This document shows, piece after piece, positions 1 to 64,000 of a DNA stretch of 64,000 nucleotides. Below the pieces are notes generated by a model. That model ran no database searches. It saw only the letters and a list, made by a program, of their open reading frames with translations, and was not told the origin of the DNA. The first letter of the stretch is position 1; every line of letters starts with the position of its first letter. Both the position numbers and the translations under genes were made by a program. The stretch is from Patescibacteria group bacterium (lineage in GTDB: Bacteria > Patescibacteriota > Minisyncoccia > Phycocordibacterales > Phycocordibacteraceae): contig JAGXBE010000001.1 of the NCBI GenBank assembly GCA_018971265.1, forward strand, positions 1,051 to 65,050. The letters are read 5' to 3'.

Positions 1-427
1 GAAATCCACCAAGAGCATTGTAGGAGAAGAAATGGGCGTAGCGCATGGAGCCGACGCCGGCGAGAATGGGCGCGACAGTGCGCACGATAGGCACAAAGCG
101 CGCGAGAATGACCGCGCGGCCACCGTAGGTTTTGAAGAAATCCTGCGTGCGCGCGACGTATGCCTGTTTAAAAAACCGCGAGTCTTTGCGATGAAAAAGA
201 CTCTCGCCGATATTCGCGCCAAACCAGTACCCTACCGAGTCACCGAGTATTGCCATGGCGACGACGACGAAGACTAGGGGTCCGAACGCGAGAAAGCCGC
301 CGGCGGAAAGAAGCCCCGCGACAAAAAGAAGCGAATCGCCCGGAAAAAAGACGCCGAAAAGGAGTCCGCTTTCGGCAAAGATGAGTATTGCTATTCCCAG
401 GTAACCGCCCGTCTTTACGATGGCCAT
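1..427 (-). CDS. DedA/TVP38 family membrane protein (C-terminus lies beyond the window start)
   Basis: Reverse-strand frame with ATG at 427-425 translates to MAIVKTGGYLGIAILIFAESGLLFGVFFPGDSLLFVAGLLSAGG... This matches the DedA signature region and reads open to the window edge. It is absent from the ORF track because it has no in-window stop. Confidence 0.6.
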   Translation of the reverse strand, partial: MAIVKTGGYLGIAILIFAESGLLFGVFFPGDSLLFVAGLLSAGGFLAFGPLVFVVVAMAILGDSVGYWFGANIGESLFHRKDSRFFKQAYVARTQDFFKTYGGRAVILARFVPIVRTVAPILAGVGSMRYAHFFSYNALGGF

Positions 428-489
428 CGGGTCGAGATGTATACACGCGGTCAAAAAATCAAGCATTCTCGTACAGTATACTAGAAAAT

Positions 490-3261
490 ATGGAATCCGC
501 GCCAAAGCTGTCAACGCCCGAGGAAGAACTTGCCTATTTGCGCGAGCAGGTCGCGCGCAAGGAACAAGAACTTCGGAAACGCGGAACATCGGACATTCAT
601 GCGGAACGTCCGCGCATTATTTCCGAGGAAGTTCGCGCGTATCACGCCGCCGCCCCGGAAATGCTCGCGAACGAATATCGTCTCAGTGATACGGCGGCGC
701 ATGATGCCGCCTCGAAGATATTCGCCGAGCTCAACTTTGGCGGCGATGAGGCCGCAATCGCTTCTCTGCAAGCCACGATGGAAGAAAGGGGAATTAAAAA
801 CGCGCTCATGGTGCTTGAGAAACTCCATAATCCGCATATCACGGACGACTTTCACCGGTATCTCGTGCGCTACGTTGCGGCCGGGCTGCCGCTTACCGGC
901 GCTAATGAGAACGGTCCGCGTTTTCAAGCTCTCCATATGACGCTCTATGAAATCGCACTTCCGGGACCAAAGAACGAAGAATCGAACGCACGCACGAAGA
1001 CGCTTAAAGAGCTCGTCTCCGCCATGGAGCAATTTTACGCGGGACTCCTTTCGGTCGAGGATGCTGCGCCCGGTGAGCCGCACTATTATGCGCTCGAGCT
1101 TGCGGTACCCGCGGACAGTCCCGAACTCCAGTTTTATGCAGCAGTGCCGAGCGGTAAGCGTTCACTTTTTGAAAAACAGCTCCTTGCGATTTTTCCGGAT
1201 GCGCACATCGTGCCGCAGCCGAACGACTACAACATATTCGTGCCGGGCGGCGTCGCGCTCGTTTCGACCGCGCGGCTTGCAGAGAATCCCGCGCTGCCCT
1301 TGAAGGACTATACCGATTTCGACTACGACCCCTTGAACGCCATCACGAACGCCTTTGCCAAAATAGAACACGTCGGCGAGGGCGCTGCGCTCCAGATAGT
1401 CATCGAGCCGCGTGCCGAGCGGCACGTGAAGCATTATCAGAAGATTCTCCGCGCCCTCCGGAAGGGCGAGAAACATACCGCGGCGTTTTCCATCCCGGAA
1501 ACGGCTCTGGGCGAATTCGCACGCGATATCGGCAAAGCGCTGTTTTCGAGCAAACCCAAAGATGAGGAAAGGGCAAAGGAAGTCGAGATTCGCCAGATAG
1601 AGACGAACAAGGCGCACGTCGAGCAGGTGGAAAAAAAGATCGCCACGCCCATCGTCGGCGCAACGATACGCCTCTCCGCTTCTTCAAAGGACGAAAGCAA
1701 GGCGCAGCAGGTGCTCGGCGAACTTGAGGCGGCGTTCAATCAGTTCGCGAATACGCAGGGAAACAGGTTGGAATTCACGCGCGCCGCGAAGCGGCGCGCG
1801 CAAAGCATTTTCGATGATTTTTCTTTCCGTCTGCCAGACTCATCGGCGCTTCCGCTCTCGCTCCGCGAGCTTACGACCATCTATCACTTCCCGCCGTCGG
1901 GCATCGAGAGTTCGCCGCACCTGAAGCAGGCGCGCTTCACGCACGCACCAGCGCCGCTTACACTTACGCAAACGGGCGCGCTCCTCGGCGCGAACAGTTA
2001 TCGGGGACAGGAGACGCGCATCTACCTCGACCCCGAAGATCGCCTGCGCCACCTCTATATCATCGGCCAGACGGGCACCGGCAAGACCGGTCTCATGAAA
2101 AGCATGATCATCCAGGATATTAAAAATGGCGAAGGATGTTGCTTCATCGACCCGCACGGCTCCGACATTCTCGACATCCTCGCTGCCGTGCCGCCCGAGC
2201 GGTACAAAGATGTCATTTATTTCGACCCCGCCGACCTCTCGCGCCCGTTCGGGCTCAACTTCCTCGAGTACGACTTTTCGCGCCCCGAGCAGAAAACATT
2301 CATCGTGAACGAGCTTCTCATGATCTTCCGCCGGCTCTATGGCGACGTTCCCGAAAGTATGGGTCCCGCATTCGAACAATATTTCCGCAACGCAACTCAG
2401 CTCGTGATGGAGGACCCGGCGAGCGGTTCGACGATTCTCGACATTGCGCGCGTGCTCTCCAACAGCGACTTCCGGCGCGCAAAGCTCAATAAGAGCATGA
2501 ACCCCATCGTGAACCAATTCTGGAATGAAATCGCGAGCAAGGCCGGCGGGGACGCGGCGCTCGAGAACATCGTGCCGTACATCACCAACAAGTTCGACGA
2601 CTTCACCGCGAACGATTTCATCCGTCCCATCGTGGGGCAGCAGGAATCCTCGTTCAAATTCCGCGAGGTAATGGATAACAAGAAAATACTTCTCGTGAAC
2701 CTCTCGAAAGGACGTCTCGGCGAAAGAAATGCGAACCTACTCGGCCTCATCATCGTCGGCAAGCTCTTTATGGCGGCGCTCGCGCGCGCGGATAACCCGC
2801 GCGCGGCGTATCCGCCATTCTATCTCTACATCGACGAGTTCCAGAACGTGACTACCGATTCGATCCCCGGCATCCTCTCCGAAGCGCGCAAATATAAGCT
2901 TGCGCTCACGGTGGCGCACCAGTTTCTCAACCAAATTGAAGAGAAGACGCGCGACGCGGTTTTCGGCAACGTCGGTAACATGGCGGTTTTCCGAGTGGGC
3001 GAGGAAGACGCCGAGTTTTTCGCGAAACAATTCGCGCCGGTCTTCGCGACGCTCGACTTCGTGAACATAGAGAACCGCAATGCGTACATAAAGATTCTTG
3101 CGAACGGCATACCCCAGAAGCCGTTTGACATGAAGACGTCGGACTTGCCGGCCTTGAACCACGAACAGGTAGACGACCTTATTCAGCTTTCCTCGCTCAC
3201 CTACGGCCGCGACCGTGCTACAGTTGAGAGTGTGATTCGCGAGCGGTACCTCTCGCATTAA
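490..3261 (+). CDS. HerA/VirB4/type-IV-coupling-protein-like P-loop ATPase (FtsK-HerA superfamily) with an unassigned N-terminal domain of about 500 aa
   Basis: Start taken at MESAPKL (490), just after a TATACT box. Walker A is IIGQTGTGKTG, followed by CFIDPHGSDILDIL (HerA/DUF87-like DPHGE motif). Walker B is LYIDEFQNV and a Q-rich VAHQFLNQIEEKTRD motif follows. The TIYHFPPSG motif precedes the ATPase. Confidence 0.65.
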   Translation: MESAPKLSTPEEELAYLREQVARKEQELRKRGTSDIHAERPRIISEEVRAYHAAAPEMLANEYRLSDTAAHDAASKIFAELNFGGDEAAIASLQATMEERGIKNALMVLEKLHNPHITDDFHRYLVRYVAAGLPLTGANENGPRFQALHMTLYEIALPGPKNEESNARTKTLKELVSAMEQFYAGLLSVEDAAPGEPHYYALELAVPADSPELQFYAAVPSGKRSLFEKQLLAIFPDAHIVPQPNDYNIFVPGGVALVSTARLAENPALPLKDYTDFDYDPLNAITNAFAKIEHVGEGAALQIVIEPRAERHVKHYQKILRALRKGEKHTAAFSIPETALGEFARDIGKALFSSKPKDEERAKEVEIRQIETNKAHVEQVEKKIATPIVGATIRLSASSKDESKAQQVLGELEAAFNQFANTQGNRLEFTRAAKRRAQSIFDDFSFRLPDSSALPLSLRELTTIYHFPPSGIESSPHLKQARFTHAPAPLTLTQTGALLGANSYRGQETRIYLDPEDRLRHLYIIGQTGTGKTGLMKSMIIQDIKNGEGCCFIDPHGSDILDILAAVPPERYKDVIYFDPADLSRPFGLNFLEYDFSRPEQKTFIVNELLMIFRRLYGDVPESMGPAFEQYFRNATQLVMEDPASGSTILDIARVLSNSDFRRAKLNKSMNPIVNQFWNEIASKAGGDAALENIVPYITNKFDDFTANDFIRPIVGQQESSFKFREVMDNKKILLVNLSKGRLGERNANLLGLIIVGKLFMAALARADNPRAAYPPFYLYIDEFQNVTTDSIPGILSEARKYKLALTVAHQFLNQIEEKTRDAVFGNVGNMAVFRVGEEDAEFFAKQFAPVFATLDFVNIENRNAYIKILANGIPQKPFDMKTSDLPALNHEQVDDLIQLSSLTYGRDRATVESVIRERYLSH

Positions 3262-3267
3262 AGCCGT

Positions 3268-5286
3268 ATGCAAGAAGGAGAACAAGGATTCCCGCAACCC
3301 AAACAACCCGATGAAAATTCGGAAAAACCGGGCGTACCCGAGGATAAGGGCGAGGCGTGGCTTAGGGAAAACATGGCGTTCCAGAAGGGAGAGTGGACCG
3401 TCACGTCCTCCGAATCCGGGCTAACAGATGCGCGCGACATCGACGATGACTTGATCGATGGAGACGAAGAAGGAAGTCCGAACTCGGGATCATGGATTTT
3501 CGCGCACCCCCTTCGACCGGCCAATGACTCGGAAAACGCAGGGAGGGTTGACAATCAGTCGCCCGGGACCGAGGGCACGCCGAAAGAGTGGCGCGAGAAG
3601 TTGAGGGGGCTTATTAAGGGCGCGAACGAACGGTTTGGATTTAGCGAGCGCGCAGAATCTCTCCAGGGTTATCTCGCAGAGCGTTCGAAAGGTTTTGATA
3701 CGAAAGCGAAAGAGTACGGACCGAAAGCGGAGAAACTTATTCGCTCTCTCGGCGAGAAATATAACAAGCTCGGCTGGAAGTCCAAGCTTGCGGTCGGTGC
3801 AAGTCTCGGCATCGGCGCAGCAGCATTTTCCGGGGTATCAACGTCGCTCGCGCTTCTTTTTGGCGCGGGGCTCGCCGCGCAACGCGTCGCCGGCATGACA
3901 GGCATGTTCCTCAAGTTTGAAAAACATTTGCAAGATACGGGAGAAGGGAAGTCGCAGGGTTTTTTCGCGCAGCAGGAGTGGTACAAAAAAATAGCGGAAA
4001 GACCGGAACAGCAGCGGAAACTCGCCGCGGCAATCATGTCACTCACCTATACCGGAGCCATGAGCGTCTCGATAGGAGAAGCAGTTCATCTCGCAAGCGG
4101 AACCGCTTGGGGCGAGGCAACGCACGAGTGGTTGAAGCAACACTGGCCGTTCGGAACTGCGGAACCGGCGCCCGCGACCGCACATAACGGGCGTGAAGTA
4201 TCCGGAATCATCCGACATCCCGAAGCCGTGCCGGCGCCGAGCGCACCCCCAATGCCGGAAATTTCAGTGCCGGCATCAACCGGGCATGGTGCCGAATACA
4301 TGCTGAAACGAGTCTGGGAAGATCTTCAGGAGAAACATCTTGATCCGAGCAACTACGCGCAAAATAGCGATATTCACCGACTCCTCACGGCCGATGCGCA
4401 TTCAATCGACACGCTTGTACACCAAATCGCCGCCGATCCGCAGCACGGCTTTTTCCATGCGGATGGCACGAGCGTCCGCATCAGTCCGGACGCGCATATG
4501 ACCATCGACGAACACGGCGAGATCCTTCTCTCTGACCCCGGCCACAAACTGACCTGGGCGCCCTCGCATTTGCCGACCACGCCGGCACACTCTCCTGAGG
4601 CGCCCGCCGCGCATTCCGAGGCGGTTCTCAAAAATATCGACTCGCCGGCGGTACCCGAAGTACCTGTTTCAGCGGGCGCATCTCTCCCTGCCGAGACCGT
4701 CGTCGCGCCACACGCACCGGCGGCAGAGCACGCGCCCGCCCCTGAAAGCATTCCGGCAGGGCACCCTGGCACCGAATCGTCCGACGGCCCGGTCCTGCAC
4801 GACAATGAAGGGAGTATCGTGCAGGACAGGGAAGGCAGTCCTGTCCACACCGAAGCATACGGGTCGCTGCCCGAAAATGCGCCGTCTGCAACGGAACATG
4901 CAATTCCGAATCCGGAAGTCCCTCCTCCCCCCGCCGTCGCAATGGAGCACACGAGTCCTTTTATAAATCACAATGCGTTGTCGGTTGACCCGACCCACGA
5001 ACACATCTTCCAGGACACGAACGGTGCTTTGCTTGCCTACGGCAACGATCACGACGCGCAATTCAGGGCGGCGCAGGAGTACGTCAAAACGCACCACGAT
5101 GCGATTATCTGGGTACAAGCGGGGAAACCGGTTTTCTATAACGGCGAATGGAAACCTTGGGTATACTCGGTTCAATATGGCGGCTGGTGGCGAGGCGTAT
5201 ATGCGCTCATCCCTACCGAGGCGCCGGATCCGTCTCAGATAGGCGGTATCAATCCGGAAACGTTTATAAAACAACTCGACAAATAA
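3268..5286 (+). CDS. hypothetical membrane-anchored protein with a long Pro/Ala-rich low-complexity linker
   Basis: Sits 7 nt after the ATPase stop on the same strand. Acidic N-terminus, hydrophobic segment LAVGASLGIGAAAFSGVSTSLALLFGAGLAA, PA-rich region and a Trp/Tyr-rich C-terminal domain. The protein-like composition contrasts with the Arg/Cys-rich antisense ORFs. Confidence 0.55.
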   Translation: MQEGEQGFPQPKQPDENSEKPGVPEDKGEAWLRENMAFQKGEWTVTSSESGLTDARDIDDDLIDGDEEGSPNSGSWIFAHPLRPANDSENAGRVDNQSPGTEGTPKEWREKLRGLIKGANERFGFSERAESLQGYLAERSKGFDTKAKEYGPKAEKLIRSLGEKYNKLGWKSKLAVGASLGIGAAAFSGVSTSLALLFGAGLAAQRVAGMTGMFLKFEKHLQDTGEGKSQGFFAQQEWYKKIAERPEQQRKLAAAIMSLTYTGAMSVSIGEAVHLASGTAWGEATHEWLKQHWPFGTAEPAPATAHNGREVSGIIRHPEAVPAPSAPPMPEISVPASTGHGAEYMLKRVWEDLQEKHLDPSNYAQNSDIHRLLTADAHSIDTLVHQIAADPQHGFFHADGTSVRISPDAHMTIDEHGEILLSDPGHKLTWAPSHLPTTPAHSPEAPAAHSEAVLKNIDSPAVPEVPVSAGASLPAETVVAPHAPAAEHAPAPESIPAGHPGTESSDGPVLHDNEGSIVQDREGSPVHTEAYGSLPENAPSATEHAIPNPEVPPPPAVAMEHTSPFINHNALSVDPTHEHIFQDTNGALLAYGNDHDAQFRAAQEYVKTHHDAIIWVQAGKPVFYNGEWKPWVYSVQYGGWWRGVYALIPTEAPDPSQIGGINPETFIKQLDK

Positions 5287-5296
5287 ACACCGTGCT

Positions 5297-5605
5297 ATGA
5301 TGCCACCCATGCAAGACGAATTAACCTCCGCAATTGCGAACGACCTCGGCATCGCCGGCCTTCCGCCTGCGGAACAGCAGGCGCTCATCGGACAGTTTGG
5401 AGAGATCGCTCTTAAGGCCGCAACGCTCTCGGTCATGGAGAAACTTTCCGATGAGAAGCGCGCCGCGTTCGCAAAGCTTTCGGAGGAAGGGGATGCCCCC
5501 GCAATCAAGGCCTTCCTCGACCTTGAATTGCCCGGACACGAGGAGGTGGTGAAGCAGGCGGTTGCCGAGGAAGTGAAGCGATTTAAAAATTTTCAGACAG
5601 CATAA
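5297..5605 (+). CDS. hypothetical small helical protein (102 aa)
   Basis: Co-directional ORF 11 nt after the previous gene, with an alpha-helical, acidic composition. It resembles small conserved CPR proteins, but the family could not be verified. Confidence 0.45.
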   Translation: MMPPMQDELTSAIANDLGIAGLPPAEQQALIGQFGEIALKAATLSVMEKLSDEKRAAFAKLSEEGDAPAIKAFLDLELPGHEEVVKQAVAEEVKRFKNFQTA

Positions 5606-5621
5606 TATATACTTACGTTAT

Positions 5622-6158
5622 ATGAAACCAACCCAGACTGGAATCGCTGTTGCGCTTGCGCTCGTCGTGATCGCGGCGTTCTTTATTTTCCCGGGCCTTT
5701 TGCCCTTCACTTCGTCGGGCGCGGTCGGGACCGAGACGCCTGTTACTAACAATAATGACACGAACGTGCAAACAGCATCTGCCACAGCATCTACCGAATC
5801 TGCCGGTACACCTCCGGTTACGCAGCTTACGGTGACTGACGAAGTCGTCGGTACAGGCGCCACTGCGGTAGCGGGCGACAGTGTAACAGTTAACTATGTC
5901 GGCGCTCTGACTAACGGTACCGTTTTCGATGCCTCCGCCAATCACGGGACTTCCGGCTTTACCTTCACGCTCGGCGCGGGACAGGTCATTAAAGGATGGG
6001 ACGAGGGCATCGTCGGTATGAAAGTGGGCGGCAAGCGAAAGCTCATCATCCCCGCTTCGCTCGCGTACGGCAACCAAGCAATCGGGAACATAATCCCGGC
6101 AAACTCAACTCTTGTTTTCGAAGTTGAGCTTTTAAAGGTACAGACGCAGGGTAAGTAA
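5622..6158 (+). CDS. FKBP-type peptidyl-prolyl cis-trans isomerase, membrane-anchored or secreted
   Basis: N-terminal TM/signal (IAVALALVVIAAFFIF). FKBP core motifs are VTVNYVGALTNGTVFDAS, GAGQVIKGWDEGIVGMKVGGKRKLIIP and LVFEVELL. Confidence 0.8.
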   Translation: MKPTQTGIAVALALVVIAAFFIFPGLLPFTSSGAVGTETPVTNNNDTNVQTASATASTESAGTPPVTQLTVTDEVVGTGATAVAGDSVTVNYVGALTNGTVFDASANHGTSGFTFTLGAGQVIKGWDEGIVGMKVGGKRKLIIPASLAYGNQAIGNIIPANSTLVFEVELLKVQTQGK

Positions 6159-6267
6159 AAGCTTGCGTTTCTATCAGTAATGTGCTATAAGATTTACTGG
6201 TAAGTAACGGTCTTTTGTATGCCTTGCCCGAGGGTTTGTCGGGTGCACAAGAAAGGAAGGGGTCATT

Positions 6268-6861
6268 ATGATCTCCAGGTTGGTTGCGCGAATCACTCTT
6301 GCGAGTATGCCTCTCTTGCTCGGGGCGTGCGCCTCGATGTCATCTTTCAACGGGTATGTTTCGGCGTCATCCGAAGATGCGAAGAAAGTGGAGCATGGCG
6401 GGTACTCTGATGCGGCGACGGCGCAAATTGCCGTTGTACAGAACCCGGATTTCAACGGCGGCAGAATCTCCCCGCGGGCGCTGAAGAAAATACAGGAATA
6501 CTCGATCTCCTGTCAGCGGCAGATCGACGTACAGCTCGCGGGTGCCGGACAATCCGGGGTGAACGGTGCCGTGCCCTACGGCGTTGCGGGACTCGGTGTC
6601 GGCCCCGCCGCAAAAGCTGCGTTTGCGGGGGCAAGCATGCACGCATACGCGCTCTACGGCGGCATCGCGTATCTCTTGCCGGGTGCAGTGAACGGCCTCA
6701 TCACGGGTTCCTACGCCATGGCATCGGCGAAAGGGACGTGTACGCGCGATTTCTGGGAAGACGTGGTTCACACGGATCCGGATTTCCGCGGCACGCACGT
6801 CGTGGTGGTGTACGCCGGGAAGGCATTCGGTAATTCCATGCCTCCGGCGCTCAAGAAATAG
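6268..6861 (+). CDS. putative lipoprotein (hypothetical)
   Basis: Signal peptide ending in the lipobox LLGAC. Gly/Ala-rich mature region. One of the few genes with an AGGAAGGGG SD-like motif upstream. Confidence 0.55.
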   Translation: MISRLVARITLASMPLLLGACASMSSFNGYVSASSEDAKKVEHGGYSDAATAQIAVVQNPDFNGGRISPRALKKIQEYSISCQRQIDVQLAGAGQSGVNGAVPYGVAGLGVGPAAKAAFAGASMHAYALYGGIAYLLPGAVNGLITGSYAMASAKGTCTRDFWEDVVHTDPDFRGTHVVVVYAGKAFGNSMPPALKK

Positions 6862-6944
6862 CTTCATAACGAGGTACCACTCGGAACCGTGTATCTGTTT
6901 GTTTCCAAACAAACGCTGCACGGTTCTTTTATTTTTGCTACGGT

Positions 6945-8171
6945 GTGTACATGAGTTCGATTTCTTTCACCATAAAGAAGCGCGCGCTGGCGTGTGGCGC
7001 CCGTGCCGGTGTTCTCACAACGCCTCACGGAATCATCCATACGCCCGCTTTTGTGCCGGTCGGCACCAAGGCGGACGTAAAGGGCATCCTGCCGGATGCT
7101 CTGAGTCTGCTCGGTGCCGAGATGGTTCTTGCGAACACCTACCATCTCTATCTGCAGCCGGGTGAGGGAATAGTGCAGAAGGCGGGCGGACTTGCGAAAT
7201 TCATGAACTGGCAGGGTCCGACCATGACCGACTCGGGCGGCTTCCAGGTTTTCTCGCTTGGCGCCGCTTTTGGAAAGACCATCTCGAAATTCGTACAGGG
7301 CGATGCTCCGAGGGAAGAGGCGGTCGCCGTCTATGACGAGAACGTTGCAAGCCAGCACGGTCAGCTCGCGGTCATCGATGAAGAAGGCGTTTCATTCACT
7401 TCTCATCTCGACGGCTCGCTTCATCGCTTCACACCGGAGCGTTCCGTCGAGATACAACACGCGCTCGGCGCGGATATTTTCTTTGCTTTTGATGAATGCA
7501 CTTCGCCAAACGAGCCGCATGACTACCAGAGGGAGGCGATGGAGCGCACGCATCGCTGGGCCGAACGCTCGCTGAAGACGCATCGGCAGAATCTTGAGGC
7601 GAAAAAGCGACAGGCACTCTTCGGTATCGTGCAAGGAGGGCGACACGAAGATTTGCGCAAAGAGTCCGCGCGCGCCATCGCCGCGCTTGGTTTCGATGGC
7701 ATCGGCATCGGCGGTTCGTTCAGCAAAGAGGACATGCGGGGCGCGCTTGCGGCCGCGGTAGGGGAGCTACCGGAAGAGCTTCCTCGGCACTTCCTCGGCA
7801 TTGGCGAGCCGGGCGATATCCTCGAGGGCATTGCGCATGGCATGGATCTTTTTGATTGCGTCGCGGCGACGCGTATCGGGCGGCACGGTTCCATTTACAC
7901 GCGCCGCGGCATCATCCACCTCACGGGCGAGAAGTTTAAGGATGACTTCGACCCGCTTGATCCCGAAATCGGTATCGCCGGCACGGAGAATTTCACGCGT
8001 GCGTACGTGGCGCACCTCATCCGCGCCAAAGAGATGCTCGGCTCGGTGATCTGTTCAATGCATAACGTCGGCTTCATTCTCGACCTCGTCAAGGGTGCGC
8101 GCCAAGCAATCGTCGATGGACGATTCGACGAATATCGTGCAGACTTTGTGCGCACGTACTACCGCTCATGA
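6945..8171 (+). CDS. tgt: queuine tRNA-ribosyltransferase
   Basis: TPHGIIHTPAFVPVGT, ANTYHLYLQPG and WQGPTMTDSGGFQVFSLG all match Tgt. An alternative start lies two codons downstream. Confidence 0.85.
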   Translation: MYMSSISFTIKKRALACGARAGVLTTPHGIIHTPAFVPVGTKADVKGILPDALSLLGAEMVLANTYHLYLQPGEGIVQKAGGLAKFMNWQGPTMTDSGGFQVFSLGAAFGKTISKFVQGDAPREEAVAVYDENVASQHGQLAVIDEEGVSFTSHLDGSLHRFTPERSVEIQHALGADIFFAFDECTSPNEPHDYQREAMERTHRWAERSLKTHRQNLEAKKRQALFGIVQGGRHEDLRKESARAIAALGFDGIGIGGSFSKEDMRGALAAAVGELPEELPRHFLGIGEPGDILEGIAHGMDLFDCVAATRIGRHGSIYTRRGIIHLTGEKFKDDFDPLDPEIGIAGTENFTRAYVAHLIRAKEMLGSVICSMHNVGFILDLVKGARQAIVDGRFDEYRADFVRTYYRS

Positions 8172-10222
8172 ATAATTTCAAACTCCACACACCGTTCTTA
8201 CCGGCGGGCGATCAACCGGCGGCCATCGATGCACTTGAGCGGGGCCTCAAGGAAGGGTTGCGGCACCAGACCCTACTCGGTGTGACCGGGAGCGGAAAAA
8301 CCTTCACCATCGCAAACGTCATTGCAAGGTTTAACAAGCCGACCCTTGTCCTCGCGCACAACAAAACGCTTGCAGCGCAACTCGCGCAGGAATATCGGGA
8401 GTTCTTCCCGGAAAATGCGGTGCATTATTTCGTCTCCTATTACGACTACTACCAACCGGAGGCGTACATCGCGCACTCGGACACCTACATCGAGAAAGAA
8501 GCTATGATTAACGCCGAGATAGATCGATTGCGCCACGCGGCGACGCAGGCTTTGCTTACGCGCAAGGACGTCATCATCGTCGCATCCGTCTCGGCTATAT
8601 ACGGTCTCGGTTCTCCGGAAGAGTATCAGAAAGTGCACGTCAAGATAGAGAAAGGAACGGCGGAGAATCGTGCCGCGCTCATCCGCAAACTCGTCGGCAT
8701 TTATTTTGAACGGACGAACGCCGACCTCAATCCGGGGCAGATGCGCGCCATTGGCAACTCACTTGAGTTTATGCCCGTTAACGAGCGGGTGATGTACCGT
8801 ATCGCGTTTGGGGGCGATGTCATCACGGGGATCGATCAGCTTGACCCGGTCTCGCGCGCAAGGATGGCGGAACCGAAATCGGTTTTCGTCTTTCCGGCAA
8901 AACATTTCGTTACGAGCGAAGAGAAGCGCGATAGCGCCCTTAAGAACATAAAGCTCGAGCTCGATGAACAGCTTGCAAAATTCAAGCGTGAGGAAAAACC
9001 GCTCGAGCACGAGCGATTGAAGCGTCGCACGCTCCACGACATTGCGCTCATCCGCGAGCTCGGTTATACGAGTGGCATCGAAAACTATTCTCGCCATTTC
9101 GATGGACGTGCTGCCGGCGAACCTCCGCACACGCTCCTTTCTTATTTCCCGCACAAAAAAGACGGTGCACCGGACTTTCTTACCGTCATCGACGAGTCGC
9201 ACGTTACCGTTTCGCAAATAGGAGGCATGTATGCGGGCGATAAGTCGCGCAAAGACAATCTCGTCGAGTACGGTTTTCGTCTCCCCTCGGCGCGCGACAA
9301 CCGCCCGCTCATGTTCGAAGAGTTCGAAGAGCGCGTCGGACAGGTCGTGTACACGAGTGCGACACCGGGGGATTATGAACGCGCGCATTCCGGGCAGATT
9401 GTCGAACAGGTTATCCGTCCAACGGGGCTCATCGATCCCGAACTCGTCATACGCAATGTGACGGAAACCGGAAAGTACTCGGGACAGATCGCGGATTTCA
9501 TCGGTGAGGCGGAGATCGTTATCAAGCGCGGCGGCCGCGCGCTTGCGACGACGCTCACAAAGCAGATGGCGGAAGATCTCGCGGCATACCTGCGCGAACG
9601 CGGGATAAAAGCCGAGTATCTCCACTCGGACGTGAAGACGATAGATCGCATCGATATTCTCACCAACTTCCGCAAAGGGAGGTTTGACATTCTCGTCGGC
9701 GTGAATTTGCTTCGTGAGGGCCTCGACTTACCGGAGGTAGAGCTCGTCGGTATCCTCGATGCCGACAAAGAGGGCTTCCTGCGGAGCGAGACGTCGCTTA
9801 TTCAAACCATCGGCCGCGCCGCGAGGAATGTCCTCGGCCGCGTCATCCTCTATGCCGATGTCATGACCGGTTCCCTCGAGCGCGCAATTTCAGAAACAAA
9901 TCGCCGCCGCGCGCTCCAGATCGCGTATAACGGGAAGCACGGCATCACACCCGTTTCCATTAAAAAAGAAATTCATGATATCGCGGCGTCTATGCGCACG
10001 GAGCACCAGCGCACCATTGACGAGCTTTTGGTATTGGATACGCTCGCGTACAAAGATGATCCCGCGGCTTTCATCAAGCGCAAGAGGGAAGAGATGGCGG
10101 GGGCGGTGGAGCAACTGGACTTTGAAACCGCCGCGCTCATCAGGGACGAGATCTACAAGCTTGAAGGCATCGGCCCCAGGGCTCGCAAACCCCGCACTCG
10201 CAAGCCACTTTCAGGTTCTTAG
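8168..10222 (+). CDS. uvrB: excinuclease ABC subunit B
   Basis: [15 protein letters not shown], helicase motifs and a C-terminal UVR domain ([15 protein letters not shown]). ATGA overlap with the tgt stop. Confidence 0.95.
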
Positions 10223-10278
10223 GTGGAGTGATACACTCATGTCGTACCTGCCCCGCCACGGGCAGGAAATTTGCATAG

Positions 10279-12927
10279 ATGACTACTAAAAAACAAAGCG
10301 CCAAGGAAGAGCATAAGCACAAACACGGGAGCGACTGGCTCACTGTGAGGGGTGCGCGTACGCATAACTTGAAAAATATCTCGGTTGAAATGCCACGAGG
10401 CGCAATGACGGTCATCACCGGCCTTTCCGGGAGCGGAAAGTCCTCGCTCGCTTTTGACACCATTTTCGCTGAAGGGCAGCGGCGCTATGTCGAATCACTT
10501 TCCGCGTATGCCCGGCAATTTCTCAATCAGATGGCAAAGCCGGATGTCGACGAGATTGCCGGCCTCTCGCCCGCCATTTCTATAGATCAGAAGAGCCGTT
10601 CCAACAATCCGCGCTCGACGGTTGCCACGGTTACCGAAGTCTATGATTATCTGCGCGTTCTCTACGCGCGTGCAGGCCAGCCGTACTGCGTCCATCACGA
10701 CGTGCCCATCGTGAAGCTATCGAAAGAAGAGATGGTTAAAATGGTATTTGCGCGCGTGGAGGCGAAACGCGCAAGAACGAATACCGAGGTCATGGGCGTT
10801 GCCGTCGACAAGAGTGCCGTAACTATTTATGCACCGGTGGTCGTCGGCCGGAAAGGAGAATACTACCAACTGCTCTACGATCTTCTCGGCAAGGGATACG
10901 AGAAGGTGGTCATCGACGGGAAGCCGCAATTGTTGCGCGAGAAAATCGCCCTCGATAGGAACAAGCGTCACGATATCGACGCCGTAGTCGATAGCATCTT
11001 CGTTTCCGAATTCACGCGCGGGACAGCAAGCGCCCGGGAGCGGCTTTCCGAAGCGCTCGAACTCGCTCTCAAAGAGGCCGATGGCTTGGTGAAAATATCC
11101 CATGCCGACGGTACGCTTGAAACCCTTTCGTCGAAATTCATTTGCCCGGAAGACGGCGCTTCTTTCCCGGAAGTCGAGCCGCGGCTCTTTTCTTTCAACT
11201 CGCCTTACGGCGCGTGCCCCACATGCAACGGACTTGGCACCGAGACTCTTTTTTCCGAAAAATCCTGCCCAACCTGCCTCGGCAAACGTTTGCGGCCCGA
11301 GGCGCTGCGCGTGTACCTTAAAGGAAAGAAAGACAAAACGCTGGGGAAAAATATCGTGGATTTCACCGACATGTCCATCAAAGAAGCGAAAGAGTTCGTC
11401 GACTCTATCGAACTCTCGGAAATGAAATTCGACATCGCCATGCCTATTCTGAAGGAGATAGACAGCCGTCTTACCTTCATGTTGAACGTCGGTCTCGACT
11501 ACCTCACCCTCAATCGTTCGGCGGCGACGCTTTCCGGCGGAGAGGCGCAGCGCATCCGGCTCGCCTCGCAGCTGGGGAGCGGGCTCACCGGTGCGCTTTA
11601 TGTGCTTGACGAGCCGACCATCGGACTCCATCAGCGTGACAACGATCGCCTCATCAAGACGCTGCTCACGCTGAAAGAGCTCGGCAACACCATCCTCGTC
11701 GTCGAACATGACGAAGACACGATTTTTTCTTCCGACTATCTCGTGGACATCGGCCCAGGAGCCGGTACCCACGGCGGCACAGTCGTCGTTTCCGGCTGGC
11801 TCGATGATCTTTTGACCGCGAAGGAAAACGAGACCGGTTCCGCGACGCTCGCGTACCTGCGTCAAGAGAGAGAAATTTCCGTCCCGGAGACGCGCCGCAC
11901 GAGCGAAAAGGGTTCTCTAAAAGTGCGCGGTGCAACGCTCCATAATCTTGTGAACCAAAACATCGACATACCCCTAGGGAAGCTCGTGTGCATTACGGGA
12001 GTGTCCGGAAGCGGCAAATCGACCTTCCTCTACGACATTTTGCATCGCAATATCGCCGCCCGATTTGCGAAGCGGGAAGCAAAGCTCGAGCACATCGCCT
12101 CACTCACCGGCACCGAATACATCGGTCGCGCAGTGCTCATCGATCAGTCTCCCATCGGCCGGACACCGCGCAGCAACCCCGCGACCTATACCGGCGCCTT
12201 TACGCACATTCGCGACCTCTTTGCTGCGACTGCCGAAGCGCGCGCGCGCGGCTGGAAACCGGGACGCTTTTCTTTCAATGTTCCCGGCGGACGCTGCGAG
12301 GCCTGCCAGGGAAACGGTTCCATCGCGGTGGAGATGCATTTCCTCCCGACCGTCTACGTGACCTGCGACATCTGTCTCGGCAACCGCTTCATGAAGGAGA
12401 CGCTCGAGATAACCTATCGAGGGAAAAATATCCATGAAGTGCTTCAAATGACCGTTGAGGATGCGGAGAAGTTTTTCGGCGACATCCCCGCCATCAATGA
12501 CCGGCTCTCGAGTCTGAATGCGACCGGGCTCGAATATCTCACGCTCGGACAGAGCGCGACGACGCTTTCGGGCGGGGAGGCGCAGCGTGTGAAAATCGCA
12601 AGCGAGCTGTACCGCAAAGTAACGATGAAAACCATTTACCTGCTCGACGAGCCGACCGTCGGCCTCCACTATGAGGATGTGAAGAAGCTTATCGAGATTC
12701 TGCAGGAACTCGTGCGGCGCGGGAGCACCGTCGTTGTCATCGAGCACAATCTTGATGTCATCAAAAGTGCGGACCATCTCATCGACTTCGGTCCCGAGGG
12801 CGGTGTGGGCGGCGGCAAAGTGGTCGCAAAAGGTACACCCGAAGAAGTCGCCGATACGGAGGGTTCCCACACGGGCGAATATCTTTCGAAGATTCTGAAA
12901 CGCCATGCAACGAAGCGAGCTCGTTAA
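10279..12927 (+). CDS. uvrA: excinuclease ABC subunit A
   Basis: Two ABC modules ([15 protein letters not shown] and [13 protein letters not shown]), LSGGEAQR signatures and zinc-finger CxxC pairs. Confidence 0.95.
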
Positions 12928-14143
12928 ATTCGACCTGCCGGACGTACCCGGTGTGTACCTGTTCAAGCAGGGGAGAAAGATTCTGTATGTCGGGAAAGCG
13001 ACAAATTTGCGGGACCGTGTGAAGTCGTATTTCGACGATGATCTGATAGCGACGCGCGGCCCGCGCGTTGTGGACATGGTGACGAAAGCCGATCGCATCG
13101 CCTTTGAAACGACACCAACGGTGCTTGAGGCGCTTGTGCGCGAAGCCGCACTCATTAAGAAACACCGTCCGTCTGCAAATACCGAAGGGAAAGACGATAA
13201 GACTTTTCTTTACGCGGCGATAACAAACGAGATGATTCCGCGCGTGCTCATGATACGCGGGAAGGATATTGATTTTAAGAATAAAAAATCGCAAGACATC
13301 GCCTTGCGTGCCCTCTATGGCCCGTTCCCGTCGGGCGCACAGTTGAAAGAGGGCCTGCGCCTCATACGCCGCATTTTCCCATTTTTTGATACAGCGAAAC
13401 CAGTGACGGTGCAGAGTAAACACCAAGCGGCGAAGATTGAATTCAACGCGCAGATTAAGCAATACCCCCGTACGTTCGAGGCCGGTGAGTATCGTCGTAC
13501 GATACGGCGGGTGATGCTTTTTTTGAGTGGTCGCGGCAAAGAGCTGCGCGCTCTGCTCGAACACGAGATGCGTGCGGCGGCGAAGAACGAGCGATTTGAA
13601 GACGCAGCCGAAGCGCGCCGCGAGCTTTTTGCGCTCGACCATATTCAAGACGTTTCGCTCATCAAGGATGGAAACCTTACAGGGCTCCGAGCGAATACCG
13701 CAAGCGCCCGCATCGAGGCCTATGACACTGCGCACCTTTCAGGCACGAACGCAATCGGTGTCATGACGGTGATTGAGGACGGCGTGCCGGCCAGACGCGA
13801 GTACCGGACGTTTCGCATACGCAGCGTTCAGAAGAACGATGACATTGCGTCCCTGAAGGAGATACTCATGCGGCGCATCAAGCATCCGGAGTGGTCATTT
13901 CCGAAAGCGATTATTGTGGATGGTGGGAAAGCGCATAAAAAAGCCGCGGAAAATGTGCTGAGTGCGGCTGGCCTCAATATTCCGGTCATAGCCGTGGTAA
14001 AGGATGAACGGCACCGGCCGCGCGAAGTTATCGGCGCACACCGGGTGTTCGTAAGCGATGCCGATGCCGTACTTGCCAATAGCGAGGCGCACCGCTTTTC
14101 GCTTGCGCGGCATCGACGCGCCCGGAGTAAAAGCATTCGTTAA
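12905..14143 (+). CDS. uvrC: excinuclease ABC subunit C, short form lacking the C-terminal (HhH)2 domain
   Basis: GIY-YIG N-terminus (VPGVYLFKQGRKILYVGKATNLRDRVKSYF), a UVR motif, and an RNase-H-like endonuclease domain (IEAYDTAHLSGTNAIGVMTV). Ends at 412 aa. Overlaps the uvrA end by 23 nt. Confidence 0.85.
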   Translation: MQRSELVKFDLPDVPGVYLFKQGRKILYVGKATNLRDRVKSYFDDDLIATRGPRVVDMVTKADRIAFETTPTVLEALVREAALIKKHRPSANTEGKDDKTFLYAAITNEMIPRVLMIRGKDIDFKNKKSQDIALRALYGPFPSGAQLKEGLRLIRRIFPFFDTAKPVTVQSKHQAAKIEFNAQIKQYPRTFEAGEYRRTIRRVMLFLSGRGKELRALLEHEMRAAAKNERFEDAAEARRELFALDHIQDVSLIKDGNLTGLRANTASARIEAYDTAHLSGTNAIGVMTVIEDGVPARREYRTFRIRSVQKNDDIASLKEILMRRIKHPEWSFPKAIIVDGGKAHKKAAENVLSAAGLNIPVIAVVKDERHRPREVIGAHRVFVSDADAVLANSEAHRFSLARHRRARSKSIR

Positions 14144-14219
14144 GTACCAAGTTTGACACCGGTGTCTGCGCCTGTAGTATTCATGATGGAATCTTCCATA
14201 AACCGCCGAGGAGTGTGCT

Positions 14220-14633
14220 ATGTTCGAGTCGACTGTCGTCCTCATCAAGCCGGATGGGGTTCTGATGGGGGTCGGCGAAAGAATCATTGAGCGTTATCTG
14301 ATGTCGAAGTTGGGCCTGCACAAACGCAGAGACATTTACTTTTCGCTCCGCCAGGCAGAAACTTTTTATGGCGAGCACGCCGGACGATTTTATTTCCCGG
14401 GACTCGTGTTGGCGATGACCAGCGGGCCATCAATCGCAATGGTGCTGCAGGGGGAGAATGCAGTGGCTCGAGTCCGCGAACTGAACGGAGCGACAAACCC
14501 GAGTAAAGCCGTCCCAGGCACAATCCGGCACGATTTTCGAAGTGCGGGCGGACCGTTTAACACGGTCCACGGTTCGGATAGTGTCGAGGCCGCTCGTAGG
14601 GAAATGGACGTGGTGTTCTGGAACTTAATCTAG
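14220..14633 (+). CDS. ndk: nucleoside diphosphate kinase
   Basis: TVVLIKPDGV ... NTVHGSDSVEAARREM, typical Ndk length (137 aa). Confidence 0.9.
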   Translation: MFESTVVLIKPDGVLMGVGERIIERYLMSKLGLHKRRDIYFSLRQAETFYGEHAGRFYFPGLVLAMTSGPSIAMVLQGENAVARVRELNGATNPSKAVPGTIRHDFRSAGGPFNTVHGSDSVEAARREMDVVFWNLI

Positions 14634-14677
14634 TCTTGTTCGCCGTTTTGCGCCGCTTCTTTGAGCGGCGTTTCTTT

Positions 14678-14686
14678 TGGTATACT
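14678..14686 (+). promoter_or_regulatory. extended -10 box TGGTATACT 7 nt upstream of the ddl ATG (leaderless-type promoter)
   Basis: TGnTATAnT motif seen in the sequence. The same arrangement recurs at many genes in the window. Confidence 0.4.
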
Positions 14687-14692
14687 TTCCTC

Positions 14693-15655
14693 ATGCAAAC
14701 TATCGTCGGCGTGCTGCGTGGCGGGCCGTCGCGCGAACATGAAGTCTCGCTCAAGACGGGTGCGGCCATTCTCGCAAATCTGCCTGAAGACCAATTTCTC
14801 GCGCGTGACATTTATATCGATAAAAATGGCGGGTGGCATGATCGCGGGCGCCCAACCGCGCCCGATCGCGTGTTGCGCCAGCTCGATGTTATTCTCATCG
14901 GTCTTCATGGTGAATACGGCGAGGACGGGGGCGTCCAGAAACTGCTCGACCGGTTCGGGGTCCCCTATGCCGGCGCGGATTCCTTCGGTTCGTATCTCGC
15001 GATGCACAAGCTCATGGCAAAAGTGCGCGCGCAAGAGACAGGGCTCTTCACACCGAAGTTCCGGCACATCGAGCGTGTCGCGGATGCCGAGGCGGCAGTA
15101 CGCGAGATCATCCGTGCCTTCCCGCAGCCGGTTGTCGTGAAGCCGGTCGGTTGGGGTTCATCGATCGGTGTTTCCATCGTGGGCGGGTATGCGCCGGTAC
15201 TCGCCGCAATCGAAGGACTTTTTACCGAAGGCGCGCCGAGTGTCCTCGTTGAGGAATATATCCGAGGTCGAGAAGCGACGGTGGGAGTCGTTGAAAAGCT
15301 CAGGAACAAACCGCTTTACGTACTTCCAACAATCGAAATAATACCGCGGAAGGGAAATTTCTTTTCGTATGCCGCCAAATATTCCGGCGAAACACGCGAG
15401 ATTTGTCCGGGCAATTTCTCTCGCGTCGTGACGGAAGAGCTTCAAAAAGCAGCGGAAATAATGCACCGCGCCCTTGGCCTAAGGCATTACTCGCGCACGG
15501 ATTTTCTTATCGCACCGAAAGGCGTGTATTACCTGGAGACCAACACATTGCCAGGCCTTACCGAGGAATCTCTCCTACCGAAATCACTCGCTGCAGTCGG
15601 CGTTTCGTTTCCAGACTTCCTCTCACATCTGGTCAATCTTGCGCTCACGCGGTAG
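14693..15655 (+). CDS. ddl: D-alanine--D-alanine ligase
   Basis: MQTIVGVLRGGPSREHEVSLKTG and ATP-grasp motifs. Start chosen at 14693 rather than the upstream in-frame ATG at 14636. Confidence 0.85.
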   Translation: MQTIVGVLRGGPSREHEVSLKTGAAILANLPEDQFLARDIYIDKNGGWHDRGRPTAPDRVLRQLDVILIGLHGEYGEDGGVQKLLDRFGVPYAGADSFGSYLAMHKLMAKVRAQETGLFTPKFRHIERVADAEAAVREIIRAFPQPVVVKPVGWGSSIGVSIVGGYAPVLAAIEGLFTEGAPSVLVEEYIRGREATVGVVEKLRNKPLYVLPTIEIIPRKGNFFSYAAKYSGETREICPGNFSRVVTEELQKAAEIMHRALGLRHYSRTDFLIAPKGVYYLETNTLPGLTEESLLPKSLAAVGVSFPDFLSHLVNLALTR

Positions 15656-15666
15656 AGTTTCTGCAG

Positions 15667-15739
15667 GGGCCGTTAGCTCAGTTGGTAGAGCACCTCGTTT
15701 GCAACGAGGGGGTCGCAGGTTCGAATCCTGTACGGTCCA
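15667..15739 (+). tRNA. tRNA-Ala (anticodon TGC)
   Basis: Cloverleaf folded by hand. Acceptor GGGCCGT with a G3:U70 pair (Ala identity element), anticodon loop TTTGCAA, T-loop TTCGAAT. Confidence 0.8.
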
Positions 15740-15789
15740 CAGAGCGAGAAAAAGTCGGATTATAGCACCGGCTTTTTCTTGCTTTGTGG

Positions 15790-15824
15790 CGGCGGATGTA
15801 CAGGATTCGAACCGATACGGTCCA
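15790..15824 (+). other. degenerate duplicate of the tRNA-Ala(TGC) 3' end (tRNA fragment)
   Basis: ggatgtacaggattcgaaccgatacggtcca shares TACGGTCCA and TTCGAA with the Ala 3' end located 50 nt upstream. It cannot fold as a T-arm. Confidence 0.4.
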
Positions 15825-15855
15825 TCTATCTTTTTATGTTATCCTGCTACAGTTC

Positions 15856-16042
15856 GCGCTCTTAGCTCAGTTGGTTAGAGCAGTTCGTTCACCCCGTTAG
15901 ATAATTGGGCGGTTAGCTCAGTTGGTTAGAGCGTACGCTTCACACGCGTAAGGTCACAGGTCCGATTCCTGTACCGCCCACCGGGTGTTATCTAACGGGG
16001 CAAGCACGCGAAAGGTCAGGGGTTCGAATCCCTTAGAGCGCA
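15856..16042 (+). ncRNA. Val-like tRNA gene split into 5' and 3' halves by a 135-nt insert that itself contains tRNA-Val(CAC); the halves are bridged by a 13-bp inverted repeat
   Basis: The 5' half gcgctct/ta/gctc-agttggttag-agc...gttcgttcac is complementary at the acceptor to the 3' end agagcgc, with T-arm aggggttcgaatccctt. Between them, ccccgttagataa (15892-15904) and ttatctaacgggg (15988-16000) are perfect reverse complements bracketing the inner tRNA. The outer anticodon stem pairs poorly as written. Confidence 0.35.
15907..15980 (+). tRNA. tRNA-Val (anticodon CAC), nested inside the split Val-like gene
   Basis: Acceptor GGGCGGT/ACCGCCC, D-arm tagctcagttggttagagc, anticodon stem tacgc/gcgta with loop TTCACAC, T-arm acagg-tccgatt-cctgt. 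Confidence 0.8.
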
Positions 16043-16061
16043 CACGGGAGGTGTTCTGTGT

Positions 16062-16133
16062 CGGGCCGGAGTATGCCGGTAGTACGCACGCTTCGGGTGC
16101 GTGTAGACCGGGTTCAATTCCCGGCGGCCCGAC
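16062..16133 (+). tRNA. tRNA-Pro (anticodon CGG)
   Basis: Acceptor CGGGCCG/CGGCCCG with C1:G72, anticodon stem cacgc/gcgtg with loop TTCGGGT, T-arm ccggg-ttcaatt-cccgg. Flanked by 11-bp direct repeats gaggtgttctg at 16048-16058 and 16153-16163. Confidence 0.8.
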
Positions 16134-16305
16134 AAAGAACATCTCTCGAAGAGAGGTGTTCTGGACCGCCAGGAATTGAGGGCCGGAGCGCGACGGCGTG
16201 AGGCGGGGTCGCGCAACACTCACAACGGGCTATAAGCAAAGCTTTCGTCTCCGTTGTTCCGGAGAGAATAATCATAGGAAGACTTGTGTTACTCTTCCTC
16301 CACAA

Positions 16306-16376
16306 CGGGCTATAGTATACCGGTAGTACGCATGCATGGGGTGCATGTAGACCGGGTTCGATTCCCGGTAGCCCGA
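16306..16376 (+). tRNA. tRNA-Pro (anticodon GGG)
   Basis: Acceptor CGGGCTA/TAGCCCG, anticodon stem catgc/gcatg with loop ATGGGGT, T-arm ccggg-ttcgatt-cccgg. Its first 14 nt (cacaacgggctata) are repeated at 16221-16234. Confidence 0.7.
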
Positions 16377-16461
16377 AAGTAGCGAAGCGAGGTAAGGAAT
16401 GGGAACGCGGAACGTTCGCCCGGGAATCGAAGGTCGGAAGGGTGAATTTTATTTTTCCGCG

Positions 16462-16470
16462 TGATAAAAT
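16462..16470 (+). promoter_or_regulatory. extended -10 box TGATAAAAT 9 nt upstream of tRNA-Ala(CGC)
   Basis: TGnTAnnAT motif seen in the sequence. Confidence 0.35.
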
Positions 16471-16479
16471 CGTCCCTAT

Positions 16480-16552
16480 GGGCCATTAGCTCAGTTGGTA
16501 GAGCGCGTCATTCGCATTGACGAGGTCAGGAGTTCGACTCTCCTATGGTCCA
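16480..16552 (+). tRNA. tRNA-Ala (anticodon CGC)
   Basis: Acceptor GGGCCAT/ATGGTCC with G3:U70, anticodon stem cgtca/tgacg with loop TTCGCAT, T-loop TTCGACT. Confidence 0.8.
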
Positions 16553-16561
16553 CCGTGCTTC

Positions 16562-16632
16562 GGGCCTATAGTTCAGCGGTAGAACGCGTCCATGGCATGG
16601 ACGAGGTCGGGGTCCGACTCCCCGTAGGTCCA
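16562..16632 (+). tRNA. tRNA-Ala (anticodon GGC)
   Basis: Acceptor GGGCCTA/TAGGTCC with G3:U70, anticodon stem cgtcc/ggacg with loop ATGGCAT. Confidence 0.75.
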
Positions 16633-16723
16633 CAAAATTAACGAGCCGTAATCGGCGATTATAATTTTGTAGGATATCGAGGTATTCCGAGGCGCCACAA
16701 ACAAAAAGTGTTACTATAATTTC

Positions 16724-17125
16724 ATGCTAAAAGAATTTAGACAATTTTTACTTCGCGGAAATGTCGTCGATCTGGCGGTTGGCGTCGTAGTCGGCGCAGC
16801 ATTCGGCACAGTTGTATCAGCTCTCGTCTCTGATCTCTTAACCCCGCTTATCGGCGCGGTCGCTAAAGTCCCTGACTTTAGCAAACTCTCGTTCACCCTC
16901 AACGGAAGCACATTCATGTATGGCCACCTCTTTAACGCGCTCATTTCTTTCGTTCTTGTCGCCGGCGCCGTTTTCTTTTTTGTGGTGAAGCCGATGAATT
17001 TGCTCGTTGCGCATTCGCGCACGGAAGCGCCGGCCGATCCGACAACCAGGAAATGTCCGGAATGCATGAGCGAGATTCCAATCAATGCGAAGCGCTGCAT
17101 GTACTGCACGCAAACCGTTGCTTGA
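16724..17125 (+). CDS. mscL: large-conductance mechanosensitive channel with a C-terminal zinc-ribbon-like tail
   Basis: MLKEFRQFLLRGNVVDLAVGVVVGAAFG is the MscL signature. The C-terminus ends KCPECMSEIPINAKRCMYC (CxxC...CxxC) instead of the usual helical bundle. TATAAT box at 16715-16720. Confidence 0.85.
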   Translation: MLKEFRQFLLRGNVVDLAVGVVVGAAFGTVVSALVSDLLTPLIGAVAKVPDFSKLSFTLNGSTFMYGHLFNALISFVLVAGAVFFFVVKPMNLLVAHSRTEAPADPTTRKCPECMSEIPINAKRCMYCTQTVA

Positions 17126-17148
17126 GGCAAATGAAGTTTCCGTAAGCT

Positions 17149-17190
17149 AAAAGCAAAACCCGCCCTGGGCGGGTTTTGCTTTTATAGTTT
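17149..17190. terminator. bidirectional Rho-independent terminator between mscL (+) and the SWIB gene (-)
   Basis: Hairpin gcaaaacccgccc-tgg-gcgggttttgc followed by a T-run (ttttatagttttt). An A-run precedes it, so it can terminate the other strand too. Confidence 0.7.
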
Positions 17191-17201
17191 TTGGACTCGC
17201 G

Positions 17202-17453
17202 TTAGCTTAAATGCGCCGAGACGAGCTTCGTCATCTCGAACATCGTGACCTCGCTTTTGCCGCCGAAAATCGCCTTCAATTTTTCATCGGCGAGAATATT
17301 TCTCTTGTTCTGGGGATTCTGAAGATTGTTCTTCTTGATATATTCCCAAAGCTTCTTAACCACTTCGGTTCGCGGAAGCGGGCCCGCGCCGATGACCGCC
17401 TCCAATTCCGGAGAAAGGTTGAGCGGCTTCGACAAAGCTGAATTCATAGCCAT
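17202..17453 (-). CDS. SWIB/MDM2-domain protein (84 aa)
   Basis: LSPELEAVIGAGPLPRTEVVKKLWEYIKKNNLQNPQNKRNILADEKLKAIFGG matches the SWIB domain consensus. Start chosen at MAMNS. Confidence 0.7.
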   Translation of the reverse strand: MAMNSALSKPLNLSPELEAVIGAGPLPRTEVVKKLWEYIKKNNLQNPQNKRNILADEKLKAIFGGKSEVTMFEMTKLVSAHLS

Positions 17454-17517
17454 AGAGTGTGAATTTTGTATTATTGCTAACTGACTGAGTATTATATAGC
17501 ACACTTTAGGCCCCATC

Positions 17518-17526
17518 TGCTAGAAT
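17518..17526 (+). promoter_or_regulatory. extended -10 box TGCTAGAAT 9 nt upstream of the atpB ATG
   Basis: Motif seen in the sequence. First gene of the atp operon. Confidence 0.4.
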
Positions 17527-17535
17527 ACAATTACC

Positions 17536-18282
17536 ATGCAAGGGGGAATCTCGGTCGTCCTTAAGGCGGAGCAACTTGGCTCCGTTTTCGGTTTTCCTAT
17601 CACCAACGCGCTCGTTATGACCTGGGCGGTTATGCTGCTCCTTATCGGCTTTGCATTTTTCTTCGGCCGCTCACTTTCACTCGTGCCAACCAAGCTTCAA
17701 AGCGCTGTAGAGTGGGCTTTTGAGGGCGCACTCGCCTATATGACCGAGGTTCTTGAAAGCAAAAAGCTTGCGCGGCGGTTTTTCCCGCTCGTCGCATCAA
17801 TTTTCCTTTTCATTGCGATTGCCAACGAGCTTGAATTCTTTCCGGGCGTCGGCTCATTCGGACTCGTGCACGCCACGAATTTCTTGCCTCTACTGCGTAC
17901 GCCGACAACGGACCTCAATTTTACCCTGGCACTCGCAATGATCTCCTTTTTTACCATCGAGATAACGGGTATCGCGACGCTCGGTTTTTTCAAATATGTC
18001 GGAAAATATGTTAACCTTAAATCACCCATCGGATTTGTCGTTGGGCTTATCGAGTTCATCAGCAACCTTGGTCGGCTTATCTCGTTCTCGTTCCGTCTTT
18101 TCGGGAATATCTTTGCCGGCGAGGTAATGGTGTTGGTCGCCGATTATTTCCTACCGTATTTCCTTCCGGCGCCCTTGATGGGGTTTGAGATGTTCATCGG
18201 GTTTGTGCAAGCCCTGGTTTTTGCGATGCTCACCCTTTTCTTCATAAAGCTCGCGATTACGGAGCCGCACGGAGCGCACTAG
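17536..18282 (+). CDS. atpB: F0F1 ATP synthase subunit a
   Basis: Polytopic membrane protein with a conserved Arg in FSFRLFGNIFAGE. Confidence 0.9.
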   Translation: MQGGISVVLKAEQLGSVFGFPITNALVMTWAVMLLLIGFAFFFGRSLSLVPTKLQSAVEWAFEGALAYMTEVLESKKLARRFFPLVASIFLFIAIANELEFFPGVGSFGLVHATNFLPLLRTPTTDLNFTLALAMISFFTIEITGIATLGFFKYVGKYVNLKSPIGFVVGLIEFISNLGRLISFSFRLFGNIFAGEVMVLVADYFLPYFLPAPLMGFEMFIGFVQALVFAMLTLFFIKLAITEPHGAH

Positions 18283-18343
18283 TCTTGCCGTCTGCAAGGA
18301 AGCGCACTTTGTACGGCTCTAGACTATGCGGGCTCTTTACTAA

Positions 18344-18592
<249 letters not shown>

Positions 18593-18689
18593 TTTAAGGA
18601 GTCGGTAAATTTCATGATCGCGCCATATGCAGCCCAATATGGGTATCAAAGACTCTGAACCCGCCTCATTCATTAAAAGTTTTTAACGC

Positions 18690-19139
18690 ATGCAGCAGCT
18701 TCTTTCAGCATTCGGTATTGACTGGCGTCTGCTCATCGCGCAGGCGGTGAATTTCGGCGTCGTCATCGGAGCGCTTTGGTACTTTCTCTACAAACCGGTG
18801 CTCGCCATGCTCGCAAAGCGACAGGAGGTCATTGCGAAGGGGGTGGAGGACGCCGCGCACGCGCAGGCCGCGCTTGCGGGTGCGGACACAGAGGCGTCGG
18901 CGCGCGTTGCGGCAGCGGACACGGAGGCTGAGCGCATCGTTTCAGCGGCCCGCGAAGCGGGGGACGCGGAGAAGACGCGACTCCTGAAGGAAGCCGAGGC
19001 GCGCGCAGTCGCCGTCGCCAAAGACGCGGAGGACCGCGCAAAAGAGGTTGCGGCGCGCGCGAAGCGGGAGAGCGAAAAGGAGATCACGCGGCTTGCTATC
19101 CTTGCCGCGGAGAAACTTCTGAAGAAACACTATGATTGA
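18690..19139 (+). CDS. atpF: F0F1 ATP synthase subunit b
   Basis: N-terminal TM helix then a long charged coiled coil. Position in the operon. Confidence 0.85.
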   Translation: MQQLLSAFGIDWRLLIAQAVNFGVVIGALWYFLYKPVLAMLAKRQEVIAKGVEDAAHAQAALAGADTEASARVAAADTEAERIVSAAREAGDAEKTRLLKEAEARAVAVAKDAEDRAKEVAARAKRESEKEITRLAILAAEKLLKKHYD

Positions 19140-19503
19140 CGACTACACGCGCCTCTTGGAGGCCACGGCTGAGCTTGAGGACAAGGCGGCAGCAGATGCA
19201 GCCGTGACGAAGCTCATCTTGCACCTGAAAAGCGCGGGACGTATGAAGATGCTCCCCGAGATCGCGCGCGAACTAAAGAAGGTGGCGGCGCGCCGCCACG
19301 CGCTCCGGCCGTTCGTAGAAGTCGCACATCGGAAAGAAGAGGCAGCTGCGCTCCGTGCCGCCTCTGAGGCGGGCATTATCGCGCGGCACGCGGTTGTGAA
19401 TTACTCCCTCATCCACGGCTGGCGTGCGCGAAGCGCAGGTAAGCTCGTTGATCATTCGGCGAAACGAGCACTTCTACAAATTTACCAAAAGGTCACCCTA
19501 TAA
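19132..19503 (+). CDS. atpH: F0F1 ATP synthase subunit delta (short)
   Basis: Position between atpF and atpA. The C-terminal OSCP-like motif ([25 protein letters not shown]) is present. Only 123 aa. Confidence 0.65.
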
Positions 19504-19510
19504 CGAATGT

Positions 19511-21067
19511 ATGCAGAGCATTATTGAGAGGATCGAGAAGGAAATCGCCGCTTGGGCTCCGGAGGTCGGTGCGGAAGAGACAGGCATCGTTCGCGCTACC
19601 AGCGACGGCATCGCGGAAATCGACGGCCTTTCGGCGGCTGCGATGTCCGAGATGGTATTCTTCGATCCGACCTTTGATCGCACGCTTGTCGAAGCACTCA
19701 AGGACCCGAATCCCATTTACGGTCTCGTGCTGAATCTCGAGGAAGACGGCGTGCGCGCAGTCATTCTCGGCGATTCCACAAAAATCCACGAAGGGATGCT
19801 TGTGCGCCGTTTGGGACGTCCGCTTTCTATACCGGTCGGCGAGTCGCTTGTCGGACGAGTAGTGAACGCTCTTGGCGAACCGGTCGACGGCAAGGGTCCC
19901 ACCGGCGCAAAAGAGGTACGCCCCATCGAGCGCGAAGCGTACGGCGTCATTGACCGCGCGTCGGTAAACGTACCGCTCCATACGGGTGTGAAGGCGGTTG
20001 ACGCCATGATTCCCATCGGGCGCGGTCAGCGCGAACTTATCATTGGCGATCGCGGCACCGGCAAGACCAGTATTGCCATCGATACCATTATCAATCAGAA
20101 GAGCGAGCCAGCGGCCACACGCCCCGTCTGCATCTACGTCGCCATCGGCCAGAAGGAATCAAAGACGGCCAAACTTGCCGCGGAGCTCGACGCACGCGGT
20201 GCGATGGAGTACACCATCATCGTGTCCGCGCCGGCTTCGGCGCCTGCGGCACTTCAGTTTCTCGCACCGTTTGCCGGGGCGACCATTGGCGAATATTTTA
20301 TGGAGCAGGGCAAAGATGCGCTGGTTGTTTATGACGACCTCTCCAAGCAGGCGGTCGCGTATCGCCAGATGTCGCTTCTGCTGCGCCGTCCGCCGGGCCG
20401 CGAGGCGTACCCAGGCGACATTTTTTACCTGCACTCGCGCTTGCTTGAACGTGCAGCAAAGCTCTCCGAAGAGAGAGGCGGCGGTTCCTTGACCGCACTT
20501 CCCATTATTGAGACGCAGGAGGGCGACGTCTCCGCGTACATTCCGACCAATGTCATCTCCATTACGGACGGCCAAATTTATCTGGAAGCGAACCTTTTCA
20601 ACAAGGGCCAGCGTCCGGCCATTAACGTCGGCATATCTGTTTCGCGCGTGGGCTCTGCAGCTCAGACGAAAGCGATGAAGAAGGTTGCGGGGAAGATCAA
20701 GCTTGAGCTCGCACAATTCCGCGAATTGGAGGCCTTTATGCAATTCTCTTCGGATCTCGACGTCGAGACGAAAAAACGCATTGATGCCGGACGTCGTATG
20801 ACCGAGATACTGAACCAGGGTCGCGGCGCGCCGCTTCCTTTTGAAATGGAGGCATCCGTCATATTTGCTGCGACGAATGGTTACCTGGACAGCGTCGCTC
20901 CCGAAGAGGTGAGCGCAGTCGAGATAAAACTGCGAGAATATCTTGCCCGCGAGGCGGGCGGCGTGCTTACCGCTATCCGCGAGTCTAAAGAGATACGCGA
21001 GGAGTCGGAAAAGGCGCTTCGCGAGAAACTGGACGCATTCATCGCGCGCACCGCATCCGTCGCATAA
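19511..21067 (+). CDS. atpA: F0F1 ATP synthase subunit alpha
   Basis: [16 protein letters not shown]-loop. Start at MQSIIER (19511), not the upstream in-frame ATG at 19424 that overlaps atpH. Confidence 0.95.
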
Positions 21068-21073
21068 GTACCC

Positions 21074-23393
<2,320 letters not shown>

Positions 23394-23394
23394 C

Positions 23395-23640
23395 ATGAAA
23401 ACATTTCATCTCACTGTTGCGCGCATCGGCGAAAACTTATTTGACGAAGAGGTAGTTTCCGTTTCTCTTCCCGGTATCGAAGGGACGTTCCAAATCCTTG
23501 CCGGACACGAGCCGTTCGTCTCCCTGCTTACGGCCGGTACCGTGCATATCAAAAACGCGAACGGGCAAGGGCATTCTTTCGAGACTCCGAAAGAGGGTGT
23601 CGCAGAAATATCGTATTCTCAGGCGACTGTCCTTCTCTAG
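23395..23640 (+). CDS. atpC: F0F1 ATP synthase subunit epsilon (short, beta-sandwich only)
   Basis: 81 aa following atpD, with an epsilon N-domain pattern. Confidence 0.8.
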   Translation: MKTFHLTVARIGENLFDEEVVSVSLPGIEGTFQILAGHEPFVSLLTAGTVHIKNANGQGHSFETPKEGVAEISYSQATVLL

Positions 23641-23679
23641 TACTTGCATTCAGCCCGTGGGGCGCCATACTAGTGGCAT

Positions 23680-24097
23680 GACTTTTGAAGGAAATGGCGG
23701 TGAGAACGTCTCTCCGCGCCGTAAGATACCTCACTACCACGGGGATGCCGTGCGCGTCCTGCTCGTCGCAAGTGCGCTCGTGCTTATCATTGCCCAGTCT
23801 ACCGGAGCCCAGCTCCCGCTTTCGACGACCGAGGCGGTCATCTCGGCAATGGTACTGGTTGTTTCCGCCGGCATAACGAATCCGACGCAGTCACCGATTC
23901 ATTGGGTAAATGCAATACTCGCGATTACAGGAACGCTCCTTTTCGGCACGACTGCGGTTGAACACTATCGCGCAGGAATGAGTCTTCTCGACCCCTCTTT
24001 CATCTACGTAGAAGCGCTTGCGCTCCTGTCGCTTTTTGCGCTCTATCTTACGACAAGAACCATCCGCGGTTTTCATTTGCACAGGAACCTGTCTTAA
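23680..24097 (+). CDS. hypothetical membrane protein
   Basis: Start taken at MTFEG (23680) rather than the upstream ATG at 23498, which overlaps atpC. Four predicted TM helices. Confidence 0.5.
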
Positions 24098-24130
24098 TAC
24101 TCGCGCCCCTCTCTTTTCCTGTGGTACACT

Positions 24131-24367
24131 TTGCGCATGTCCGTCAAGGATTTTCTTCTCAAGAAGTACACTGACTGGAAGTTGAAGGACGTACCGGAAG
24201 CTCAGCGCGATCAGATGCTGGCTCTCGTTTCAAAAGACCCGGACCTTTTTAAAGTCATCGGCGAAGAGATTGAGCGGCGTAAAAAAGGCGGCGAAAGCGA
24301 AATGAAGGCGGCAATGGAAGTGATGAAGAAGCACCGCGACAAACTCTCAGCGCTCATGCAAAAGTAA
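24131..24367 (+). CDS. hypothetical small charged helical protein
   Basis: ORF with Lys/Glu-rich helical composition. No recognisable motif. Confidence 0.4.
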   Translation: MRMSVKDFLLKKYTDWKLKDVPEAQRDQMLALVSKDPDLFKVIGEEIERRKKGGESEMKAAMEVMKKHRDKLSALMQK

Positions 24368-24372
24368 TTTTC

Positions 24373-24876
24373 ATGTCCACTCTGCTTTTTCTTCTCGTTT
24401 TCTTTCAGGCGCTCGGAGCGCTCGTCGGCGCCATCACGGCGGTGTGGAGCGAGCTTGCTTACGTTCGCGCGATGCGAGATGGAAGACTCGATGCAGCCGA
24501 ACGGGCGTATCTCGACGGCATCGCGAAGGGATTGCGTTTTGGCATGCCATTCCTCTTACTCGCTTCTCTGGCGCTCGTCATCGTCGCCTACGTGCTCCAC
24601 GCAGCGCCTCAACCGGCGCTCACCGCAAGCTACTGGGCTTTCATGACGCTCGCACTTCTCATCATCGGCACTTCTTTCGCCCTTTCGCGACGGCGAGTTT
24701 CATTTGCGCTCGGTTCCGCTGGGGTTTTTGCCGCGTGGTGGTTTCTCGTTTTCCTCACGCTTGGACGACTTCCCGCGCTCTCCTTCGGGGCAGCGGCTGC
24801 TCTTTATGTCGTTGCGGCTGCTCTTCTGTACGGAGCACTTCGTTATGCCCGGCTGCTTGCTTCACTTAAACTTTGA
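24373..24876 (+). CDS. hypothetical membrane protein (4-5 TM helices)
   Basis: Hydrophobic helices throughout. Compact spacing with its neighbours. Confidence 0.5.
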   Translation: MSTLLFLLVFFQALGALVGAITAVWSELAYVRAMRDGRLDAAERAYLDGIAKGLRFGMPFLLLASLALVIVAYVLHAAPQPALTASYWAFMTLALLIIGTSFALSRRRVSFALGSAGVFAAWWFLVFLTLGRLPALSFGAAAALYVVAAALLYGALRYARLLASLKL

Positions 24877-24879
24877 ATA

Positions 24880-25449
24880 ATGAAAATCTACATTCTCCTC
24901 GGGCACACCGATGCGGCGACGCTTTCCGGGGCGTTTGCCGACACGTATGAGACGCACGCACGCGCGGCCGGACACGAGGTGCGGCGCCAAAATATCGGCG
25001 AGATGCGTTTCGACCCCATCCTCCACGAGGGTTATAAAAGTATCCAGCAACTCGAGCCGGATCTTGAGACCTTTCGTGAGAACGTTCGATGGGCGGAGCA
25101 CATCGTTATCGTTTACCCCGTCTGGTGGAGTTCAATGCCGGCGATGCTTAAAGGTTTGTTCGATCGTGCGTGGTTGCCGCATTTCGCTTTCAATTTTGCC
25201 GATCACGGCCTCACGTGGACGAAACTGCTCGGGGGACGGACGGCGCGCATCATCACCAGCGCGAACACGGTGCCGTGGCTCCTGCGCTTCATGTATGGGC
25301 CGCCGACCGTCGCTCTTGAGCTTTGTCTTCTTCGTTTTGCCGGCATCAGCGCTCGTTCGACCGTATTCGGTCCCTCCGAGCGCGCCTCGGAAAGGACGAG
25401 AGCCCGATGGTTTTGCAAAGTCGAGCGTCTTGCACGGAAAGGGAAGTAG
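24880..25449 (+). CDS. NAD(P)H-dependent oxidoreductase, flavodoxin-like fold (KefF/MdaB family)
   Basis: MKIYILLGHTD ... HIVIVYPVWWSSMPAMLKGLFDR matches the Flavodoxin_2 motifs. Confidence 0.75.
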   Translation: MKIYILLGHTDAATLSGAFADTYETHARAAGHEVRRQNIGEMRFDPILHEGYKSIQQLEPDLETFRENVRWAEHIVIVYPVWWSSMPAMLKGLFDRAWLPHFAFNFADHGLTWTKLLGGRTARIITSANTVPWLLRFMYGPPTVALELCLLRFAGISARSTVFGPSERASERTRARWFCKVERLARKGK

Positions 25450-25629
25450 CGTCTAGGGTGAATCAGTTTGGGTGTCTACCCGATACTGCGTCTTACTTCA
25501 AGACCGCGCGCTCCGACTTGAATTTTGTCGAAAAACGCGAGATAGTGTTTAGAACCGTAGAGTCGATTACCGGCCCCCAACAGCAACTGGAGATGCGCGG
25601 ATTTATTCCGGCCACTAATTTTTTATTAA

Positions 25630-26727
25630 ATGTTGAAGATAGGAATTGTCGGTTTACCGAACGTGGGGAAATCCACGCTTTTTAATGCACTCACGAAAGC
25701 GTCGGTGCCGGCGGAAAACTACCCTTTCTGCACCATCGATCCGTCGGTCGGAGTTGTCGGCGTCCCCGATCCGCGGCTCGACGCCCTTACAAAACTTTCC
25801 CGAAGCGAGAAGAAAGTTCCGGCAGCGATAGAGTTCGTCGATATCGCCGGTCTTGTGAAAGGCGCGGCAGAAGGCGAGGGGCTCGGGAATCAGTTCCTCG
25901 CGCATATCCGCGAGACTGATGCCATTCTGCACGTGGTACGTTTCTTTGATGACGCAGCGGTGCTCCATGTGAACGGGGACGTCGAACCATACAAAGACAT
26001 AGAAATAATCAACGTCGAACTCATGCTCGCGGATGCGGAACAGGTTCGCGGGCGGCGCGATAAACTCGAGCGCGATATAGCGATGAATCTGCAAGGGGCA
26101 TCCGTCCTTGACCGTGCGCTCGCCAAACTCGAACAGGGTTTTGCGGCGGGGAAACTCGCGCTCCACGCCGGACTCGATAGCGAAGAGCAAAAACTCGTGG
26201 TACCCATGAATTTGCTCACGATGAAACCGATGCTCTATGCGCTCAACCGAAAGAGTGCCGGACACAACCTCGACGAGCTTGATGACGGGCGCGCGACGCG
26301 GGCGTATGAGATCATCAAAGTGCTCGGTTCTCGTTTCGTGAAAGTCGATGCCGCAACCGAACAGGACTTGAATGAGGTTGCCGATGCCGATCGCGACGGC
26401 TTTCGGGAAGAGTTTGGCGTGCTTGAGGACGGTCTTCGCGACCTTATCCGCGGCGCATACGACACGCTTGGTCTCATCTCATTCTTTACGACCGGCGAAA
26501 AAGAGACACGCGCGTGGACGATACCTCGAGGCAGTACCGCGCCGCTTGCCGGCGCCGCAATTCACAGTGATTTTGCGGAAAAGTTTATTCGTGCGGAGGT
26601 CGTTTCCACCCCCGACCTTCTTTCGAGCGGTAGCTGGGCCGCTGCTCGTGAAGCCGCGAAAATCCGTACGGAAGGGAAAGAATATATCGTCGCCGACGGC
26701 GACGTGATGGTATTTCTTCATGGCTAA
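25630..26727 (+). CDS. ychF: ribosome-binding ATPase YchF
   Basis: GIVGLPNVGKSTLFNALT, a TGS-like C-terminus, 365 aa. Confidence 0.9.
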   Translation: MLKIGIVGLPNVGKSTLFNALTKASVPAENYPFCTIDPSVGVVGVPDPRLDALTKLSRSEKKVPAAIEFVDIAGLVKGAAEGEGLGNQFLAHIRETDAILHVVRFFDDAAVLHVNGDVEPYKDIEIINVELMLADAEQVRGRRDKLERDIAMNLQGASVLDRALAKLEQGFAAGKLALHAGLDSEEQKLVVPMNLLTMKPMLYALNRKSAGHNLDELDDGRATRAYEIIKVLGSRFVKVDAATEQDLNEVADADRDGFREEFGVLEDGLRDLIRGAYDTLGLISFFTTGEKETRAWTIPRGSTAPLAGAAIHSDFAEKFIRAEVVSTPDLLSSGSWAAAREAAKIRTEGKEYIVADGDVMVFLHG

Positions 26728-26745
26728 TCGTAAACCTTGGATGCG

Positions 26746-26754
26746 TGGTATAAT
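26746..26754 (+). promoter_or_regulatory. extended -10 box TGGTATAAT 8 nt upstream of the ATG at 26763
   Basis: Motif seen in the sequence. Confidence 0.4.
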
Positions 26755-26762
26755 GCGCTTCT

Positions 26763-27719
26763 ATGGATAAACCGAAAATAACGGCGAAAGATTTCTTTTT
26801 GTGGGCGGGGGCGATGGTAGCGTTTTATTGGAGCATTATCGCTTTCACTTTCCTCATTTTCGATTACATAAATTACAGCTTCCCGAATCCACTCGCCTAC
26901 TATCCGAGCGATCCGTACCAGAGCGGTATTAGCTACGAAATGGCGTCCCTCATAGTACTCTTCCCGCTCTACCTGCTCTTGGTGCGGTTCATACGCAGAA
27001 GTATAGCTTTGGATTCTTCCCGCAAAGATATTTGGGTGCGCCGCTGGGCGCTCATATTGACGCTCTTCATTGCGGGCATAACGATAGCGGTAGACCTCAT
27101 CACCCTCCTCACCACCTTTCTTAATGGAGAAACGCTTACGACGGCGTTCCTGCTGAAAGTACTTATCATACTCCTTGTCGCGTCCGGAGTATTCATGCAT
27201 TTTATTGCCGATTTACGGGGCTACTGGGATACGTTTCCGCTTCGTCGACGTTCCGTCGGTATTGGTGCTGCCATCCTTGCCGTTGTTACCGTAGTCTCCG
27301 GATTTTTTATCGTCGGCACGCCCGCGCAAGCCCGCCTTGCGCGGTTTGACGCGCAAAAAGTGAGCGATCTCCAGAACATACAGTCGCACGTGGTGAATTA
27401 TTGGCAGGCAAAACATACGTTGCCTACAACGATTACCGATCTCAACAACTCTCTCTCGTACGGTCCTCTGCCGATGGACGCCCAAACGGGGGAGCCGTAC
27501 GGGTATCAGGCAACGGGAACACTTTCGTTCAAATTATGCGCAGTCTTTAATGTGCCGAGTCGTGGCAATCAAAATAGCTACCCTGAATCTTTTTCCGGAC
27601 CTACGATGCCCGTACCGGCGGGTGGCAGAGGAATGGTGCAAGACAATTGGCAACATGGCAGCGGGCAAGTATGTTTCGATCGAACTATCGACCCCAGTTT
27701 CTATCCGCCGGTGAAATAA
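26763..27719 (+). CDS. hypothetical polytopic membrane protein (DUF5671-like)
   Basis: Several TM helices then a soluble C-terminal domain. The family label is from memory only. Confidence 0.5.
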   Translation: MDKPKITAKDFFLWAGAMVAFYWSIIAFTFLIFDYINYSFPNPLAYYPSDPYQSGISYEMASLIVLFPLYLLLVRFIRRSIALDSSRKDIWVRRWALILTLFIAGITIAVDLITLLTTFLNGETLTTAFLLKVLIILLVASGVFMHFIADLRGYWDTFPLRRRSVGIGAAILAVVTVVSGFFIVGTPAQARLARFDAQKVSDLQNIQSHVVNYWQAKHTLPTTITDLNNSLSYGPLPMDAQTGEPYGYQATGTLSFKLCAVFNVPSRGNQNSYPESFSGPTMPVPAGGRGMVQDNWQHGSGQVCFDRTIDPSFYPPVK

Positions 27720-27760
27720 AGCAGGTCTTGAGATTTTGAATCGAGATTGCGACACTGCAC

Positions 27761-30598
27761 ATGGCGTATGATCACAAAAAAATCGAGAAAGCAGCCCAAG
27801 AGAAGTGGGCGAACCTCGATCTCTACCGAACCGACCTCTCGGACGGTGCGAAGGACCCATATTACCTCCTTGCCGAGTTCCCGTATCCGTCGGGTGATCT
27901 CCACATCGGACACTGGTATGCATTCGCCGTAACCGACATATACGCGCGTCTTTTGCGACTGCGCGGCAAGAATGTCTTTTTCCCGATAGGATTCGACGCC
28001 TTCGGCTTGCCTGCCGAGAATGCAGCGATAAAGCACGGACTCGATCCTGCCGAGTGGACCTACAAGAATATTGCTCGTATGCGTGCACAACTCGCCTCAA
28101 TGGGAGCGTCTTTTGATTGGTCAAGAGAGGTGCTTACCTGTGACCCGAATTACTACCAATGGACACAGTGGCTTTTCGTGAAGCTCTTCGAGCACAAGCT
28201 CGCCGAACATCGCGAGGCATCGGTAAAGTGGTGCCCAAAGGATCAGACCGTGCTTGCGAATGAACAGGTAGTTGACGGTCACTGTGAGCGCTGCGGGACC
28301 GAAGTGGAAGAAAAGACCCTTACCCAATGGTTTCTCAAGATAACCGACTACGCAGAGCGTTTGCTTGCCGGACTTGACGCGCTTCCGTGGCGCGAGGAAA
28401 TAAAGGAAGCCCAGCGCGCATGGATCGGCAAGAGCGAAGGCGCGTACTTGGAGTTTCTTGTTTCCGGGCGCGATGAAAAGATAAAGGTCTTTACGACACG
28501 GCCGGACACGGTGTTCGGCGCAACCTACGTCGTGCTTGCGCCGGAGCATCCTATTGTTTCATCGTTGCTGCCGTCCGTTTCGAATGTGGAAGAAGTCGAA
28601 AAGTACGTCCGTGCGACCGCGAAGAAGACCGAACGCGAGCGCAGTGAGAATAAAGAAAAGACCGGCGTGAAATTGGAGGACGTTTCCGCGATCAATCCGG
28701 CAACGAAGGAGGAGATACCGGTGTACGTCGCCGACTACGTTCTCGCCTCCTATGGCACTGGCGCGGTGATGGCCGTCCCCGCCCACGACGAGCGCGACTT
28801 CGAATTTGCAAAAAAGATGAAGCTTCCAATCAGGGAAGTAGTAATACCCGAACGCATTGATAAGCGGAATCCGCCGGTGTTTGGCAAAAAAAGTGTGGAA
28901 CGTCGGAATGTGCATGCGTTTGTCAAAAACAAAGATGGAAAAATCCTCTGCCTGAAATGGAAAAAATATCCGTGGACTACGTTCCCGATGGGGGGAATTG
29001 AAGAGGGGGAAGACGCTGTCGCTGCAGGGCGACGCGAAGTCGCGGAGGAGACAGGGTATATTCATCTTACGAATCCAAGAATGCTCGGCGGCGAGGTGCG
29101 AGCTGAATATTTTGCCGCACACAAAGATCAGAATAGAATTTCATACACGACTCTCATCGCTTTCGATTTGGAAGACGAAGCGCGTGAGCCGGTTGCCAAG
29201 GAGGAGGGTGAAGCGCATGACATATTTTGGGCGGACCCGAGCGATGTCACTTCCACGAGCATGACGCATGCTGAAATAGACGTATGGCTCGCTCGACTTT
29301 CGAACGAAAAAGGTTTTGCATACGTCGAGTCTGGCATGTTGATCAATTCCGGTGAATTTACCGGCAAGAACAGCGAAGAAGCGAAGTGGGACATCGTTGC
29401 GTATGTGGGCGGCGAGCGTGCGACGCAGTATCGGCTCCGTGACTGGCTGGTCTCCCGCCAGCGTTACTGGGGCTGTCCGATACCGATTGTCTATGATCCC
29501 TCCGGGAAGCCGCACGCGATTCCGGCCGAACACTTGCCGTGGCTTTTGCCGACCGATGTCGACTTCACGCCGACGGGCAAAGCACCGCTCGCGTCGTCAG
29601 CAGAACTTAAAGAGCGCGTGACGCGCATCTTCGGCGAGGGCTGGACGCCCGAACACGATACGCTCGACACGTTTGTCGACTCTTCGTGGTACTTCCTCCG
29701 CTATCTCGACCCGAAGGATGCGCATGATTTTTCCGATGCCGCGCTTATGAGAAAGTGGCTGCCGGTCAATCGCTATTCGGGCGGAGGCGAACACACGACG
29801 ATGCATCTCTTCTACGCGCGCTTTTTCACCAAAGCGCTCTACGACCTCGCGCTCGTACCGGTCGAGGAGCCTTTTACCGAGCGTTTCAATCGCGGTCTTG
29901 TCATGGGTCCCGACGGGCAGAAGATGAGCAAGTCAAAAGGAAACGTGCTGAATCCCGATGAATTCGTAGAGCGCTATGGCGCCGATGCCGTGCGCATCTA
30001 CCTCGCCTTCATCGGCCCTTACAACGAGCCGGGGAACTATCCGTGGAATCTCGATGGCGTCGTTTCCATGCGCAGGTTTCTTGAACGCGCCGCACGCGTC
30101 CTCGATCGTGCAGAGGAAAGGCCTGAAGAACCCGAGATTCAACAAGCAGTTCGGCGCACGAGCGTGAAAATCGCTGCCGACGGCGACCGGTTTAAATTTA
30201 ATACTTGCATTGCCGCGCTCATGACGTTGCTGAACGAGTTCGAAAAGTCGCCGACGGTCTCGAGGATGGCTGCAAGATCTTTTGTTATCATGCTCGCTCC
30301 TTTCGCGCCGCATGCAGCCGAGTTTTTTTGGGAGCAGCTTGACGAAAAAGAGAGCGTCCACCAGACATCCTGGCCGGCAATCGCCCCCTCCGCCGTAGAG
30401 GAAGTCACGGTCGTGCTACAAGTAAATGGCAAGCGCCGCGGATCCGTACGCTTGTCCCCGACCGCTTCGCAAGAGGATGCGATGAATGCCGCCCTCGCGA
30501 TTCCTGGCATCACCAAAATAGTTTCAGGAGAAAGGCCCGAACGCCTCGTGTACGTGCCGGGGAAGGTCGTTAACCTCGTAATGCGCTCGAAATCTTGA
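27761..30598 (+). CDS. leuS: leucine--tRNA ligase with an inserted NUDIX hydrolase domain
   Basis: HIGH motif (PYPSGDLHIGH), CP1 editing motifs (TRPDT, GTGAVMAVPAHDERDFEFA) and KMSKS. Between the editing domain and the GMLINSGEF segment there is an insertion of about 155 aa carrying a canonical Nudix box, GGIEEGEDAVAAGRREVAEETG. Confidence 0.9.
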   Translation: MAYDHKKIEKAAQEKWANLDLYRTDLSDGAKDPYYLLAEFPYPSGDLHIGHWYAFAVTDIYARLLRLRGKNVFFPIGFDAFGLPAENAAIKHGLDPAEWTYKNIARMRAQLASMGASFDWSREVLTCDPNYYQWTQWLFVKLFEHKLAEHREASVKWCPKDQTVLANEQVVDGHCERCGTEVEEKTLTQWFLKITDYAERLLAGLDALPWREEIKEAQRAWIGKSEGAYLEFLVSGRDEKIKVFTTRPDTVFGATYVVLAPEHPIVSSLLPSVSNVEEVEKYVRATAKKTERERSENKEKTGVKLEDVSAINPATKEEIPVYVADYVLASYGTGAVMAVPAHDERDFEFAKKMKLPIREVVIPERIDKRNPPVFGKKSVERRNVHAFVKNKDGKILCLKWKKYPWTTFPMGGIEEGEDAVAAGRREVAEETGYIHLTNPRMLGGEVRAEYFAAHKDQNRISYTTLIAFDLEDEAREPVAKEEGEAHDIFWADPSDVTSTSMTHAEIDVWLARLSNEKGFAYVESGMLINSGEFTGKNSEEAKWDIVAYVGGERATQYRLRDWLVSRQRYWGCPIPIVYDPSGKPHAIPAEHLPWLLPTDVDFTPTGKAPLASSAELKERVTRIFGEGWTPEHDTLDTFVDSSWYFLRYLDPKDAHDFSDAALMRKWLPVNRYSGGGEHTTMHLFYARFFTKALYDLALVPVEEPFTERFNRGLVMGPDGQKMSKSKGNVLNPDEFVERYGADAVRIYLAFIGPYNEPGNYPWNLDGVVSMRRFLERAARVLDRAEERPEEPEIQQAVRRTSVKIAADGDRFKFNTCIAALMTLLNEFEKSPTVSRMAARSFVIMLAPFAPHAAEFFWEQLDEKESVHQTSWPAIAPSAVEEVTVVLQVNGKRRGSVRLSPTASQEDAMNAALAIPGITKIVSGERPERLVYVPGKVVNLVMRSKS

Positions 30599-30632
30599 CT
30601 CTTCGTAATGCATTTGCTATAAATTATACCAC

Positions 30633-31715
30633 ATGACTAAGGTTCTCAAGGTCAAAAAGAGCGGAAAAAAAACATCCCAAAGGCGATCCGCTTCCTTTTC
30701 TTTTGATAGCGCCCTGCTCGTAAAGCGCCTCCTTGCTGCGGCTCCAGAACGCGCTCGCGAGGTGCTCGCGCGCCGTTTCGGCCTCGGCACAAACCAAAAG
30801 CGCGAGACTCTTGAGGCCATAGGCGCCCGTTCCGGCATTACGCGCGAACGCGTCCGCCAAATAGAGGCGGTTGGCCTCGAGGCGATTCGTCACAGCAAGC
30901 CCTTCAAGGACGCAAATGCCTCGTTTGAGGAGCTTGCACGGTATATAAAAACTCTTGGCGCTATCGTACCCGAAGATGAACTCATGCAGATGCTCGGTGG
31001 CGATGAAAAGGGCCGCAATCGGTTCCGCTTCTTACTTGTGCTCGACTCCGCTTTTTTTCGCGAACGCGAAACGGACGAGTTCCTTGCGCGCTGGCACGTA
31101 GACAGCGCTACAGCCAAGAGCATTCACAGCGCGCTCTCGAAACTTTACAGCTCTCTCAAGGATAATGACGTGGTCTCAGAGGGCGAGCTTCTCAGCCGTT
31201 TTCTCGATGAACTCAAGGACGTCAACGAGGCATATAAAAATGAAGAAGTTTTGAAGCGATGGCTTTCGCTCTCAAAGCACATCGGAAGTAATCCGCTCTC
31301 CGAGTGGGGTCGAGTGAGCGCACCCGCCATACGCGTCAAGGGCGTCAGAGACTATGCCTATTTGGCTATCAAGCGTCATGGCTCTCCGATGCATTTTTCC
31401 GCGGTTGCCAAAGCAATCGGGACGCTTTTTTCAAAGAAGGCGCACATCGCAACTACGCATAACGAGCTCATTAAAGATCCCCGGTTCGTACTGGTCGGCC
31501 GCGGACTCTATGCTCTTACCGAGTGGGGCTACACGCCGGGCGTGGTACGCGACGTGATTCGCGAAACGCTTCTCGAAAAGGGTCCGATGAAAAAGGAAGA
31601 AATCATCCAGCACGTAAAACGAGCGCGCTTCGTCAAAGACAACACCATTCTCGTCAATCTCAACGACTCGCGATACTTTAAGCGGATGAAAGACGGCCGT
31701 TATACTGCCGTCTAA
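30633..31715 (+). CDS. DNA-binding protein with a sigma-70 region-4-like HTH and a C-terminal HARE-HTH domain
   Basis: ETLEAIGARSGITRERVRQIEAVGLEAI is a region-4 HTH. The C-terminus (MHFSAVAKAIG ... KDPRFVLVGRGLYALTEWGY) matches the HARE-HTH pattern. Confidence 0.55.
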   Translation: MTKVLKVKKSGKKTSQRRSASFSFDSALLVKRLLAAAPERAREVLARRFGLGTNQKRETLEAIGARSGITRERVRQIEAVGLEAIRHSKPFKDANASFEELARYIKTLGAIVPEDELMQMLGGDEKGRNRFRFLLVLDSAFFRERETDEFLARWHVDSATAKSIHSALSKLYSSLKDNDVVSEGELLSRFLDELKDVNEAYKNEEVLKRWLSLSKHIGSNPLSEWGRVSAPAIRVKGVRDYAYLAIKRHGSPMHFSAVAKAIGTLFSKKAHIATTHNELIKDPRFVLVGRGLYALTEWGYTPGVVRDVIRETLLEKGPMKKEEIIQHVKRARFVKDNTILVNLNDSRYFKRMKDGRYTAV

Positions 31716-31831
31716 TCGCCGTGCCCGTAGCGCTTCTCCATCTCTAGAATTAAGCGGACTGTGAGCAAGCGGTCTGTGTCTCCACACTCCTCCGAGGGCG
31801 GTTTGTTGCTATACTTTAGTTACCATAGAGT

Positions 31832-33166
31832 ATGGCGATGAAAAAACTCAAGGAGAAGTTCGGTATCCGTATTATGCCCTGGCCAGTTTTCATGCTCGGC
31901 CTCATGATTCTGTTAACTTCGTTCGTGTTCATGCCCGGCGTCGTCTCGCTCGCTCTCTCATTGGCTCTCTTTCTCGCCCCCGTGTGGCTGCCGTTTCTCC
32001 TTGTCAGTGGTGCGTGGACGCTCTGGATCATTTTCCGGCGTTCGGAATTCATCGCGGAGCAAAATTACATGCTTCTTGAAATTAAACCGCCGCGCGGTCT
32101 TGAAAAGACCCCGCTCGCAATGGAGGCATTTTTCTCCGGCATACACCTCTCCCCGGGTGAAGCCACGTGGTATAAAAAATATATTAAAGGGGCGGTACGT
32201 CCGTGGTGGTCGCTTGAAATAGCTTCTCTGGAAGGAGAGGTGCATTTCTTCATATGGACGCGCGCAGCTTTTCGCAGAATTGTCGAGGCACAGATGTATG
32301 CGCAGTACCCGGGCGTGCAGATAGTCGAGGCCCTCGACTATACGCGTCTCATCACCGCGACATCAAAAGATTGGAGTATTTGGGGTTGCGATTTCGCGCA
32401 TACGGCCGAGGATCCCATTCCCATCAAAACATACATCGAATACGGTCTTGATAAAGTGCAGAAGGAACCGGAACAAGTCGATCCGCTTGCGAACCTTGTT
32501 GAATTTATGGGCTCGATAGGGAAGGGCGAATATCTCTGGCTCCAGCTCATCATCCGCGTCCACAAGGGTGAGAAATACAATAAGTTGAATGCGAGTGGCA
32601 AGGTATATACCTGGAAGGACGAGGCGAGAGATTTGGTACAAAGGCTTCGCGCGGAGACGGTCGGGAAAGTAAAATATAAAGATATATTTACCGGCGAGAC
32701 GCGCGAAACCGACGGATTTCCGAACCCGACAAAAGGTCAGTCGGAGAAAATGGCCGCCATTGAACGCAACGTTTCGAAGCTTGGTTTTGACGTGGGCGCG
32801 CGGGGCGTGTACCTGGCGCGACCGGAAAAGTTCGATCCGATAATGATTTCCGGTTTGACGGGCATCTTCAAGCAGTTTTCTTCGGAAGGATGGAATGGAT
32901 TCAGACCGAGCGGGTGGATGACCGAGTTCGACGACTATCCTTGGGAGTTCGGCGTGAGCAAGCTGAAAGATAAATATAGGACTTGGCTTATCGACGCATA
33001 TCGCCGCCGCCAATTTTTTCACGACCCCTTCAAAAAGGATGCCATGGTGATGAGTACCGAGGAGCTCGCGACCATTTTTCATATTCCTTCACGCGCAATC
33101 GGTACACCGTCTCTCGCGCGCATTCAGTCAGCTACGAGCGAGGCGCCCGCGAATCTTCCGGTCTGA
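31832..33166 (+). CDS. membrane-anchored protein (2 N-terminal TM helices) homologous to the N-terminal domain of the 490-3261 ATPase
   Basis: Two TM helices, then a soluble region that aligns with the pre-ATPase domain of the 957-aa protein. WSLEIASLEGEVHFFIW ... YAQYPGVQI pairs with YALELAVPADSPELQFYAAV ... IFPDAHI. MSTEELATIFHIPS pairs with SLRELTTIYHFPPS. Confidence 0.55.
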   Translation: MAMKKLKEKFGIRIMPWPVFMLGLMILLTSFVFMPGVVSLALSLALFLAPVWLPFLLVSGAWTLWIIFRRSEFIAEQNYMLLEIKPPRGLEKTPLAMEAFFSGIHLSPGEATWYKKYIKGAVRPWWSLEIASLEGEVHFFIWTRAAFRRIVEAQMYAQYPGVQIVEALDYTRLITATSKDWSIWGCDFAHTAEDPIPIKTYIEYGLDKVQKEPEQVDPLANLVEFMGSIGKGEYLWLQLIIRVHKGEKYNKLNASGKVYTWKDEARDLVQRLRAETVGKVKYKDIFTGETRETDGFPNPTKGQSEKMAAIERNVSKLGFDVGARGVYLARPEKFDPIMISGLTGIFKQFSSEGWNGFRPSGWMTEFDDYPWEFGVSKLKDKYRTWLIDAYRRRQFFHDPFKKDAMVMSTEELATIFHIPSRAIGTPSLARIQSATSEAPANLPV

Positions 33167-33167
33167 T

Positions 33168-34175
33168 ATGGGTTTCCTCGAACGCCTTTCCTTGGCGACT
33201 TTCTCCGCGCTCCAGTTCCACTTCTTGCGCTTTTTCCGACAGTGGGTGGCAGTGCTCGCGTCCATTATTCTCTTTTTCGGAGCAGGGTATTTCCTCCTTG
33301 CGCCCCCGCAATTTACCGGGATAAAGACAATCGTCATTGCGCAAGGTGCATCACTCCGCACCGTTGCCGGAGAACTTGCGGATGCGCACGTCATTTCGTA
33401 CCCGCTGGTCTTACGACTCTTGCTGCAAGGAAGCGGCGAAGACAGTCACATACAAGCCGGAGCGTATCGCTTTGACGCACCTGAGAATCTCCTCCTCGTC
33501 ATGCACACAATCATTACTGCGGGGTACAGCATCCCCCCGGTTCGCATTACGTTTCCTGAGGGAGCTACCGTGCGGGATATGGCAGCACGAATTGCCGAAG
33601 CACTACCGAGTATATCCGCAACGGACTTTCTTGCGTCGGGGCAGCCATACGAGGGCTACCTTTTCCCCGACACCTATCACTTCTCCTCCTCTGCAGATGT
33701 TTCGTCGATACTAAGGGCGATGCGCGCGAATTTTACCGCGAAGACGACACCGCTCACGGGTGAGATAACCGCCTCCGGCCACTCGCTTTCCGACGCCGTC
33801 ATCATGGCGTCCTTGCTCGAGAAAGAGGCGCGCACGAGTGTGGTCAGACGCATGATCTCGGGCATTCTCTGGAATCGCCTGCAGCGCGGCATGCCGCTCC
33901 AGGTGGACGCGGTTTTCGGCTATATTTATGGCCGCGACACCTACGCGCCTTCTCTTACGGACCTGCGTGTTAACTCGCCCTACAATACCTATACCCACAA
34001 GGGCCTTCCGCCCGGCCCCATCGATAATCCCGGTCTCGACTCGCTTGAAGCAGCGATACATCCGACCCCGACGAAATATCTTTATTATCTCACTGACAAG
34101 GAGGGCGTCATGCACTATGCGACGACCTACGCCGCTCACGAAGCCAACCGTAGAAAATATTTGCAGCCATATTAG
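33168..34175 (+). CDS. mltG: endolytic murein transglycosylase (YceG family)
   Basis: N-terminal TM, then a YceG-like domain (IIGGASLRTV ... GAYRF ... YYLTDKEGVMHYATTYAAH). Confidence 0.75.
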   Translation: MGFLERLSLATFSALQFHFLRFFRQWVAVLASIILFFGAGYFLLAPPQFTGIKTIVIAQGASLRTVAGELADAHVISYPLVLRLLLQGSGEDSHIQAGAYRFDAPENLLLVMHTIITAGYSIPPVRITFPEGATVRDMAARIAEALPSISATDFLASGQPYEGYLFPDTYHFSSSADVSSILRAMRANFTAKTTPLTGEITASGHSLSDAVIMASLLEKEARTSVVRRMISGILWNRLQRGMPLQVDAVFGYIYGRDTYAPSLTDLRVNSPYNTYTHKGLPPGPIDNPGLDSLEAAIHPTPTKYLYYLTDKEGVMHYATTYAAHEANRRKYLQPY

Positions 34176-34178
34176 AAT

Positions 34179-35306
34179 GTGCCGATGAATGTACGCGGAA
34201 AGAAAATATATGTAGGGCTCTCGGGCGGTGTCGATTCCGCAGTATCGGCCGCGCTTTTGAAGCGGGCAGGCGCTCTCGTCACCGGAGTGTTCATTAAGGG
34301 ATGGTATCCGCCCGGAATGCCGTGCACATGGGCAGCCGACCGGCGAGATGCGATGCGCGTGGCGGCGCGGCTCCATATACCGTTCCACACGCTCGACGCA
34401 AGCGCCGAGTACAAAAAAAGCGTCATCGACTATTTGCTTGCAGAGTACCGGGCGGGACGAACACCGAACCCCGACGTCATGTGCAATAAAGAAATAAAGT
34501 TCGGGGTTTTTTATCGGTACGCGCTCCGCGCCGGCGCCGAGTATATCGCGACGGGGCATTACGCACAGACGGCGAATTCAGAGTTGGCTGCGAAAAAGTC
34601 CTCGGATCTCTTCGCCCCCGGCTCGGCCAGACTTCTTTCTCTTCCTCGCCAACATCTGAATTCACCGCTCATGCGGGGAATCGATACAGAAAAAGATCAA
34701 AGTTATTTTCTTTGGGCAGTCCCTCGGGTTGTTCTTGCACGGACGCTCTTTCCCGTAGGGAATATGGAAAAGAGCAGGGTTCGCTCGCTCGCCAGGAAGT
34801 TTGGCATCCCGGTCGCCCAAAAAAAGGATAGTCAAGGAGTCTGCTTTATAGGCGACGTCTCGGTTGACGAATTCTTGCGAAGCGAGTTCGGCGAAGCACC
34901 CGGGCGGGCATATGACGAAAAAGGACGGCTTGTAGGCCAGCATGACAGCGCGCTTCTCTACACTATAGGCGAACGCGTTGCCTTACGAGGGGCGAGTGGA
35001 GGAGGTGGTCCTTGGTTCGTTTACAAAAAAGACATCGCGAAAAATGAGCTTTCAGTGCGGAAAACGCGCCTCCTGAATCCCGCCGGTGCTTTTCTAGAGA
35101 TTTCGTTTACCGACAGCAACTGGCTTCACGAACCCGTTGGAGTTTTAAAAGCCCAGTGCCGCTATCGAGGGGAGCGCATCTCTGGACGTGTCGAAAAAGG
35201 ACGTTTTATTAGCGCCGCGCCGTTTCTCGAGCAACCCGTTCCCGGCCAGTCAATCGTTTTTTACCGAAATGACGAACTCATTGGCGGTGGTATTATCTCT
35301 GCATGA
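34179..35306 (+). CDS. mnmA: tRNA-specific 2-thiouridylase
   Basis: PP-loop (YVGLSGGVDSAV) and the rest of the MnmA architecture. Confidence 0.9.
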   Translation: MPMNVRGKKIYVGLSGGVDSAVSAALLKRAGALVTGVFIKGWYPPGMPCTWAADRRDAMRVAARLHIPFHTLDASAEYKKSVIDYLLAEYRAGRTPNPDVMCNKEIKFGVFYRYALRAGAEYIATGHYAQTANSELAAKKSSDLFAPGSARLLSLPRQHLNSPLMRGIDTEKDQSYFLWAVPRVVLARTLFPVGNMEKSRVRSLARKFGIPVAQKKDSQGVCFIGDVSVDEFLRSEFGEAPGRAYDEKGRLVGQHDSALLYTIGERVALRGASGGGGPWFVYKKDIAKNELSVRKTRLLNPAGAFLEISFTDSNWLHEPVGVLKAQCRYRGERISGRVEKGRFISAAPFLEQPVPGQSIVFYRNDELIGGGIISA

Positions 35307-35716
35307 AGCACGTACCCCTGCGCTTTGCCGCAACAATAATCGCACTTATAATTGTTGCCGCCTTTGTTCTTTCAGTCCCGCATACTCAAGATGAGACAAA
35401 AACCCCAAAAAGGAACGACACGCCCCAAAGCATCCCGAAAGTCACGCTGCGAGACGCCTTTAAAAAGAATTTGCACACGATCACCGGCTCGATCGAAGCT
35501 CCTAATGCGTGCGCCGTGGTGAACGCGAGCGCTACGGTTGCCGGCACGGCATCAAGCACGGGAAGCATACTCATAGCGGTTTCCTTGTCGACCGACACGG
35601 GCGTATGCCTCCAATTACCAACGAACATTAGCTTCGAAGCGGCCGTTACCGCACCTGCCAATTTCCCACTTGAAGCGACGGTGAATGGCGTTGCCGCTTC
35701 CACGACCGTTTTATGA
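35303..35716 (+). CDS. hypothetical membrane-anchored or secreted protein
   Basis: N-terminal TM/signal then a Thr/Ser/Ala-rich region. Confidence 0.4.
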   Translation: MKHVPLRFAATIIALIIVAAFVLSVPHTQDETKTPKRNDTPQSIPKVTLRDAFKKNLHTITGSIEAPNACAVVNASATVAGTASSTGSILIAVSLSTDTGVCLQLPTNISFEAAVTAPANFPLEATVNGVAASTTVL

Positions 35717-36582
35717 CATCATTGCCCACGATTACCAAGGCCGACGGATCGAGCGAAACCTTCGACCCATCACGCCTACGCGCGTCACTCGAGCGTTCCG
35801 GCGCGGGCGCATATACGGCGGAGCGCATTGCTGAAGCAGTCACAAGCACCGTTACCCCGGGTGCCGCGTCAAGAGAAATTTATTCTCGCGCTTTTGCACT
35901 CTTGCGTAAAGAGGGGCGTCCGATTGCCGCCCGTTACGCACTGCGACGCGCGCTCCTCGAACTCGGCCCCTCTGGGCACCCTTTCGAGGATCTTATATCT
36001 CATTTGTTTCGCGCGGAAGGATGGCAGGTCGAAACACGCAAAATAATCCAAGGGAAGTGCGTGCAGCACGAAACCGATTTTTACGCTTCGCACCCCGAAC
36101 GCGGAGAGTATCTCGCCGCCGAGCTCAAGTACCACAACGATCCCGGCTATAAGACAGATTTAAAGATCGCGCTATACGTGAAAAGCCGTTTTGACGATAT
36201 TTTTGCTTGCGATCCTGCAGTCCGCGCATGTCCAATCGATCGCGGTCTCCTGGTTACGAATACCAAATTCACCTCCGAGGCGATCTCGTATGCTCAGTGC
36301 TCAGGCGTTGAACTTTTGGGTTGGGGTTATCCGGCAAATGACAATCTCTTTATGCGGATGAGCCGCGCAAAAGTGTATCCGATTACGACGCTTACCGGCA
36401 TTACGCGTTCTGAAAAACGGCTCCTTATCGAACACGGTGTCATCGCTGTCGACGAAATAATGAAAAATCGCCGTATACTGGATATACTTCATCTTCCAAG
36501 CGAAAGAATCGGCCGGCTTCTCGCCGAGGCGGATGGACTTCTCGCGTTTTCCCACTCGTCTCATGCTACTGTTTTCTCATGA
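35713..36582 (+). CDS. ATP-cone domain fused to an Mrr-like (PD-(D/E)XK) restriction endonuclease domain
   Basis: The N-terminus (ITKADGSSETFDPSRLRASLERSG) resembles the ATP-cone of NrdR/RNR. The core shows ETD ... AELK ... LLVTNTKFTSEAISYAQ, as in the Mrr catalytic domain. Confidence 0.6.
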   Translation: MTSLPTITKADGSSETFDPSRLRASLERSGAGAYTAERIAEAVTSTVTPGAASREIYSRAFALLRKEGRPIAARYALRRALLELGPSGHPFEDLISHLFRAEGWQVETRKIIQGKCVQHETDFYASHPERGEYLAAELKYHNDPGYKTDLKIALYVKSRFDDIFACDPAVRACPIDRGLLVTNTKFTSEAISYAQCSGVELLGWGYPANDNLFMRMSRAKVYPITTLTGITRSEKRLLIEHGVIAVDEIMKNRRILDILHLPSERIGRLLAEADGLLAFSHSSHATVFS

Positions 36583-37055
36583 CCCATCGCTTCTCAACGG
36601 TATCTTTTGCTGGCGGAATTGCTTTCGGCATCATGCTCGCGAGCGCGTGGTTTCTGACCGGCGGACTCGTACCTTTGCAGGTATCCTACTTCCCGTCTCT
36701 TGCAACAAGCACTCCACCCGCGTCCGCCCAAAGTGGAGCTATTTCCGTTATTGACCAACATTCGGGCAACACGGTAATCGTCGAGTCGGTCACCGTACCG
36801 CCGCCGGGTGTCTGGGTTGCCGTCCGCGAAATGAGCGGGAACAATCTTGGAAATGTTCTCGGGGCAGTTCGAGCAGGCGGTCCGCGCACCAACATCTCCG
36901 TACCTCTCTTGCGTGCGACGGAGCCGAATCGTACCTATGCGGTTGAGCTCTATAGGGACGACAGCAACGGCCCCTTCGACCTTGCCGCTGACAGTGTGTA
37001 TGTTGACTTTGATACTGGGAGACGGGTAGTCGCGTATTTTACGACAACCGAATAA
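36579..37055 (+). CDS. hypothetical exported protein
   Basis: N-terminal TM/signal and a beta-rich composition. Confidence 0.4.
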   Translation: MTHRFSTVSFAGGIAFGIMLASAWFLTGGLVPLQVSYFPSLATSTPPASAQSGAISVIDQHSGNTVIVESVTVPPPGVWVAVREMSGNNLGNVLGAVRAGGPRTNISVPLLRATEPNRTYAVELYRDDSNGPFDLAADSVYVDFDTGRRVVAYFTTTE

Positions 37056-37056
37056 C

Positions 37057-37854
37057 ATGGCCCCGAAAGAATACAAACCGAAAGCAGGCTACGGACCATT
37101 TGATCCAGCGGGGACCGAACCGTTCAGGGTGAGTCGTTCGAAAATCGACCTTTTTACCGAATGTCCGCGTTGCGCCTACCTGGACCTGCGGCTCGGCGTT
37201 AAACGACCCTCGGGCCCCTCCTTCACGCTCAATAATGCCGTTGATGAGCTCCTGAAACGCGAGTTCGATATCCATCGCGCGAAAGGCACTCAACATCCTT
37301 TGTTGAAACTCTACGGTGTCGATGCGATTCCGCTTGCAGACGAACGTCTCGAGGAGTGGCGCGACGCGCTGCGCCGAGGCATCAGCTATTTACACGTGTC
37401 GACAAACCTTTTCATACGAGGCGGTATTGATGATGTGTGGATCAATCCCGCAGGAGAGCTCATCATCGTTGACTACAAAGCCACCAGCAAAAAAGAAGGG
37501 CCGAGCAAAGAGGAGGACTTGTACGCTTCGTACAAGCGGCAGATGGAAATCTATCAGTGGCTCTTTCGCAAGAACGGGTTTTCGGTATCGCCAGCCGGTT
37601 ATTTTGTCTATGTCAACGGGCGTGCCGACGCCAAAGCGTTCGACGGTAAGCTTGAGTTTGATATAGTGCTCATCCCATATGCGGGCGACGACGCCTGGAT
37701 CGAACCGGCTCTTGTAAAAATGAAAGAAATGCTCGTGAGCGAGGAAATTCCTGGAATCGGCACTTCGTTTAGCGGCGGGCCCTGCGAGTACTGTACCTAC
37801 CGCGAAGCCGCCGGCAAGAAACTGCTCGCGCTCCATCAGAAGGGGAAGAAATAA
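37057..37854 (+). CDS. PD-(D/E)XK nuclease, RecB/Cas4-like, with four Cys (CPRC ... CEYC) for a possible Fe-S cluster
   Basis: Motif II is GGIDDVW, motif III is IVDYK, and a QhxxY motif (RQMEIYQW) follows. Cys pairs at both termini resemble Cas4/AddB nuclease domains. No CRISPR array or cas genes are nearby. Confidence 0.6.
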   Translation: MAPKEYKPKAGYGPFDPAGTEPFRVSRSKIDLFTECPRCAYLDLRLGVKRPSGPSFTLNNAVDELLKREFDIHRAKGTQHPLLKLYGVDAIPLADERLEEWRDALRRGISYLHVSTNLFIRGGIDDVWINPAGELIIVDYKATSKKEGPSKEEDLYASYKRQMEIYQWLFRKNGFSVSPAGYFVYVNGRADAKAFDGKLEFDIVLIPYAGDDAWIEPALVKMKEMLVSEEIPGIGTSFSGGPCEYCTYREAAGKKLLALHQKGKK

Positions 37855-38522
37855 TGGAAGTGAAAATTGATTCGTCGTGGAAGAAACATCTTGCGAACGA
37901 ATTCGCGCAGCCGTACTTTGCGGAACTGGCCGCGTTTGTGAAGAAGGAATATGAAGACGAGGCCGTCTATCCGCAGCCGAAAAATATCTTCCGCGCATTC
38001 GACCTTTGTCCGTTTGGAAAAGTGAAGGTGGTTATCTTGGGACAGGATCCGTATCACGGAAAAGGGCAGGCAAACGGACTCGCTTTCGCCGTTGATGAGG
38101 TACAGACGATACCGCCTTCGCTCCAGAACATCTTTAAAGAAATAGAGAGCGATTTCGGAAAGCCGCTCATGCACCGCGACGGCGATCTCACCCGATGGGC
38201 CGTCCAGGGAGTTCTCTTGCTGAACGCGACCCTCACCGTGCGCGCGCATCAGGCCGGCTCGCACCAAGGACGGGGCTGGGAAGAGTTGACCGACGCCGCC
38301 GTGCGCGCGCTCTCGGAGGAGCGTGAGCATTTGATCTTCATGCTCTGGGGCAACTACGCCAGAGCGAAAGGAGCGCATATCGATAGAAATAGGCACCTCG
38401 TCCTTGAGGCACCGCACCCGTCGCCCTTCTCCGCCGCGAGCGGCTTTTTCGGCTCTCGGCATTTCAGTCGCGCGAATGAATACCTCATCGCTCACGGGGA
38501 AACCCCGATCGACTGGCTCTAG
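37854..38522 (+). CDS. ung: uracil-DNA glycosylase (family 1)
   Basis: GQDPYHGKGQANGLAFAV, the water-activating motif, and the HPSPFSA leucine-loop region. Confidence 0.9.
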   Translation: MEVKIDSSWKKHLANEFAQPYFAELAAFVKKEYEDEAVYPQPKNIFRAFDLCPFGKVKVVILGQDPYHGKGQANGLAFAVDEVQTIPPSLQNIFKEIESDFGKPLMHRDGDLTRWAVQGVLLLNATLTVRAHQAGSHQGRGWEELTDAAVRALSEEREHLIFMLWGNYARAKGAHIDRNRHLVLEAPHPSPFSAASGFFGSRHFSRANEYLIAHGETPIDWL

Positions 38523-38525
38523 ATC

Positions 38526-39122
38526 TTGCGTATACTCAACCTCATGAACCACACGCCACAAATAAAAAAAGCGATCCAGTTCGCCGCACGGAAGCACCAT
38601 GGCCAGATGCGTCTTGAGACGGAACCGTTGCCGTATGTGACGCATCTTTTTTCGACGGCGCTTCTCGTTGCCGAAGACGGCGCAGGGGACGACGTTATCA
38701 CGGCGGCGCTTTTGCACGATACGCTCGAAGATACCGGCACCACGCGCGAGGAACTCATGGACGCGTTCAGCGAACGCGTCGCGGAACTTGTCGAATCGGT
38801 GAGTGAGGTCAAAGAGAAAGACGGAAAAAAACTCAATTGGAAAGAACGCAAGGTAGACTATCTCATGCGCCTTGAGGATGCGGACAGCGATGCAGTACTC
38901 ATCGCCATTGCCGACAAAATAGACAATATCGAGAGCAAGCTCGAGGCGCTTGAAAAAGAGGGTGCAGCGCTTCTTGCGCGCTGGAAGCAGCCGGTAGAAG
39001 AGTACTTGTGGTACCACGGCGAGGCGCTCCGCATCGCACAGAAACGACTGCCGGAACATCGGCTCACGAAACGTCTCGCTGAAATACACGCAAAAGAAAA
39101 GAAGATGCTCTCGGGGAGATAA
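38526..39122 (+). CDS. HD-domain hydrolase related to the RelA/SpoT hydrolase domain (small alarmone (p)ppGpp hydrolase-like)
   Basis: HHGQMR ... YVTHLFSTA ... DDVITAALLHDTLEDTGTT matches the RelA/SpoT HD motifs. No synthetase domain is present. Confidence 0.65.
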   Translation: MRILNLMNHTPQIKKAIQFAARKHHGQMRLETEPLPYVTHLFSTALLVAEDGAGDDVITAALLHDTLEDTGTTREELMDAFSERVAELVESVSEVKEKDGKKLNWKERKVDYLMRLEDADSDAVLIAIADKIDNIESKLEALEKEGAALLARWKQPVEEYLWYHGEALRIAQKRLPEHRLTKRLAEIHAKEKKMLSGR

Positions 39123-39127
39123 CCCTA

Positions 39128-41095
39128 TCACCAAATTTTCGCTCGGTCTTTCGGTTTTCTATACAACAAATCCCCCTTTTGCACGCCAAACGCTTTGTAA
39201 AACTCCGGCAAATTTGAAGCAGGACCGTTGACGCGGAAAATACCGGGCGAATGAGGGTCGGTGAGCACCTGCGTTTTTTCCGTCTCGGGCCGCCGGTTCT
39301 CGCGCTCGAAGAGCGCGAGACCGAGGAAGAAACGCTGTTCGGGGGTAAAACCACTGCGGTTCTTACGTCCCGTTTTTGAAAGGCGGAATTGATATGCATC
39401 GTAGGCGATTGAAGCTCCGCCGAGGTCGGCGATATTTTCACCCAACGTCAACTGTCCGTTCACCTTGAGTCCGTCCGCAACGGTATATTCGTTGAATTGC
39501 CTCACGAGTACCCAGGCTTTTTTATCGAAACGGGCACGGTCTATCTTCGTCCACCACGTCTTCCTGTTTCCCTTGCCGTCAAATTTGGCACCCTGATCGT
39601 CAAAACCGTGCGTTATCTCGTGGCCAATGACCGAACCCATGGCACCATAATTGAGAGCATCATCAGCGTTTGTCGAAAAGAACGGCGGCTGTAGTATCGC
39701 TGCGGGGAAGACAACATCGTTTAACCCGAAACTGCAATACGCGTTTACCGTCTGCGGGCTCATGAACCACTCGCCCCGATCGACCGGTTTTGTAAGGCGT
39801 CGCATCACGCGTGCATGTTCAAACAATGCCGCACGAACGGAGTTTCCGAAATAATCGTCGGGCGAAATGGAAAGGCCGCGATAGTTTTTCCATTTATCGG
39901 GATAACCGAGTTTCCGGTTCATTTGGCGAAGCTTCTGAACCGCCTTTCGTTTTGTCGAAGAACTCATCCAGTCGAGACTCTTGATGCGCGCTTCATATGC
40001 CCTGAAGAGATCCTCAACTACCTCTACGATCTTCTTTTTTGCGTCCGGGCCGAAATACGCTTGTACATATAGCTTGCCGAGGAGCTCGCCAAGGTTGCCG
40101 TTGACGGCGTTCAGGGCGCGGCGCCACAAGGGCTTCATTTTTCTGGTGCCTGAAAGCACGGTGCCGTAAAAAGCAAAGTTTTGCTTCTCGAATGGCGCGG
40201 AAAGGAGGCCTGCCGCACCGCCCACCAAATGCCAGGTAAGGTAGGTTTTCCAATCCTGAAGCGATTCCCTTACGAGCATTCCGTTCACGGCCTTAAAGAA
40301 CCCCGGCTGCATAACAACGACTTCGCGGACATTGCGCGCGCCGATGATTTTGAAAAAAGAGTCCCATTCTACGGCGCGCGCAAGGCGAGCAAGCGCAGGA
40401 CGGCGCATCTTGTGATATGTCTTGTCGACATCGCGCAAATCCTCCTTCGACATGGATATTTCCGCAAGGGAAGTCTCCATGCGCAAAACGGTCTCGGCGT
40501 TGCGTCGCGCCTGCGCTCTTGTTTTTCCCAAAAGCACGAATATGGCTCTAAGATGCTTCTTATACGCCGTACGTACACGCACCGACTCTGCATCATGCTC
40601 CAGATAATAATCGCGATCGGGCATCCCGAGACCGCTCTGGTGGAGGTAAAGAATGTATCGCTCGCTATTTTTCATGTCTTGGTCAACCATCACGCCCCAC
40701 GGGCCTCCTCCGCCGATTTTCTCAAGATGCGCGAATGTATCGACGAGTGAGCGCACATCTTTGATTCCTGCGATGCGGAGAAGCCACGGAGCAAGCGGTT
40801 TCGCGCCAAGTGAATTGCGCTTCTTCATGTCCAAACCGGAACGATAATAATCGCGAACCATTTTTTCTGGACTGCCCGCTTTTAAATTTCTCTTATTTTG
40901 GAGTTCCAAGACAATGGCACGAAGTTTTTTTTCGGTGTCATAGCGAAGCATGTGAAAAGACCCCCAACGGGACTCGTGCGGGGGTATATGATTTTTCTTG
41001 AGCCAGCGGCCGTTTGCATAGTGGTAAAAGTCATCTTGCGGCCGAATGTCTCTATCCATGCCCCGCACGTCAAACCCCTCTCCATTCTTTTTCAT
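39128..41095 (-). CDS. M13 family zinc metallopeptidase (neprilysin/PepO-like)
   Basis: HEITHGFD zinc motif, 655 aa. No obvious signal peptide. Confidence 0.85.
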   Translation of the reverse strand: MKKNGEGFDVRGMDRDIRPQDDFYHYANGRWLKKNHIPPHESRWGSFHMLRYDTEKKLRAIVLELQNKRNLKAGSPEKMVRDYYRSGLDMKKRNSLGAKPLAPWLLRIAGIKDVRSLVDTFAHLEKIGGGGPWGVMVDQDMKNSERYILYLHQSGLGMPDRDYYLEHDAESVRVRTAYKKHLRAIFVLLGKTRAQARRNAETVLRMETSLAEISMSKEDLRDVDKTYHKMRRPALARLARAVEWDSFFKIIGARNVREVVVMQPGFFKAVNGMLVRESLQDWKTYLTWHLVGGAAGLLSAPFEKQNFAFYGTVLSGTRKMKPLWRRALNAVNGNLGELLGKLYVQAYFGPDAKKKIVEVVEDLFRAYEARIKSLDWMSSSTKRKAVQKLRQMNRKLGYPDKWKNYRGLSISPDDYFGNSVRAALFEHARVMRRLTKPVDRGEWFMSPQTVNAYCSFGLNDVVFPAAILQPPFFSTNADDALNYGAMGSVIGHEITHGFDDQGAKFDGKGNRKTWWTKIDRARFDKKAWVLVRQFNEYTVADGLKVNGQLTLGENIADLGGASIAYDAYQFRLSKTGRKNRSGFTPEQRFFLGLALFERENRRPETEKTQVLTDPHSPGIFRVNGPASNLPEFYKAFGVQKGDLLYRKPKDRAKIW

Positions 41096-41125
41096 ATATG
41101 CAATAGTATATGAATTGCTGGCAGC

Positions 41126-42952
41126 ATGCTATCTTTTCTCGGTATGAACGTACGGGACGTCCGCAAACGATATCTTGATTTCTTCGAAAAAAGGGGGCAT
41201 GCGACCATACCCTCGGCGCCTATCGTACCGGAGAACGATCCGACGACGCTTTTTACTTCTAGCGGCATGCAGCCGCTGGTGCCGTACTTGCTCGGACAGC
41301 CGCACCCGGAAGGCGAACGTCTCGTTAATTCGCAAATGTCATTTCGCGCCGAAGATATCGAGGAAGTGGGAGACAACCGCCACACGACCTTCTTCGAGAT
41401 GCTCGGAAACTGGTCCTTGGGCGACTACTTCAAGAAAGAACAGCTGCCGTGGTTTTTCGAATTCCTCACGAGCAAGGAAGAAGGACTCGGCCTTTCGCCG
41501 GAGAAGCTTTCTGTGACGACGTTTTCCGGTGACGAGGAGAGCGGCATGGCGGCGGACTGTGAATCCGTCACCATCTGGAAGGAGATAGGCATCCCCGACG
41601 AGCGCATCTTCTCGTACGGCACGAAAAAAAACTGGTGGAGCCGCGCCGGGGTACCGAGCAAAATGCCTGCGGGTGAGATTGGCGGGCCTGACTCCGAGGT
41701 CTTTTATGATTTCGGACTCCCTCATGATGCGCGGTTTGGGAAAGAGTGCCATCCCAACTGCGACTGCGGCCGTTTCGTAGAGATAGGGAACTCGGTCTTC
41801 ATGCAGTACGTGAAGCAGGCCGACGGCACGTTCAAGGAATTGCCGAAGAAGAACGTGGACTTTGGCGGCGGCCTCGAACGCCTCACTGCGGCAACCCGCG
41901 GCAACCCGGATATATTTCTCATCGACGTATTCGATGCGGCACGAAAAGTGCTTGATGAACGCTCTGGCAGAGCTTATGGCACGGACGAGGCCACAACGCG
42001 TTCATATCGCATCATCCTCGACCACATGCGCGCAGCGTCGTTCATGCTCGCGTCCGGCATACGCTCATCGAACACCGAACAGGGCTATGTGCTCCGCCGG
42101 CTCATCCGCCGTTCCATCCGCGAAGCGGACAAGCTCGGCATAAAGGATGCGGTGTTGGCGGATGTCGCCGAAGGATTTGGCGCCTCTTACGCGAGCGCGT
42201 ATCCGTTCGTGCAATCGGCGGCGCAGACCATCTGCGAAGAACTGGAGAAAGAAGAAGGGCAATTCAGGAAGACGCTTACGAACGGCATGCGCGAACTAGA
42301 GAAGATGAAGGAAGACATCGACGCGTTCCTCCTCTTCACTACTTACGGATTTCCGATAGAGCTCACTGAGGAGATGGCGAAAGAGCGCGGCGTTGCGCTC
42401 GATATGCAGGCGGTGAAATCAAAAATGGTTGAGCATCAAGCCCTTTCCCGCGCGGGTGCGGCGCAGAAGTTCGCGGGCGGGCTCGCCGACCACGCGGAAC
42501 AAACCGTTCGCTATCATACGGCGCACCACTTGCTCCTCAAGGCGCTCCAGAGAGTACTTGGACCGGAAGTGCATCAGCGGGGGAGCAACATCACGAGCGA
42601 GCGCCTGCGCATAGACTTTTCCTACGGGCAGAAGATGACGGCGGAGCAGAAAGCGGAAGTGGAGAAAATCGTGAATGAGAAAATCGCGGAAGCCATGCCT
42701 GTCATCCGCACCGATATGAAGAAAGAAGAGGCGGAGAAGCTCGGCGCGGAGCGCGAGTTCGGCGCCACCTATCCGGACACCGTTTCGGTGTATTCGGTCG
42801 GCCCCTTGGACAACGCGTTTTCCATAGAGTTCTGTGGCGGCCCGCATGTATCCAACACGAACGAACTCGGCATTGGCGGGAAGAAATTTAAGATACAGAA
42901 AGAAGAAGCGTCTTCCGCCGGCGTTCGCCGCATCAAAGCAGTGTTAGAATAG
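41126..42952 (+). CDS. alaS: alanine--tRNA ligase, short form lacking the C-terminal C-Ala domain
   Basis: Class II catalytic core, then an editing domain with HxxxH/CxxxH (HTAHHLL and CGGPHV). 608 aa. Confidence 0.85.
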   Translation: MLSFLGMNVRDVRKRYLDFFEKRGHATIPSAPIVPENDPTTLFTSSGMQPLVPYLLGQPHPEGERLVNSQMSFRAEDIEEVGDNRHTTFFEMLGNWSLGDYFKKEQLPWFFEFLTSKEEGLGLSPEKLSVTTFSGDEESGMAADCESVTIWKEIGIPDERIFSYGTKKNWWSRAGVPSKMPAGEIGGPDSEVFYDFGLPHDARFGKECHPNCDCGRFVEIGNSVFMQYVKQADGTFKELPKKNVDFGGGLERLTAATRGNPDIFLIDVFDAARKVLDERSGRAYGTDEATTRSYRIILDHMRAASFMLASGIRSSNTEQGYVLRRLIRRSIREADKLGIKDAVLADVAEGFGASYASAYPFVQSAAQTICEELEKEEGQFRKTLTNGMRELEKMKEDIDAFLLFTTYGFPIELTEEMAKERGVALDMQAVKSKMVEHQALSRAGAAQKFAGGLADHAEQTVRYHTAHHLLLKALQRVLGPEVHQRGSNITSERLRIDFSYGQKMTAEQKAEVEKIVNEKIAEAMPVIRTDMKKEEAEKLGAEREFGATYPDTVSVYSVGPLDNAFSIEFCGGPHVSNTNELGIGGKKFKIQKEEASSAGVRRIKAVLE

Positions 42953-42956
42953 ACCC

Positions 42957-44003
42957 ATGAAAGTTTTTCGCTCTCTTTTCCGCGGCAAGCGAGGAGAATC
43001 GGTGGTACTGATAGATGTCGGGGCGAGCTCAATCGCCGGTGCCTATGTTCACTACGGTGAAAACGAATCGCCGGCGCTGATTTATATGCGGCGCGTTCCT
43101 ATCGAAATACGGGAGGGCGAGCCGCACGGGCGAGCTATGTTGCGAGCACTCCGGATACTCGGAGACGTTCTTGTGCAGGAAGGTGCGCCGATGCTTGCGC
43201 GCTCTACCGGCAGCGGCAGCGCCGATATCATCCTCGTCTCCGTTGACGCGCCATGGCAAGAAACCTCAGTACGTACCGAACATTTCGAACGGACGACGCC
43301 GTTCACTTTCACCAAGGCTCTCGTTAGCAAGGAGCTCGAGAAAAGCCGCGCTAACGTGCCGGAAAAAGTGCTCGCCGATGAAAGCGTCATCGGCACGATT
43401 CTCAACGGCTACGAGACAACCCGTCCCTATGGAAAAAAAGTACATCGTGCGTCCGTCGTGGTCCTTACTTCGCTTATCGACAAAAAAATAGCGGACGGCA
43501 TCATCTCAATCCTCCAAGGCATCTATCATACGAAACGCATTCTGCCCATTTCAGGCAGCTCGCTCCGCTATCAGGCGATGCGTACAGTGTTTCCGCATGA
43601 ACGGGACGCTCTCATCCTCGATGCCATGGGTTCCTTGACTTCGGTCGTGCTCGTGCGCAAAGGGCTTCTAATGTCCGTCTCAGAAATAGGGGATACCACC
43701 GAGAATGACCCCGCATGGGTGCGCAAAGTCGCGGACGGGTTTGCGGAAATCGCAAAACGCTACCCATTGCCTCGGACTATATTCTTGCTGGCTCATGAAC
43801 CAGAAATTTCTTCTCTTCGCGCAAAACTCGATGAGGCGCGCCTCGGGTCACTCTGGCTCTCAGACAACCCCCCCAAAATAGTCTCTATTTTGGCGAGCCA
43901 TGTCGCAGGATCGATCCAACACGCCAATACGACATCTCCCGACCTTCTTATTCTTCTCATGGCACGCTACTATCAAGCAAAAGGAAAGGAAGAGAAGTTC
44001 TGA
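42957..44003 (+). CDS. actin-like ATPase fold protein (FtsA/PilM-like)
   Basis: Phosphate-1-like VVLIDVGASSIAGAY and phosphate-2-like ALILDAMGSLTSVVLV. The domain order parallels FtsA. Confidence 0.4.
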   Translation: MKVFRSLFRGKRGESVVLIDVGASSIAGAYVHYGENESPALIYMRRVPIEIREGEPHGRAMLRALRILGDVLVQEGAPMLARSTGSGSADIILVSVDAPWQETSVRTEHFERTTPFTFTKALVSKELEKSRANVPEKVLADESVIGTILNGYETTRPYGKKVHRASVVVLTSLIDKKIADGIISILQGIYHTKRILPISGSSLRYQAMRTVFPHERDALILDAMGSLTSVVLVRKGLLMSVSEIGDTTENDPAWVRKVADGFAEIAKRYPLPRTIFLLAHEPEISSLRAKLDEARLGSLWLSDNPPKIVSILASHVAGSIQHANTTSPDLLILLMARYYQAKGKEEKF

Positions 44004-44113
44004 CTCCCTTTTCTTCTCTCGACCATCACGCGTAAAAAAATTGAGACGCCTGACAAAACAGCTAATGCACATCCCCTTACGAAACTTGTCCTCCGGGCTG
44101 GTATACTCTCTTT

Positions 44114-45340
44114 ATGCGCAAACTTGATGACATCGTTATACCGTCCTCGCGCCGCAGAGAGGTGGCTGCCACAGACCAGCCGCCCGTTCCCAGTCGAGAG
44201 CCGCTTCGTCTTTCAGAGAAACCGCCAAGACTTCCTTATACGACGCTTGTCGTTGTTTTGCTCATCATAGCTATTTCCGCCGGCGCATTATTCTACTTCT
44301 CCGGCGCCAAGGTTGAGATAACGCCAAATTCTGTTTCTGCGGCGGTCCAAAATTCATTTACCGCAAGTCAGAACGCCGGAAACTTACCTTTCGAGATCGT
44401 TACGGCACAAAAAATAGCGACTCAGAGTGTCGAGGGAAGCGGCACCAAAGAAATGCATTCTTTCGCCTCAGGAACCGTGACCATCTACAATACGCAAAAG
44501 AAGGCACAGCGTCTCATTACGAATACCCGTTTCGCCACCACCGCCGGGCTCATTTTCCGCATCCACTCATCGGTGGTGGTTCCAGCAGCGACAGACCCAA
44601 CAAAACCAGGGAACATAACAGTTTCCGTATACGCCGATCAAGCTGGCAGTTCCTACAATATTGGCCCTTCTTCTTTCACGATTCCAGGACTTGCTGGAAC
44701 GCCGCAAGCAACCATGGTATACGCGCGTTCATCAGGATCGATGACAGGAGGTGCGTCAGGAAATGTTCCGATTATAAACACCGCGACTGAGACGCAGACG
44801 CGCGCGGCGCTCATCACTGCTCTCACTCCGGACTTGGCTGCCAGCATAGAAGCGCAAATACCCGCCGGTTATCTGCTTCTGCCCGGGGCCGCAACTACAA
44901 CGTATCAAGAACTCACGCCGACTCCGTCAAAGACAACAGGGATGGTCGACGTAAGAGAACAGGGAACCATTACGGCCGTCGTCTTCCCGAATGCCGCCCT
45001 CGCAAAAACAATCGCTTCTTCAATTGCAGGGCTTGGGTATCAGGGCGAACCGCTTATTCTTGCCTCCACAAGCGATCTTAGAATGGTGCCGGGTTCCGGA
45101 CAAATGCCCGATTCGCGCACCACTTCATTCTCTTTCACCCTCGCGGGAACCGCTTCTCTTGTATACGATGTCGATACGGCCCGCATCGCCGCAGCGGTGA
45201 GCGGGAAAACCCGTCCAGCCGCCGAGGTAGCGCTTACGAATCTTCCGGAAGTCAAGCGCGCCGTTATCACCCTCCGGCCGTTCTGGAGACAGACGTTCCC
45301 TCAGGACCCCTCCAGCATTTCGGTCGTGGTTACGCATTGA
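44114..45340 (+). CDS. hypothetical membrane-anchored extracytoplasmic protein
   Basis: Single N-terminal TM (LVVVLLIIAISAGALFYF) then a Thr/Ser/Ala/Gly-rich beta-type domain. Confidence 0.45.
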   Translation: MRKLDDIVIPSSRRREVAATDQPPVPSREPLRLSEKPPRLPYTTLVVVLLIIAISAGALFYFSGAKVEITPNSVSAAVQNSFTASQNAGNLPFEIVTAQKIATQSVEGSGTKEMHSFASGTVTIYNTQKKAQRLITNTRFATTAGLIFRIHSSVVVPAATDPTKPGNITVSVYADQAGSSYNIGPSSFTIPGLAGTPQATMVYARSSGSMTGGASGNVPIINTATETQTRAALITALTPDLAASIEAQIPAGYLLLPGAATTTYQELTPTPSKTTGMVDVREQGTITAVVFPNAALAKTIASSIAGLGYQGEPLILASTSDLRMVPGSGQMPDSRTTSFSFTLAGTASLVYDVDTARIAAAVSGKTRPAAEVALTNLPEVKRAVITLRPFWRQTFPQDPSSISVVVTH

Positions 45341-45397
45341 CGACTTTCCCGGCACCTGCTAGATTAAAGGGGTACCTGTATGGATGGCGATCGTTAA

Positions 45398-45679
45398 ATG
45401 AGCGACGGCGAAGAGACAAAAACGACGGCGACTGGCACCGTTGAAGAGGTGTTGCCTAATTCGCTTTTTCGCGTTCGCGTATCCGGATCGGCGAACGCAT
45501 CCCCCGAGGATTTGGCGGAGGGGAGCGCGATTGATAAGGAGGGGGGGAAAGATCTCGTGCTCGCCTATTTGGCAGGTAAAATGCGTCTTCATCGTATCCG
45601 CGTTCTGGTCGGCGACCAGGTGGACATGGTGCTTGATCCCTACGGGGGCCGTGCGCGCATAGTGCGCCGATTAACGTAA
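45398..45679 (+). CDS. infA: translation initiation factor IF-1 carrying an insertion of about 20 aa
   Basis: [16 protein letters not shown] ... [24 protein letters not shown] matches the IF-1 S1-like fold. [24 protein letters not shown] is inserted in the beta2-beta3 loop. Confidence 0.8.
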
Positions 45680-45697
45680 TGTATCTAATACTTCACA

Positions 45698-45814
45698 ATG
45701 AAAGTTCGTGCGTCAATAAAAAAACAGCAGCCAGGGGATCAGCTAGTCCGTCGCGGCGGGCGGCTGTATCGTATCAATAAGAAAAAACCGCGTCGCAAGG
45801 CCCGACAAGGGTAG
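45698..45814 (+). CDS. rpmJ: 50S ribosomal protein L36, cysteine-less variant
   Basis: Encodes [38 protein letters not shown] (38 aa). Not in the ORF track. It sits between infA and rpsM, the conserved position. The zinc-binding Cys are replaced. Confidence 0.75.
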
Positions 45815-45860
45815 CCGCTCGCGTTTATTTATCCAGAATTTCACAACTTTTCTTTTCTCT

Positions 45861-46241
45861 ATGCGCATCGCTGGTGTCACCGTTCCCGATACAAAGCAGC
45901 TTGGCTATGCCTTGCCGCTTATTTACGGTATCGGAGCAACCCGTGCGCGAGAAATTTTGGAAAAGGCAAACATTGCGAAGAACAGAAAGGCGAGCGAGCT
46001 TACAAACGATGAGGAGCAGCGCATACGTTCGCTCGTGGAGTCTTTCGTTATCGAAGGCGAGCTGCGACGCGAAATAGGACAAAATATCAAACGGCTCAAG
46101 GATATCCGGTCGGCGCGCGGCGCGCGCCATGAACGCGGACTGCCAGTACGCGGTCAGCGTACCAAGACCAATTCACGCACGCGGCGGGGCAACGTCCGTA
46201 AAACAATGACTTCGGGGCGTCGTACGCTTGAAAAAACTTAA
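45861..46241 (+). CDS. rpsM: 30S ribosomal protein S13
   Basis: MRIAGVTVPDTKQLGYALPLIYGIG. Confidence 0.9.
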   Translation: MRIAGVTVPDTKQLGYALPLIYGIGATRAREILEKANIAKNRKASELTNDEEQRIRSLVESFVIEGELRREIGQNIKRLKDIRSARGARHERGLPVRGQRTKTNSRTRRGNVRKTMTSGRRTLEKT

Positions 46242-46247
46242 TCACCT

Positions 46248-46682
46248 ATGGGAAAAAAACGCATTATCAAGAAAAGCGGCAAAGGCCTCGATCAAGGACG
46301 CAAGGAACGTGCGCTTTCGAAAGCAACTAAACGCCACCTCGAAAAGGGTATTCTCCATATCGAGGCGACGTTCAACAATACAAAAGCAATCCTTACTGAC
46401 GAGAAGGGTAATGCGGTCGTCAGTTCTTCTGCCGGCGCTCTCGGTTTTTCTGGTGCGAGAAAATCGACACCCTATGCGGCGGCTAAGGTCGGCGAGTTTC
46501 TTGGCGAGAAGGGTATGATGATCGGCCTCAAAGAAGCATCGGTTGTCATCCGCGGCGTGGGTGCGGGCCGCGAGTCGGTGCTGCGCGCGTTCTCGGGCAA
46601 GGGTGTCCAGATACGTTCCATAAAGGACGTAACGCCGGTGCCACACAACGGTCCGCGCCCACCCAAGCCTCGCCGCGTATAA
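46248..46682 (+). CDS. rpsK: 30S ribosomal protein S11
   Basis: GILHIEATFNNTKAILTDEKGNAV ... S11 signature. Confidence 0.9.
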   Translation: MGKKRIIKKSGKGLDQGRKERALSKATKRHLEKGILHIEATFNNTKAILTDEKGNAVVSSSAGALGFSGARKSTPYAAAKVGEFLGEKGMMIGLKEASVVIRGVGAGRESVLRAFSGKGVQIRSIKDVTPVPHNGPRPPKPRRV

Positions 46683-46703
46683 TTTCCTATCCTTTAACTT
46701 CGT

Positions 46704-47315
46704 ATGATTACTGGTCCACGATATAAAATAGCGAAACGTCTTGGCGCTTCTGTTTTTGAAAAAGCACAGACGCAAAAATTCGCTCTTTCCGCTGACCGCA
46801 GCGCAAAAAATAAACGACGCGGACGCGGACGCGCAAGCGAGTACAGCAAGCAGATGCTCGAGAAACAGAAAGTGCGTGTTACCTACGGTTTGCCGGAACG
46901 GCAATTCCGCAATTATGTCCGGAAGGCACTCGCTGCACACGGGGCAAAGCCGGTCGAACGCCTCCACGAACTTCTCGAACTTCGACTTGATAACGTCATT
47001 TGGCGACTCGGCCTTGCGCCCACGCGCCGTGCCGCGCGTCAGATGGTTGCGCACGGCCACGTGCTTGTTGGCGGGAAAAAGACCCGTATCCCTTCGCGTA
47101 CCCTCTCGGTCGGTGATCAGATTGCGGTACGCGAGGGCTCGAAAGAGCACGGAACCCTGATCGGATTCAATGAACGTTTTCTTGAACGGCCGATTGCGAG
47201 ATGGCTCTCGTGGAACCCAAAGACGATGGAGGGCAGCGTTCTTGAGCGCCCGACCGTGGCATCGGCGGATCCCGCCGGCGACCTCGGTACGGTGCTCTCG
47301 TTCTACACGAGATAA
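46704..47315 (+). CDS. rpsD: 30S ribosomal protein S4
   Basis: MITGPRYKIAKRLG ... S4 domain with the ERRLDNVIWRLG-like motif. Confidence 0.9.
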   Translation: MITGPRYKIAKRLGASVFEKAQTQKFALSADRSAKNKRRGRGRASEYSKQMLEKQKVRVTYGLPERQFRNYVRKALAAHGAKPVERLHELLELRLDNVIWRLGLAPTRRAARQMVAHGHVLVGGKKTRIPSRTLSVGDQIAVREGSKEHGTLIGFNERFLERPIARWLSWNPKTMEGSVLERPTVASADPAGDLGTVLSFYTR

Positions 47316-47369
47316 TTTTATTCGCGTTTATCCACTGTTAATAATTTAATTGGTAATTACGATTGCGTT

Positions 47370-48308
47370 ATGGAATACCACATCACCCTTCCCAGTAAGC
47401 CCCGTATCGTTTCTGAAGAGAACATGCAGGGAATATATGAAATCGACTCGCTGTACCCGGGCTACGGGCACACTCTTGGCAACTCGCTGCGCCGTATAAT
47501 CCTTTCTTCGCTTCCCGGCGCGACCGTCACGAGAGTGAAGATTGAAGGCGTGCCGCATGAGTTCGCCACCATCGAAGGAATGCGCGAGACTGTCATGGAA
47601 ATGCTTCTGAACCTGAAGCGTATCCATTTCATCCTGCATGGCGATGAGCCGCAGACCATATCGCTCAAGGCGAAAGGCACGATCGAGATCACGGCAAAGG
47701 ATTTCAATCTCCCAAGCCAGGTCGAGATAAAGAATCCGGATCAGCATATCGCTGACCTTTCGGGGAAGGCCTCGCTCGAACTCGAGGCGACCATCGAGCG
47801 CGGTCTCGGCTATGTCGCGCGCGAGATGCTCACCAAGGAGAAAGTCGATATCGGTACCATTGCGCTTGACGCCACTTTCACGCCTATCCGCCGCGTGAAC
47901 TACGAAGTAGAGAACATGCGCGTCGGCGATCGCACCGATTTCAACCGTTTGCGTATCCTTATCGAGACGAACGGAACCATTGCACCGCGCGAAGCGCTGG
48001 AGCAGTCGATAGAAATCATGATCCATCAGCTCAAGTCCGTGATTGGTTTTCAAGAAACCGCGCCTCAAGAAGCGGGAGACGGCGGAGTTTCTGAAGAAAC
48101 AATCGATCTTACGAAGGTCAAAATCGCCGAACTCGGTCTTCCGGCGCGCGTCGCTTCTTCGCTCGAGGACGCAGGCATTAAGAGTGCCGCCGGTCTTGCG
48201 CGGAAGTCCGCAAGTGCACTGAAGGAAATAGATGGTATTGGGGAGAAGGCAGTCGAGGAGATTTCAAGTGCGCTTGCTGGCTACGGCCTAACGCTCAAAA
48301 GCGAATAA
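47370..48308 (+). CDS. rpoA: DNA-directed RNA polymerase subunit alpha
   Basis: GYGHTLGNSLRRIILSSLPGA in the N-terminal domain, and a C-terminal HhH domain. Confidence 0.9.
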   Translation: MEYHITLPSKPRIVSEENMQGIYEIDSLYPGYGHTLGNSLRRIILSSLPGATVTRVKIEGVPHEFATIEGMRETVMEMLLNLKRIHFILHGDEPQTISLKAKGTIEITAKDFNLPSQVEIKNPDQHIADLSGKASLELEATIERGLGYVAREMLTKEKVDIGTIALDATFTPIRRVNYEVENMRVGDRTDFNRLRILIETNGTIAPREALEQSIEIMIHQLKSVIGFQETAPQEAGDGGVSEETIDLTKVKIAELGLPARVASSLEDAGIKSAAGLARKSASALKEIDGIGEKAVEEISSALAGYGLTLKSE

Positions 48309-48317
48309 TATCTATCT

Positions 48318-48671
48318 ATGAGCCAAAGAAGCAAGCCCCGTGCGTTCAATAGGTCAAGCAATCAGCGCCGCGCGCTCTTGCGCTCGCTCGCACGTTCCCT
48401 GGTCATGCAGGAGCGCATTTCGACTACCGAAGCGAAAGCGAAAGAGCTTCGCCCGCTCATTGAACGTCTCGTGACTTACGCAAAGAAAAACACTCTTGCG
48501 AGTCGCCGTCTTGTCAAATCCCGTCTTGACGATGATGCGGCGGTGAAAAAGCTTTTCGACTCGATTGCGCCACGTTACGGCGACCGAGCGGGCGGCTATA
48601 CCCGTGTGGTGAAGCGTACCCGTCGTGGCACCAGCGACGCGCGGAAGCTTGCGTATATCGCCTTTGTTTAG
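48318..48671 (+). CDS. rplQ: 50S ribosomal protein L17
   Basis: RALLRSLARSLVMQERISTTEAKAKELRPLIERL. Confidence 0.9.
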   Translation: MSQRSKPRAFNRSSNQRRALLRSLARSLVMQERISTTEAKAKELRPLIERLVTYAKKNTLASRRLVKSRLDDDAAVKKLFDSIAPRYGDRAGGYTRVVKRTRRGTSDARKLAYIAFV

Positions 48672-48681
48672 TATTCATGAT

Positions 48682-49056
48682 ATGTCTATGACGCCTACAA
48701 AGCCCGACTTTATAACCTATACCATCGATGCGACCGACCGTACGCTCGGGCGGGTGGCGAGCGAGGCCGCGCACGCGCTCCTCGGCAAGCGCTCAGTACG
48801 CTTCGCCAAGAACCAGACGCTTCCCATGCAGGTCATCATCGAGAATGTGAGCAAGCTCCATCTCACCGAACGCCGTATGAAGGGCAAGGTCTACACGCGC
48901 TACACCGGCTACCCAGGAGGGCTCCGTGAAGTGCGCATGGACGAGATGATAGCGAAGAAGGGCATTGAGGAAGTGGTCAAAAAGACGGTTGACGGCATGA
49001 TTCCGCGAAACAAGCTCCGCGCCCCGCGCATGAGGAACTTGGTCGTCACCGCATAA
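48682..49056 (+). CDS. rplM: 50S ribosomal protein L13
   Basis: Start at MSMTP or MTPTK. The upstream in-frame ATG at 48625 would overlap rplQ. RTLGRVASEAAHALLGK. Confidence 0.85.
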   Translation: MSMTPTKPDFITYTIDATDRTLGRVASEAAHALLGKRSVRFAKNQTLPMQVIIENVSKLHLTERRMKGKVYTRYTGYPGGLREVRMDEMIAKKGIEEVVKKTVDGMIPRNKLRAPRMRNLVVTA

Positions 49057-49059
49057 CCT

Positions 49060-49455
49060 ATGGCAACTGCTTTCATCACCGCAGTCGGACGCCGCAAGAC
49101 CGCCATCGCAAGCGTACGCATCACCCCTGCGCCCAAAGCGAGTGTGACGGTCAATGGCAAGTCGCCAAAAGAATATTTCAAGACGAATGAGCGCGCGAAA
49201 GTAGCCGAAGAGGCGCTCGAAGTCGCCGGGAGCGCGGAGTCGTACGCGGTCACCGCGCACATCGAGGGTGGCGGCATCGCGGCCCAAGCCGATGCGCTCC
49301 GCCATGCCATCAGTCGCGCCCTCATCAAGGCAGAGCCGAACACGCGCGCAGTACTCAAGAGCGCGAAGTTTCTCACCCGCGACCCTCGTGCCAAAGAACG
49401 CAAGAAACCGGGTCTCGTAAAGGCTCGCAAAGCCAAGCAGTGGAGCAAGCGCTAG
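49060..49455 (+). CDS. rpsI: 30S ribosomal protein S9
   Basis: GRRKTAIASVRI ... GGGIAAQADALRHAISRAL. Confidence 0.9.
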   Translation: MATAFITAVGRRKTAIASVRITPAPKASVTVNGKSPKEYFKTNERAKVAEEALEVAGSAESYAVTAHIEGGGIAAQADALRHAISRALIKAEPNTRAVLKSAKFLTRDPRAKERKKPGLVKARKAKQWSKR

Positions 49456-49472
49456 TTTAATTTAAGGATAAA

Positions 49473-49498
49473 ATCGGTCTATACAGACCGATTTTTTT
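49473..49498 (+). terminator. Rho-independent terminator after rpsI
   Basis: Hairpin atcggtct-atac-agaccgat followed by TTTTTTT. Confidence 0.8.
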
Positions 49499-49531
49499 GA
49501 CTATGCTTTCCGTTTCAGGCATAGTGGCGGG

Positions 49532-50086
49532 ATGGATGAACACGAAGATGATGTTGTAATGGAACCGGAGCATATGTCTGCCAAAGAAGCAGACGGCGAG
49601 GAAGAGGGGGGGGAGCGACCTGAGAAAAGAATCGCAAAGATGCGCGAGGAGCTTGCCGCGTGCCGAAAAGAAAAACAGGAAAACCTGGATGGCTGGCAAC
49701 GGGCAAAGGCCGACTACGTGAATCTGCTCAAGCGATTTGAAATAGAGACAAAGACCGCGAAACTTTCGGGAGTGGTCAAGGCCGTCGAAACGCTCTTACC
49801 GGCCTTTGACGCGCTCGAGCGCTCCAAGGAGCATGGCGAGATACCGGAGGGATTCCTCGCTATCGCGCGCCAGCTCGAGGGCGCGTTCGCTTCGCTCGGG
49901 CTTATCCCCCTTGGGGAGGTCGGCGAGCGTTTTGACCCGACGTTCCACGAGGCGCTCGGACAAGACGCGGCCGAGAACGCCGAAGTAGACGACACCGTCA
50001 CCGTAGTACTGGAAAAAGGGTGGAAGATCGGTGGGGATGTGGTGCGCCCGGCGAAAGTCCGTGTCGCGCACTTTGCACGCAAATAA
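49532..50086 (+). CDS. grpE: nucleotide exchange factor GrpE
   Basis: Acidic N-terminus, coiled coil and a GrpE beta-domain. Position ahead of dnaK. Confidence 0.85.
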   Translation: MDEHEDDVVMEPEHMSAKEADGEEEGGERPEKRIAKMREELAACRKEKQENLDGWQRAKADYVNLLKRFEIETKTAKLSGVVKAVETLLPAFDALERSKEHGEIPEGFLAIARQLEGAFASLGLIPLGEVGERFDPTFHEALGQDAAENAEVDDTVTVVLEKGWKIGGDVVRPAKVRVAHFARK

Positions 50087-50124
50087 TAAGGAGTATAAAA
50101 TAGACTCTCTAACTTTAAAAATAT

Positions 50125-52029
50125 ATGGCAAAAATTCTTGGAATCGATTTGGGGACGACGAACTCCGCGATGGCAATCGTAGAAGGCGGCGAGCCACGCG
50201 TTCTCGAAAACGCCGAGGGCGCCCGCACGACCCCCTCTATCGTCGCGGTGGGGAAGAACGGCGAGCGCATCGTCGGCACGCTTGCGAAACGTCAGTCGGT
50301 CACGAACCCGCTCAACACCATATTCCAGATTAAACGCTTCATCGGCCACTCCTTTGATGAGCCGGAGGTGCAAAAGGACAAGGCCGTCGTCCCATTTGAA
50401 ATGCGTAAAGCCGACAATGGCGGTATCGAGGTCAAAATGAACGATAAGTGGTATCGCTCGGAAGAGGTTTCGGCGATGATCCTTGGGAAACTAAAAACAG
50501 ACGCGGAGGCCAAACTTGGCGAGAAAATAACCGAGGCGGTCATTACCGTTCCCGCCTACTTCAACGACGATCAGCGGAGCGCGACGAAAGCCGCCGGACA
50601 AATCGCCGGTCTCGACGTAAAGCGCATCATCAACGAACCGACTGCGGCCGCGCTTGCGTACGGATTCAATAAAAAGAAAGATGAAAAAATAGCGGTCTTC
50701 GACTTCGGCGGCGGTACGTTCGATATTTCGGTGCTTGAAGTGGGCGATGACGTCATCGAAGTAAAGAGCACCGACGGCGACGCGCACCTCGGCGGCAAGG
50801 ATATCGACCAGAAGATAATCAACTGGCTCGCGGACGAATTCAAAAAAGAAAGCGGCATCGACGTGCGAGGCGACGCCCTTGCCCGCCAGCGACTCGACGA
50901 GGCCGCGGAAAAGGCGAAAATTGAGCTCTCGAGCGCGATGGAGACGGAAATAAATATCCCGTTTCTTACCTCCGACGCCTCCGGCCCGCGCCACCTGCTC
51001 ATCAAGATGACCCGCGCAAAGCTCGAAGAGCTTTCGGGCGAATTCATCGAGCGCGCGATGGCCATCACCAAGCGCGCGATGGAGGCCTCGCCATTCAAAA
51101 TTGGCGATATCCAGGAGGTCATCCTCGTGGGCGGCCAGACGCGTATGCCGGCTATCCAAACGGCCGTTGAGAAATTCTTCGGCAAAAAGCCGAATATGAG
51201 CGTGAACCCCGACGAAGTCGTCGCGGTTGGCGCCGCTATTCAGGCGGGCATCCTCCAGGGCGATGTGAAAGACATTCTGCTGGTCGACGTCATCCCGCTC
51301 TCGCTTGCCATTGAAACGATGGGCGGCGTCGCAACCAAGATCGTCGAGCGCAATACTGCCATACCAACCTCTCGCTCGCAAACCTTTTCAACCGCGGCCG
51401 ACAATCAGCCCTCGGTTGAGATTCATATCACGCAAGGCGAACGCGCGATGAGCGCTGACAACAAATCGCTCGGAAAATTTATGCTCGACGGCATCCCGCC
51501 GGCTCCCCGTGGCATGCCGCAAGTGGAAGTGACCTTCGACGTGGACGCATCCGGAATCCTCACCGTGAAAGCCAAGGAGAAGACTACCGGGAAGGAGCAG
51601 AGCATCCGTATCGAAGGATCGACCGGTCTCTCCAAAGAAGATATTGAAAAAATGACGGCGGACGCCGAAGCGCACGCCGCGGACGACGCAAAGCGCAAAG
51701 AGCTCATCGATGCGCGCAACATCGCCGACCAGACAGTCTATGCCGCGGAGAAAGCGATAAAGGACAACGGCGAGAAAGCGGGTGCGGAAGTGGTGAAAGA
51801 GGTGCAGGACAAGATCGACGCCTTGAAAGTCGCCCGCGAAAGCGAGGACGCAGGCACCATCAAGGGCGCAACCGAAGCACTTTCTTCGACGCTCTCAAAA
51901 ATTGGGGAAGCCATGATGAAGAGTCAAACACCGCCTACGGGCGAGACCCCGCCGGCCTCTGACGACGGCGGGCAGACGCCCCCACCTGAGCCCTCCGGCC
52001 CCACCGACGCCGAATTTAAAGAGCAGTAA
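50125..52029 (+). CDS. dnaK: molecular chaperone DnaK (Hsp70)
   Basis: [18 protein letters not shown] and the other Hsp70 signatures. Confidence 0.97.
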
Positions 52030-52035
52030 AAGAAA

Positions 52036-53124
52036 ATGACGAAAGATTATTACAACGTGCTCGGCGTCGATCGGAAGGCGTCACAGGACGATATCAAGAA
52101 GGCATTCCGCAAGCTCGCGCACAAGTATCACCCCGACAAAGGTGGTACCGATGAAGCGAGGTTCAAGGAAATCACCGAGGCATACGCCGTTTTAAGCGAC
52201 GACAAAAAGCGACGCGAGTACGATACCTATGGACAGGCGTTTCCCGGCGGCGCCTCCGGCGCACCACAGGGCGGACAGGGCTTCGGCGGGTTCGACTTCA
52301 GCCAGTTCCAGCAAGGATTCGGTCATGGCGGCGTCGAGTTCGATTTCGGCGATCTCTTTGGTGATGTGTTTGGAGGGGCGCGCGGCGGCCAAACCCGGGC
52401 TCCTCGCGGCCGCGATATTTCAATTGATCTCGAGATTCCTTTCAAGGATGCCGTCTTCGGCACCACCCGCACCGTCCTTATCGCAAAAGTCTCTACCTGC
52501 GACATCTGCCACGGCAGCGGGGCCAAGCCCGGCACCGAACTCGAAACGTGCAAAACCTGCAACGGCAGCGGCCGCGTCCATGAGACGCGCAACTCCATCC
52601 TCGGGCAATTCACCAGCGTGCGTACCTGCACCGCCTGTGACGGCAGCGGAAAGATACCAAAAGAAAAATGCACCGAGTGCAAGGGGCATGGCGTGAAGCG
52701 GAAAGAAGAAGAAGTAAAAATCAGCATTCCCGCCGGCATCGATAATGGGGAGATGATACGCCTCCCGCAACAGGGCGAGGCGATAAAGACGGGCATCGCG
52801 GGCGACCTGTATGTAAAAGTGCATGTAAAGCCACACGCAATTTTTCGCCGCGACGGCTCGAACCTTGTCATGGATCTGCCGGTGAAGTTCACCGATGCGC
52901 TTCTCGGCACAACCGTCTCAATCGAATCTCTGGAAGGAAAGACGCTTGAAGTAAAGATCCCGCCAATGAAGCGTGCAGAAGAGCTTTTGCGCGTGCGCGG
53001 CAAGGGTATTCCGGAGGGCAATAGCCGCGGCGATCTTATCATTCGCCTCGAAGTCGCCCTCCCGCATAAACTTTCTGGAAAAGCGAAAAAAGCGGTTGAA
53101 GACCTGCGAAGCGAAGGACTTTGA
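52036..53124 (+). CDS. dnaJ: molecular chaperone DnaJ
   Basis: J-domain with HPD, a G/F region and four CxxCxGxG zinc repeats. Confidence 0.95.
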
Positions 53125-53145
53125 GTTCACCCCTCGGTTTTTCTT

Positions 53146-53712
53146 TTGCCTCCCGCATTATTGCAGGGTGTATACTATTGTCTATTGTCTATGACCGCAA
53201 CCGGCAGCATCGCACAGGTGAACGCACTCGCGACGCACACTGCGCTCTCGGTGTGGGGCGGCGCAAGCGATTTCCTCATTATCCTCATCCTGCTCTCGGT
53301 ATTCTTTCTCTTCGCATGGTACGTCGGACGGGGGCCCTTCGTCGCCGTACTGCTCGCGTTTTACACCGCTTATGCGCTCTATGTGGCATTTCCGTATATG
53401 GCGTATCTACCGACCGCCCCCGCGGTGACAGCGCTCCTTGCACACATCGGTCTCTATATGGCTCTGACTCTTGGTTTCTATATCATCCTGCGGCGCGTCG
53501 TCGTCTCCGACTTCCTCTACATCGGCATATTCGGGCTCATCGCGCTCTCCTTCCTTGGCGCGGCATTCCTGCTCGCACTCGCGTACCACGTCTTTCCGGT
53601 TGCCTCGGTCTATCACTTCACCCCCGCCGTTGAAATCCTTTTCGCGCCAAAACAATACTTCTTCTGGTGGTTCATCGCCCCCGCCGTCGGCCTCTTCTTC
53701 CTCGCGCGATAA
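53146..53712 (+). CDS. hypothetical polytopic membrane protein
   Basis: Five to six hydrophobic helices. An alternative start lies at MTATGS. Confidence 0.45.
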   Translation: MPPALLQGVYYCLLSMTATGSIAQVNALATHTALSVWGGASDFLIILILLSVFFLFAWYVGRGPFVAVLLAFYTAYALYVAFPYMAYLPTAPAVTALLAHIGLYMALTLGFYIILRRVVVSDFLYIGIFGLIALSFLGAAFLLALAYHVFPVASVYHFTPAVEILFAPKQYFFWWFIAPAVGLFFLAR

Positions 53713-53772
53713 GCTTTCAGAATCTCATTCCTCGCTCGCTCGGTAGTAGCATCGCCGTGATATAATTCGCGC

Positions 53773-55026
53773 ATGACGTTTGCTGAAGAGCTGCGGGCGC
53801 GCGGATTGGTAGAACACACCTCAGCGCCGCTCGAGCAAATCCTGGCCGGTGCACGCACGGCGTATTTCGGCATCGACCCGACCGCTGACTCGATGCAGAT
53901 CGGGAATCTCGCCGTCGTGCTCCTCATGAGGCGTCTCGGAGAGGCGGGCAATAAGCTCATGTTTCTCGTCGGGGGCGCCACGGGAACTATTGGCGACCCG
54001 AAAGAAAGAGGGGAACGCCCGATGCTTGACGAAAAGACCGTCGCGGCGAATACCCGCGCGCTCAAGAGCCAGCTGACAAAAATCCTCGGACGAACCTCTT
54101 TCAAGATGGTCGATAATGCGGATTGGCTTTCAAAGGTTAAGCTCCTCCCATTCTTGCGGGATGTCGGCAAGAACTTTACCGTCAACGATTTGATAAAACG
54201 AGATATCATAAAAACGCGCCTTGAAACACCGGATGAGAGTATTTCCTATACCGAGTTCACCTATGCGCTCCTCCAAGGTTTGGATTATCTGACTCTCCAT
54301 GAGAAATATGGTGTCGACCTCCAAGTCGGCGGCTCCGACCAATGGACGAACATGCTCTCCGGTGTCGACCTCATCCGGAAGCGACTAGGGAAGCAAGTCT
54401 ACGCGCTCGGCATGCCGCTTATCACGGACGCTGCGGGCAAGAAATTTGGCAAATCGGAAGGAAACGCGCTTTGGCTCGATCCAAAGAAGACCTCGCCGTT
54501 TCGTTTTTATCAGTTTTGGATGAATCTTCCGGATGAAGGCATCGAGAACTACTTGAAAGTGTACACCTTCCTGCCGCTCTCTGAAATTAATGTGCTTATG
54601 GAGCTGCATCATCGCAACCCTGCCGAACGACAGGCTCAAGAAACGCTTGCGCGTCTCGTAACCGAAATCGTGCATGGACCTGCGGCGACTGCACAAGCGG
54701 CGGCGGCAACCGATGCGCTTTTCGGGGACACGCCTTTCAGCGAGCTCTCGCGCGAAGCGCTTGCCGTTGCGCTTGCCGAAGCTCCGTCAATAACGCTCTC
54801 GGGAAAAGAACTCAGGGACGGTTTTTCACTCGCCGAAGCGCTTGCCGCAGGCGGTCTCGCCTCCTCAAAAAACGAAGCCCGCCGTCTCATTGAAGGGAAG
54901 GGGATTGTGCTCTCCGGAATGACTGTTGAAAATCTCGATCAGAAACTTTATCCGGGCGACCTCGCAAACGGCCATGCCCTCGTACGCCGCGGCAAACAGG
55001 GTGTCTTGATTCTCGTTTTGAAATAA
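53773..55026 (+). CDS. tyrS: tyrosine--tRNA ligase
   Basis: Class I core (YFGIDPTADSMQIGN, KFGKSEGN) and a C-terminal S4-like domain. Confidence 0.9.
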   Translation: MTFAEELRARGLVEHTSAPLEQILAGARTAYFGIDPTADSMQIGNLAVVLLMRRLGEAGNKLMFLVGGATGTIGDPKERGERPMLDEKTVAANTRALKSQLTKILGRTSFKMVDNADWLSKVKLLPFLRDVGKNFTVNDLIKRDIIKTRLETPDESISYTEFTYALLQGLDYLTLHEKYGVDLQVGGSDQWTNMLSGVDLIRKRLGKQVYALGMPLITDAAGKKFGKSEGNALWLDPKKTSPFRFYQFWMNLPDEGIENYLKVYTFLPLSEINVLMELHHRNPAERQAQETLARLVTEIVHGPAATAQAAAATDALFGDTPFSELSREALAVALAEAPSITLSGKELRDGFSLAEALAAGGLASSKNEARRLIEGKGIVLSGMTVENLDQKLYPGDLANGHALVRRGKQGVLILVLK

Positions 55027-55054
55027 AACAAAAATCCGCTATAGTGGCACTATC

Positions 55055-55141
55055 GCGTCGGTGGCGGAGCGGTCAATCGCAACAGGCTGTAAACCTGTCG
55101 GGCATAGCCCTACGAAGGTTCGAATCCTTCCCGGCGCACCA
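55055..55141 (+). tRNA. tRNA-Tyr (anticodon GTA), class II with a long variable arm, CCA encoded
   Basis: Acceptor gcgtcgg/ccggcgc, anticodon stem acagg/cctgt with loop CTGTAAA, variable arm cgggcatagccctac, T-arm gaagg-ttcgaat-ccttc, then CCA. TATAGT box 7 nt upstream. Confidence 0.8.
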
Positions 55142-55260
55142 TGGTTTGGACGAAACCCAGTTTGGGCAAGTCCCGTGTAGCATCAGCGCTGCACCGTGCC
55201 AAACGGCCTTGGGAAAAATATCCCGGGGCCGTTTTTTATTCGATATGGTATCGTAGTCGC

Positions 55261-56223
55261 ATGAACGATACAAAGCCCGTCCTTGTTTCCGGTATCAAAC
55301 CGACCGGCGACTTGCATATCGGCAATTACTTCGGCGCGATGCGCCAGTTCGTCGAACTTTCAAGGGCGGGGAAGTATCGTCCTTTTGTTTTTGTCGCTGA
55401 TTATCACGCTCTAAATTCAATGCAAGAGCATGAAGAGATGCGCCGGCGCACTCGAGAACTTGTGGTGGCCTACCTCGCCGTCGGACTCGACCCAAAAGAA
55501 GTCGTACTTTTCAAGCAATCCGATGTGCCGGCGCATACCGAACTCTGTTGGATTTTCGACACCATCACCACCATGCCATATCTCATGCGCGCCCATGCGT
55601 ATAAGGATGCGGAGGCGAGGAATAAAGAAATAAACGTCGGTACTTTCAACTATCCGATGCTCATGGCGGCCGACATTCTCCTCTACGACGCGGCGGTCGT
55701 GCCGGTGGGGGCTGATCAGAAACAGCATATCGAGTATGCGCGTGATACCGCGGAAAAGTTCAATCGCGTCTACAGAACCGATCTTTTCAAACTTCCCGAG
55801 CCGTACATCATGGCGGACGTCGCGGTCGTTCCCGGTACCGACGGACAAAAGATGAGCAAGAGTTACGGCAACGTCATACCGCTTTTTGCATCGCGCGAGG
55901 AGCTTGCGAGGCGCGTGATGAGCATCGTTACCGATTCTTCAGGCGAGCGCCCTGAAAACGTGTACGCTATTCACAAGCTCGTGCGAAGCGAGGGCGAGCT
56001 TGAAAAGATGTATGACGAATATCAGGGCGATTACAAGATGCTCAAAGAATTGCTTGTCGAAGATCTCGATCGCTATCTAGCCCCCATTCGCGCAAAGTAT
56101 GAAGAACTCCAAAGCGACCCTGGCATCATTGAGGAAATTCTCGGGGAAGGAAAGCGAGAGGCGCGCGCGATAAGCGAAGCGAAGATGGAAGAGGTGCGCC
56201 GGACCATCGGTGTGGCATACTAG
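55261..56223 (+). CDS. trpS: tryptophan--tRNA ligase
   Basis: Start at MNDTKPV (the upstream in-frame extension from 55141 would overlap tRNA-Tyr). TGDLHIGNY and KMSKS motifs. Confidence 0.9.
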   Translation: MNDTKPVLVSGIKPTGDLHIGNYFGAMRQFVELSRAGKYRPFVFVADYHALNSMQEHEEMRRRTRELVVAYLAVGLDPKEVVLFKQSDVPAHTELCWIFDTITTMPYLMRAHAYKDAEARNKEINVGTFNYPMLMAADILLYDAAVVPVGADQKQHIEYARDTAEKFNRVYRTDLFKLPEPYIMADVAVVPGTDGQKMSKSYGNVIPLFASREELARRVMSIVTDSSGERPENVYAIHKLVRSEGELEKMYDEYQGDYKMLKELLVEDLDRYLAPIRAKYEELQSDPGIIEEILGEGKREARAISEAKMEEVRRTIGVAY

Positions 56224-56227
56224 TGAC

Positions 56228-57568
56228 ATGGAACGGACGCTCATAGGGGATTTGGGGGGTCATATCGGCGAAACGATATTGATTTCGGGATGGGTAGATG
56301 TCCGGCGCGACCAGGGGAAAATGGTCTTTTTTGATTTCCGCGACCGAAGTGGTCTCGTGCAGGGCGTGGTTCTCCCGGCAAGCGCCGCGATGGAGATGGC
56401 AAAAGACGTCCGGAACGAATATGTTGTTCGTGTCGAAGGGGTCGTGAACAAACGTCCAGAAAAAAATGTTCAGGCCGGAAAGCAAAACGGCGGCCTTGAG
56501 CTTGAAATCAAGGGTATCGAGGTATTGAGCGTCGCGGAGCCGCTTCCATTCGACACCGATGCGGATATCAATCTTGACACAATGCTCGATTACCGACCGC
56601 TCACCATTCGTCGTGAGCGCGAAAAAGCCATTTTCAAGGTCCAGCACGAAATCATCTCCGGTTTTCGTGAGTATCTCGACAAGAACGGCTTCACCGAATT
56701 CCAGGCTCCGAAACTCGTCGGCGACGATGCTGAGGGCGGCGCCGGCGTTTTCAAGGTTGAATATTTTAAAGATCGCAGTGCATATCTCGCAACCTCGCCT
56801 CAACTCTACAAGCAGATGATGGTCGGCGCGTTCGAGCGCGTTTATGCGACCGGTCCCCAATTTCGCGCCGAAAAGCATGCGACGACGCGTCACCTGAACG
56901 AAATCTCCATGCTCGACTTCGAGATGGGTTTTATCGAGGACCATACCGAGGTTATGCGCATGATCGAGGGAGCGCTCAGACACATTACCGACCGACTTGC
57001 AAGGCGCGCCGGTGATGCGTTCGCCGCCACCGGCGCCTCGCTTCCGCTTCTGCCAGAATCGTTTCCGGTTCTGAAGCTCCGTGAAGCGCAGAAAATTCTC
57101 GGCATTTCTCCCGAACCGGATCTTGAGCCAGAACATGAGCGCAGAATATGTGAATGGGCACAAAAAGAGAGAGGGAGCGACTTCATCTTCATCACCCATT
57201 ATCCCGTCTCGAAACGTCCCTTCTATACGATGGAAGATCCCGAAGACCCGGGGTTCACGAAAAGCTTCGATCTTCTTTTCCGCGGCGTTGAAATTCTTTC
57301 CGGTAGCCAGCGCGTCCATGAGTACGGTGTTCTTACCGAGAAAATTCGCGCCAAGGGCCTTAATCCTGAGAAATTTTCGTTCTATCTCATGGCATTCAAA
57401 TACGGGATGCCGCCTCACGGCGGCATCGGCATGGGACTTGAGCGTCTCACACAGAAATATCTGGGGCTCGACAATGTGAAAGAAGCGACGCTCTTCCCTC
57501 GCGACATGAATCGTATTGACGTGCTTCTTTCAAGCTCCATACCCGATGAATCCGACAGCGACATCTAA
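56228..57568 (+). CDS. aspS: class IIb aspartate--tRNA ligase (archaeal-type AspRS/AsnRS family, possibly non-discriminating)
   Basis: N-terminal OB anticodon-binding domain, class II motifs and GMPPHGGIGMGLERL. Asp versus Asn specificity is unresolved. Confidence 0.7.
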   Translation: MERTLIGDLGGHIGETILISGWVDVRRDQGKMVFFDFRDRSGLVQGVVLPASAAMEMAKDVRNEYVVRVEGVVNKRPEKNVQAGKQNGGLELEIKGIEVLSVAEPLPFDTDADINLDTMLDYRPLTIRREREKAIFKVQHEIISGFREYLDKNGFTEFQAPKLVGDDAEGGAGVFKVEYFKDRSAYLATSPQLYKQMMVGAFERVYATGPQFRAEKHATTRHLNEISMLDFEMGFIEDHTEVMRMIEGALRHITDRLARRAGDAFAATGASLPLLPESFPVLKLREAQKILGISPEPDLEPEHERRICEWAQKERGSDFIFITHYPVSKRPFYTMEDPEDPGFTKSFDLLFRGVEILSGSQRVHEYGVLTEKIRAKGLNPEKFSFYLMAFKYGMPPHGGIGMGLERLTQKYLGLDNVKEATLFPRDMNRIDVLLSSSIPDESDSDI

Positions 57569-58295
57569 AACCGGTTTTTCCATCGAAACGGAAGCTTACC
57601 AGGGTCCGTTTGAGCTCGTGCTCGAACTTATCGCTGCAAGGAAACTTTTGGTCAACGATCTCGCACTCGCAAATATCACGGAGGATTTCATTCAGCACGT
57701 ACGCGCGCAAGCCGCCTTCCCGGTCGAAGAGACCGCAAATTTCATCCAGATTGCCGCGATGTTGCTTCTCATTAAGTCGAAATCTCTCATCCCCGATCTC
57801 GCCTTGACCCAAGAAGAGAGTGCCGATGTCGAAGACCTCAAGCGACGACTCGAGGCGTACGAGAAAGTCCGCGAGGCCGCGCATGAACTCTCGCGCATTT
57901 TCGGAAAGACCGTGCTGCTGCCGGCAGGGGAGCGAGCCCCCGAAGTTTCTTTCGCGCCGACCCGCGACCTTTCGCAAGATGCGCTCGGGGACGCACTTGC
58001 GCGAGTTCTTGCCGCACGCGAAACAGTCGAGAGGCTTCCTGTCGCAAAGGTAACGCCGCTCGTAACTATCGAAGAGATGATGGATCGATTATCAAAGCGT
58101 GTGGAAAAAGCGTTGACAATCTCTTTTAAAGAATTTGCCGAAAACGCGAAGGAAAAAGTCGAGGTTATTGTCTCCTTTCTCGCGCTCCTTGAGCTTGTAA
58201 AACAGGGCGCTGTCGCCGCAGAACAGTATGGCTCCCATGGGGATATTCGCATACATCACGCCGCCGCAAACGCGGTTCCGCACTACGGGAGTTGA
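57516..58295 (+). CDS. scpA: segregation and condensation protein A
   Basis: ScpA-like helical protein ahead of scpB. An alternative start lies at MNPTATS. Confidence 0.75.
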   Translation: MTCFFQAPYPMNPTATSKTGFSIETEAYQGPFELVLELIAARKLLVNDLALANITEDFIQHVRAQAAFPVEETANFIQIAAMLLLIKSKSLIPDLALTQEESADVEDLKRRLEAYEKVREAAHELSRIFGKTVLLPAGERAPEVSFAPTRDLSQDALGDALARVLAARETVERLPVAKVTPLVTIEEMMDRLSKRVEKALTISFKEFAENAKEKVEVIVSFLALLELVKQGAVAAEQYGSHGDIRIHHAAANAVPHYGS

Positions 58296-58942
58296 AAAGG
58301 GGATTACAGGCCCCTCTTTTCCTTGGGAAATCTTGTTTTTGTGGTGGTGCATACGCTATGATACAAGGCATGCTTACTCCTCCAGCTGCCGTCCTTGCTC
58401 TTCTCTTCGCCTCCGGCGCTCCTCTTGAAAAGACTCGACTCGCGGAGCTCCTAGAACTTAAAGAAGCGGAGCTTAAGATAGCTCTCGCGGCGCTTTCCGA
58501 CTCTCTTGCAGGGAGCGGCATGACGCTCGTTGAGACTGAGACTGAAGCGGAACTGCGCACTGCGGCTGAAGCGTCCACTATCGTAAAGAAATTTCGCGAA
58601 GGCGAACTCACACGCGATCTCGGGAAAGCGAGCATCGAGACACTCGCGGTAATCGCCTATCAAGAGGGTGCGACGCGCGGTGAAATAGATTGGGTGCGGG
58701 GCGTTAACTCTTCCACTTCGCTCCGGACCCTTCTTATCCGCGGCCTCATTGAAGGGAAGGAAGATGCACGAGACAAGCGCCGCATACGATATGCACTTAC
58801 TACCGAGGCGTTCGCATACCTCGGTCTTTCGCGCGGTTCGGAACTCCCGCGCCATGAGGAACTTGCCTCGCAAACTGCGGTGATTATAGAAACGGAAAAA
58901 AATGCTGCTGAAGATGCTCTTGAAGCGAGTTCTCTCGTGTAG
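58292..58942 (+). CDS. scpB: segregation and condensation protein B
   Basis: Tandem winged-helix motifs (LAVIAYQEGATRGEIDWVRGVNSSTSLRTLLIRGLI). Confidence 0.8.
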   Translation: MKRGLQAPLFLGKSCFCGGAYAMIQGMLTPPAAVLALLFASGAPLEKTRLAELLELKEAELKIALAALSDSLAGSGMTLVETETEAELRTAAEASTIVKKFREGELTRDLGKASIETLAVIAYQEGATRGEIDWVRGVNSSTSLRTLLIRGLIEGKEDARDKRRIRYALTTEAFAYLGLSRGSELPRHEELASQTAVIIETEKNAAEDALEASSLV

Positions 58943-58955
58943 ATTTTACTTTTTT

Positions 58956-59900
58956 ATGGAGACCCACGATCTTGATGTGCTCGCAAAACACAATCGCTTG
59001 ATGCGCGAGAGCGGTATCGCTCTCTTTTTCGCCTCCGGGTTTCTCGCGATCTTCCTTTTTCTTCCCTCCACGCCAAAGAGCACAGCATCAACTCCGATCG
59101 TCGTTGCGCCATCCGCGCCGGACTCTTTCGCGAACGTTCCCATCGAAGCAAAGGCTGCGATAGTATACGATCTTGTTCTTGGAAAGCCGTTGTACGAGAA
59201 AAATGCTGAAGCCCAACTCCCGCTCGCTTCGCTCACGAAACTTCTCACGATATATGCCGCCCTCTCCATACTCTCGCCGAATACGCCCGTTACCATCCCT
59301 GCCGATGTCGTTCATCTCGATGCGCCGCACGCTTTTCGTGCGGGACAAATATTCTCTCTCTCTGATCTCGCACGACTCACGCTCACCGGTTCTCTTAATG
59401 ACGGCGCCGCTGCGCTCGCCGAAGCGACTGCGGCGCGCGAAAATCGTTCCGAGAGTGCCATGCTTGCCAGCGCCGCGGCGGCGCTCGGACTCTCGCAAAC
59501 CTATGCGGTCAATGGCAACGGGCTTGATGTGAATACGGCGATCTCGGGGGGGTACGGTTCGGCGCACGACCTCGCGCGTCTCGCGGGCGCTTTAGTCGAA
59601 AAAGCACCTTTGATTGCGGAGGCGACGACGAGAAGTTCCGCACAGGCTGTTTCTGAGGGAGGCACGTTTTTCTCGATAAAAAACACCGATCCTATCGTGG
59701 CCACTATCCCGCAGCTTTTGCTTTCGAAAACCGGCTATACCGATCTTGCAGGCGGCAATCTTGCGCTTGTCTTTGATGTCGGCATTGCTCATCCCGTAGC
59801 CATAGTCATTCTCGGCTCATCTGCAAAAGCTCGTTTTACCGACGGCGCTGCGCTCGTCGCCGCTACGTTTGCGCACTTCGCGGGCGTCGCTTCGCTATGA
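58956..59900 (+). CDS. D-alanyl-D-alanine carboxypeptidase (S11, PBP5-like)
   Basis: N-terminal TM, SLTKLLT (SxxK) and the SxN/KTG architecture. Confidence 0.8.
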   Translation: METHDLDVLAKHNRLMRESGIALFFASGFLAIFLFLPSTPKSTASTPIVVAPSAPDSFANVPIEAKAAIVYDLVLGKPLYEKNAEAQLPLASLTKLLTIYAALSILSPNTPVTIPADVVHLDAPHAFRAGQIFSLSDLARLTLTGSLNDGAAALAEATAARENRSESAMLASAAAALGLSQTYAVNGNGLDVNTAISGGYGSAHDLARLAGALVEKAPLIAEATTRSSAQAVSEGGTFFSIKNTDPIVATIPQLLLSKTGYTDLAGGNLALVFDVGIAHPVAIVILGSSAKARFTDGAALVAATFAHFAGVASL

Positions 59901-60964
59901 TAAGTACCGCTGCGCGCGTGCTCATTCCTTCAGCAACCTCTTTTGCGCTCGGCATAGCATTCGCGCCTTTTCTGGCCAGCATTTTATATCGCGCGAAAGC
60001 ATGGAAGAAAAAAGCGGGGAAGGGTAGTGGTATCGGCGGTGGCGGTACGCCCATCTTCGACGAACTCCACAGAGAGCGGGAGGTTTCGACGCCGCGCATG
60101 GGCGGCATTCTTATCTGGGCTTCCGTACTCGTAACCGCGCTGCTTTTCCTTATCTTTGCGCAAACGCTCGATACCTTCTGGCCAGCACTTAATTTCGTAA
60201 ACCGCCGCGAAACATGGCTTCCTATTTTCGCACTTGCGGCAGGTGCTATCGCGGGACTTATCGATGACTTCCTTGAAGTAACCCGAGGGAAGGGCGGACT
60301 CTCTCTTGCTCGCCGACTTTCTATCGTCGGTGGCATAGGGCTTGTCGGTGGCTGGTGGTTTTACAGCAAGCTTGGCGTAAGCGCGGTCGGTGTTCCTTTT
60401 GCCGCTCCGCTCGTGATCGGGTGGCTGCTGATTCCATTTTTCGCACTCGTTACGCTTGCAATCTACGCAGGCGGTACCATCGACGGGCTTGATGGGCTTG
60501 CCGGCGGTGTTTTCGCCATCATCTTTCTGGTTTATGCGGGTATTGCGTTTGGTGAAGGACAGGCATCGCTTGCGGCATTTGCCGCTTCGGTAGCCGGCGC
60601 GACTCTGGCATTTCTTTGGTTCAATATCCCGCCGGCACGTTTCTACATGTCGGAAACCGGCAGTATGGCTCTCACGCTCGCACTTGCAATGACCGCCTTT
60701 GCTTCCGATGCGCTTGCCGGCGGTGTCGGCGTGTTTGTGCTGCCACTGGTCGCGCTTCCGCTCACCGCAACCGTTCTTACAACGTTCTTGCAAGTCTTTT
60801 GGAAAAAAGTTTTCCATAAAAAGCTGTTCCGCGTGGCTCCGATTCACCACCATTTCGAAGCGCTCGGCTGGCCGGCTGCAAAGGTCACCATGCGCTACTG
60901 GGTTATCACCATCATCGCGGGCGTACTCGGCCTCTCCATCGCCCTCCTTTCGCGTCCATTATGA
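59897..60964 (+). CDS. mraY: phospho-N-acetylmuramoyl-pentapeptide transferase
   Basis: MraY polytopic topology and conserved Asp-containing motifs. Confidence 0.85.
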   Translation: MISTAARVLIPSATSFALGIAFAPFLASILYRAKAWKKKAGKGSGIGGGGTPIFDELHREREVSTPRMGGILIWASVLVTALLFLIFAQTLDTFWPALNFVNRRETWLPIFALAAGAIAGLIDDFLEVTRGKGGLSLARRLSIVGGIGLVGGWWFYSKLGVSAVGVPFAAPLVIGWLLIPFFALVTLAIYAGGTIDGLDGLAGGVFAIIFLVYAGIAFGEGQASLAAFAASVAGATLAFLWFNIPPARFYMSETGSMALTLALAMTAFASDALAGGVGVFVLPLVALPLTATVLTTFLQVFWKKVFHKKLFRVAPIHHHFEALGWPAAKVTMRYWVITIIAGVLGLSIALLSRPL

Positions 60965-62061
60965 GGTTTGTTCACTCTGGCGATCGTATTTTCTTCATAT
61001 TGATGCTTGCGCTTGCGCTTGCGGGCCTCGCAATCTTCTCCTCAGCGTCCCTGGGCCTTCTCGCTCGCGAGGGCGGGTCGATCTCGCGCGACATTTTGCT
61101 CCAGGCAGGTCTCGGCCTTGGTTTCGGGTTTGCGGCATTTTTCCTTACGCGTACCGCTTCGCTTGATCGGATAAAACGTCTTGCGCCTTATATTTACGGT
61201 GCCACGGTCCTTTTTACCGCGCTCGTTTTCGTTCCTGGAATAGGATTCCATGCGGGCGGGGCAACACGCTGGATCAACCTCCGCTTCACCACCGTACAGC
61301 CCGCTGAATTTTTGAAGATAGGATTCGTGCTTATGCTCGCGTGGTGGCTTGCGCCTCGGGCACGCCAATTCACCGACCCCAAAAAAGGGCTGATCCCTTT
61401 TGCGGCCATACTCGCATTGCCAACCATCCTGTTGCTTATCCAGCCAAATACTTCGACGACACTCCTCATTATCGCTACCGGTTCCGTGATGTATTTCGTC
61501 GCCGGAGCCCCTTGGCGTGATTTCGGTATCCTTACGCTCGGTGTCGTTCTCGGTCTCGGTATCCTCATTTTCATGCGGCCCTACGTATTCGAGCGCATAA
61601 AAACATTCGTCGATCCTTCAGCTCATTCGCTCAGCAGCGGATATCAAATCCAGCAATCTTTGATCGCCGTCGGTTCTGGCGGTCTCCTCGGCCGAGGGTT
61701 CGGTCAGAGTGTGGAAAAGTTCAATTATCTGCCCGAACCCGATGGCGATTCGGTTTTTGCGGTCTTTGCAGAAGAGACCGGTTTTTTCGGCGCAACGGTC
61801 CTTCTCGCGCTCTTCATCGGATTTGCGGCACGCGGGATTGTGATAGCGGGAAACTCGCGGGACTTTTTCGGCGGACTTGTCGCATTCGGGTTTTCTTTCA
61901 TCATAATCCTGCAGGCCTTTATCAATGTCGGCGCGATGCTCGGTATCATCCCGCTCACCGGTCTGCCCCTGCCGTTCATTTCCCATGGCGGAACTGCGCT
62001 TGTGGCGATCTTCCTCATGTGCGGCTTTATCCTCAATGTTGCGGCACGGCATAAAACCTGA
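60961..62061 (+). CDS. ftsW: SEDS-family peptidoglycan glycosyltransferase FtsW/RodA
   Basis: SEDS motifs (GGATRWINL ... QPAEF ... SGYQIQQSLIAVGSGG). Confidence 0.85.
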   Translation: MRFVHSGDRIFFILMLALALAGLAIFSSASLGLLAREGGSISRDILLQAGLGLGFGFAAFFLTRTASLDRIKRLAPYIYGATVLFTALVFVPGIGFHAGGATRWINLRFTTVQPAEFLKIGFVLMLAWWLAPRARQFTDPKKGLIPFAAILALPTILLLIQPNTSTTLLIIATGSVMYFVAGAPWRDFGILTLGVVLGLGILIFMRPYVFERIKTFVDPSAHSLSSGYQIQQSLIAVGSGGLLGRGFGQSVEKFNYLPEPDGDSVFAVFAEETGFFGATVLLALFIGFAARGIVIAGNSRDFFGGLVAFGFSFIIILQAFINVGAMLGIIPLTGLPLPFISHGGTALVAIFLMCGFILNVAARHKT

Positions 62062-62065
62062 AAGC

Positions 62066-62074
62066 TGCTATAGT
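62066..62074 (+). promoter_or_regulatory. extended -10 box TGCTATAGT 6 nt upstream of the murG ATG
   Basis: Motif seen in the sequence. Confidence 0.35.
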
Positions 62075-62080
62075 TTACTC

Positions 62081-63220
62081 ATGAAAATAGTGTTTACTGG
62101 CGGGGGGACAGGCGGGCATTTTTATCCGGTCATCGCAATCGCGGAAGCAATACACGATATCGTACGCGAACGGCGGCTTGTCATGCCGCAGCTTTACTTT
62201 CTCGCCCCGGAGCCGCTCGATCAAAAAGCACTTTTTGAGAATAGTATTGTCTATGTGAAGGTTCCCGCGGGTAAGATCCGTCGCTATATCTCACTTCAAA
62301 ATCTTATGAGCGGGTTCACGACTCTTGTTGGATTTTTCTCTGCTCTTTCGATTCTCTTCCGTCTATATCCGGATGTCATCGTGAGTAAGGGAGGATATGG
62401 CAGCATACCGAACGTGCTCGCTGCATGGATTCTTCGTATCCCCATAGTCATCCATGAGTCGGATGCGAAACCCGGTCGGGCAAATCTCCTCGCGGCTCGA
62501 TTCGCCACGAAAATCGCCATCTCTTTCGAGAGCGCCGCAGCATATTTCCCGGAAAATACCCGGGGCAAAATAGCTCGTACCGGTATCCCGGTTAGAAAGG
62601 CCCTCACGCGAGTGGAAAGCGAGGGTGCACGACAGTACCTCGGACTCGAGACGGGGATACCGACCATTCTCATACTTGGCGGGTCGCAGGGTTCGATAAA
62701 AATAAACGAATCAATCCTGTTTTCCTTGCCGGATATCGTTTCCTTCGCTAACGTTATTCACCAGACGGGACTCGCTCATTTTAAGAGTGTCGGGTCAATA
62801 GCGAAGGTCGTGCTCGCGGGAAGCTCGCACGCCGACCGTTATCATCCCTTCAACTACTTCTCCGAAATTTCGCTCCAAAGGGCAGCGGGCATTGCGGATG
62901 TGGTCGTTTCGCGCGCCGGCTCGGGTGCCATAGCTGAAATCGCCCTTTGGAAAAAGCCGGCGATCCTTATCCCGATTCCCGAATCCGTAAGCCATGATCA
63001 GCGTACGAACGCGTATGCATACGCCCGAACGGGAGCAGCGATCGTGCTCGAAGAGGGCAACCTTACGCCGCATATTCTCGGCTCCGAAATACGCCGTATC
63101 GCAAGCGATCCGGAGCTCGGGAAACGCATGGTTGCAGGAGCCGCCGGTTTTACCGACCCTGACGCCGCGCGCATCCTCGCAGAAGCTGTGCTTGCTATCG
63201 CGCTCGCTCACGATTCATGA
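62081..63220 (+). CDS. murG: UDP-N-acetylglucosamine--N-acetylmuramyl-(pentapeptide) pyrophosphoryl-undecaprenol GlcNAc transferase
   Basis: Start at MKIVFTGGGTGGHFYP (62081), not the upstream ATG at 61925. Confidence 0.9.
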   Translation: MKIVFTGGGTGGHFYPVIAIAEAIHDIVRERRLVMPQLYFLAPEPLDQKALFENSIVYVKVPAGKIRRYISLQNLMSGFTTLVGFFSALSILFRLYPDVIVSKGGYGSIPNVLAAWILRIPIVIHESDAKPGRANLLAARFATKIAISFESAAAYFPENTRGKIARTGIPVRKALTRVESEGARQYLGLETGIPTILILGGSQGSIKINESILFSLPDIVSFANVIHQTGLAHFKSVGSIAKVVLAGSSHADRYHPFNYFSEISLQRAAGIADVVVSRAGSGAIAEIALWKKPAILIPIPESVSHDQRTNAYAYARTGAAIVLEEGNLTPHILGSEIRRIASDPELGKRMVAGAAGFTDPDAARILAEAVLAIALAHDS

Positions 63221-64000
63221 ATAAAGTTGTCACCCGCTTCGCGCCCTCGCCGACCGGGCTTCTGCATGCCGGTAACTATCGCACGGCAGTTTTTGCGTAT
63301 CTTTTCGCGAAACATGCGCACGGTTCGTTTATCTTGCGCATAGAAGACACCGACAAGGAACGTTCGAGGCCCGAGTATGAAACGAACATCCTTGAGGCGC
63401 TCGCTTGGCTTCAGCTTGATGCGGATCAACGGTATCGCCAAAGCGCCAACGCCATCCGACACCGCGAACTTCTCGAAAAGTTAGTCTCTGAGAACACAGC
63501 ATATGTTTCAAAAGAGACGCCGAGAAATCCGGGCGACAGGGAAGAGGTCATTCGTTTTAGAAACCCGGGCGGGAAAATTTCCTTCATCGACATCGTCCGC
63601 GGCGAAATAGCGATGGATGTCAGCGATTTAGGCGACTTCATCATCGCGCGCTCCTTTGACGAGCCGGTCTTCCACTTTGCGGTTGTCGTCGATGACGCTG
63701 ACGAGGGGGTCACGCACGTGATCCGCGGCGAAGATCATATAGCGAACACGCCACGCCAGATGCTCATCCAACGTGCACTCGGTCTCGCCATCCCCGCATA
63801 CGTACATCTGCCGCTCATTCTTGGTAGCGATCGTTCGAAACTTTCTAAACGTAAGGGGGCAAAGGCGCTTACCGAGTATCGCGATCTGGGTATACTGCCA
63901 GAAGCGATGCTCAATTATCTCGCTCTGCTCGGCTGGAACCCTGGCAACGAGCGTGAATACCTCTCGCGCAAAGATCTTGTCGAAATTTTTGATCTTTCGC
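63217..64000 (+). CDS. gltX: glutamate--tRNA ligase (N-terminal part; runs off the window end)
   Basis: VVTRFAPSPTGLLHAGNYRTAVFAYLFAK (HIGH region). ATGA overlap with the murG stop. Open to the end of the window. Confidence 0.85.
   Translation, partial: MNKVVTRFAPSPTGLLHAGNYRTAVFAYLFAKHAHGSFILRIEDTDKERSRPEYETNILEALAWLQLDADQRYRQSANAIRHRELLEKLVSENTAYVSKETPRNPGDREEVIRFRNPGGKISFIDIVRGEIAMDVSDLGDFIIARSFDEPVFHFAVVVDDADEGVTHVIRGEDHIANTPRQMLIQRALGLAIPAYVHLPLILGSDRSKLSKRKGAKALTEYRDLGILPEAMLNYLALLGWNPGNEREYLSRKDLVEIFDLS

What the first reader, a model, noticed from the sequence alone, without database searches (positions are those of the whole stretch)
28850..29330. NUDIX hydrolase domain inserted into leucyl-tRNA synthetase
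The insertion lies between the end of the CP1 editing domain (...AHDERDFEFAKKMKLPIREVVIPE) and the GMLINSGEF segment that follows the editing domain in canonical LeuS. About 155 aa are inserted, against about 25 aa at this position in E. coli. The insert contains a textbook Nudix box, GGIEEGEDAVAAGRREVAEETG (GX5EX7REUXEEXGU), preceded by beta-strand-like sequence and followed by a helix, consistent with a full Nudix fold. A nucleotide-pyrophosphatase module built into an aminoacyl-tRNA synthetase could hydrolyse mischarged aminoacyl-adenylates or Ap4A, or sense nucleotide pools. I am not aware of a described LeuS with this architecture.
Basis: seen in the sequence. Interest (0 to 1): 0.65.

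Follow-up and report, generated by a model that had tools for sequence, protein, structure and literature searches.

The report
Nudix hydrolase nested inside leucyl-tRNA synthetase
A complete, apparently active Nudix nucleotide-pyrophosphatase domain is built into a loop beside the proofreading pocket of this bacterium's leucyl-tRNA synthetase; the same arrangement is conserved in well over a hundred Patescibacteria (CPR) species yet seems never to have been described or tested.

Summary
leuS (27761-30598, 945 aa) is one uninterrupted frame. Residues 366-516 (nt 28856-29308) form a Nudix domain: PF00293 E=2.4e-14, canonical Nudix box, AF2 pLDDT 90-96, Foldseek hits to Nudix structures only. 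It replaces a ~10-13-aa loop in close relatives and in T. thermophilus LeuRS. It is not an artefact: the protein is GenBank MBU6490571.1, with near-identical copies in two other MAGs. At least 163 GTDB species encode a relative of the insert, and all 80 loci examined (nearly all Patescibacteria) carry it inside leuS. Catalytic Glu/Arg residues are >=99% conserved, as is a family motif, EYFAxHKDxNR. Related LeuRS carry up to three copies at three or more sites, some with HAD or alpha/beta-hydrolase inserts. The same family sits in a ProRS and as standalone genes beside leuS or proS. Orthologues in identical synteny lack it. The substrate is unknown; the nearest solved relatives (RppH, Ap4A/Ap6A hydrolases, 15-24% identity) suggest dinucleoside-polyphosphate or RNA-end hydrolysis. 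I found no paper describing it. Verdict: new variant of a known kind, interest 0.6.

The parts
27761..30598 (+). leuS, 945-aa bacterial-type leucyl-tRNA synthetase (host gene), identical to GenBank MBU6490571.1
   Evidence: Single ORF; TIGR00396 885 bits; best PDB matches are T. thermophilus and E. coli LeuRS, E=3e-200; Foldseek of the AF2 model matches only LeuRS; exact match in NCBI nr.
27902..27913 (+). HIGH motif (H48-I-G-H51) of the synthetic site
   Evidence: H48, G50 and H51 invariant in 67 aligned LeuRS.
28415..28855 (+). CP1 editing domain, N-terminal part (aa 219-365), including the T-rich TTRPDT motif (aa 245-250, nt 28493-28510) and the AHDERD motif with the catalytic Asp (aa 341-346, nt 28781-28798)
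   Evidence: PF13603 model positions 1-146 at aa 219-367; T245, T246, R247, T250, H342, D343, R345 and D346 invariant; aligned to Tt LeuRS 6-362.
28856..29308 (+). Inserted Nudix domain (aa 366-516, 151 aa) at the I4b loop of CP1
   Evidence: Gap boundaries in insert-less relatives; PF00293 at aa 381-499; AF2 block-mean pLDDT 90-96 in the full-length model and 91.6 / pTM 0.84 alone; Foldseek hits to Nudix structures only.
28991..29059 (+). Nudix box GGIEEGEDAVAAGRREVAEETGY (aa 411-433); putative metal-binding and catalytic residues E417, R425, E426, E429, E430
   Evidence: Sequence; these residues are >=99% conserved in 84 inserts from GTDB genomes.
29105..29137 (+). Family-specific motif E449-Y-F-A-A-H-K-D-Q-N-R459 (EYFAxHKDxNR), with Tyr450 17 residues after the box; likely substrate-binding (X-loop) region
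   Evidence: >=95% conserved in 84 inserts; K455 invariant and N458 and R459 >=90% conserved across divergent insert types; aligns to no solved Nudix by sequence.
29309..29431 (+). CP1 editing domain, C-terminal part (aa 517-557: GMLINSGEF strand, alpha3 helix, return strand)
   Evidence: Query 520 onward aligns to Tt LeuRS 376 onward; second PF13603 stretch; helix 538-548 in the AF2 model. The end point is approximate.
29921..29935 (+). KMSKS loop (aa 721-725), preceded by G-P-D-G-Q in place of the leucine-specific domain
   Evidence: K721, M722, S723 and K724 invariant; query 716->721 aligns to Tt 579->637.

Best explanation
The insert is a genuine, folded and most likely catalytically active Nudix pyrophosphohydrolase domain. 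It is nested in the I4b loop of the CP1 editing domain of an otherwise complete and presumably functional LeuRS, and the two are made as one polypeptide. It is an old, inherited feature of a large group of Patescibacteria (Paceibacteria/Parcubacteria-type lineages), not a recent fusion. I think the domain most likely hydrolyses nucleotide-pyrophosphate by-products that arise at the synthetase. The leading candidates are dinucleoside polyphosphates such as Ap4A, which form when an enzyme-bound aminoacyl-adenylate is attacked by ATP; these would be split back into usable mononucleotides. Being tethered to the synthetase would place the hydrolase where such compounds are made, in organisms with very small genomes and limited nucleotide synthesis. 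Shown here: domain identity, fold, intact active-site residues, position in CP1, wide conservation, and repeated association with aaRS genes. Inferred: catalytic activity. Guessed, at roughly 1 in 3: the ApnA-type substrate and the by-product-disposal logic.
For: Identity and fold: PF00293 E=2.4e-14; AF2 pLDDT 91.6 and pTM 0.84 with the Nudix strand and helix order; 520 Foldseek PDB hits at E<=1e-3, the 50 listed all Nudix proteins. Active site: E417, R425, E426, E429, E430 and G432 are >=99% conserved in 84 inserts from different species, and a second acidic residue outside the box (E482) is also conserved; E482 is invariant across divergent types. Host intact: HIGH, KMSKS, the T-rich motif and the editing Asp are invariant. 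Position: between the alpha2-equivalent helix 344-353 and the alpha3-equivalent helix 538-548, which is the variable I4b loop that borders the editing pocket (PMC3747510). Selection for the association: at least 163 GTDB species encode a relative, and all 80 loci examined have it inside leuS. About 100 of the 120 nearest LeuRS carry it. Up to three copies sit at three or more sites, and each copy has a 59-76% identical counterpart at the same position in another protein. The same family is nested in a class II ProRS. Standalone copies sit 1 nt upstream of leuS and two genes upstream of proS. LeuRS and ProRS share only adenylate chemistry and tRNA binding. Substrate lead: the nearest solved relatives by sequence are lupin Ap4A hydrolase and RppH, and by structure RppH, NUDT15 and Ap6A/Ap4A hydrolases. 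Tyr450 sits 17 residues after the box; a downstream tyrosine correlates with ApnA hydrolase activity (PMC5389931).
Against: No substrate can be assigned by homology. Similarity to characterised Nudix enzymes is 15-24% identity with TM 0.5-0.7. All NCBIfam equivalog models fall far below their cutoffs, for example RppH at 24 bits against 116. The conserved EYFAxHKDxNR motif aligns to nothing solved. To my knowledge LeuRS is a weak Ap4A producer compared with LysRS or PheRS. Orthologues 74-78% identical overall, in identical synteny, lack the insert and have no Nudix neighbour, so the domain is dispensable in cis. Host and insert identities are uncorrelated (r=-0.1), which points to a history more complex than simple co-evolution. 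One standalone relative sits next to fpg, which hints at a MutT-like sanitising role instead. Some extra copies have E->Q/A and R->A/Q changes in the box. I could not obtain model coordinates, so the geometry relative to the active sites is unmeasured.
Confidence: 0.4

Rival explanations
1. The Nudix domain acts on RNA ends, not free nucleotides. It would work as an RppH/Dcp2-like pyrophosphohydrolase that uses the synthetase as a tRNA-binding platform. It could convert 5'-triphosphate or nucleotide-capped (NAD, Np4N) tRNA or RNA to 5'-monophosphate, or remove a 3'-pyrophosphate from the CCA end.
For: The best structural and sequence neighbours include RppH (top Foldseek hit, E=3.8e-8) and Dcp2. 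Both hosts, LeuRS and ProRS, bind tRNA acceptor ends. The window's site, I4b, borders the editing pocket that receives the tRNA 3' end. Toxins that pyrophosphorylate the tRNA CCA end and block aminoacylation exist (PMC11559606). The patchy presence, many types and fast divergence resemble conflict-related genes.
Against: RppH equivalog models score far below their cutoffs. Similarity is confined to the generic half of the fold. Mature tRNA 5' ends are monophosphates after RNase P (established knowledge). No Nudix enzyme is known to repair CCA-3'-pp (none found). Insertion at three or more different sites argues against a precise geometry toward a bound tRNA end.
Confidence: 0.2
2. The Nudix is a general house-cleaning enzyme with no functional link to leucylation, for example a MutT-like sanitiser or an ADP-ribose or NTP pyrophosphatase. 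It merely resides in a permissive surface loop of a highly expressed essential protein, as a form of gene economy or co-expression in streamlined CPR genomes.
For: The I4b loop is known to be variable and tolerant. Related LeuRS also carry unrelated hydrolase inserts at other loops: HAD and alpha/beta-hydrolase. Insert-less orthologues exist in the same synteny. Standalone relatives occur in non-aaRS contexts, next to fpg or another Nudix. Host and insert divergence are decoupled.
Against: The same Nudix family is repeatedly associated with aaRS genes in different ways: three or more sites in LeuRS, one in ProRS, and adjacent standalone genes. That is hard to explain without a functional link. 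Multi-copy arrangements are retained with positional orthology.
Confidence: 0.25
3. The domain is non-catalytic. It would be a structural cap on the editing pocket, analogous to the eukaryal/archaeal I4ae insertion, or a nucleotide-sensing regulatory module that tunes editing or aminoacylation.
For: I4ae covers the editing pocket opening in eukaryal and archaeal LeuRS. Non-enzymatic Nudix domains exist (PMC5389931). Some additional copies in related proteins have degenerate boxes.
Against: In the window's type every catalytic residue of the box is >=99% conserved over 84 species. That is not expected for a purely structural or ligand-sensing module.
Confidence: 0.07
4. The architecture is an assembly, binning or frameshift artefact that fuses a neighbouring nudix gene into leuS.
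For: Some database fragments come from low-coverage, frameshifted contigs.
Against: LeuRS sequence continues in the same frame on both sides. Three MAGs carry near-identical 945-aa proteins. Eighty independent genomes have the same nested arrangement. AF2 folds host and insert confidently.
Confidence: 0.01

Closest known systems
Canonical bacterial LeuRS (T. thermophilus 1H3N/2BYT, E. coli 4AQ7/4ARC) with the variable CP1 peripheral insertion I4b
   Same: Same enzyme family and domain order. HIGH, KMSKS, the T-rich region and the editing Asp are conserved. The insertion point is the known variable I4b loop between CP1 helices alpha2 and alpha3.
   Different: In known LeuRS, I4b is a loop of about 10-25 residues. 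Here it holds a whole 151-aa enzyme domain. None of the solved LeuRS structures matched carries such an insert. This LeuRS also lacks the leucine-specific domain.
E. coli RppH (NudH) and Nudix Ap4A/Ap6A hydrolases (lupin 1F3Y, Aquifex 3I7U, T. thermophilus Ndx1)
   Same: Nudix fold, full Nudix box, and a tyrosine downstream of the box. They are the best sequence and structure matches among solved proteins.
   Different: Only 15-24% identity and TM 0.5-0.7. Family cutoffs are not reached. The conserved EYFAxHKDxNR and N-terminal NPPxxGK motifs are specific to this family. The known enzymes are free-standing, whereas this domain is nested in a synthetase.
Eukaryal/archaeal LeuRS I4ae insertion
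   Same: [quoted passage not shown]
   Different: I4ae is a short helical element with no catalytic motif. The element here is an autonomous hydrolase fold.
Other bacterial aaRS with appended or inserted catalytic domains (e.g. NCBIfam NF040702 'isoleucine--tRNA ligase, N-acetyltransferase domain-containing'; ProRS INS and ThrRS N2 editing domains)
   Same: An extra enzymatic module is carried within a synthetase polypeptide (the NF040702 model appears; the rest is from my own knowledge).
   Different: Those modules are acyltransferases or aminoacyl-tRNA deacylases. I found no described aaRS with a Nudix module.
Functional pairing of aaRS-made Ap4A with a separate Nudix Ap4A hydrolase (e.g. 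LysRS and NUDT2 in mammals; Plasmodium Ap4A hydrolase, PMC4734340)
   Same: A synthetase makes Ap4A as a side product and a Nudix enzyme degrades it. This is the logic I propose here.
   Different: In known cases the two are separate proteins and the producer is mainly LysRS. Here the hydrolase is physically inside LeuRS or ProRS, and activity is untested.

Membership tests
Nudix hydrolase superfamily (PF00293) | Profile match above the curated threshold | tested here: met
   53.9 bits in the full protein and 59.5 bits alone, against a gathering score of 21.1.
Nudix hydrolase superfamily (PF00293) | Nudix box GX5EX7REUXEEXGU with the catalytic Glu residues | tested here: met
   GGIEEGEDAVAAGRREVAEETGY at aa 411-433. 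E417, R425, E426, E429 and E430 are >=99% conserved in 84 inserts.
Nudix hydrolase superfamily (PF00293) | Alpha/beta/alpha sandwich Nudix fold | tested here: met
   AF2 pLDDT 91.6 and pTM 0.84. 520 Foldseek PDB hits at E<=1e-3; the 50 listed are all Nudix proteins. This is a prediction, not an experimental structure.
Nudix hydrolase superfamily (PF00293) | Divalent-cation-dependent hydrolysis of a nucleoside diphosphate linked to X | not testable with these tools
   Requires an enzyme assay.
Bacterial leucyl-tRNA synthetase (TIGR00396) | Equivalog model above its cutoff; HIGH and KMSKS motifs | tested here: met
   885.5 bits against 548.4. HIGH at 48-51 and KMSKS at 721-725 are invariant.
Bacterial leucyl-tRNA synthetase (TIGR00396) | CP1 editing domain with the T-rich region and catalytic Asp | tested here: met
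   PF13603 E=1.9e-61. TTRPDT at 245-250 and AHDERD at 341-346 are invariant.
Bacterial leucyl-tRNA synthetase (TIGR00396) | Leucine-specific domain before KMSKS (present in most bacterial LeuRS but not all) | tested here: not met
   Query 716->721 aligns to Tt 579->637; GPDGQ replaces about 57 aa. Mycoplasma mobile LeuRS likewise has a tetrapeptide and is active (PMC3643597), so this does not exclude membership.
RppH / RNA pyrophosphohydrolase (NCBIfam PRK00714 equivalogs) | Equivalog model above its cutoff | tested here: not met
   Best score is 24.3 bits against a cutoff of 116. The domain resembles RppH but is not a member.
Nudix ApnA hydrolase subgroup | Specificity tyrosine in the X-loop downstream of the Nudix box (PMC5389931) | tested here: inconclusive
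   Tyr450, 17 residues after the box, is 98% conserved. However, sequence alignments to Ap4A hydrolases and RppH stop before this region, so equivalence rests on spacing only.
MutT 8-oxo-dGTPase (TIGR00586 / PRK10776) | Equivalog model above its cutoff | tested here: not met
   12.9 bits against 97.9, and 14.5 against 148.
Intein or other mobile in-frame element | Splice-junction residues (N-terminal Cys/Ser/Thr; C-terminal His-Asn followed by Cys/Ser/Thr), a homing endonuclease, or flanking repeats | tested here: not met
   The junctions read ...VVIPE|RIDK... and ...FAYVE|SGML.... Only short chance repeats flank the insert. No Pfam hit other than NUDIX falls within the insert.
Anti-phage defence Nudix (PADLOC) | Specific match to a defence-system model | tested here: inconclusive
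   Only a weak generic hit, PDC-S07 E=3.8e-6 at 24.6 bits. There is no defence-gene context in the window.

The most novel reading that the evidence does not exclude
The synthetase-embedded Nudix domains are tRNA-end repair or decapping modules. Sitting beside the CP1 pocket that receives the tRNA 3' end, the domain would remove a pyrophosphate placed on the CCA end by toxSAS-type toxins, or a nucleotide cap or triphosphate on the 5' end. That would restore chargeable tRNA. It would make LeuRS and ProRS of CPR bacteria self-contained 'repair-and-charge' enzymes. It would also explain the patchy presence, the multiple copies and the rapid diversification as products of an arms race.
Probability: 0.1. 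Interest if true: 0.85.

Novelty: new variant of a known kind. Interest (0 to 1): 0.6.

Why it matters
Aminoacyl-tRNA synthetases are among the best-studied enzymes, and extra catalytic domains inside them are rare in bacteria. Here a whole radiation of uncultured, small-genome bacteria keeps one to three Nudix hydrolase domains inside LeuRS. Some of these proteins also carry HAD or alpha/beta-hydrolase modules, and the same Nudix family also sits inside ProRS. If the domain is coupled to the synthetase, it would be a new kind of built-in handling of nucleotide by-products or of tRNA quality. It would also give a direct handle on the long-debated physiological role of aaRS-made Ap4A. The question is easy to test, because the domain is small, confidently modelled and can be expressed alone. 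The result also flags an annotation gap: NCBI names the seven Nudix-bearing proteins that carry an NCBI name 'class I tRNA ligase family protein', while their insert-less orthologues are named leucine--tRNA ligase.

Tried and rejected
- **Assembly or frameshift artefact:** rejected.
- **Intein or mobile in-frame element:** no splice-junction residues, no endonuclease and no flanking repeats.
- **Recent tandem duplication as the source of multi-copy LeuRS:** rejected. Copies within one protein are 25-51% identical, while same-position copies in other proteins are 59-76% identical.
- **Assigning a substrate by homology:** failed. All NCBIfam equivalogs fall below their cutoffs, PDB sequence hits cover only the generic half of the fold, and Foldseek gives many roughly equal Nudix hits.
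- **Defence-system or phage origin:** only weak generic Nudix hits in PADLOC and PHROGs.
- **Fission/fusion complement next to insert-less leuS:** not found. There is no Nudix neighbour in two syntenic loci; the rest of those genomes could not be searched.
- **First insert-only homologue search:** the word-indexed search found only 6 fragments and badly understated the distribution. The genome scan, the full-length search and the exhaustive profile search corrected this.
- **Technical failures:** the first genome scan with a 6-sequence alignment failed for lack of conserved stretches. The AFDB fold library was unavailable. Model coordinates are not exposed, so I could not measure distances between the Nudix site and the editing or synthetic sites.
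- **Rfam and tRNA scans of the window:** nothing related to the finding.
Full report
**The observation.** The window carries one uninterrupted ORF at 27761..30598 (+) encoding 945 aa. It is a bacterial-type LeuRS: TIGR00396 scores 885 bits against a cutoff of 548, and the best solved relatives are T. thermophilus and E. coli LeuRS at E=3e-200 and below. Pfam finds PF00293 NUDIX at aa 381-499 (E=2.4e-14, above the gathering score). The LeuRS editing-domain model PF13603 is broken at position 146 of 185. The quoted Nudix box GGIEEGEDAVAAGRREVAEETGY is present at aa 411-433 and is the only such box in the 64-kb window.

**Delimiting the insert.** Against T. thermophilus LeuRS, query 361 pairs with Tt 362 and query 520 with Tt 376. 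Nine close relatives that lack the insert are 74-78% identical overall to the window LeuS. Five of them show a clean 151-aa gap at aa 366-516, where they have a short loop such as 'SVEGKQIPYTG'. The insert is therefore nt 28856-29308. The finding's coordinates and size are right.

**Location.** In the AF2 model it lies between helix 344-353 (which follows the AHDERD motif) and helix 538-548. The S. pneumoniae CP1 structure paper describes the core as beta1-beta2-alpha1-beta3-beta4-beta5-beta6-alpha2-alpha3-beta7. It describes a non-conserved bacterial insertion, I4b, as a long loop between alpha2 and alpha3. I4b residue Thr373 lies about 4 A from a ligand in the editing site, and the eukaryal/archaeal I4ae insertion covers the pocket opening (PMC3747510). 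The isolated Sp CP1 chain 4k47 aligns to query 227-362 and then stops. By numbering, Thr373 falls about ten residues past that point, in the loop that the Nudix domain replaces. So the Nudix domain occupies the I4b position beside the editing pocket. This equivalence is inferred from numbering and secondary-structure order. I could not superpose coordinates.

**Not an artefact.** The exact protein is GenBank MBU6490571.1, and two further 945-aa members of its >=90%-identity cluster come from other MAGs. A scan of one genome per GTDB species found 163 species encoding a relative of the insert. The 80 best loci are nearly all Patescibacteria: Kaiser-, Taylor-, Wildermuth-, Yonath-, Yanofsky-, Wolfe- and Moranbacteria and 'Paceibacterota'. 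In all 80 the domain lies inside a frame with LeuRS motifs, about 940-1300 aa long where the contig is complete. About 100 of the 120 closest LeuRS in a 5.8-billion-protein collection carry PF00293. The short 'CP1+NUDIX' proteins from the first search are fragments of frameshifted leuS genes on low-coverage contigs.

**Is it a working enzyme?** The insert alone models at pLDDT 91.6 and pTM 0.84 with the Nudix strand and helix order. The 50 listed Foldseek PDB hits are all Nudix proteins. Across 84 inserts from different species, E417, R425, E426, E429, E430, T431 and G432 are >=99% conserved. The family also has its own motifs: EYFAxHKDxNR (449-459, >=95%), NPPxxGK (370-376), R381, W405, W490 and E505. 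Across much more divergent insert types, G411, G412, E426, E430, K455, E482 and W490 stay invariant. This pattern is what an active pyrophosphohydrolase would show. The host also looks functional, with HIGH, KMSKS, TTRPDT and the editing Asp invariant in 67 sequences.

**What is the substrate?** This cannot be settled here. All NCBIfam equivalog models (RppH, MutT, NudI, NudE and others) score far below their cutoffs. PDB sequence hits are lupin Ap4A hydrolase, RppH, Dcp2 and ADPRase at E about 1e-4 to 1e-5, and they cover only the N-terminal half and the box. Structurally RppH is first (E=3.8e-8, TM 0.54-0.60), followed by NUDT15, Ndx1 Ap6A hydrolase, NudI and many others at 15-24% identity. 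Tyr450 lies 17 residues after the box. A downstream tyrosine correlates with ApnA hydrolase activity (PMC5389931), and by my recollection RppH Tyr77 has the same spacing. This is a lead, not a test.

**A wider pattern.** An exhaustive profile search of 1.84 billion cluster representatives gave 270 hits at E<=1e-10. I mapped the top 148 with the window's LeuRS parts.
- Most copies sit at the window's site (site A).
- Fifteen copies sit near aa 208-240 (site B).
- Three sit about 95-110 aa into the C-terminal part (site C).
- P0127 and P0128 have two copies at site B plus one at site A. P0132 has two at site A.
- Copies within one protein are only 25-51% identical, but each has a 59-76% identical counterpart at the same position in another protein. 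These architectures are therefore old and inherited, not recent duplications.
- Some extra copies have altered boxes, with E->Q/A and R->A/Q changes.

Other LeuRS add a HAD hydrolase at site C (P0139) or an alpha/beta-hydrolase at site B (P0044, P0059, P0089). The same Nudix family is nested in a class II ProRS between the anticodon-binding and C-terminal domains (P0230). Of five standalone relatives examined, one lies 1 nt upstream of a Nudix-bearing leuS in the window's synteny. One lies two genes upstream of a Nudix-bearing proS. One precedes a class I aaRS fragment on a short contig. One is next to fpg and one is next to another Nudix gene.

**Evolutionary behaviour.** Insert-less orthologues sit in the same synteny (ATP synthase, YchF, DUF5671, leuS, sigma70_r4/HARE-HTH, DUF8128, YceG) with no Nudix neighbour. 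Over 1653 pairs, host identity averages 73% and insert identity 39%, and the two are uncorrelated (r=-0.1). In one clade of closely related hosts, seven insert types that are <45% identical to each other are intermixed with insert-less proteins, while deeper host clades all carry the window's type. This fits an ancestral insertion followed by fast divergence, exchange and repeated loss. The NJ trees are too weak to separate these processes. There are no flanking repeats and no intein features, and GC dips only slightly over the insert.

**Interpretation.** The repeated, independent association of one Nudix family with two unrelated synthetases argues for a functional link to what LeuRS and ProRS share: adenylate chemistry and tRNA ends. 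The variety of insertion sites argues against a need for exact geometry, which favours a diffusible substrate. I therefore rank the readings as follows:
- Disposal of adenylate-derived dinucleoside polyphosphates (Ap4A-type): about 0.4 as the full statement. The substrate guess alone is about 1 in 3.
- An unlinked house-cleaning role in a permissive loop: 0.25.
- RNA or tRNA-end pyrophosphohydrolysis: 0.2.
- A non-catalytic cap or sensor: 0.07.
- Artefact: 0.01.

**Novelty.** Both parts are known families and the sequences are public and auto-annotated, so this is not categorically new. However, five full-text searches found no description of a LeuRS-Nudix, ProRS-Nudix or aaRS-Nudix architecture. 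The Nudix clan review does not mention synthetases, and none of the solved LeuRS structures matched has such an insert. I class it as a new variant of a known kind and score interest at 0.6. It is robust, widespread, surprising for a textbook enzyme and directly testable, but its function remains unproven.

Noticed in passing
window 29906-29935 (aa 716-725): This LeuRS lacks the leucine-specific domain. GPDGQ directly precedes KMSKS where T. thermophilus has about 57 residues (Tt 579->637). G716, D718 and G719 are invariant in all 67 aligned relatives. This resembles Mycoplasma mobile LeuRS, which has the tetrapeptide GKDG (PMC3643597).
   Followed up: partly
related proteins P0127, P0128, P0130, P0132, P0137, P0152, P0156: Related LeuRS carry two or three Nudix domains at three or more insertion sites (near aa 208-240, at aa 366, and about aa 612-629 in window numbering). 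Copies within one protein are 25-51% identical but have 59-76% identical same-position counterparts elsewhere. Second site-B copies and site-C copies often have altered Nudix boxes.
   Followed up: partly
L083 2906-4837 (P0230) and L084 2762-4693: A class II prolyl-tRNA synthetase (PF00587 + PF03129 + PF09180) carries the same Nudix family between its anticodon-binding and C-terminal domains. In L084 a standalone family member (P0155) lies two genes upstream.
   Followed up: partly
related proteins P0139 (aa 654-808) and P0044/P0059/P0089 (aa ~236-378): Some Nudix-bearing LeuRS also contain a HAD-type hydrolase domain (PF13419) or alpha/beta-hydrolase Pfam hits (PF12695, PF00561, PF06821, PF12146) in other surface loops. 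Many other LeuRS in this group have unidentified 120-320-aa inserts. CPR LeuRS looks like a hotspot for hydrolase-domain insertions.
   Followed up: partly
JGI 3300071358 contig carrying P0144 (no DNA held): A 163-aa standalone Nudix of the same family ends 1 nt before the start of a 951-aa Nudix-bearing leuS. The gene order is the same as in the window (YchF, DUF5671, Nudix, leuS, sigma70_r4/HARE-HTH, DUF8128).
   Followed up: no
alignment A4: Host LeuRS identity and insert identity are uncorrelated (r=-0.1). Hosts 76-78% identical to the window's carry inserts only 26-36% identical, while hosts at 67-68% carry inserts 43-50% identical. It is not resolved whether this reflects cassette exchange or accelerated divergence.
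   Followed up: partly
annotation column; MBU6490571.1: Where an NCBI name is given, the seven Nudix-bearing LeuRS named by PGAP are all 'class I tRNA ligase family protein' (two older submitter names read 'leucyl-tRNA synthetase' and 'leuS'). One triple-domain protein is named 'alpha/beta fold hydrolase'. The insert-less orthologues are named 'leucine--tRNA ligase'. This is a systematic naming gap.
   Followed up: no
window 15667-16633: A cluster of six tRNA genes on the + strand: Ala-TGC, Val-CAC, Pro-CGG, Pro-GGG, Ala-CGC and Ala-GGC. A tRNA-Tyr lies at 55055-55141. No other Rfam family reaches its gathering score in the window.
   Followed up: no
window 28900-29350: GC content dips to 0.49-0.50 over the insert, against 0.54-0.62 in the flanking leuS sequence, and purine skew is high. 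The dip is mild and was not pursued as evidence of foreign origin.
   Followed up: no

Follow-up and report, generated by a model that had tools for sequence, protein, structure and literature searches.

The 444-aa protein encoded at 31832..33166 (+ strand) of the window, by which we mean the whole 64,000-nt stretch of DNA analysed, is, judged from its sequence, an ATPase-less and membrane-anchored paralogue of the N-terminal domain (DUF8128) of a 923-aa ATPase encoded at 490..3261. The two genes lie on the same strand and 28.6 kb apart. We propose that the 444-aa protein is the membrane-docking subunit of a coupling-protein-like hexameric motor of the FtsK/HerA superfamily, a reading to which we assign a probability of roughly 0.55. 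The proposal draws directly on the homology of the two proteins, a predicted fold like that of the VirB4 N-terminal domain, the hydrophobic hairpin, an operon found in other lineages and the junction between its two genes. The physical interaction, the partner in the present genome, hexamer formation and the substrate are what we infer beyond these.

Comparison of the two proteins by BLASTP gave one alignment of 373 columns (residues 96-442 of the 444-aa protein and 178-492 of the ATPase) with 37.7 bits and an E value of 9e-7. The hhalign comparison of the two orthologue sets covered 300 columns (residues 77-443 and 148-493) with a probability of 94% and an E value of 1.3e-7. Thus the similarity, which the original prediction had read by eye over roughly 300 aa, is significant beyond the short motifs, and the motif pairings named there were reproduced in the BLASTP alignment: WSLEIASLEGEVHFFIW of the 444-aa protein pairs with ALELAVPADSPELQFY of the ATPase, YAQYPGVQIV with LAIFPDAHIV, and MSTEELATIFHIPS with LSLRELTTIYHFPPS. 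The identity is just 21% with many gaps, as might be expected if two unrelated proteins resembled each other by chance or composition. However, the best of 500 residue shuffles of the ATPase N-region reached 25.4 bits, against 38.9 bits for the real sequence. Moreover, one Pfam family, PF26449 (DUF8128), is precomputed on the 100%-identical database proteins of both (P0001 and P0121) and on nearly all listed homologues, and two independent structure models, one for each protein, share their top structural matches. A chance resemblance is therefore hardly credible, and we rejected it on the BLASTP, hhalign and shuffle scores. The stand-alone and the motor-fused copies belong to one domain family of about 350 aa, as had been predicted. 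The family is already catalogued in Pfam, with no assigned function, fold or partner, and a literature search found no paper on PF26449/DUF8128. Scans of the 444-aa protein with NCBIfam and with a Pfam copy predating PF26449 matched no family. Close homologues of both proteins all come from Patescibacteria MAGs (e.g. Kaiserbacteria, Paceibacterota and Minisyncoccota), which confirms the CPR origin assumed in the original prediction, and the 267-kb contig of a relative bears both genes on the same strand, about 37 kb apart.

A Kyte-Doolittle scan of the 444-aa protein revealed a single N-terminal hydrophobic stretch at residues 14-68 (31871..32035, +), predicted to form two TM helices. Lysine and arginine residues stand on either flank (MAMKKLKEKFGIR... 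and ...IFRRSE), and this pattern fits a putative hairpin of two helices whose ends both lie in the cytoplasm; the AF2 model places helices at residues 16-33, 35-47 and 49-76. The DUF8128 domain follows at residues ~77-423 (32060..33100, +), with a predicted alpha/beta fold like that of the VirB4 N-terminal domain. Near its end lies the most conserved stretch in the family, EELATIFHIP (residues 410-419; 33059..33088, +), in which E410, E411, A413, T414, H417 and P419 are invariant. It pairs with RELTTIYHFP at residues 459-468 of the ATPase in both BLASTP and hhalign, and the pattern EE[LI]A[TS][IL][FYW]HxP served to scan loci for this family. The C-terminal tail (residues 424-444; 33101..33163, +) has a pLDDT below 50 in the AF2 model and ends in an invariant P..NLP(V), with P439, L442 and P443 invariant across 43 diverse representatives. 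It aligns by hhalign with residues ~480-493 of the ATPase, and is homologous to the linker between domain and ATPase in the fused protein. The protein ends right after the domain, and a motif search for GxxxxGK[ST] found no occurrence in it.

The stand-alone form, an N-terminal hydrophobic hairpin followed by the domain (hereafter TM-DUF8128), is a large Patescibacteria family of 2552 clusters at 50% identity. The hydrophobic N-terminal stretch is kept in nearly all representatives. Lengths range from 199 to 500 aa in the best 150 of the 2552 representative clusters, and no single polypeptide combining TM segment, domain and ATPase occurred among these 150.

The predicted fold of DUF8128 is that of the VirB4 N-terminal domain, a likeness at the fold level only, with just 6-7% identity to VirB4 (TrwK of R388). 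Neither this fold nor the nature of the motor described below had been recognized in the original prediction. No VirB4 sequence model of Pfam or NCBIfam covers the DUF8128 domain of either protein. In the 444-aa protein no VirB4 model (TIGR00929 VirB4_CagE or Pfam CagE_TrbE_VirB) matched at E<=1, and in the 923-aa protein the match of TIGR00929 was confined to the P-loop (residues 521-548; E 0.017, 13.4 bits, cut-off 643). A search of PDB chains with profiles of both families gave nothing useful. In type IV secretion the VirB4 N-terminal domain sits against the membrane, the VirB4 dimer interface consists entirely of N-terminal domains, and the two TM helices of VirB3 wrap the N-domain (PMC9259494). 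In the present protein, by contrast, a TM hairpin is fused to an N-domain without ATPase, an arrangement not described for VirB4. The EccE membrane subunit of ESX type VII secretion also gave a structural match, but its score is much weaker than that of VirB4, its domain is smaller, its sequence is not similar, and both its secretion system and its phylum are different ones.

The 923-aa protein, which we call type A, consists of an N-terminal helical region, its own DUF8128 copy (residues ~148-493; 931..1968, +) and an ATPase module of the T4CP/HerA type (residues ~500-923; 1987..3258, +). Its orthologues are 916-936 aa long, start at the ATG at 490 and bear precomputed PF26449, PF01935 and PF12696. 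The motif search located Walker A (GQTGTGKT) at residues 526-533 and Walker B (YLYIDEF) at 778-784, both of them invariant. In the Pfam scan TraG-D_C (25.1, cut-off 22) and DUF87 (29.6, cut-off 23.2) passed, and TrwB_AAD_bind (19.4) stayed under its cut-off of 20.5; the NCBIfam matches were weak and TraD/VirD4-like, the TraD models giving 55 and 38 bits, far under the cut-offs of 366 and 648. The motor appears to resemble type IV coupling proteins more closely than true HerA. Owing to a shallow alignment, the full-length model is poor over its C-terminal half, with a pLDDT of about 30-60, and only weak T4CP/HerA structural matches were obtained there. No hydrophobic segment, and hence no N-terminal TM segment, was detected in residues 1-740. 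Canonical T4CPs (VirD4, TrwB, TraD and DotL) have their own N-terminal TM helices and no VirB4-type N-domain. Here, in contrast, ATPase and putative anchor are separate proteins, and the former has a VirB4-like N-domain in type A or a zinc ribbon at its C-terminus in type B (described below). Directly downstream of the type A gene lies a gene for a 672-aa protein (3268..5286, +) with hydrophobic segments, one of them at residues 180-198, a Pro-rich region and no Pfam match. A homologue with 29% identity stands downstream of type A in locus L005, and genes of 963 and 982 aa, also without Pfam match, take this place in L169 and L170. The 672-aa protein could serve type A as a membrane partner.

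The original prediction had also proposed a full unit of TM segment, domain and ATPase. In 34 of 61 informative metagenome loci, TM-DUF8128 stands directly upstream of, and on the same strand as, a T4CP-like ATPase of about 600 aa that lacks DUF8128 (type B); the same order occurs in 4 of 80 genome loci. The spacing between the two genes is 0-285 nt. In loci L068, L076, L079 and L082 an ATPase of 610-617 aa begins 16 nt after the TM-DUF8128 gene, and the database gene calls give DUF8128 followed by TrwB_AAD_bind/TraG-D_C/zf_Tbcl_2, the two genes overlapping by 4 nt in L172 and lying 61 nt apart in L173. These adjacent gene pairs indicate that the predicted unit does exist, as a two-gene operon whose genes sometimes overlap. 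It was never seen as one polypeptide: TM-DUF8128 and type B matches never shared an ORF in the loci examined, and the nearest approach to a fused protein is gp156 of Bacillus phage G.

The two halves of the operon meet at a clean fusion/fission junction. The type B ATPase of L068 is 42.9% identical to the ATPase module of the 923-aa protein (E 1.5e-100), and type B begins about 30 residues before Walker A. Residue 14 of type B aligns to residue 504 of type A, and the end of TM-DUF8128 aligns to type A residue ~493, so that type B starts where the ATPase part of the fused protein starts. The TM-DUF8128 protein of L068 has the same ending, ...PPSNLPV, just before the ATPase gene. Type B relatives bear precomputed PF10412, PF02534 and PF12696, and the type B ATPase ends in a CxxC-x17-CxxC zinc ribbon and a Lys-rich tail.

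On this basis we picture the docking as follows. The N-terminal hairpin of the 444-aa protein would tether the cytoplasmic domain to the inner membrane face, and DUF8128 together with the conserved C-terminal tail would bind the ATPase. Separate adjacent genes encode the two halves in many Patescibacteria, TM-DUF8128 and then an ATPase starting where the domain ends. In the present lineage the ATPase encoded 28.6 kb away has its own TM-less DUF8128 copy, and docking might occur domain-to-domain as in the VirB4 central/outside dimer. The substrate may be DNA, a guess made because the ATPase is of the T4CP type, the split form carries a zinc ribbon and a Lys-rich tail, and a gene for an HTH protein is conserved upstream.

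Against the proposed docking stand the 28.6 kb between the two genes in the window and the lack of any ATPase gene within 10 kb in 76 of the 80 genome loci of TM-DUF8128. The identity of the partner in the present genome invites a different reading. The 923-aa protein comes with a DUF8128 copy and is followed by a conserved membrane-protein gene, and might therefore do without the 444-aa protein. It might then be a separate machine anchored by the 672-aa protein, with the 444-aa protein serving a type B ATPase whose gene is unlinked and lies beyond the window, and the DUF8128 copies being paralogues in parallel systems. Every ATPase adjoining TM-DUF8128 is of type B; unlinked arrangements do occur, since TM-DUF8128 is missing from the surroundings of 21 of the 61 type B loci; and type A always has its own downstream membrane-protein gene without Pfam match. 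The tail of TM-DUF8128 is invariant in the present lineage too, as if it might still bind the linker-less head of an ATPase. Such an additional ATPase would also agree with a published count of 5,713 T4CP homologues among 2,918 genomes, or roughly two for each (PMC12102498). However, the 64-kb window contains no type B gene, and none of the 76 genome loci of the YceG type has one within 10 kb. The sources of the best matches differ as well, namely Kaiserbacteria, Paceibacterota and Minisyncoccota for type A and Niyogi-, Taga-, Giovannoni-, Portnoy- and Terrybacteria for type B, which hints at complementary distributions. We consider this alternative a serious but clearly less probable one.

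The gene neighbourhood of TM-DUF8128 is strongly conserved. Upstream of the 444-aa gene lies a gene for a protein with Sigma70_r4 and HARE-HTH domains (30633..31715, +; Pfam), which holds this place in 76 of 80 genome loci and 28 of 34 operon-type metagenome loci and is labelled as such in L001, L167, L172 and L173. Downstream lies a YceG/MltG gene (33168..34175, +; Pfam YceG, E 1.4e-71), likewise in 74 of the 80 genome loci; in the present lineage it holds the slot taken by the type B ATPase in other lineages. The other neighbours in the window are housekeeping genes as well (LeuRS, MnmA, UvrABC, TGT, ATP synthase, AlaRS and RpoA, besides YceG), and this synteny is kept across the 80 genome loci.

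Conservation of the order HTH protein, TM-DUF8128, YceG and MnmA (76/80, 74/80 and 57/80 loci for the three neighbours) could mean that the link to an ATPase has been lost here. The 444-aa protein would then act as an envelope or division scaffold together with the Sigma70_r4/HARE-HTH protein, YceG/MltG and FtsW/RodA, its VirB4-like domain being only a cytoplasmic scaffold. FtsW/RodA does lie just upstream in L068, L082 and L172, and by analogy EccE may offer a precedent as a two-TM structural membrane subunit with a similar domain. Against this, the orthologous gene in the same place after the HTH gene is coupled to an ATPase elsewhere (0-16 nt gap or 4-nt overlap), the sequence of TM-DUF8128 and its linker-like tail are equally conserved here and in the ATPase-coupled lineages, and YceG, MnmA and LeuRS are housekeeping proteins with no known functional tie. 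We therefore hold a scaffold role to be improbable. The idea of an FtsK substitute found no support either; FtsK is mentioned in passages of papers on the saccharibacterium TM7x.

Orthologues of the two proteins are 67-86% identical and stand in core housekeeping synteny, which argues against a mobile element. As to a phage origin, PHROGs returned phrog_5156, a family of unknown function. As to a defence origin, PADLOC gave only generic HerA/mads8-type matches for the ATPase and none for the 444-aa protein.

The same conservation, unlike that of mobile-element genes, bears on whether both proteins are parts of a conjugative or effector T4SS, VirB3-VirB4-like or TrsD-like plus VirD4, encoded apart from the rest. 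Patescibacteria do possess T4SS with VirB4, TrsD and VirB3 (PMC12102498), the predicted fold matches the VirB4 N-domain, and the ATPase matches TraD/VirD4-type models and TraG-D_C. But the scores of the ATPase half are those of a coupling protein (TraD/TrwB/TraG-D_C) and not of VirB4, and there are no T4SS genes nearby. Among the window ORFs scanned with Pfam, to about 48 kb and several of them without match, no VirB4, VirB6, VirB8, relaxase, pilin or other T4SS family was found. Only 148 of the 5,713 Patescibacteria T4CP homologues lie near virB4 (PMC12102498). A close parallel is TrsD, a stand-alone and remote homologue of the VirB4 N-terminus that occurs beside VirB4 in pGO1 and in Patescibacteria, being abundant in the latter (PMC12102498). 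Like TM-DUF8128, it resembles the VirB4 N-terminus and has a gene of its own immediately before that of an ATPase (trsC, trsD, trsE in pGO1). However, TrsD has 227 aa and stands mostly beside virB4 (1,664 of 2,272 homologues), whereas TM-DUF8128 pairs with a T4CP-like ATPase. We rejected TM-DUF8128 as a TrsD homologue, save for very remote homology: hhalign of the 43-sequence TM-DUF8128 profile against pGO1 TrsD, a single TrsD sequence, gave a probability of 0.2% and no match, and no match was obtained against pGO1 TrsE. Membership of both proteins in a dispersed T4SS is thus quite improbable.

A survey of 2025 counted about two coupling-protein-like ATPases per Patescibacteria genome, nearly all away from secretion systems and with no known role (PMC12102498). 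Under the membrane-docking reading, these orphan ATPases gain an anatomy: a separate membrane subunit with a predicted VirB4-N-domain-like cytoplasmic fold, whose gene is linked to that of the ATPase in many lineages, the domain being fused in the present lineage to an ATPase without an anchor. DUF8128, a Pfam family that counts thousands of members, thereby receives a predicted fold and a likely role. The reading also describes a concrete and testable complex in terms of which partner binds which and via which conserved tail. Patescibacteria genomes are tiny. More tentatively, and with odds well below even, the products of three conserved genes might together form a T4SS-independent membrane translocation motor found throughout the phylum: the DNA-binding HTH protein, TM-DUF8128, and an ATPase of the coupling-protein type that either carries a zinc ribbon or, as in the present genome, is joined to another DUF8128 copy. 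If so, the thousands of "orphan T4CP" genes reported in Patescibacteria would be accounted for by a motor that combines VirB4 and VirD4 parts, and this motor could be a core membrane DNA-handling machine for uptake, export or segregation.

These results further suggest that an older and portable membrane-docking module is present in the VirB4 N-domain, one also seen in EccE-like proteins and in Bacillus phages. Both phrog_5156 and gp156 of Bacillus phage G share the architecture of domain plus ATPase with the 923-aa protein; gp156 differs in that its hydrophobic segment lies inside DUF8128 instead of at the N-terminus, and its gene adjoins that of a VirB4-like ATPase, gp155.

The 444-aa protein TM-DUF8128, encoded by an ORF at 31832-33166 (+), shares a domain with the 923-aa fused ATPase (type A), whose gene runs from an ATG at 490 to 3261 and has orthologues of 916-936 aa. 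A single BLASTP alignment of 373 columns paired residues 96-442 of the former with 178-492 of the latter (21% identity, E 9e-7), and the motifs paired by eye in the original prediction were exactly those paired here. Comparison of the two orthologue sets as profiles gave a probability of 94% (E 1.3e-7) over 300 columns, spanning residues 77-443 and 148-493. The best of 500 shuffles of the ATPase N-region reached 25.4 bits vs 38.9 bits for the real sequence. Meanwhile, database copies of both proteins carry one precomputed Pfam family, PF26449 (DUF8128). The claim of a membrane-anchored paralogue of the pre-ATPase domain was thereby confirmed, and its interpretation was essentially right. The bare paralogy is not new, because Pfam already lists this domain as a DUF. 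Residues 14-68 of the 444-aa protein form a hydrophobic stretch with K/R on either flank, conserved across the family and most simply read as a predicted two-helix hairpin with a cytoplasmic domain. No transmembrane segment was found N-terminal of residue 747 in the 923-aa protein.

Literature searching returned no paper mentioning DUF8128, and no solved structure was detectable by sequence for its families. An AlphaFold model of the 444-aa protein (pLDDT 78.4, pTM 0.76) was searched with Foldseek, and nine TrwK/VirB4 chains ranked top (E 1e-4 to 9e-4), which is an independent placement. As P-loop ATPases (TrwB, HerA, FtsK) were absent from the structural matches of this ATPase-less model, the likeness must concern the VirB4 N-terminal domain and not its ATPase domain. 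VirB4 sequence models gave no match to the DUF8128 domain. On the evidence of the models, DUF8128 is thus a VirB4-N-terminal-domain-like module, with the likeness at the fold level only; this assignment was in no paper that we found. The DUF8128 region was modelled in both proteins, and different predicted folds were not seen. The 923-aa model was good over that region only (pLDDT 80-94, residues ~170-470), its C-terminal half being poor because the alignment is shallow.

The ATPase part (residues ~500-923) contains a Walker A motif, GQTGTGKT, at 526 and a Walker B motif, YLYIDEF, at 778. It passed the Pfam thresholds for DUF87/HerA-central and TraG-D_C, and its TraD/VirD4-like NCBIfam matches were below threshold. 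Together these features argue that the 923-aa protein joins a VirB4-type N-domain to what appears to be a coupling-protein-type (T4CP) ATPase. A 2025 survey reported 5,713 VirD4-like T4CP homologues across 2,918 Patescibacteria genomes, of which 148 lay near virB4, and proposed exaptation (PMC12102498). The 923-aa protein is a member of that unexplained population.

The stand-alone form is widespread. A TM-DUF8128 profile search of 1.84 billion representatives gave 2552 clusters at E<=1e-3 (818 at E<=1e-30); the best 150 of the 2552 were all 199-500 aa, and full-length members span hairpin and domain. Scanning of GTDB species genomes gave 80 loci, nearly all labelled as Patescibacteria lineages, with a single Thermodesulfobacteriota label (contig L050). 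Synteny around TM-DUF8128 is strong: a Sigma70_r4/HARE-HTH gene lies upstream (76/80), and YceG (74/80) and MnmA (57/80) lie downstream, the same order as in the window.

In four of the 80 loci, three of them Niyogibacteria, a 610-617-aa ATPase takes the place of YceG. Its gene starts 16 nt past the TM-DUF8128 stop, and the protein shares 42% identity with the window ATPase over the latter's C-terminal half. This type B ATPase starts ~30 residues ahead of Walker A and has no DUF8128; PF26449 was absent from all 120 type B matches listed. At its C-terminal end, a zinc ribbon of the form CxxC-x17-CxxC (PF23477, zf_Tbcl_2) leads into a long tail rich in Lys and Pro, a combination that suggests nucleic-acid binding. 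Such genes lie at 11028-12860 and 5390-7243 in two genome loci (L068, L082), at 6001-7812 in a Giovannonibacteria contig (L172) and at 6001-7770 in L173. The ribbon and tail are missing from the window's fused ATPase. Type B is a very large Patescibacteria family, with at least 8000 candidates scored, all significant.

A metagenome scan with the type B profile yielded 80 loci, and the 61 with >1400 nt upstream were used for counts. TM-DUF8128 lay immediately upstream on the same strand in 34 of them (gap 0-285 nt) and further upstream in 6, and was not found in 21. Database gene calls confirmed the order Sigma70_r4/HARE-HTH, DUF8128, TrwB_AAD_bind/TraG-D_C/zf_Tbcl_2, with the latter two genes overlapping by 4 nt in the Giovannonibacteria contig and 61 nt apart in another genome. 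Hence, the predicted full unit of TM, domain and ATPase exists as an operon (34/61), but never as one ORF with both matches (0/61). The last residues of TM-DUF8128 align at ~493 of the 923-aa protein; type B residue 14 aligns with 504, which puts the start of type B near residue 491. Type A therefore corresponds to DUF8128 joined to type B, with a break point that is clean in these alignments. Neither this junction nor the widespread operon was in any paper found.

We read the TM-DUF8128/ATPase system as machinery of the VirB4/VirD4 type in split or rearranged form. In the T4SS of R388, the N-domain of VirB4 abuts the inner membrane and is wrapped by the two VirB3 TM helices, and the central/outside dimer interface is built wholly from N-domains (PMC9259494). 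Both pGO1 and the T4SS loci of Patescibacteria have a gene for TrsD, a small stand-alone relative of the VirB4 N-terminus, just ahead of the one for VirB4 (PMC12102498). By analogy, TM-DUF8128 is most likely the membrane-docking subunit of a T4CP-like motor. In split lineages it would supply the N-domain in trans to the ATPase, its invariant P..NLP tail being the counterpart of the linker into the ATPase. In the lineage of this genome the ATPase has its own TM-less DUF8128, and docking would be domain to domain. The analysis shows the homology, the predicted fold, the hydrophobic hairpin, the operon and the junction; from these we infer the interaction, a hexamer and a substrate of the motor. 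DNA is our guess for the last, given that the ATPase is of T4CP type, that type B carries a zinc ribbon and a basic tail, and that an HTH gene is a conserved neighbour.

TM-DUF8128 and type A are separated by 28.6 kb in the window and by ~37 kb on the 267-kb contig of a relative. Type A is followed by a conserved membrane-protein gene of its own, which has no Pfam match (672 aa here, 699-982 aa in relatives), and type B genes unlinked to TM-DUF8128 occur in other lineages. The motor served by the 444-aa protein may therefore be a type B ATPase whose gene lies beyond the window. The fused ATPase, for its part, may have its membrane partner in the 672-aa protein (3268-5286, +), whose gene starts 7 nt past the ATPase stop. 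This protein has an acidic N-terminus, hydrophobic segments at ~residues 175-275 and a Pro/Ala-rich region. Its counterpart in L005, at the same position, is a fast-evolving homologue of 699 aa that shares 29% identity with it; in L169 and L170 this position is taken by genes without Pfam match (963 and 982 aa).

The 360-aa protein encoded directly upstream of TM-DUF8128 (30633-31715, +) carries a Sigma70 region 4 HTH at its N-terminus and a HARE-HTH at its C-terminus. Its gene precedes TM-DUF8128 in 28 of the 34 operon-type metagenome loci and was not found in the 21 type B loci without TM-DUF8128. The protein seems to belong to the module as its third conserved component, and its role is possibly that of a DNA-binding adaptor; this neighbourhood, too, was in no paper found.

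Phage relatives were also detected. PHROG family phrog_5156 (unknown function) was matched by type A over residues 206-918 (E 1e-66) as well as by type B (E 3e-60). In Bacillus phage G, gp156 (825 aa) carries DUF8128 N-terminal to a T4CP-like ATPase, and hhalign against the family profile gave 97.4% probability (E 1.5e-11, residues 42-319); the variable insert of its DUF8128 contains a hydrophobic segment (182-207). The adjoining gp155, with a Walker A motif, is annotated "type IV secretory pathway protein; VirB-like"; the two genes lie at 691-2340 (gp155) and 2356-4833 (gp156) of the phage locus (L171, JN638751.1). SPP1 and SPO1-like phages are among the ~48 Bacillus/Geobacillus phage records with related ATPase genes, which form phrog_5156.

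The window covers part of a Patescibacteria (CPR) chromosome and is rich in housekeeping genes (LeuRS, YceG/MltG, MnmA, UvrABC, TGT, F-type ATP synthase, AlaRS, RpoA), and identical database proteins originate in "Patescibacteria group bacterium" MAGs. Conserved-looking ORFs with no assigned function lie at 26763-27719 (+), 42957-45340 (+) and 46242-47150 (-), one of 318 aa with a DUF5671 match and three of 348, 408 and 301 aa without Pfam match. The leucyl-tRNA synthetase (27761-30598, +) contains a NUDIX hydrolase domain (PF00293, residues 381-499, E 2.4e-14) as an insert after the editing domain, an architecture shared by relatives L001-L004 and L167.
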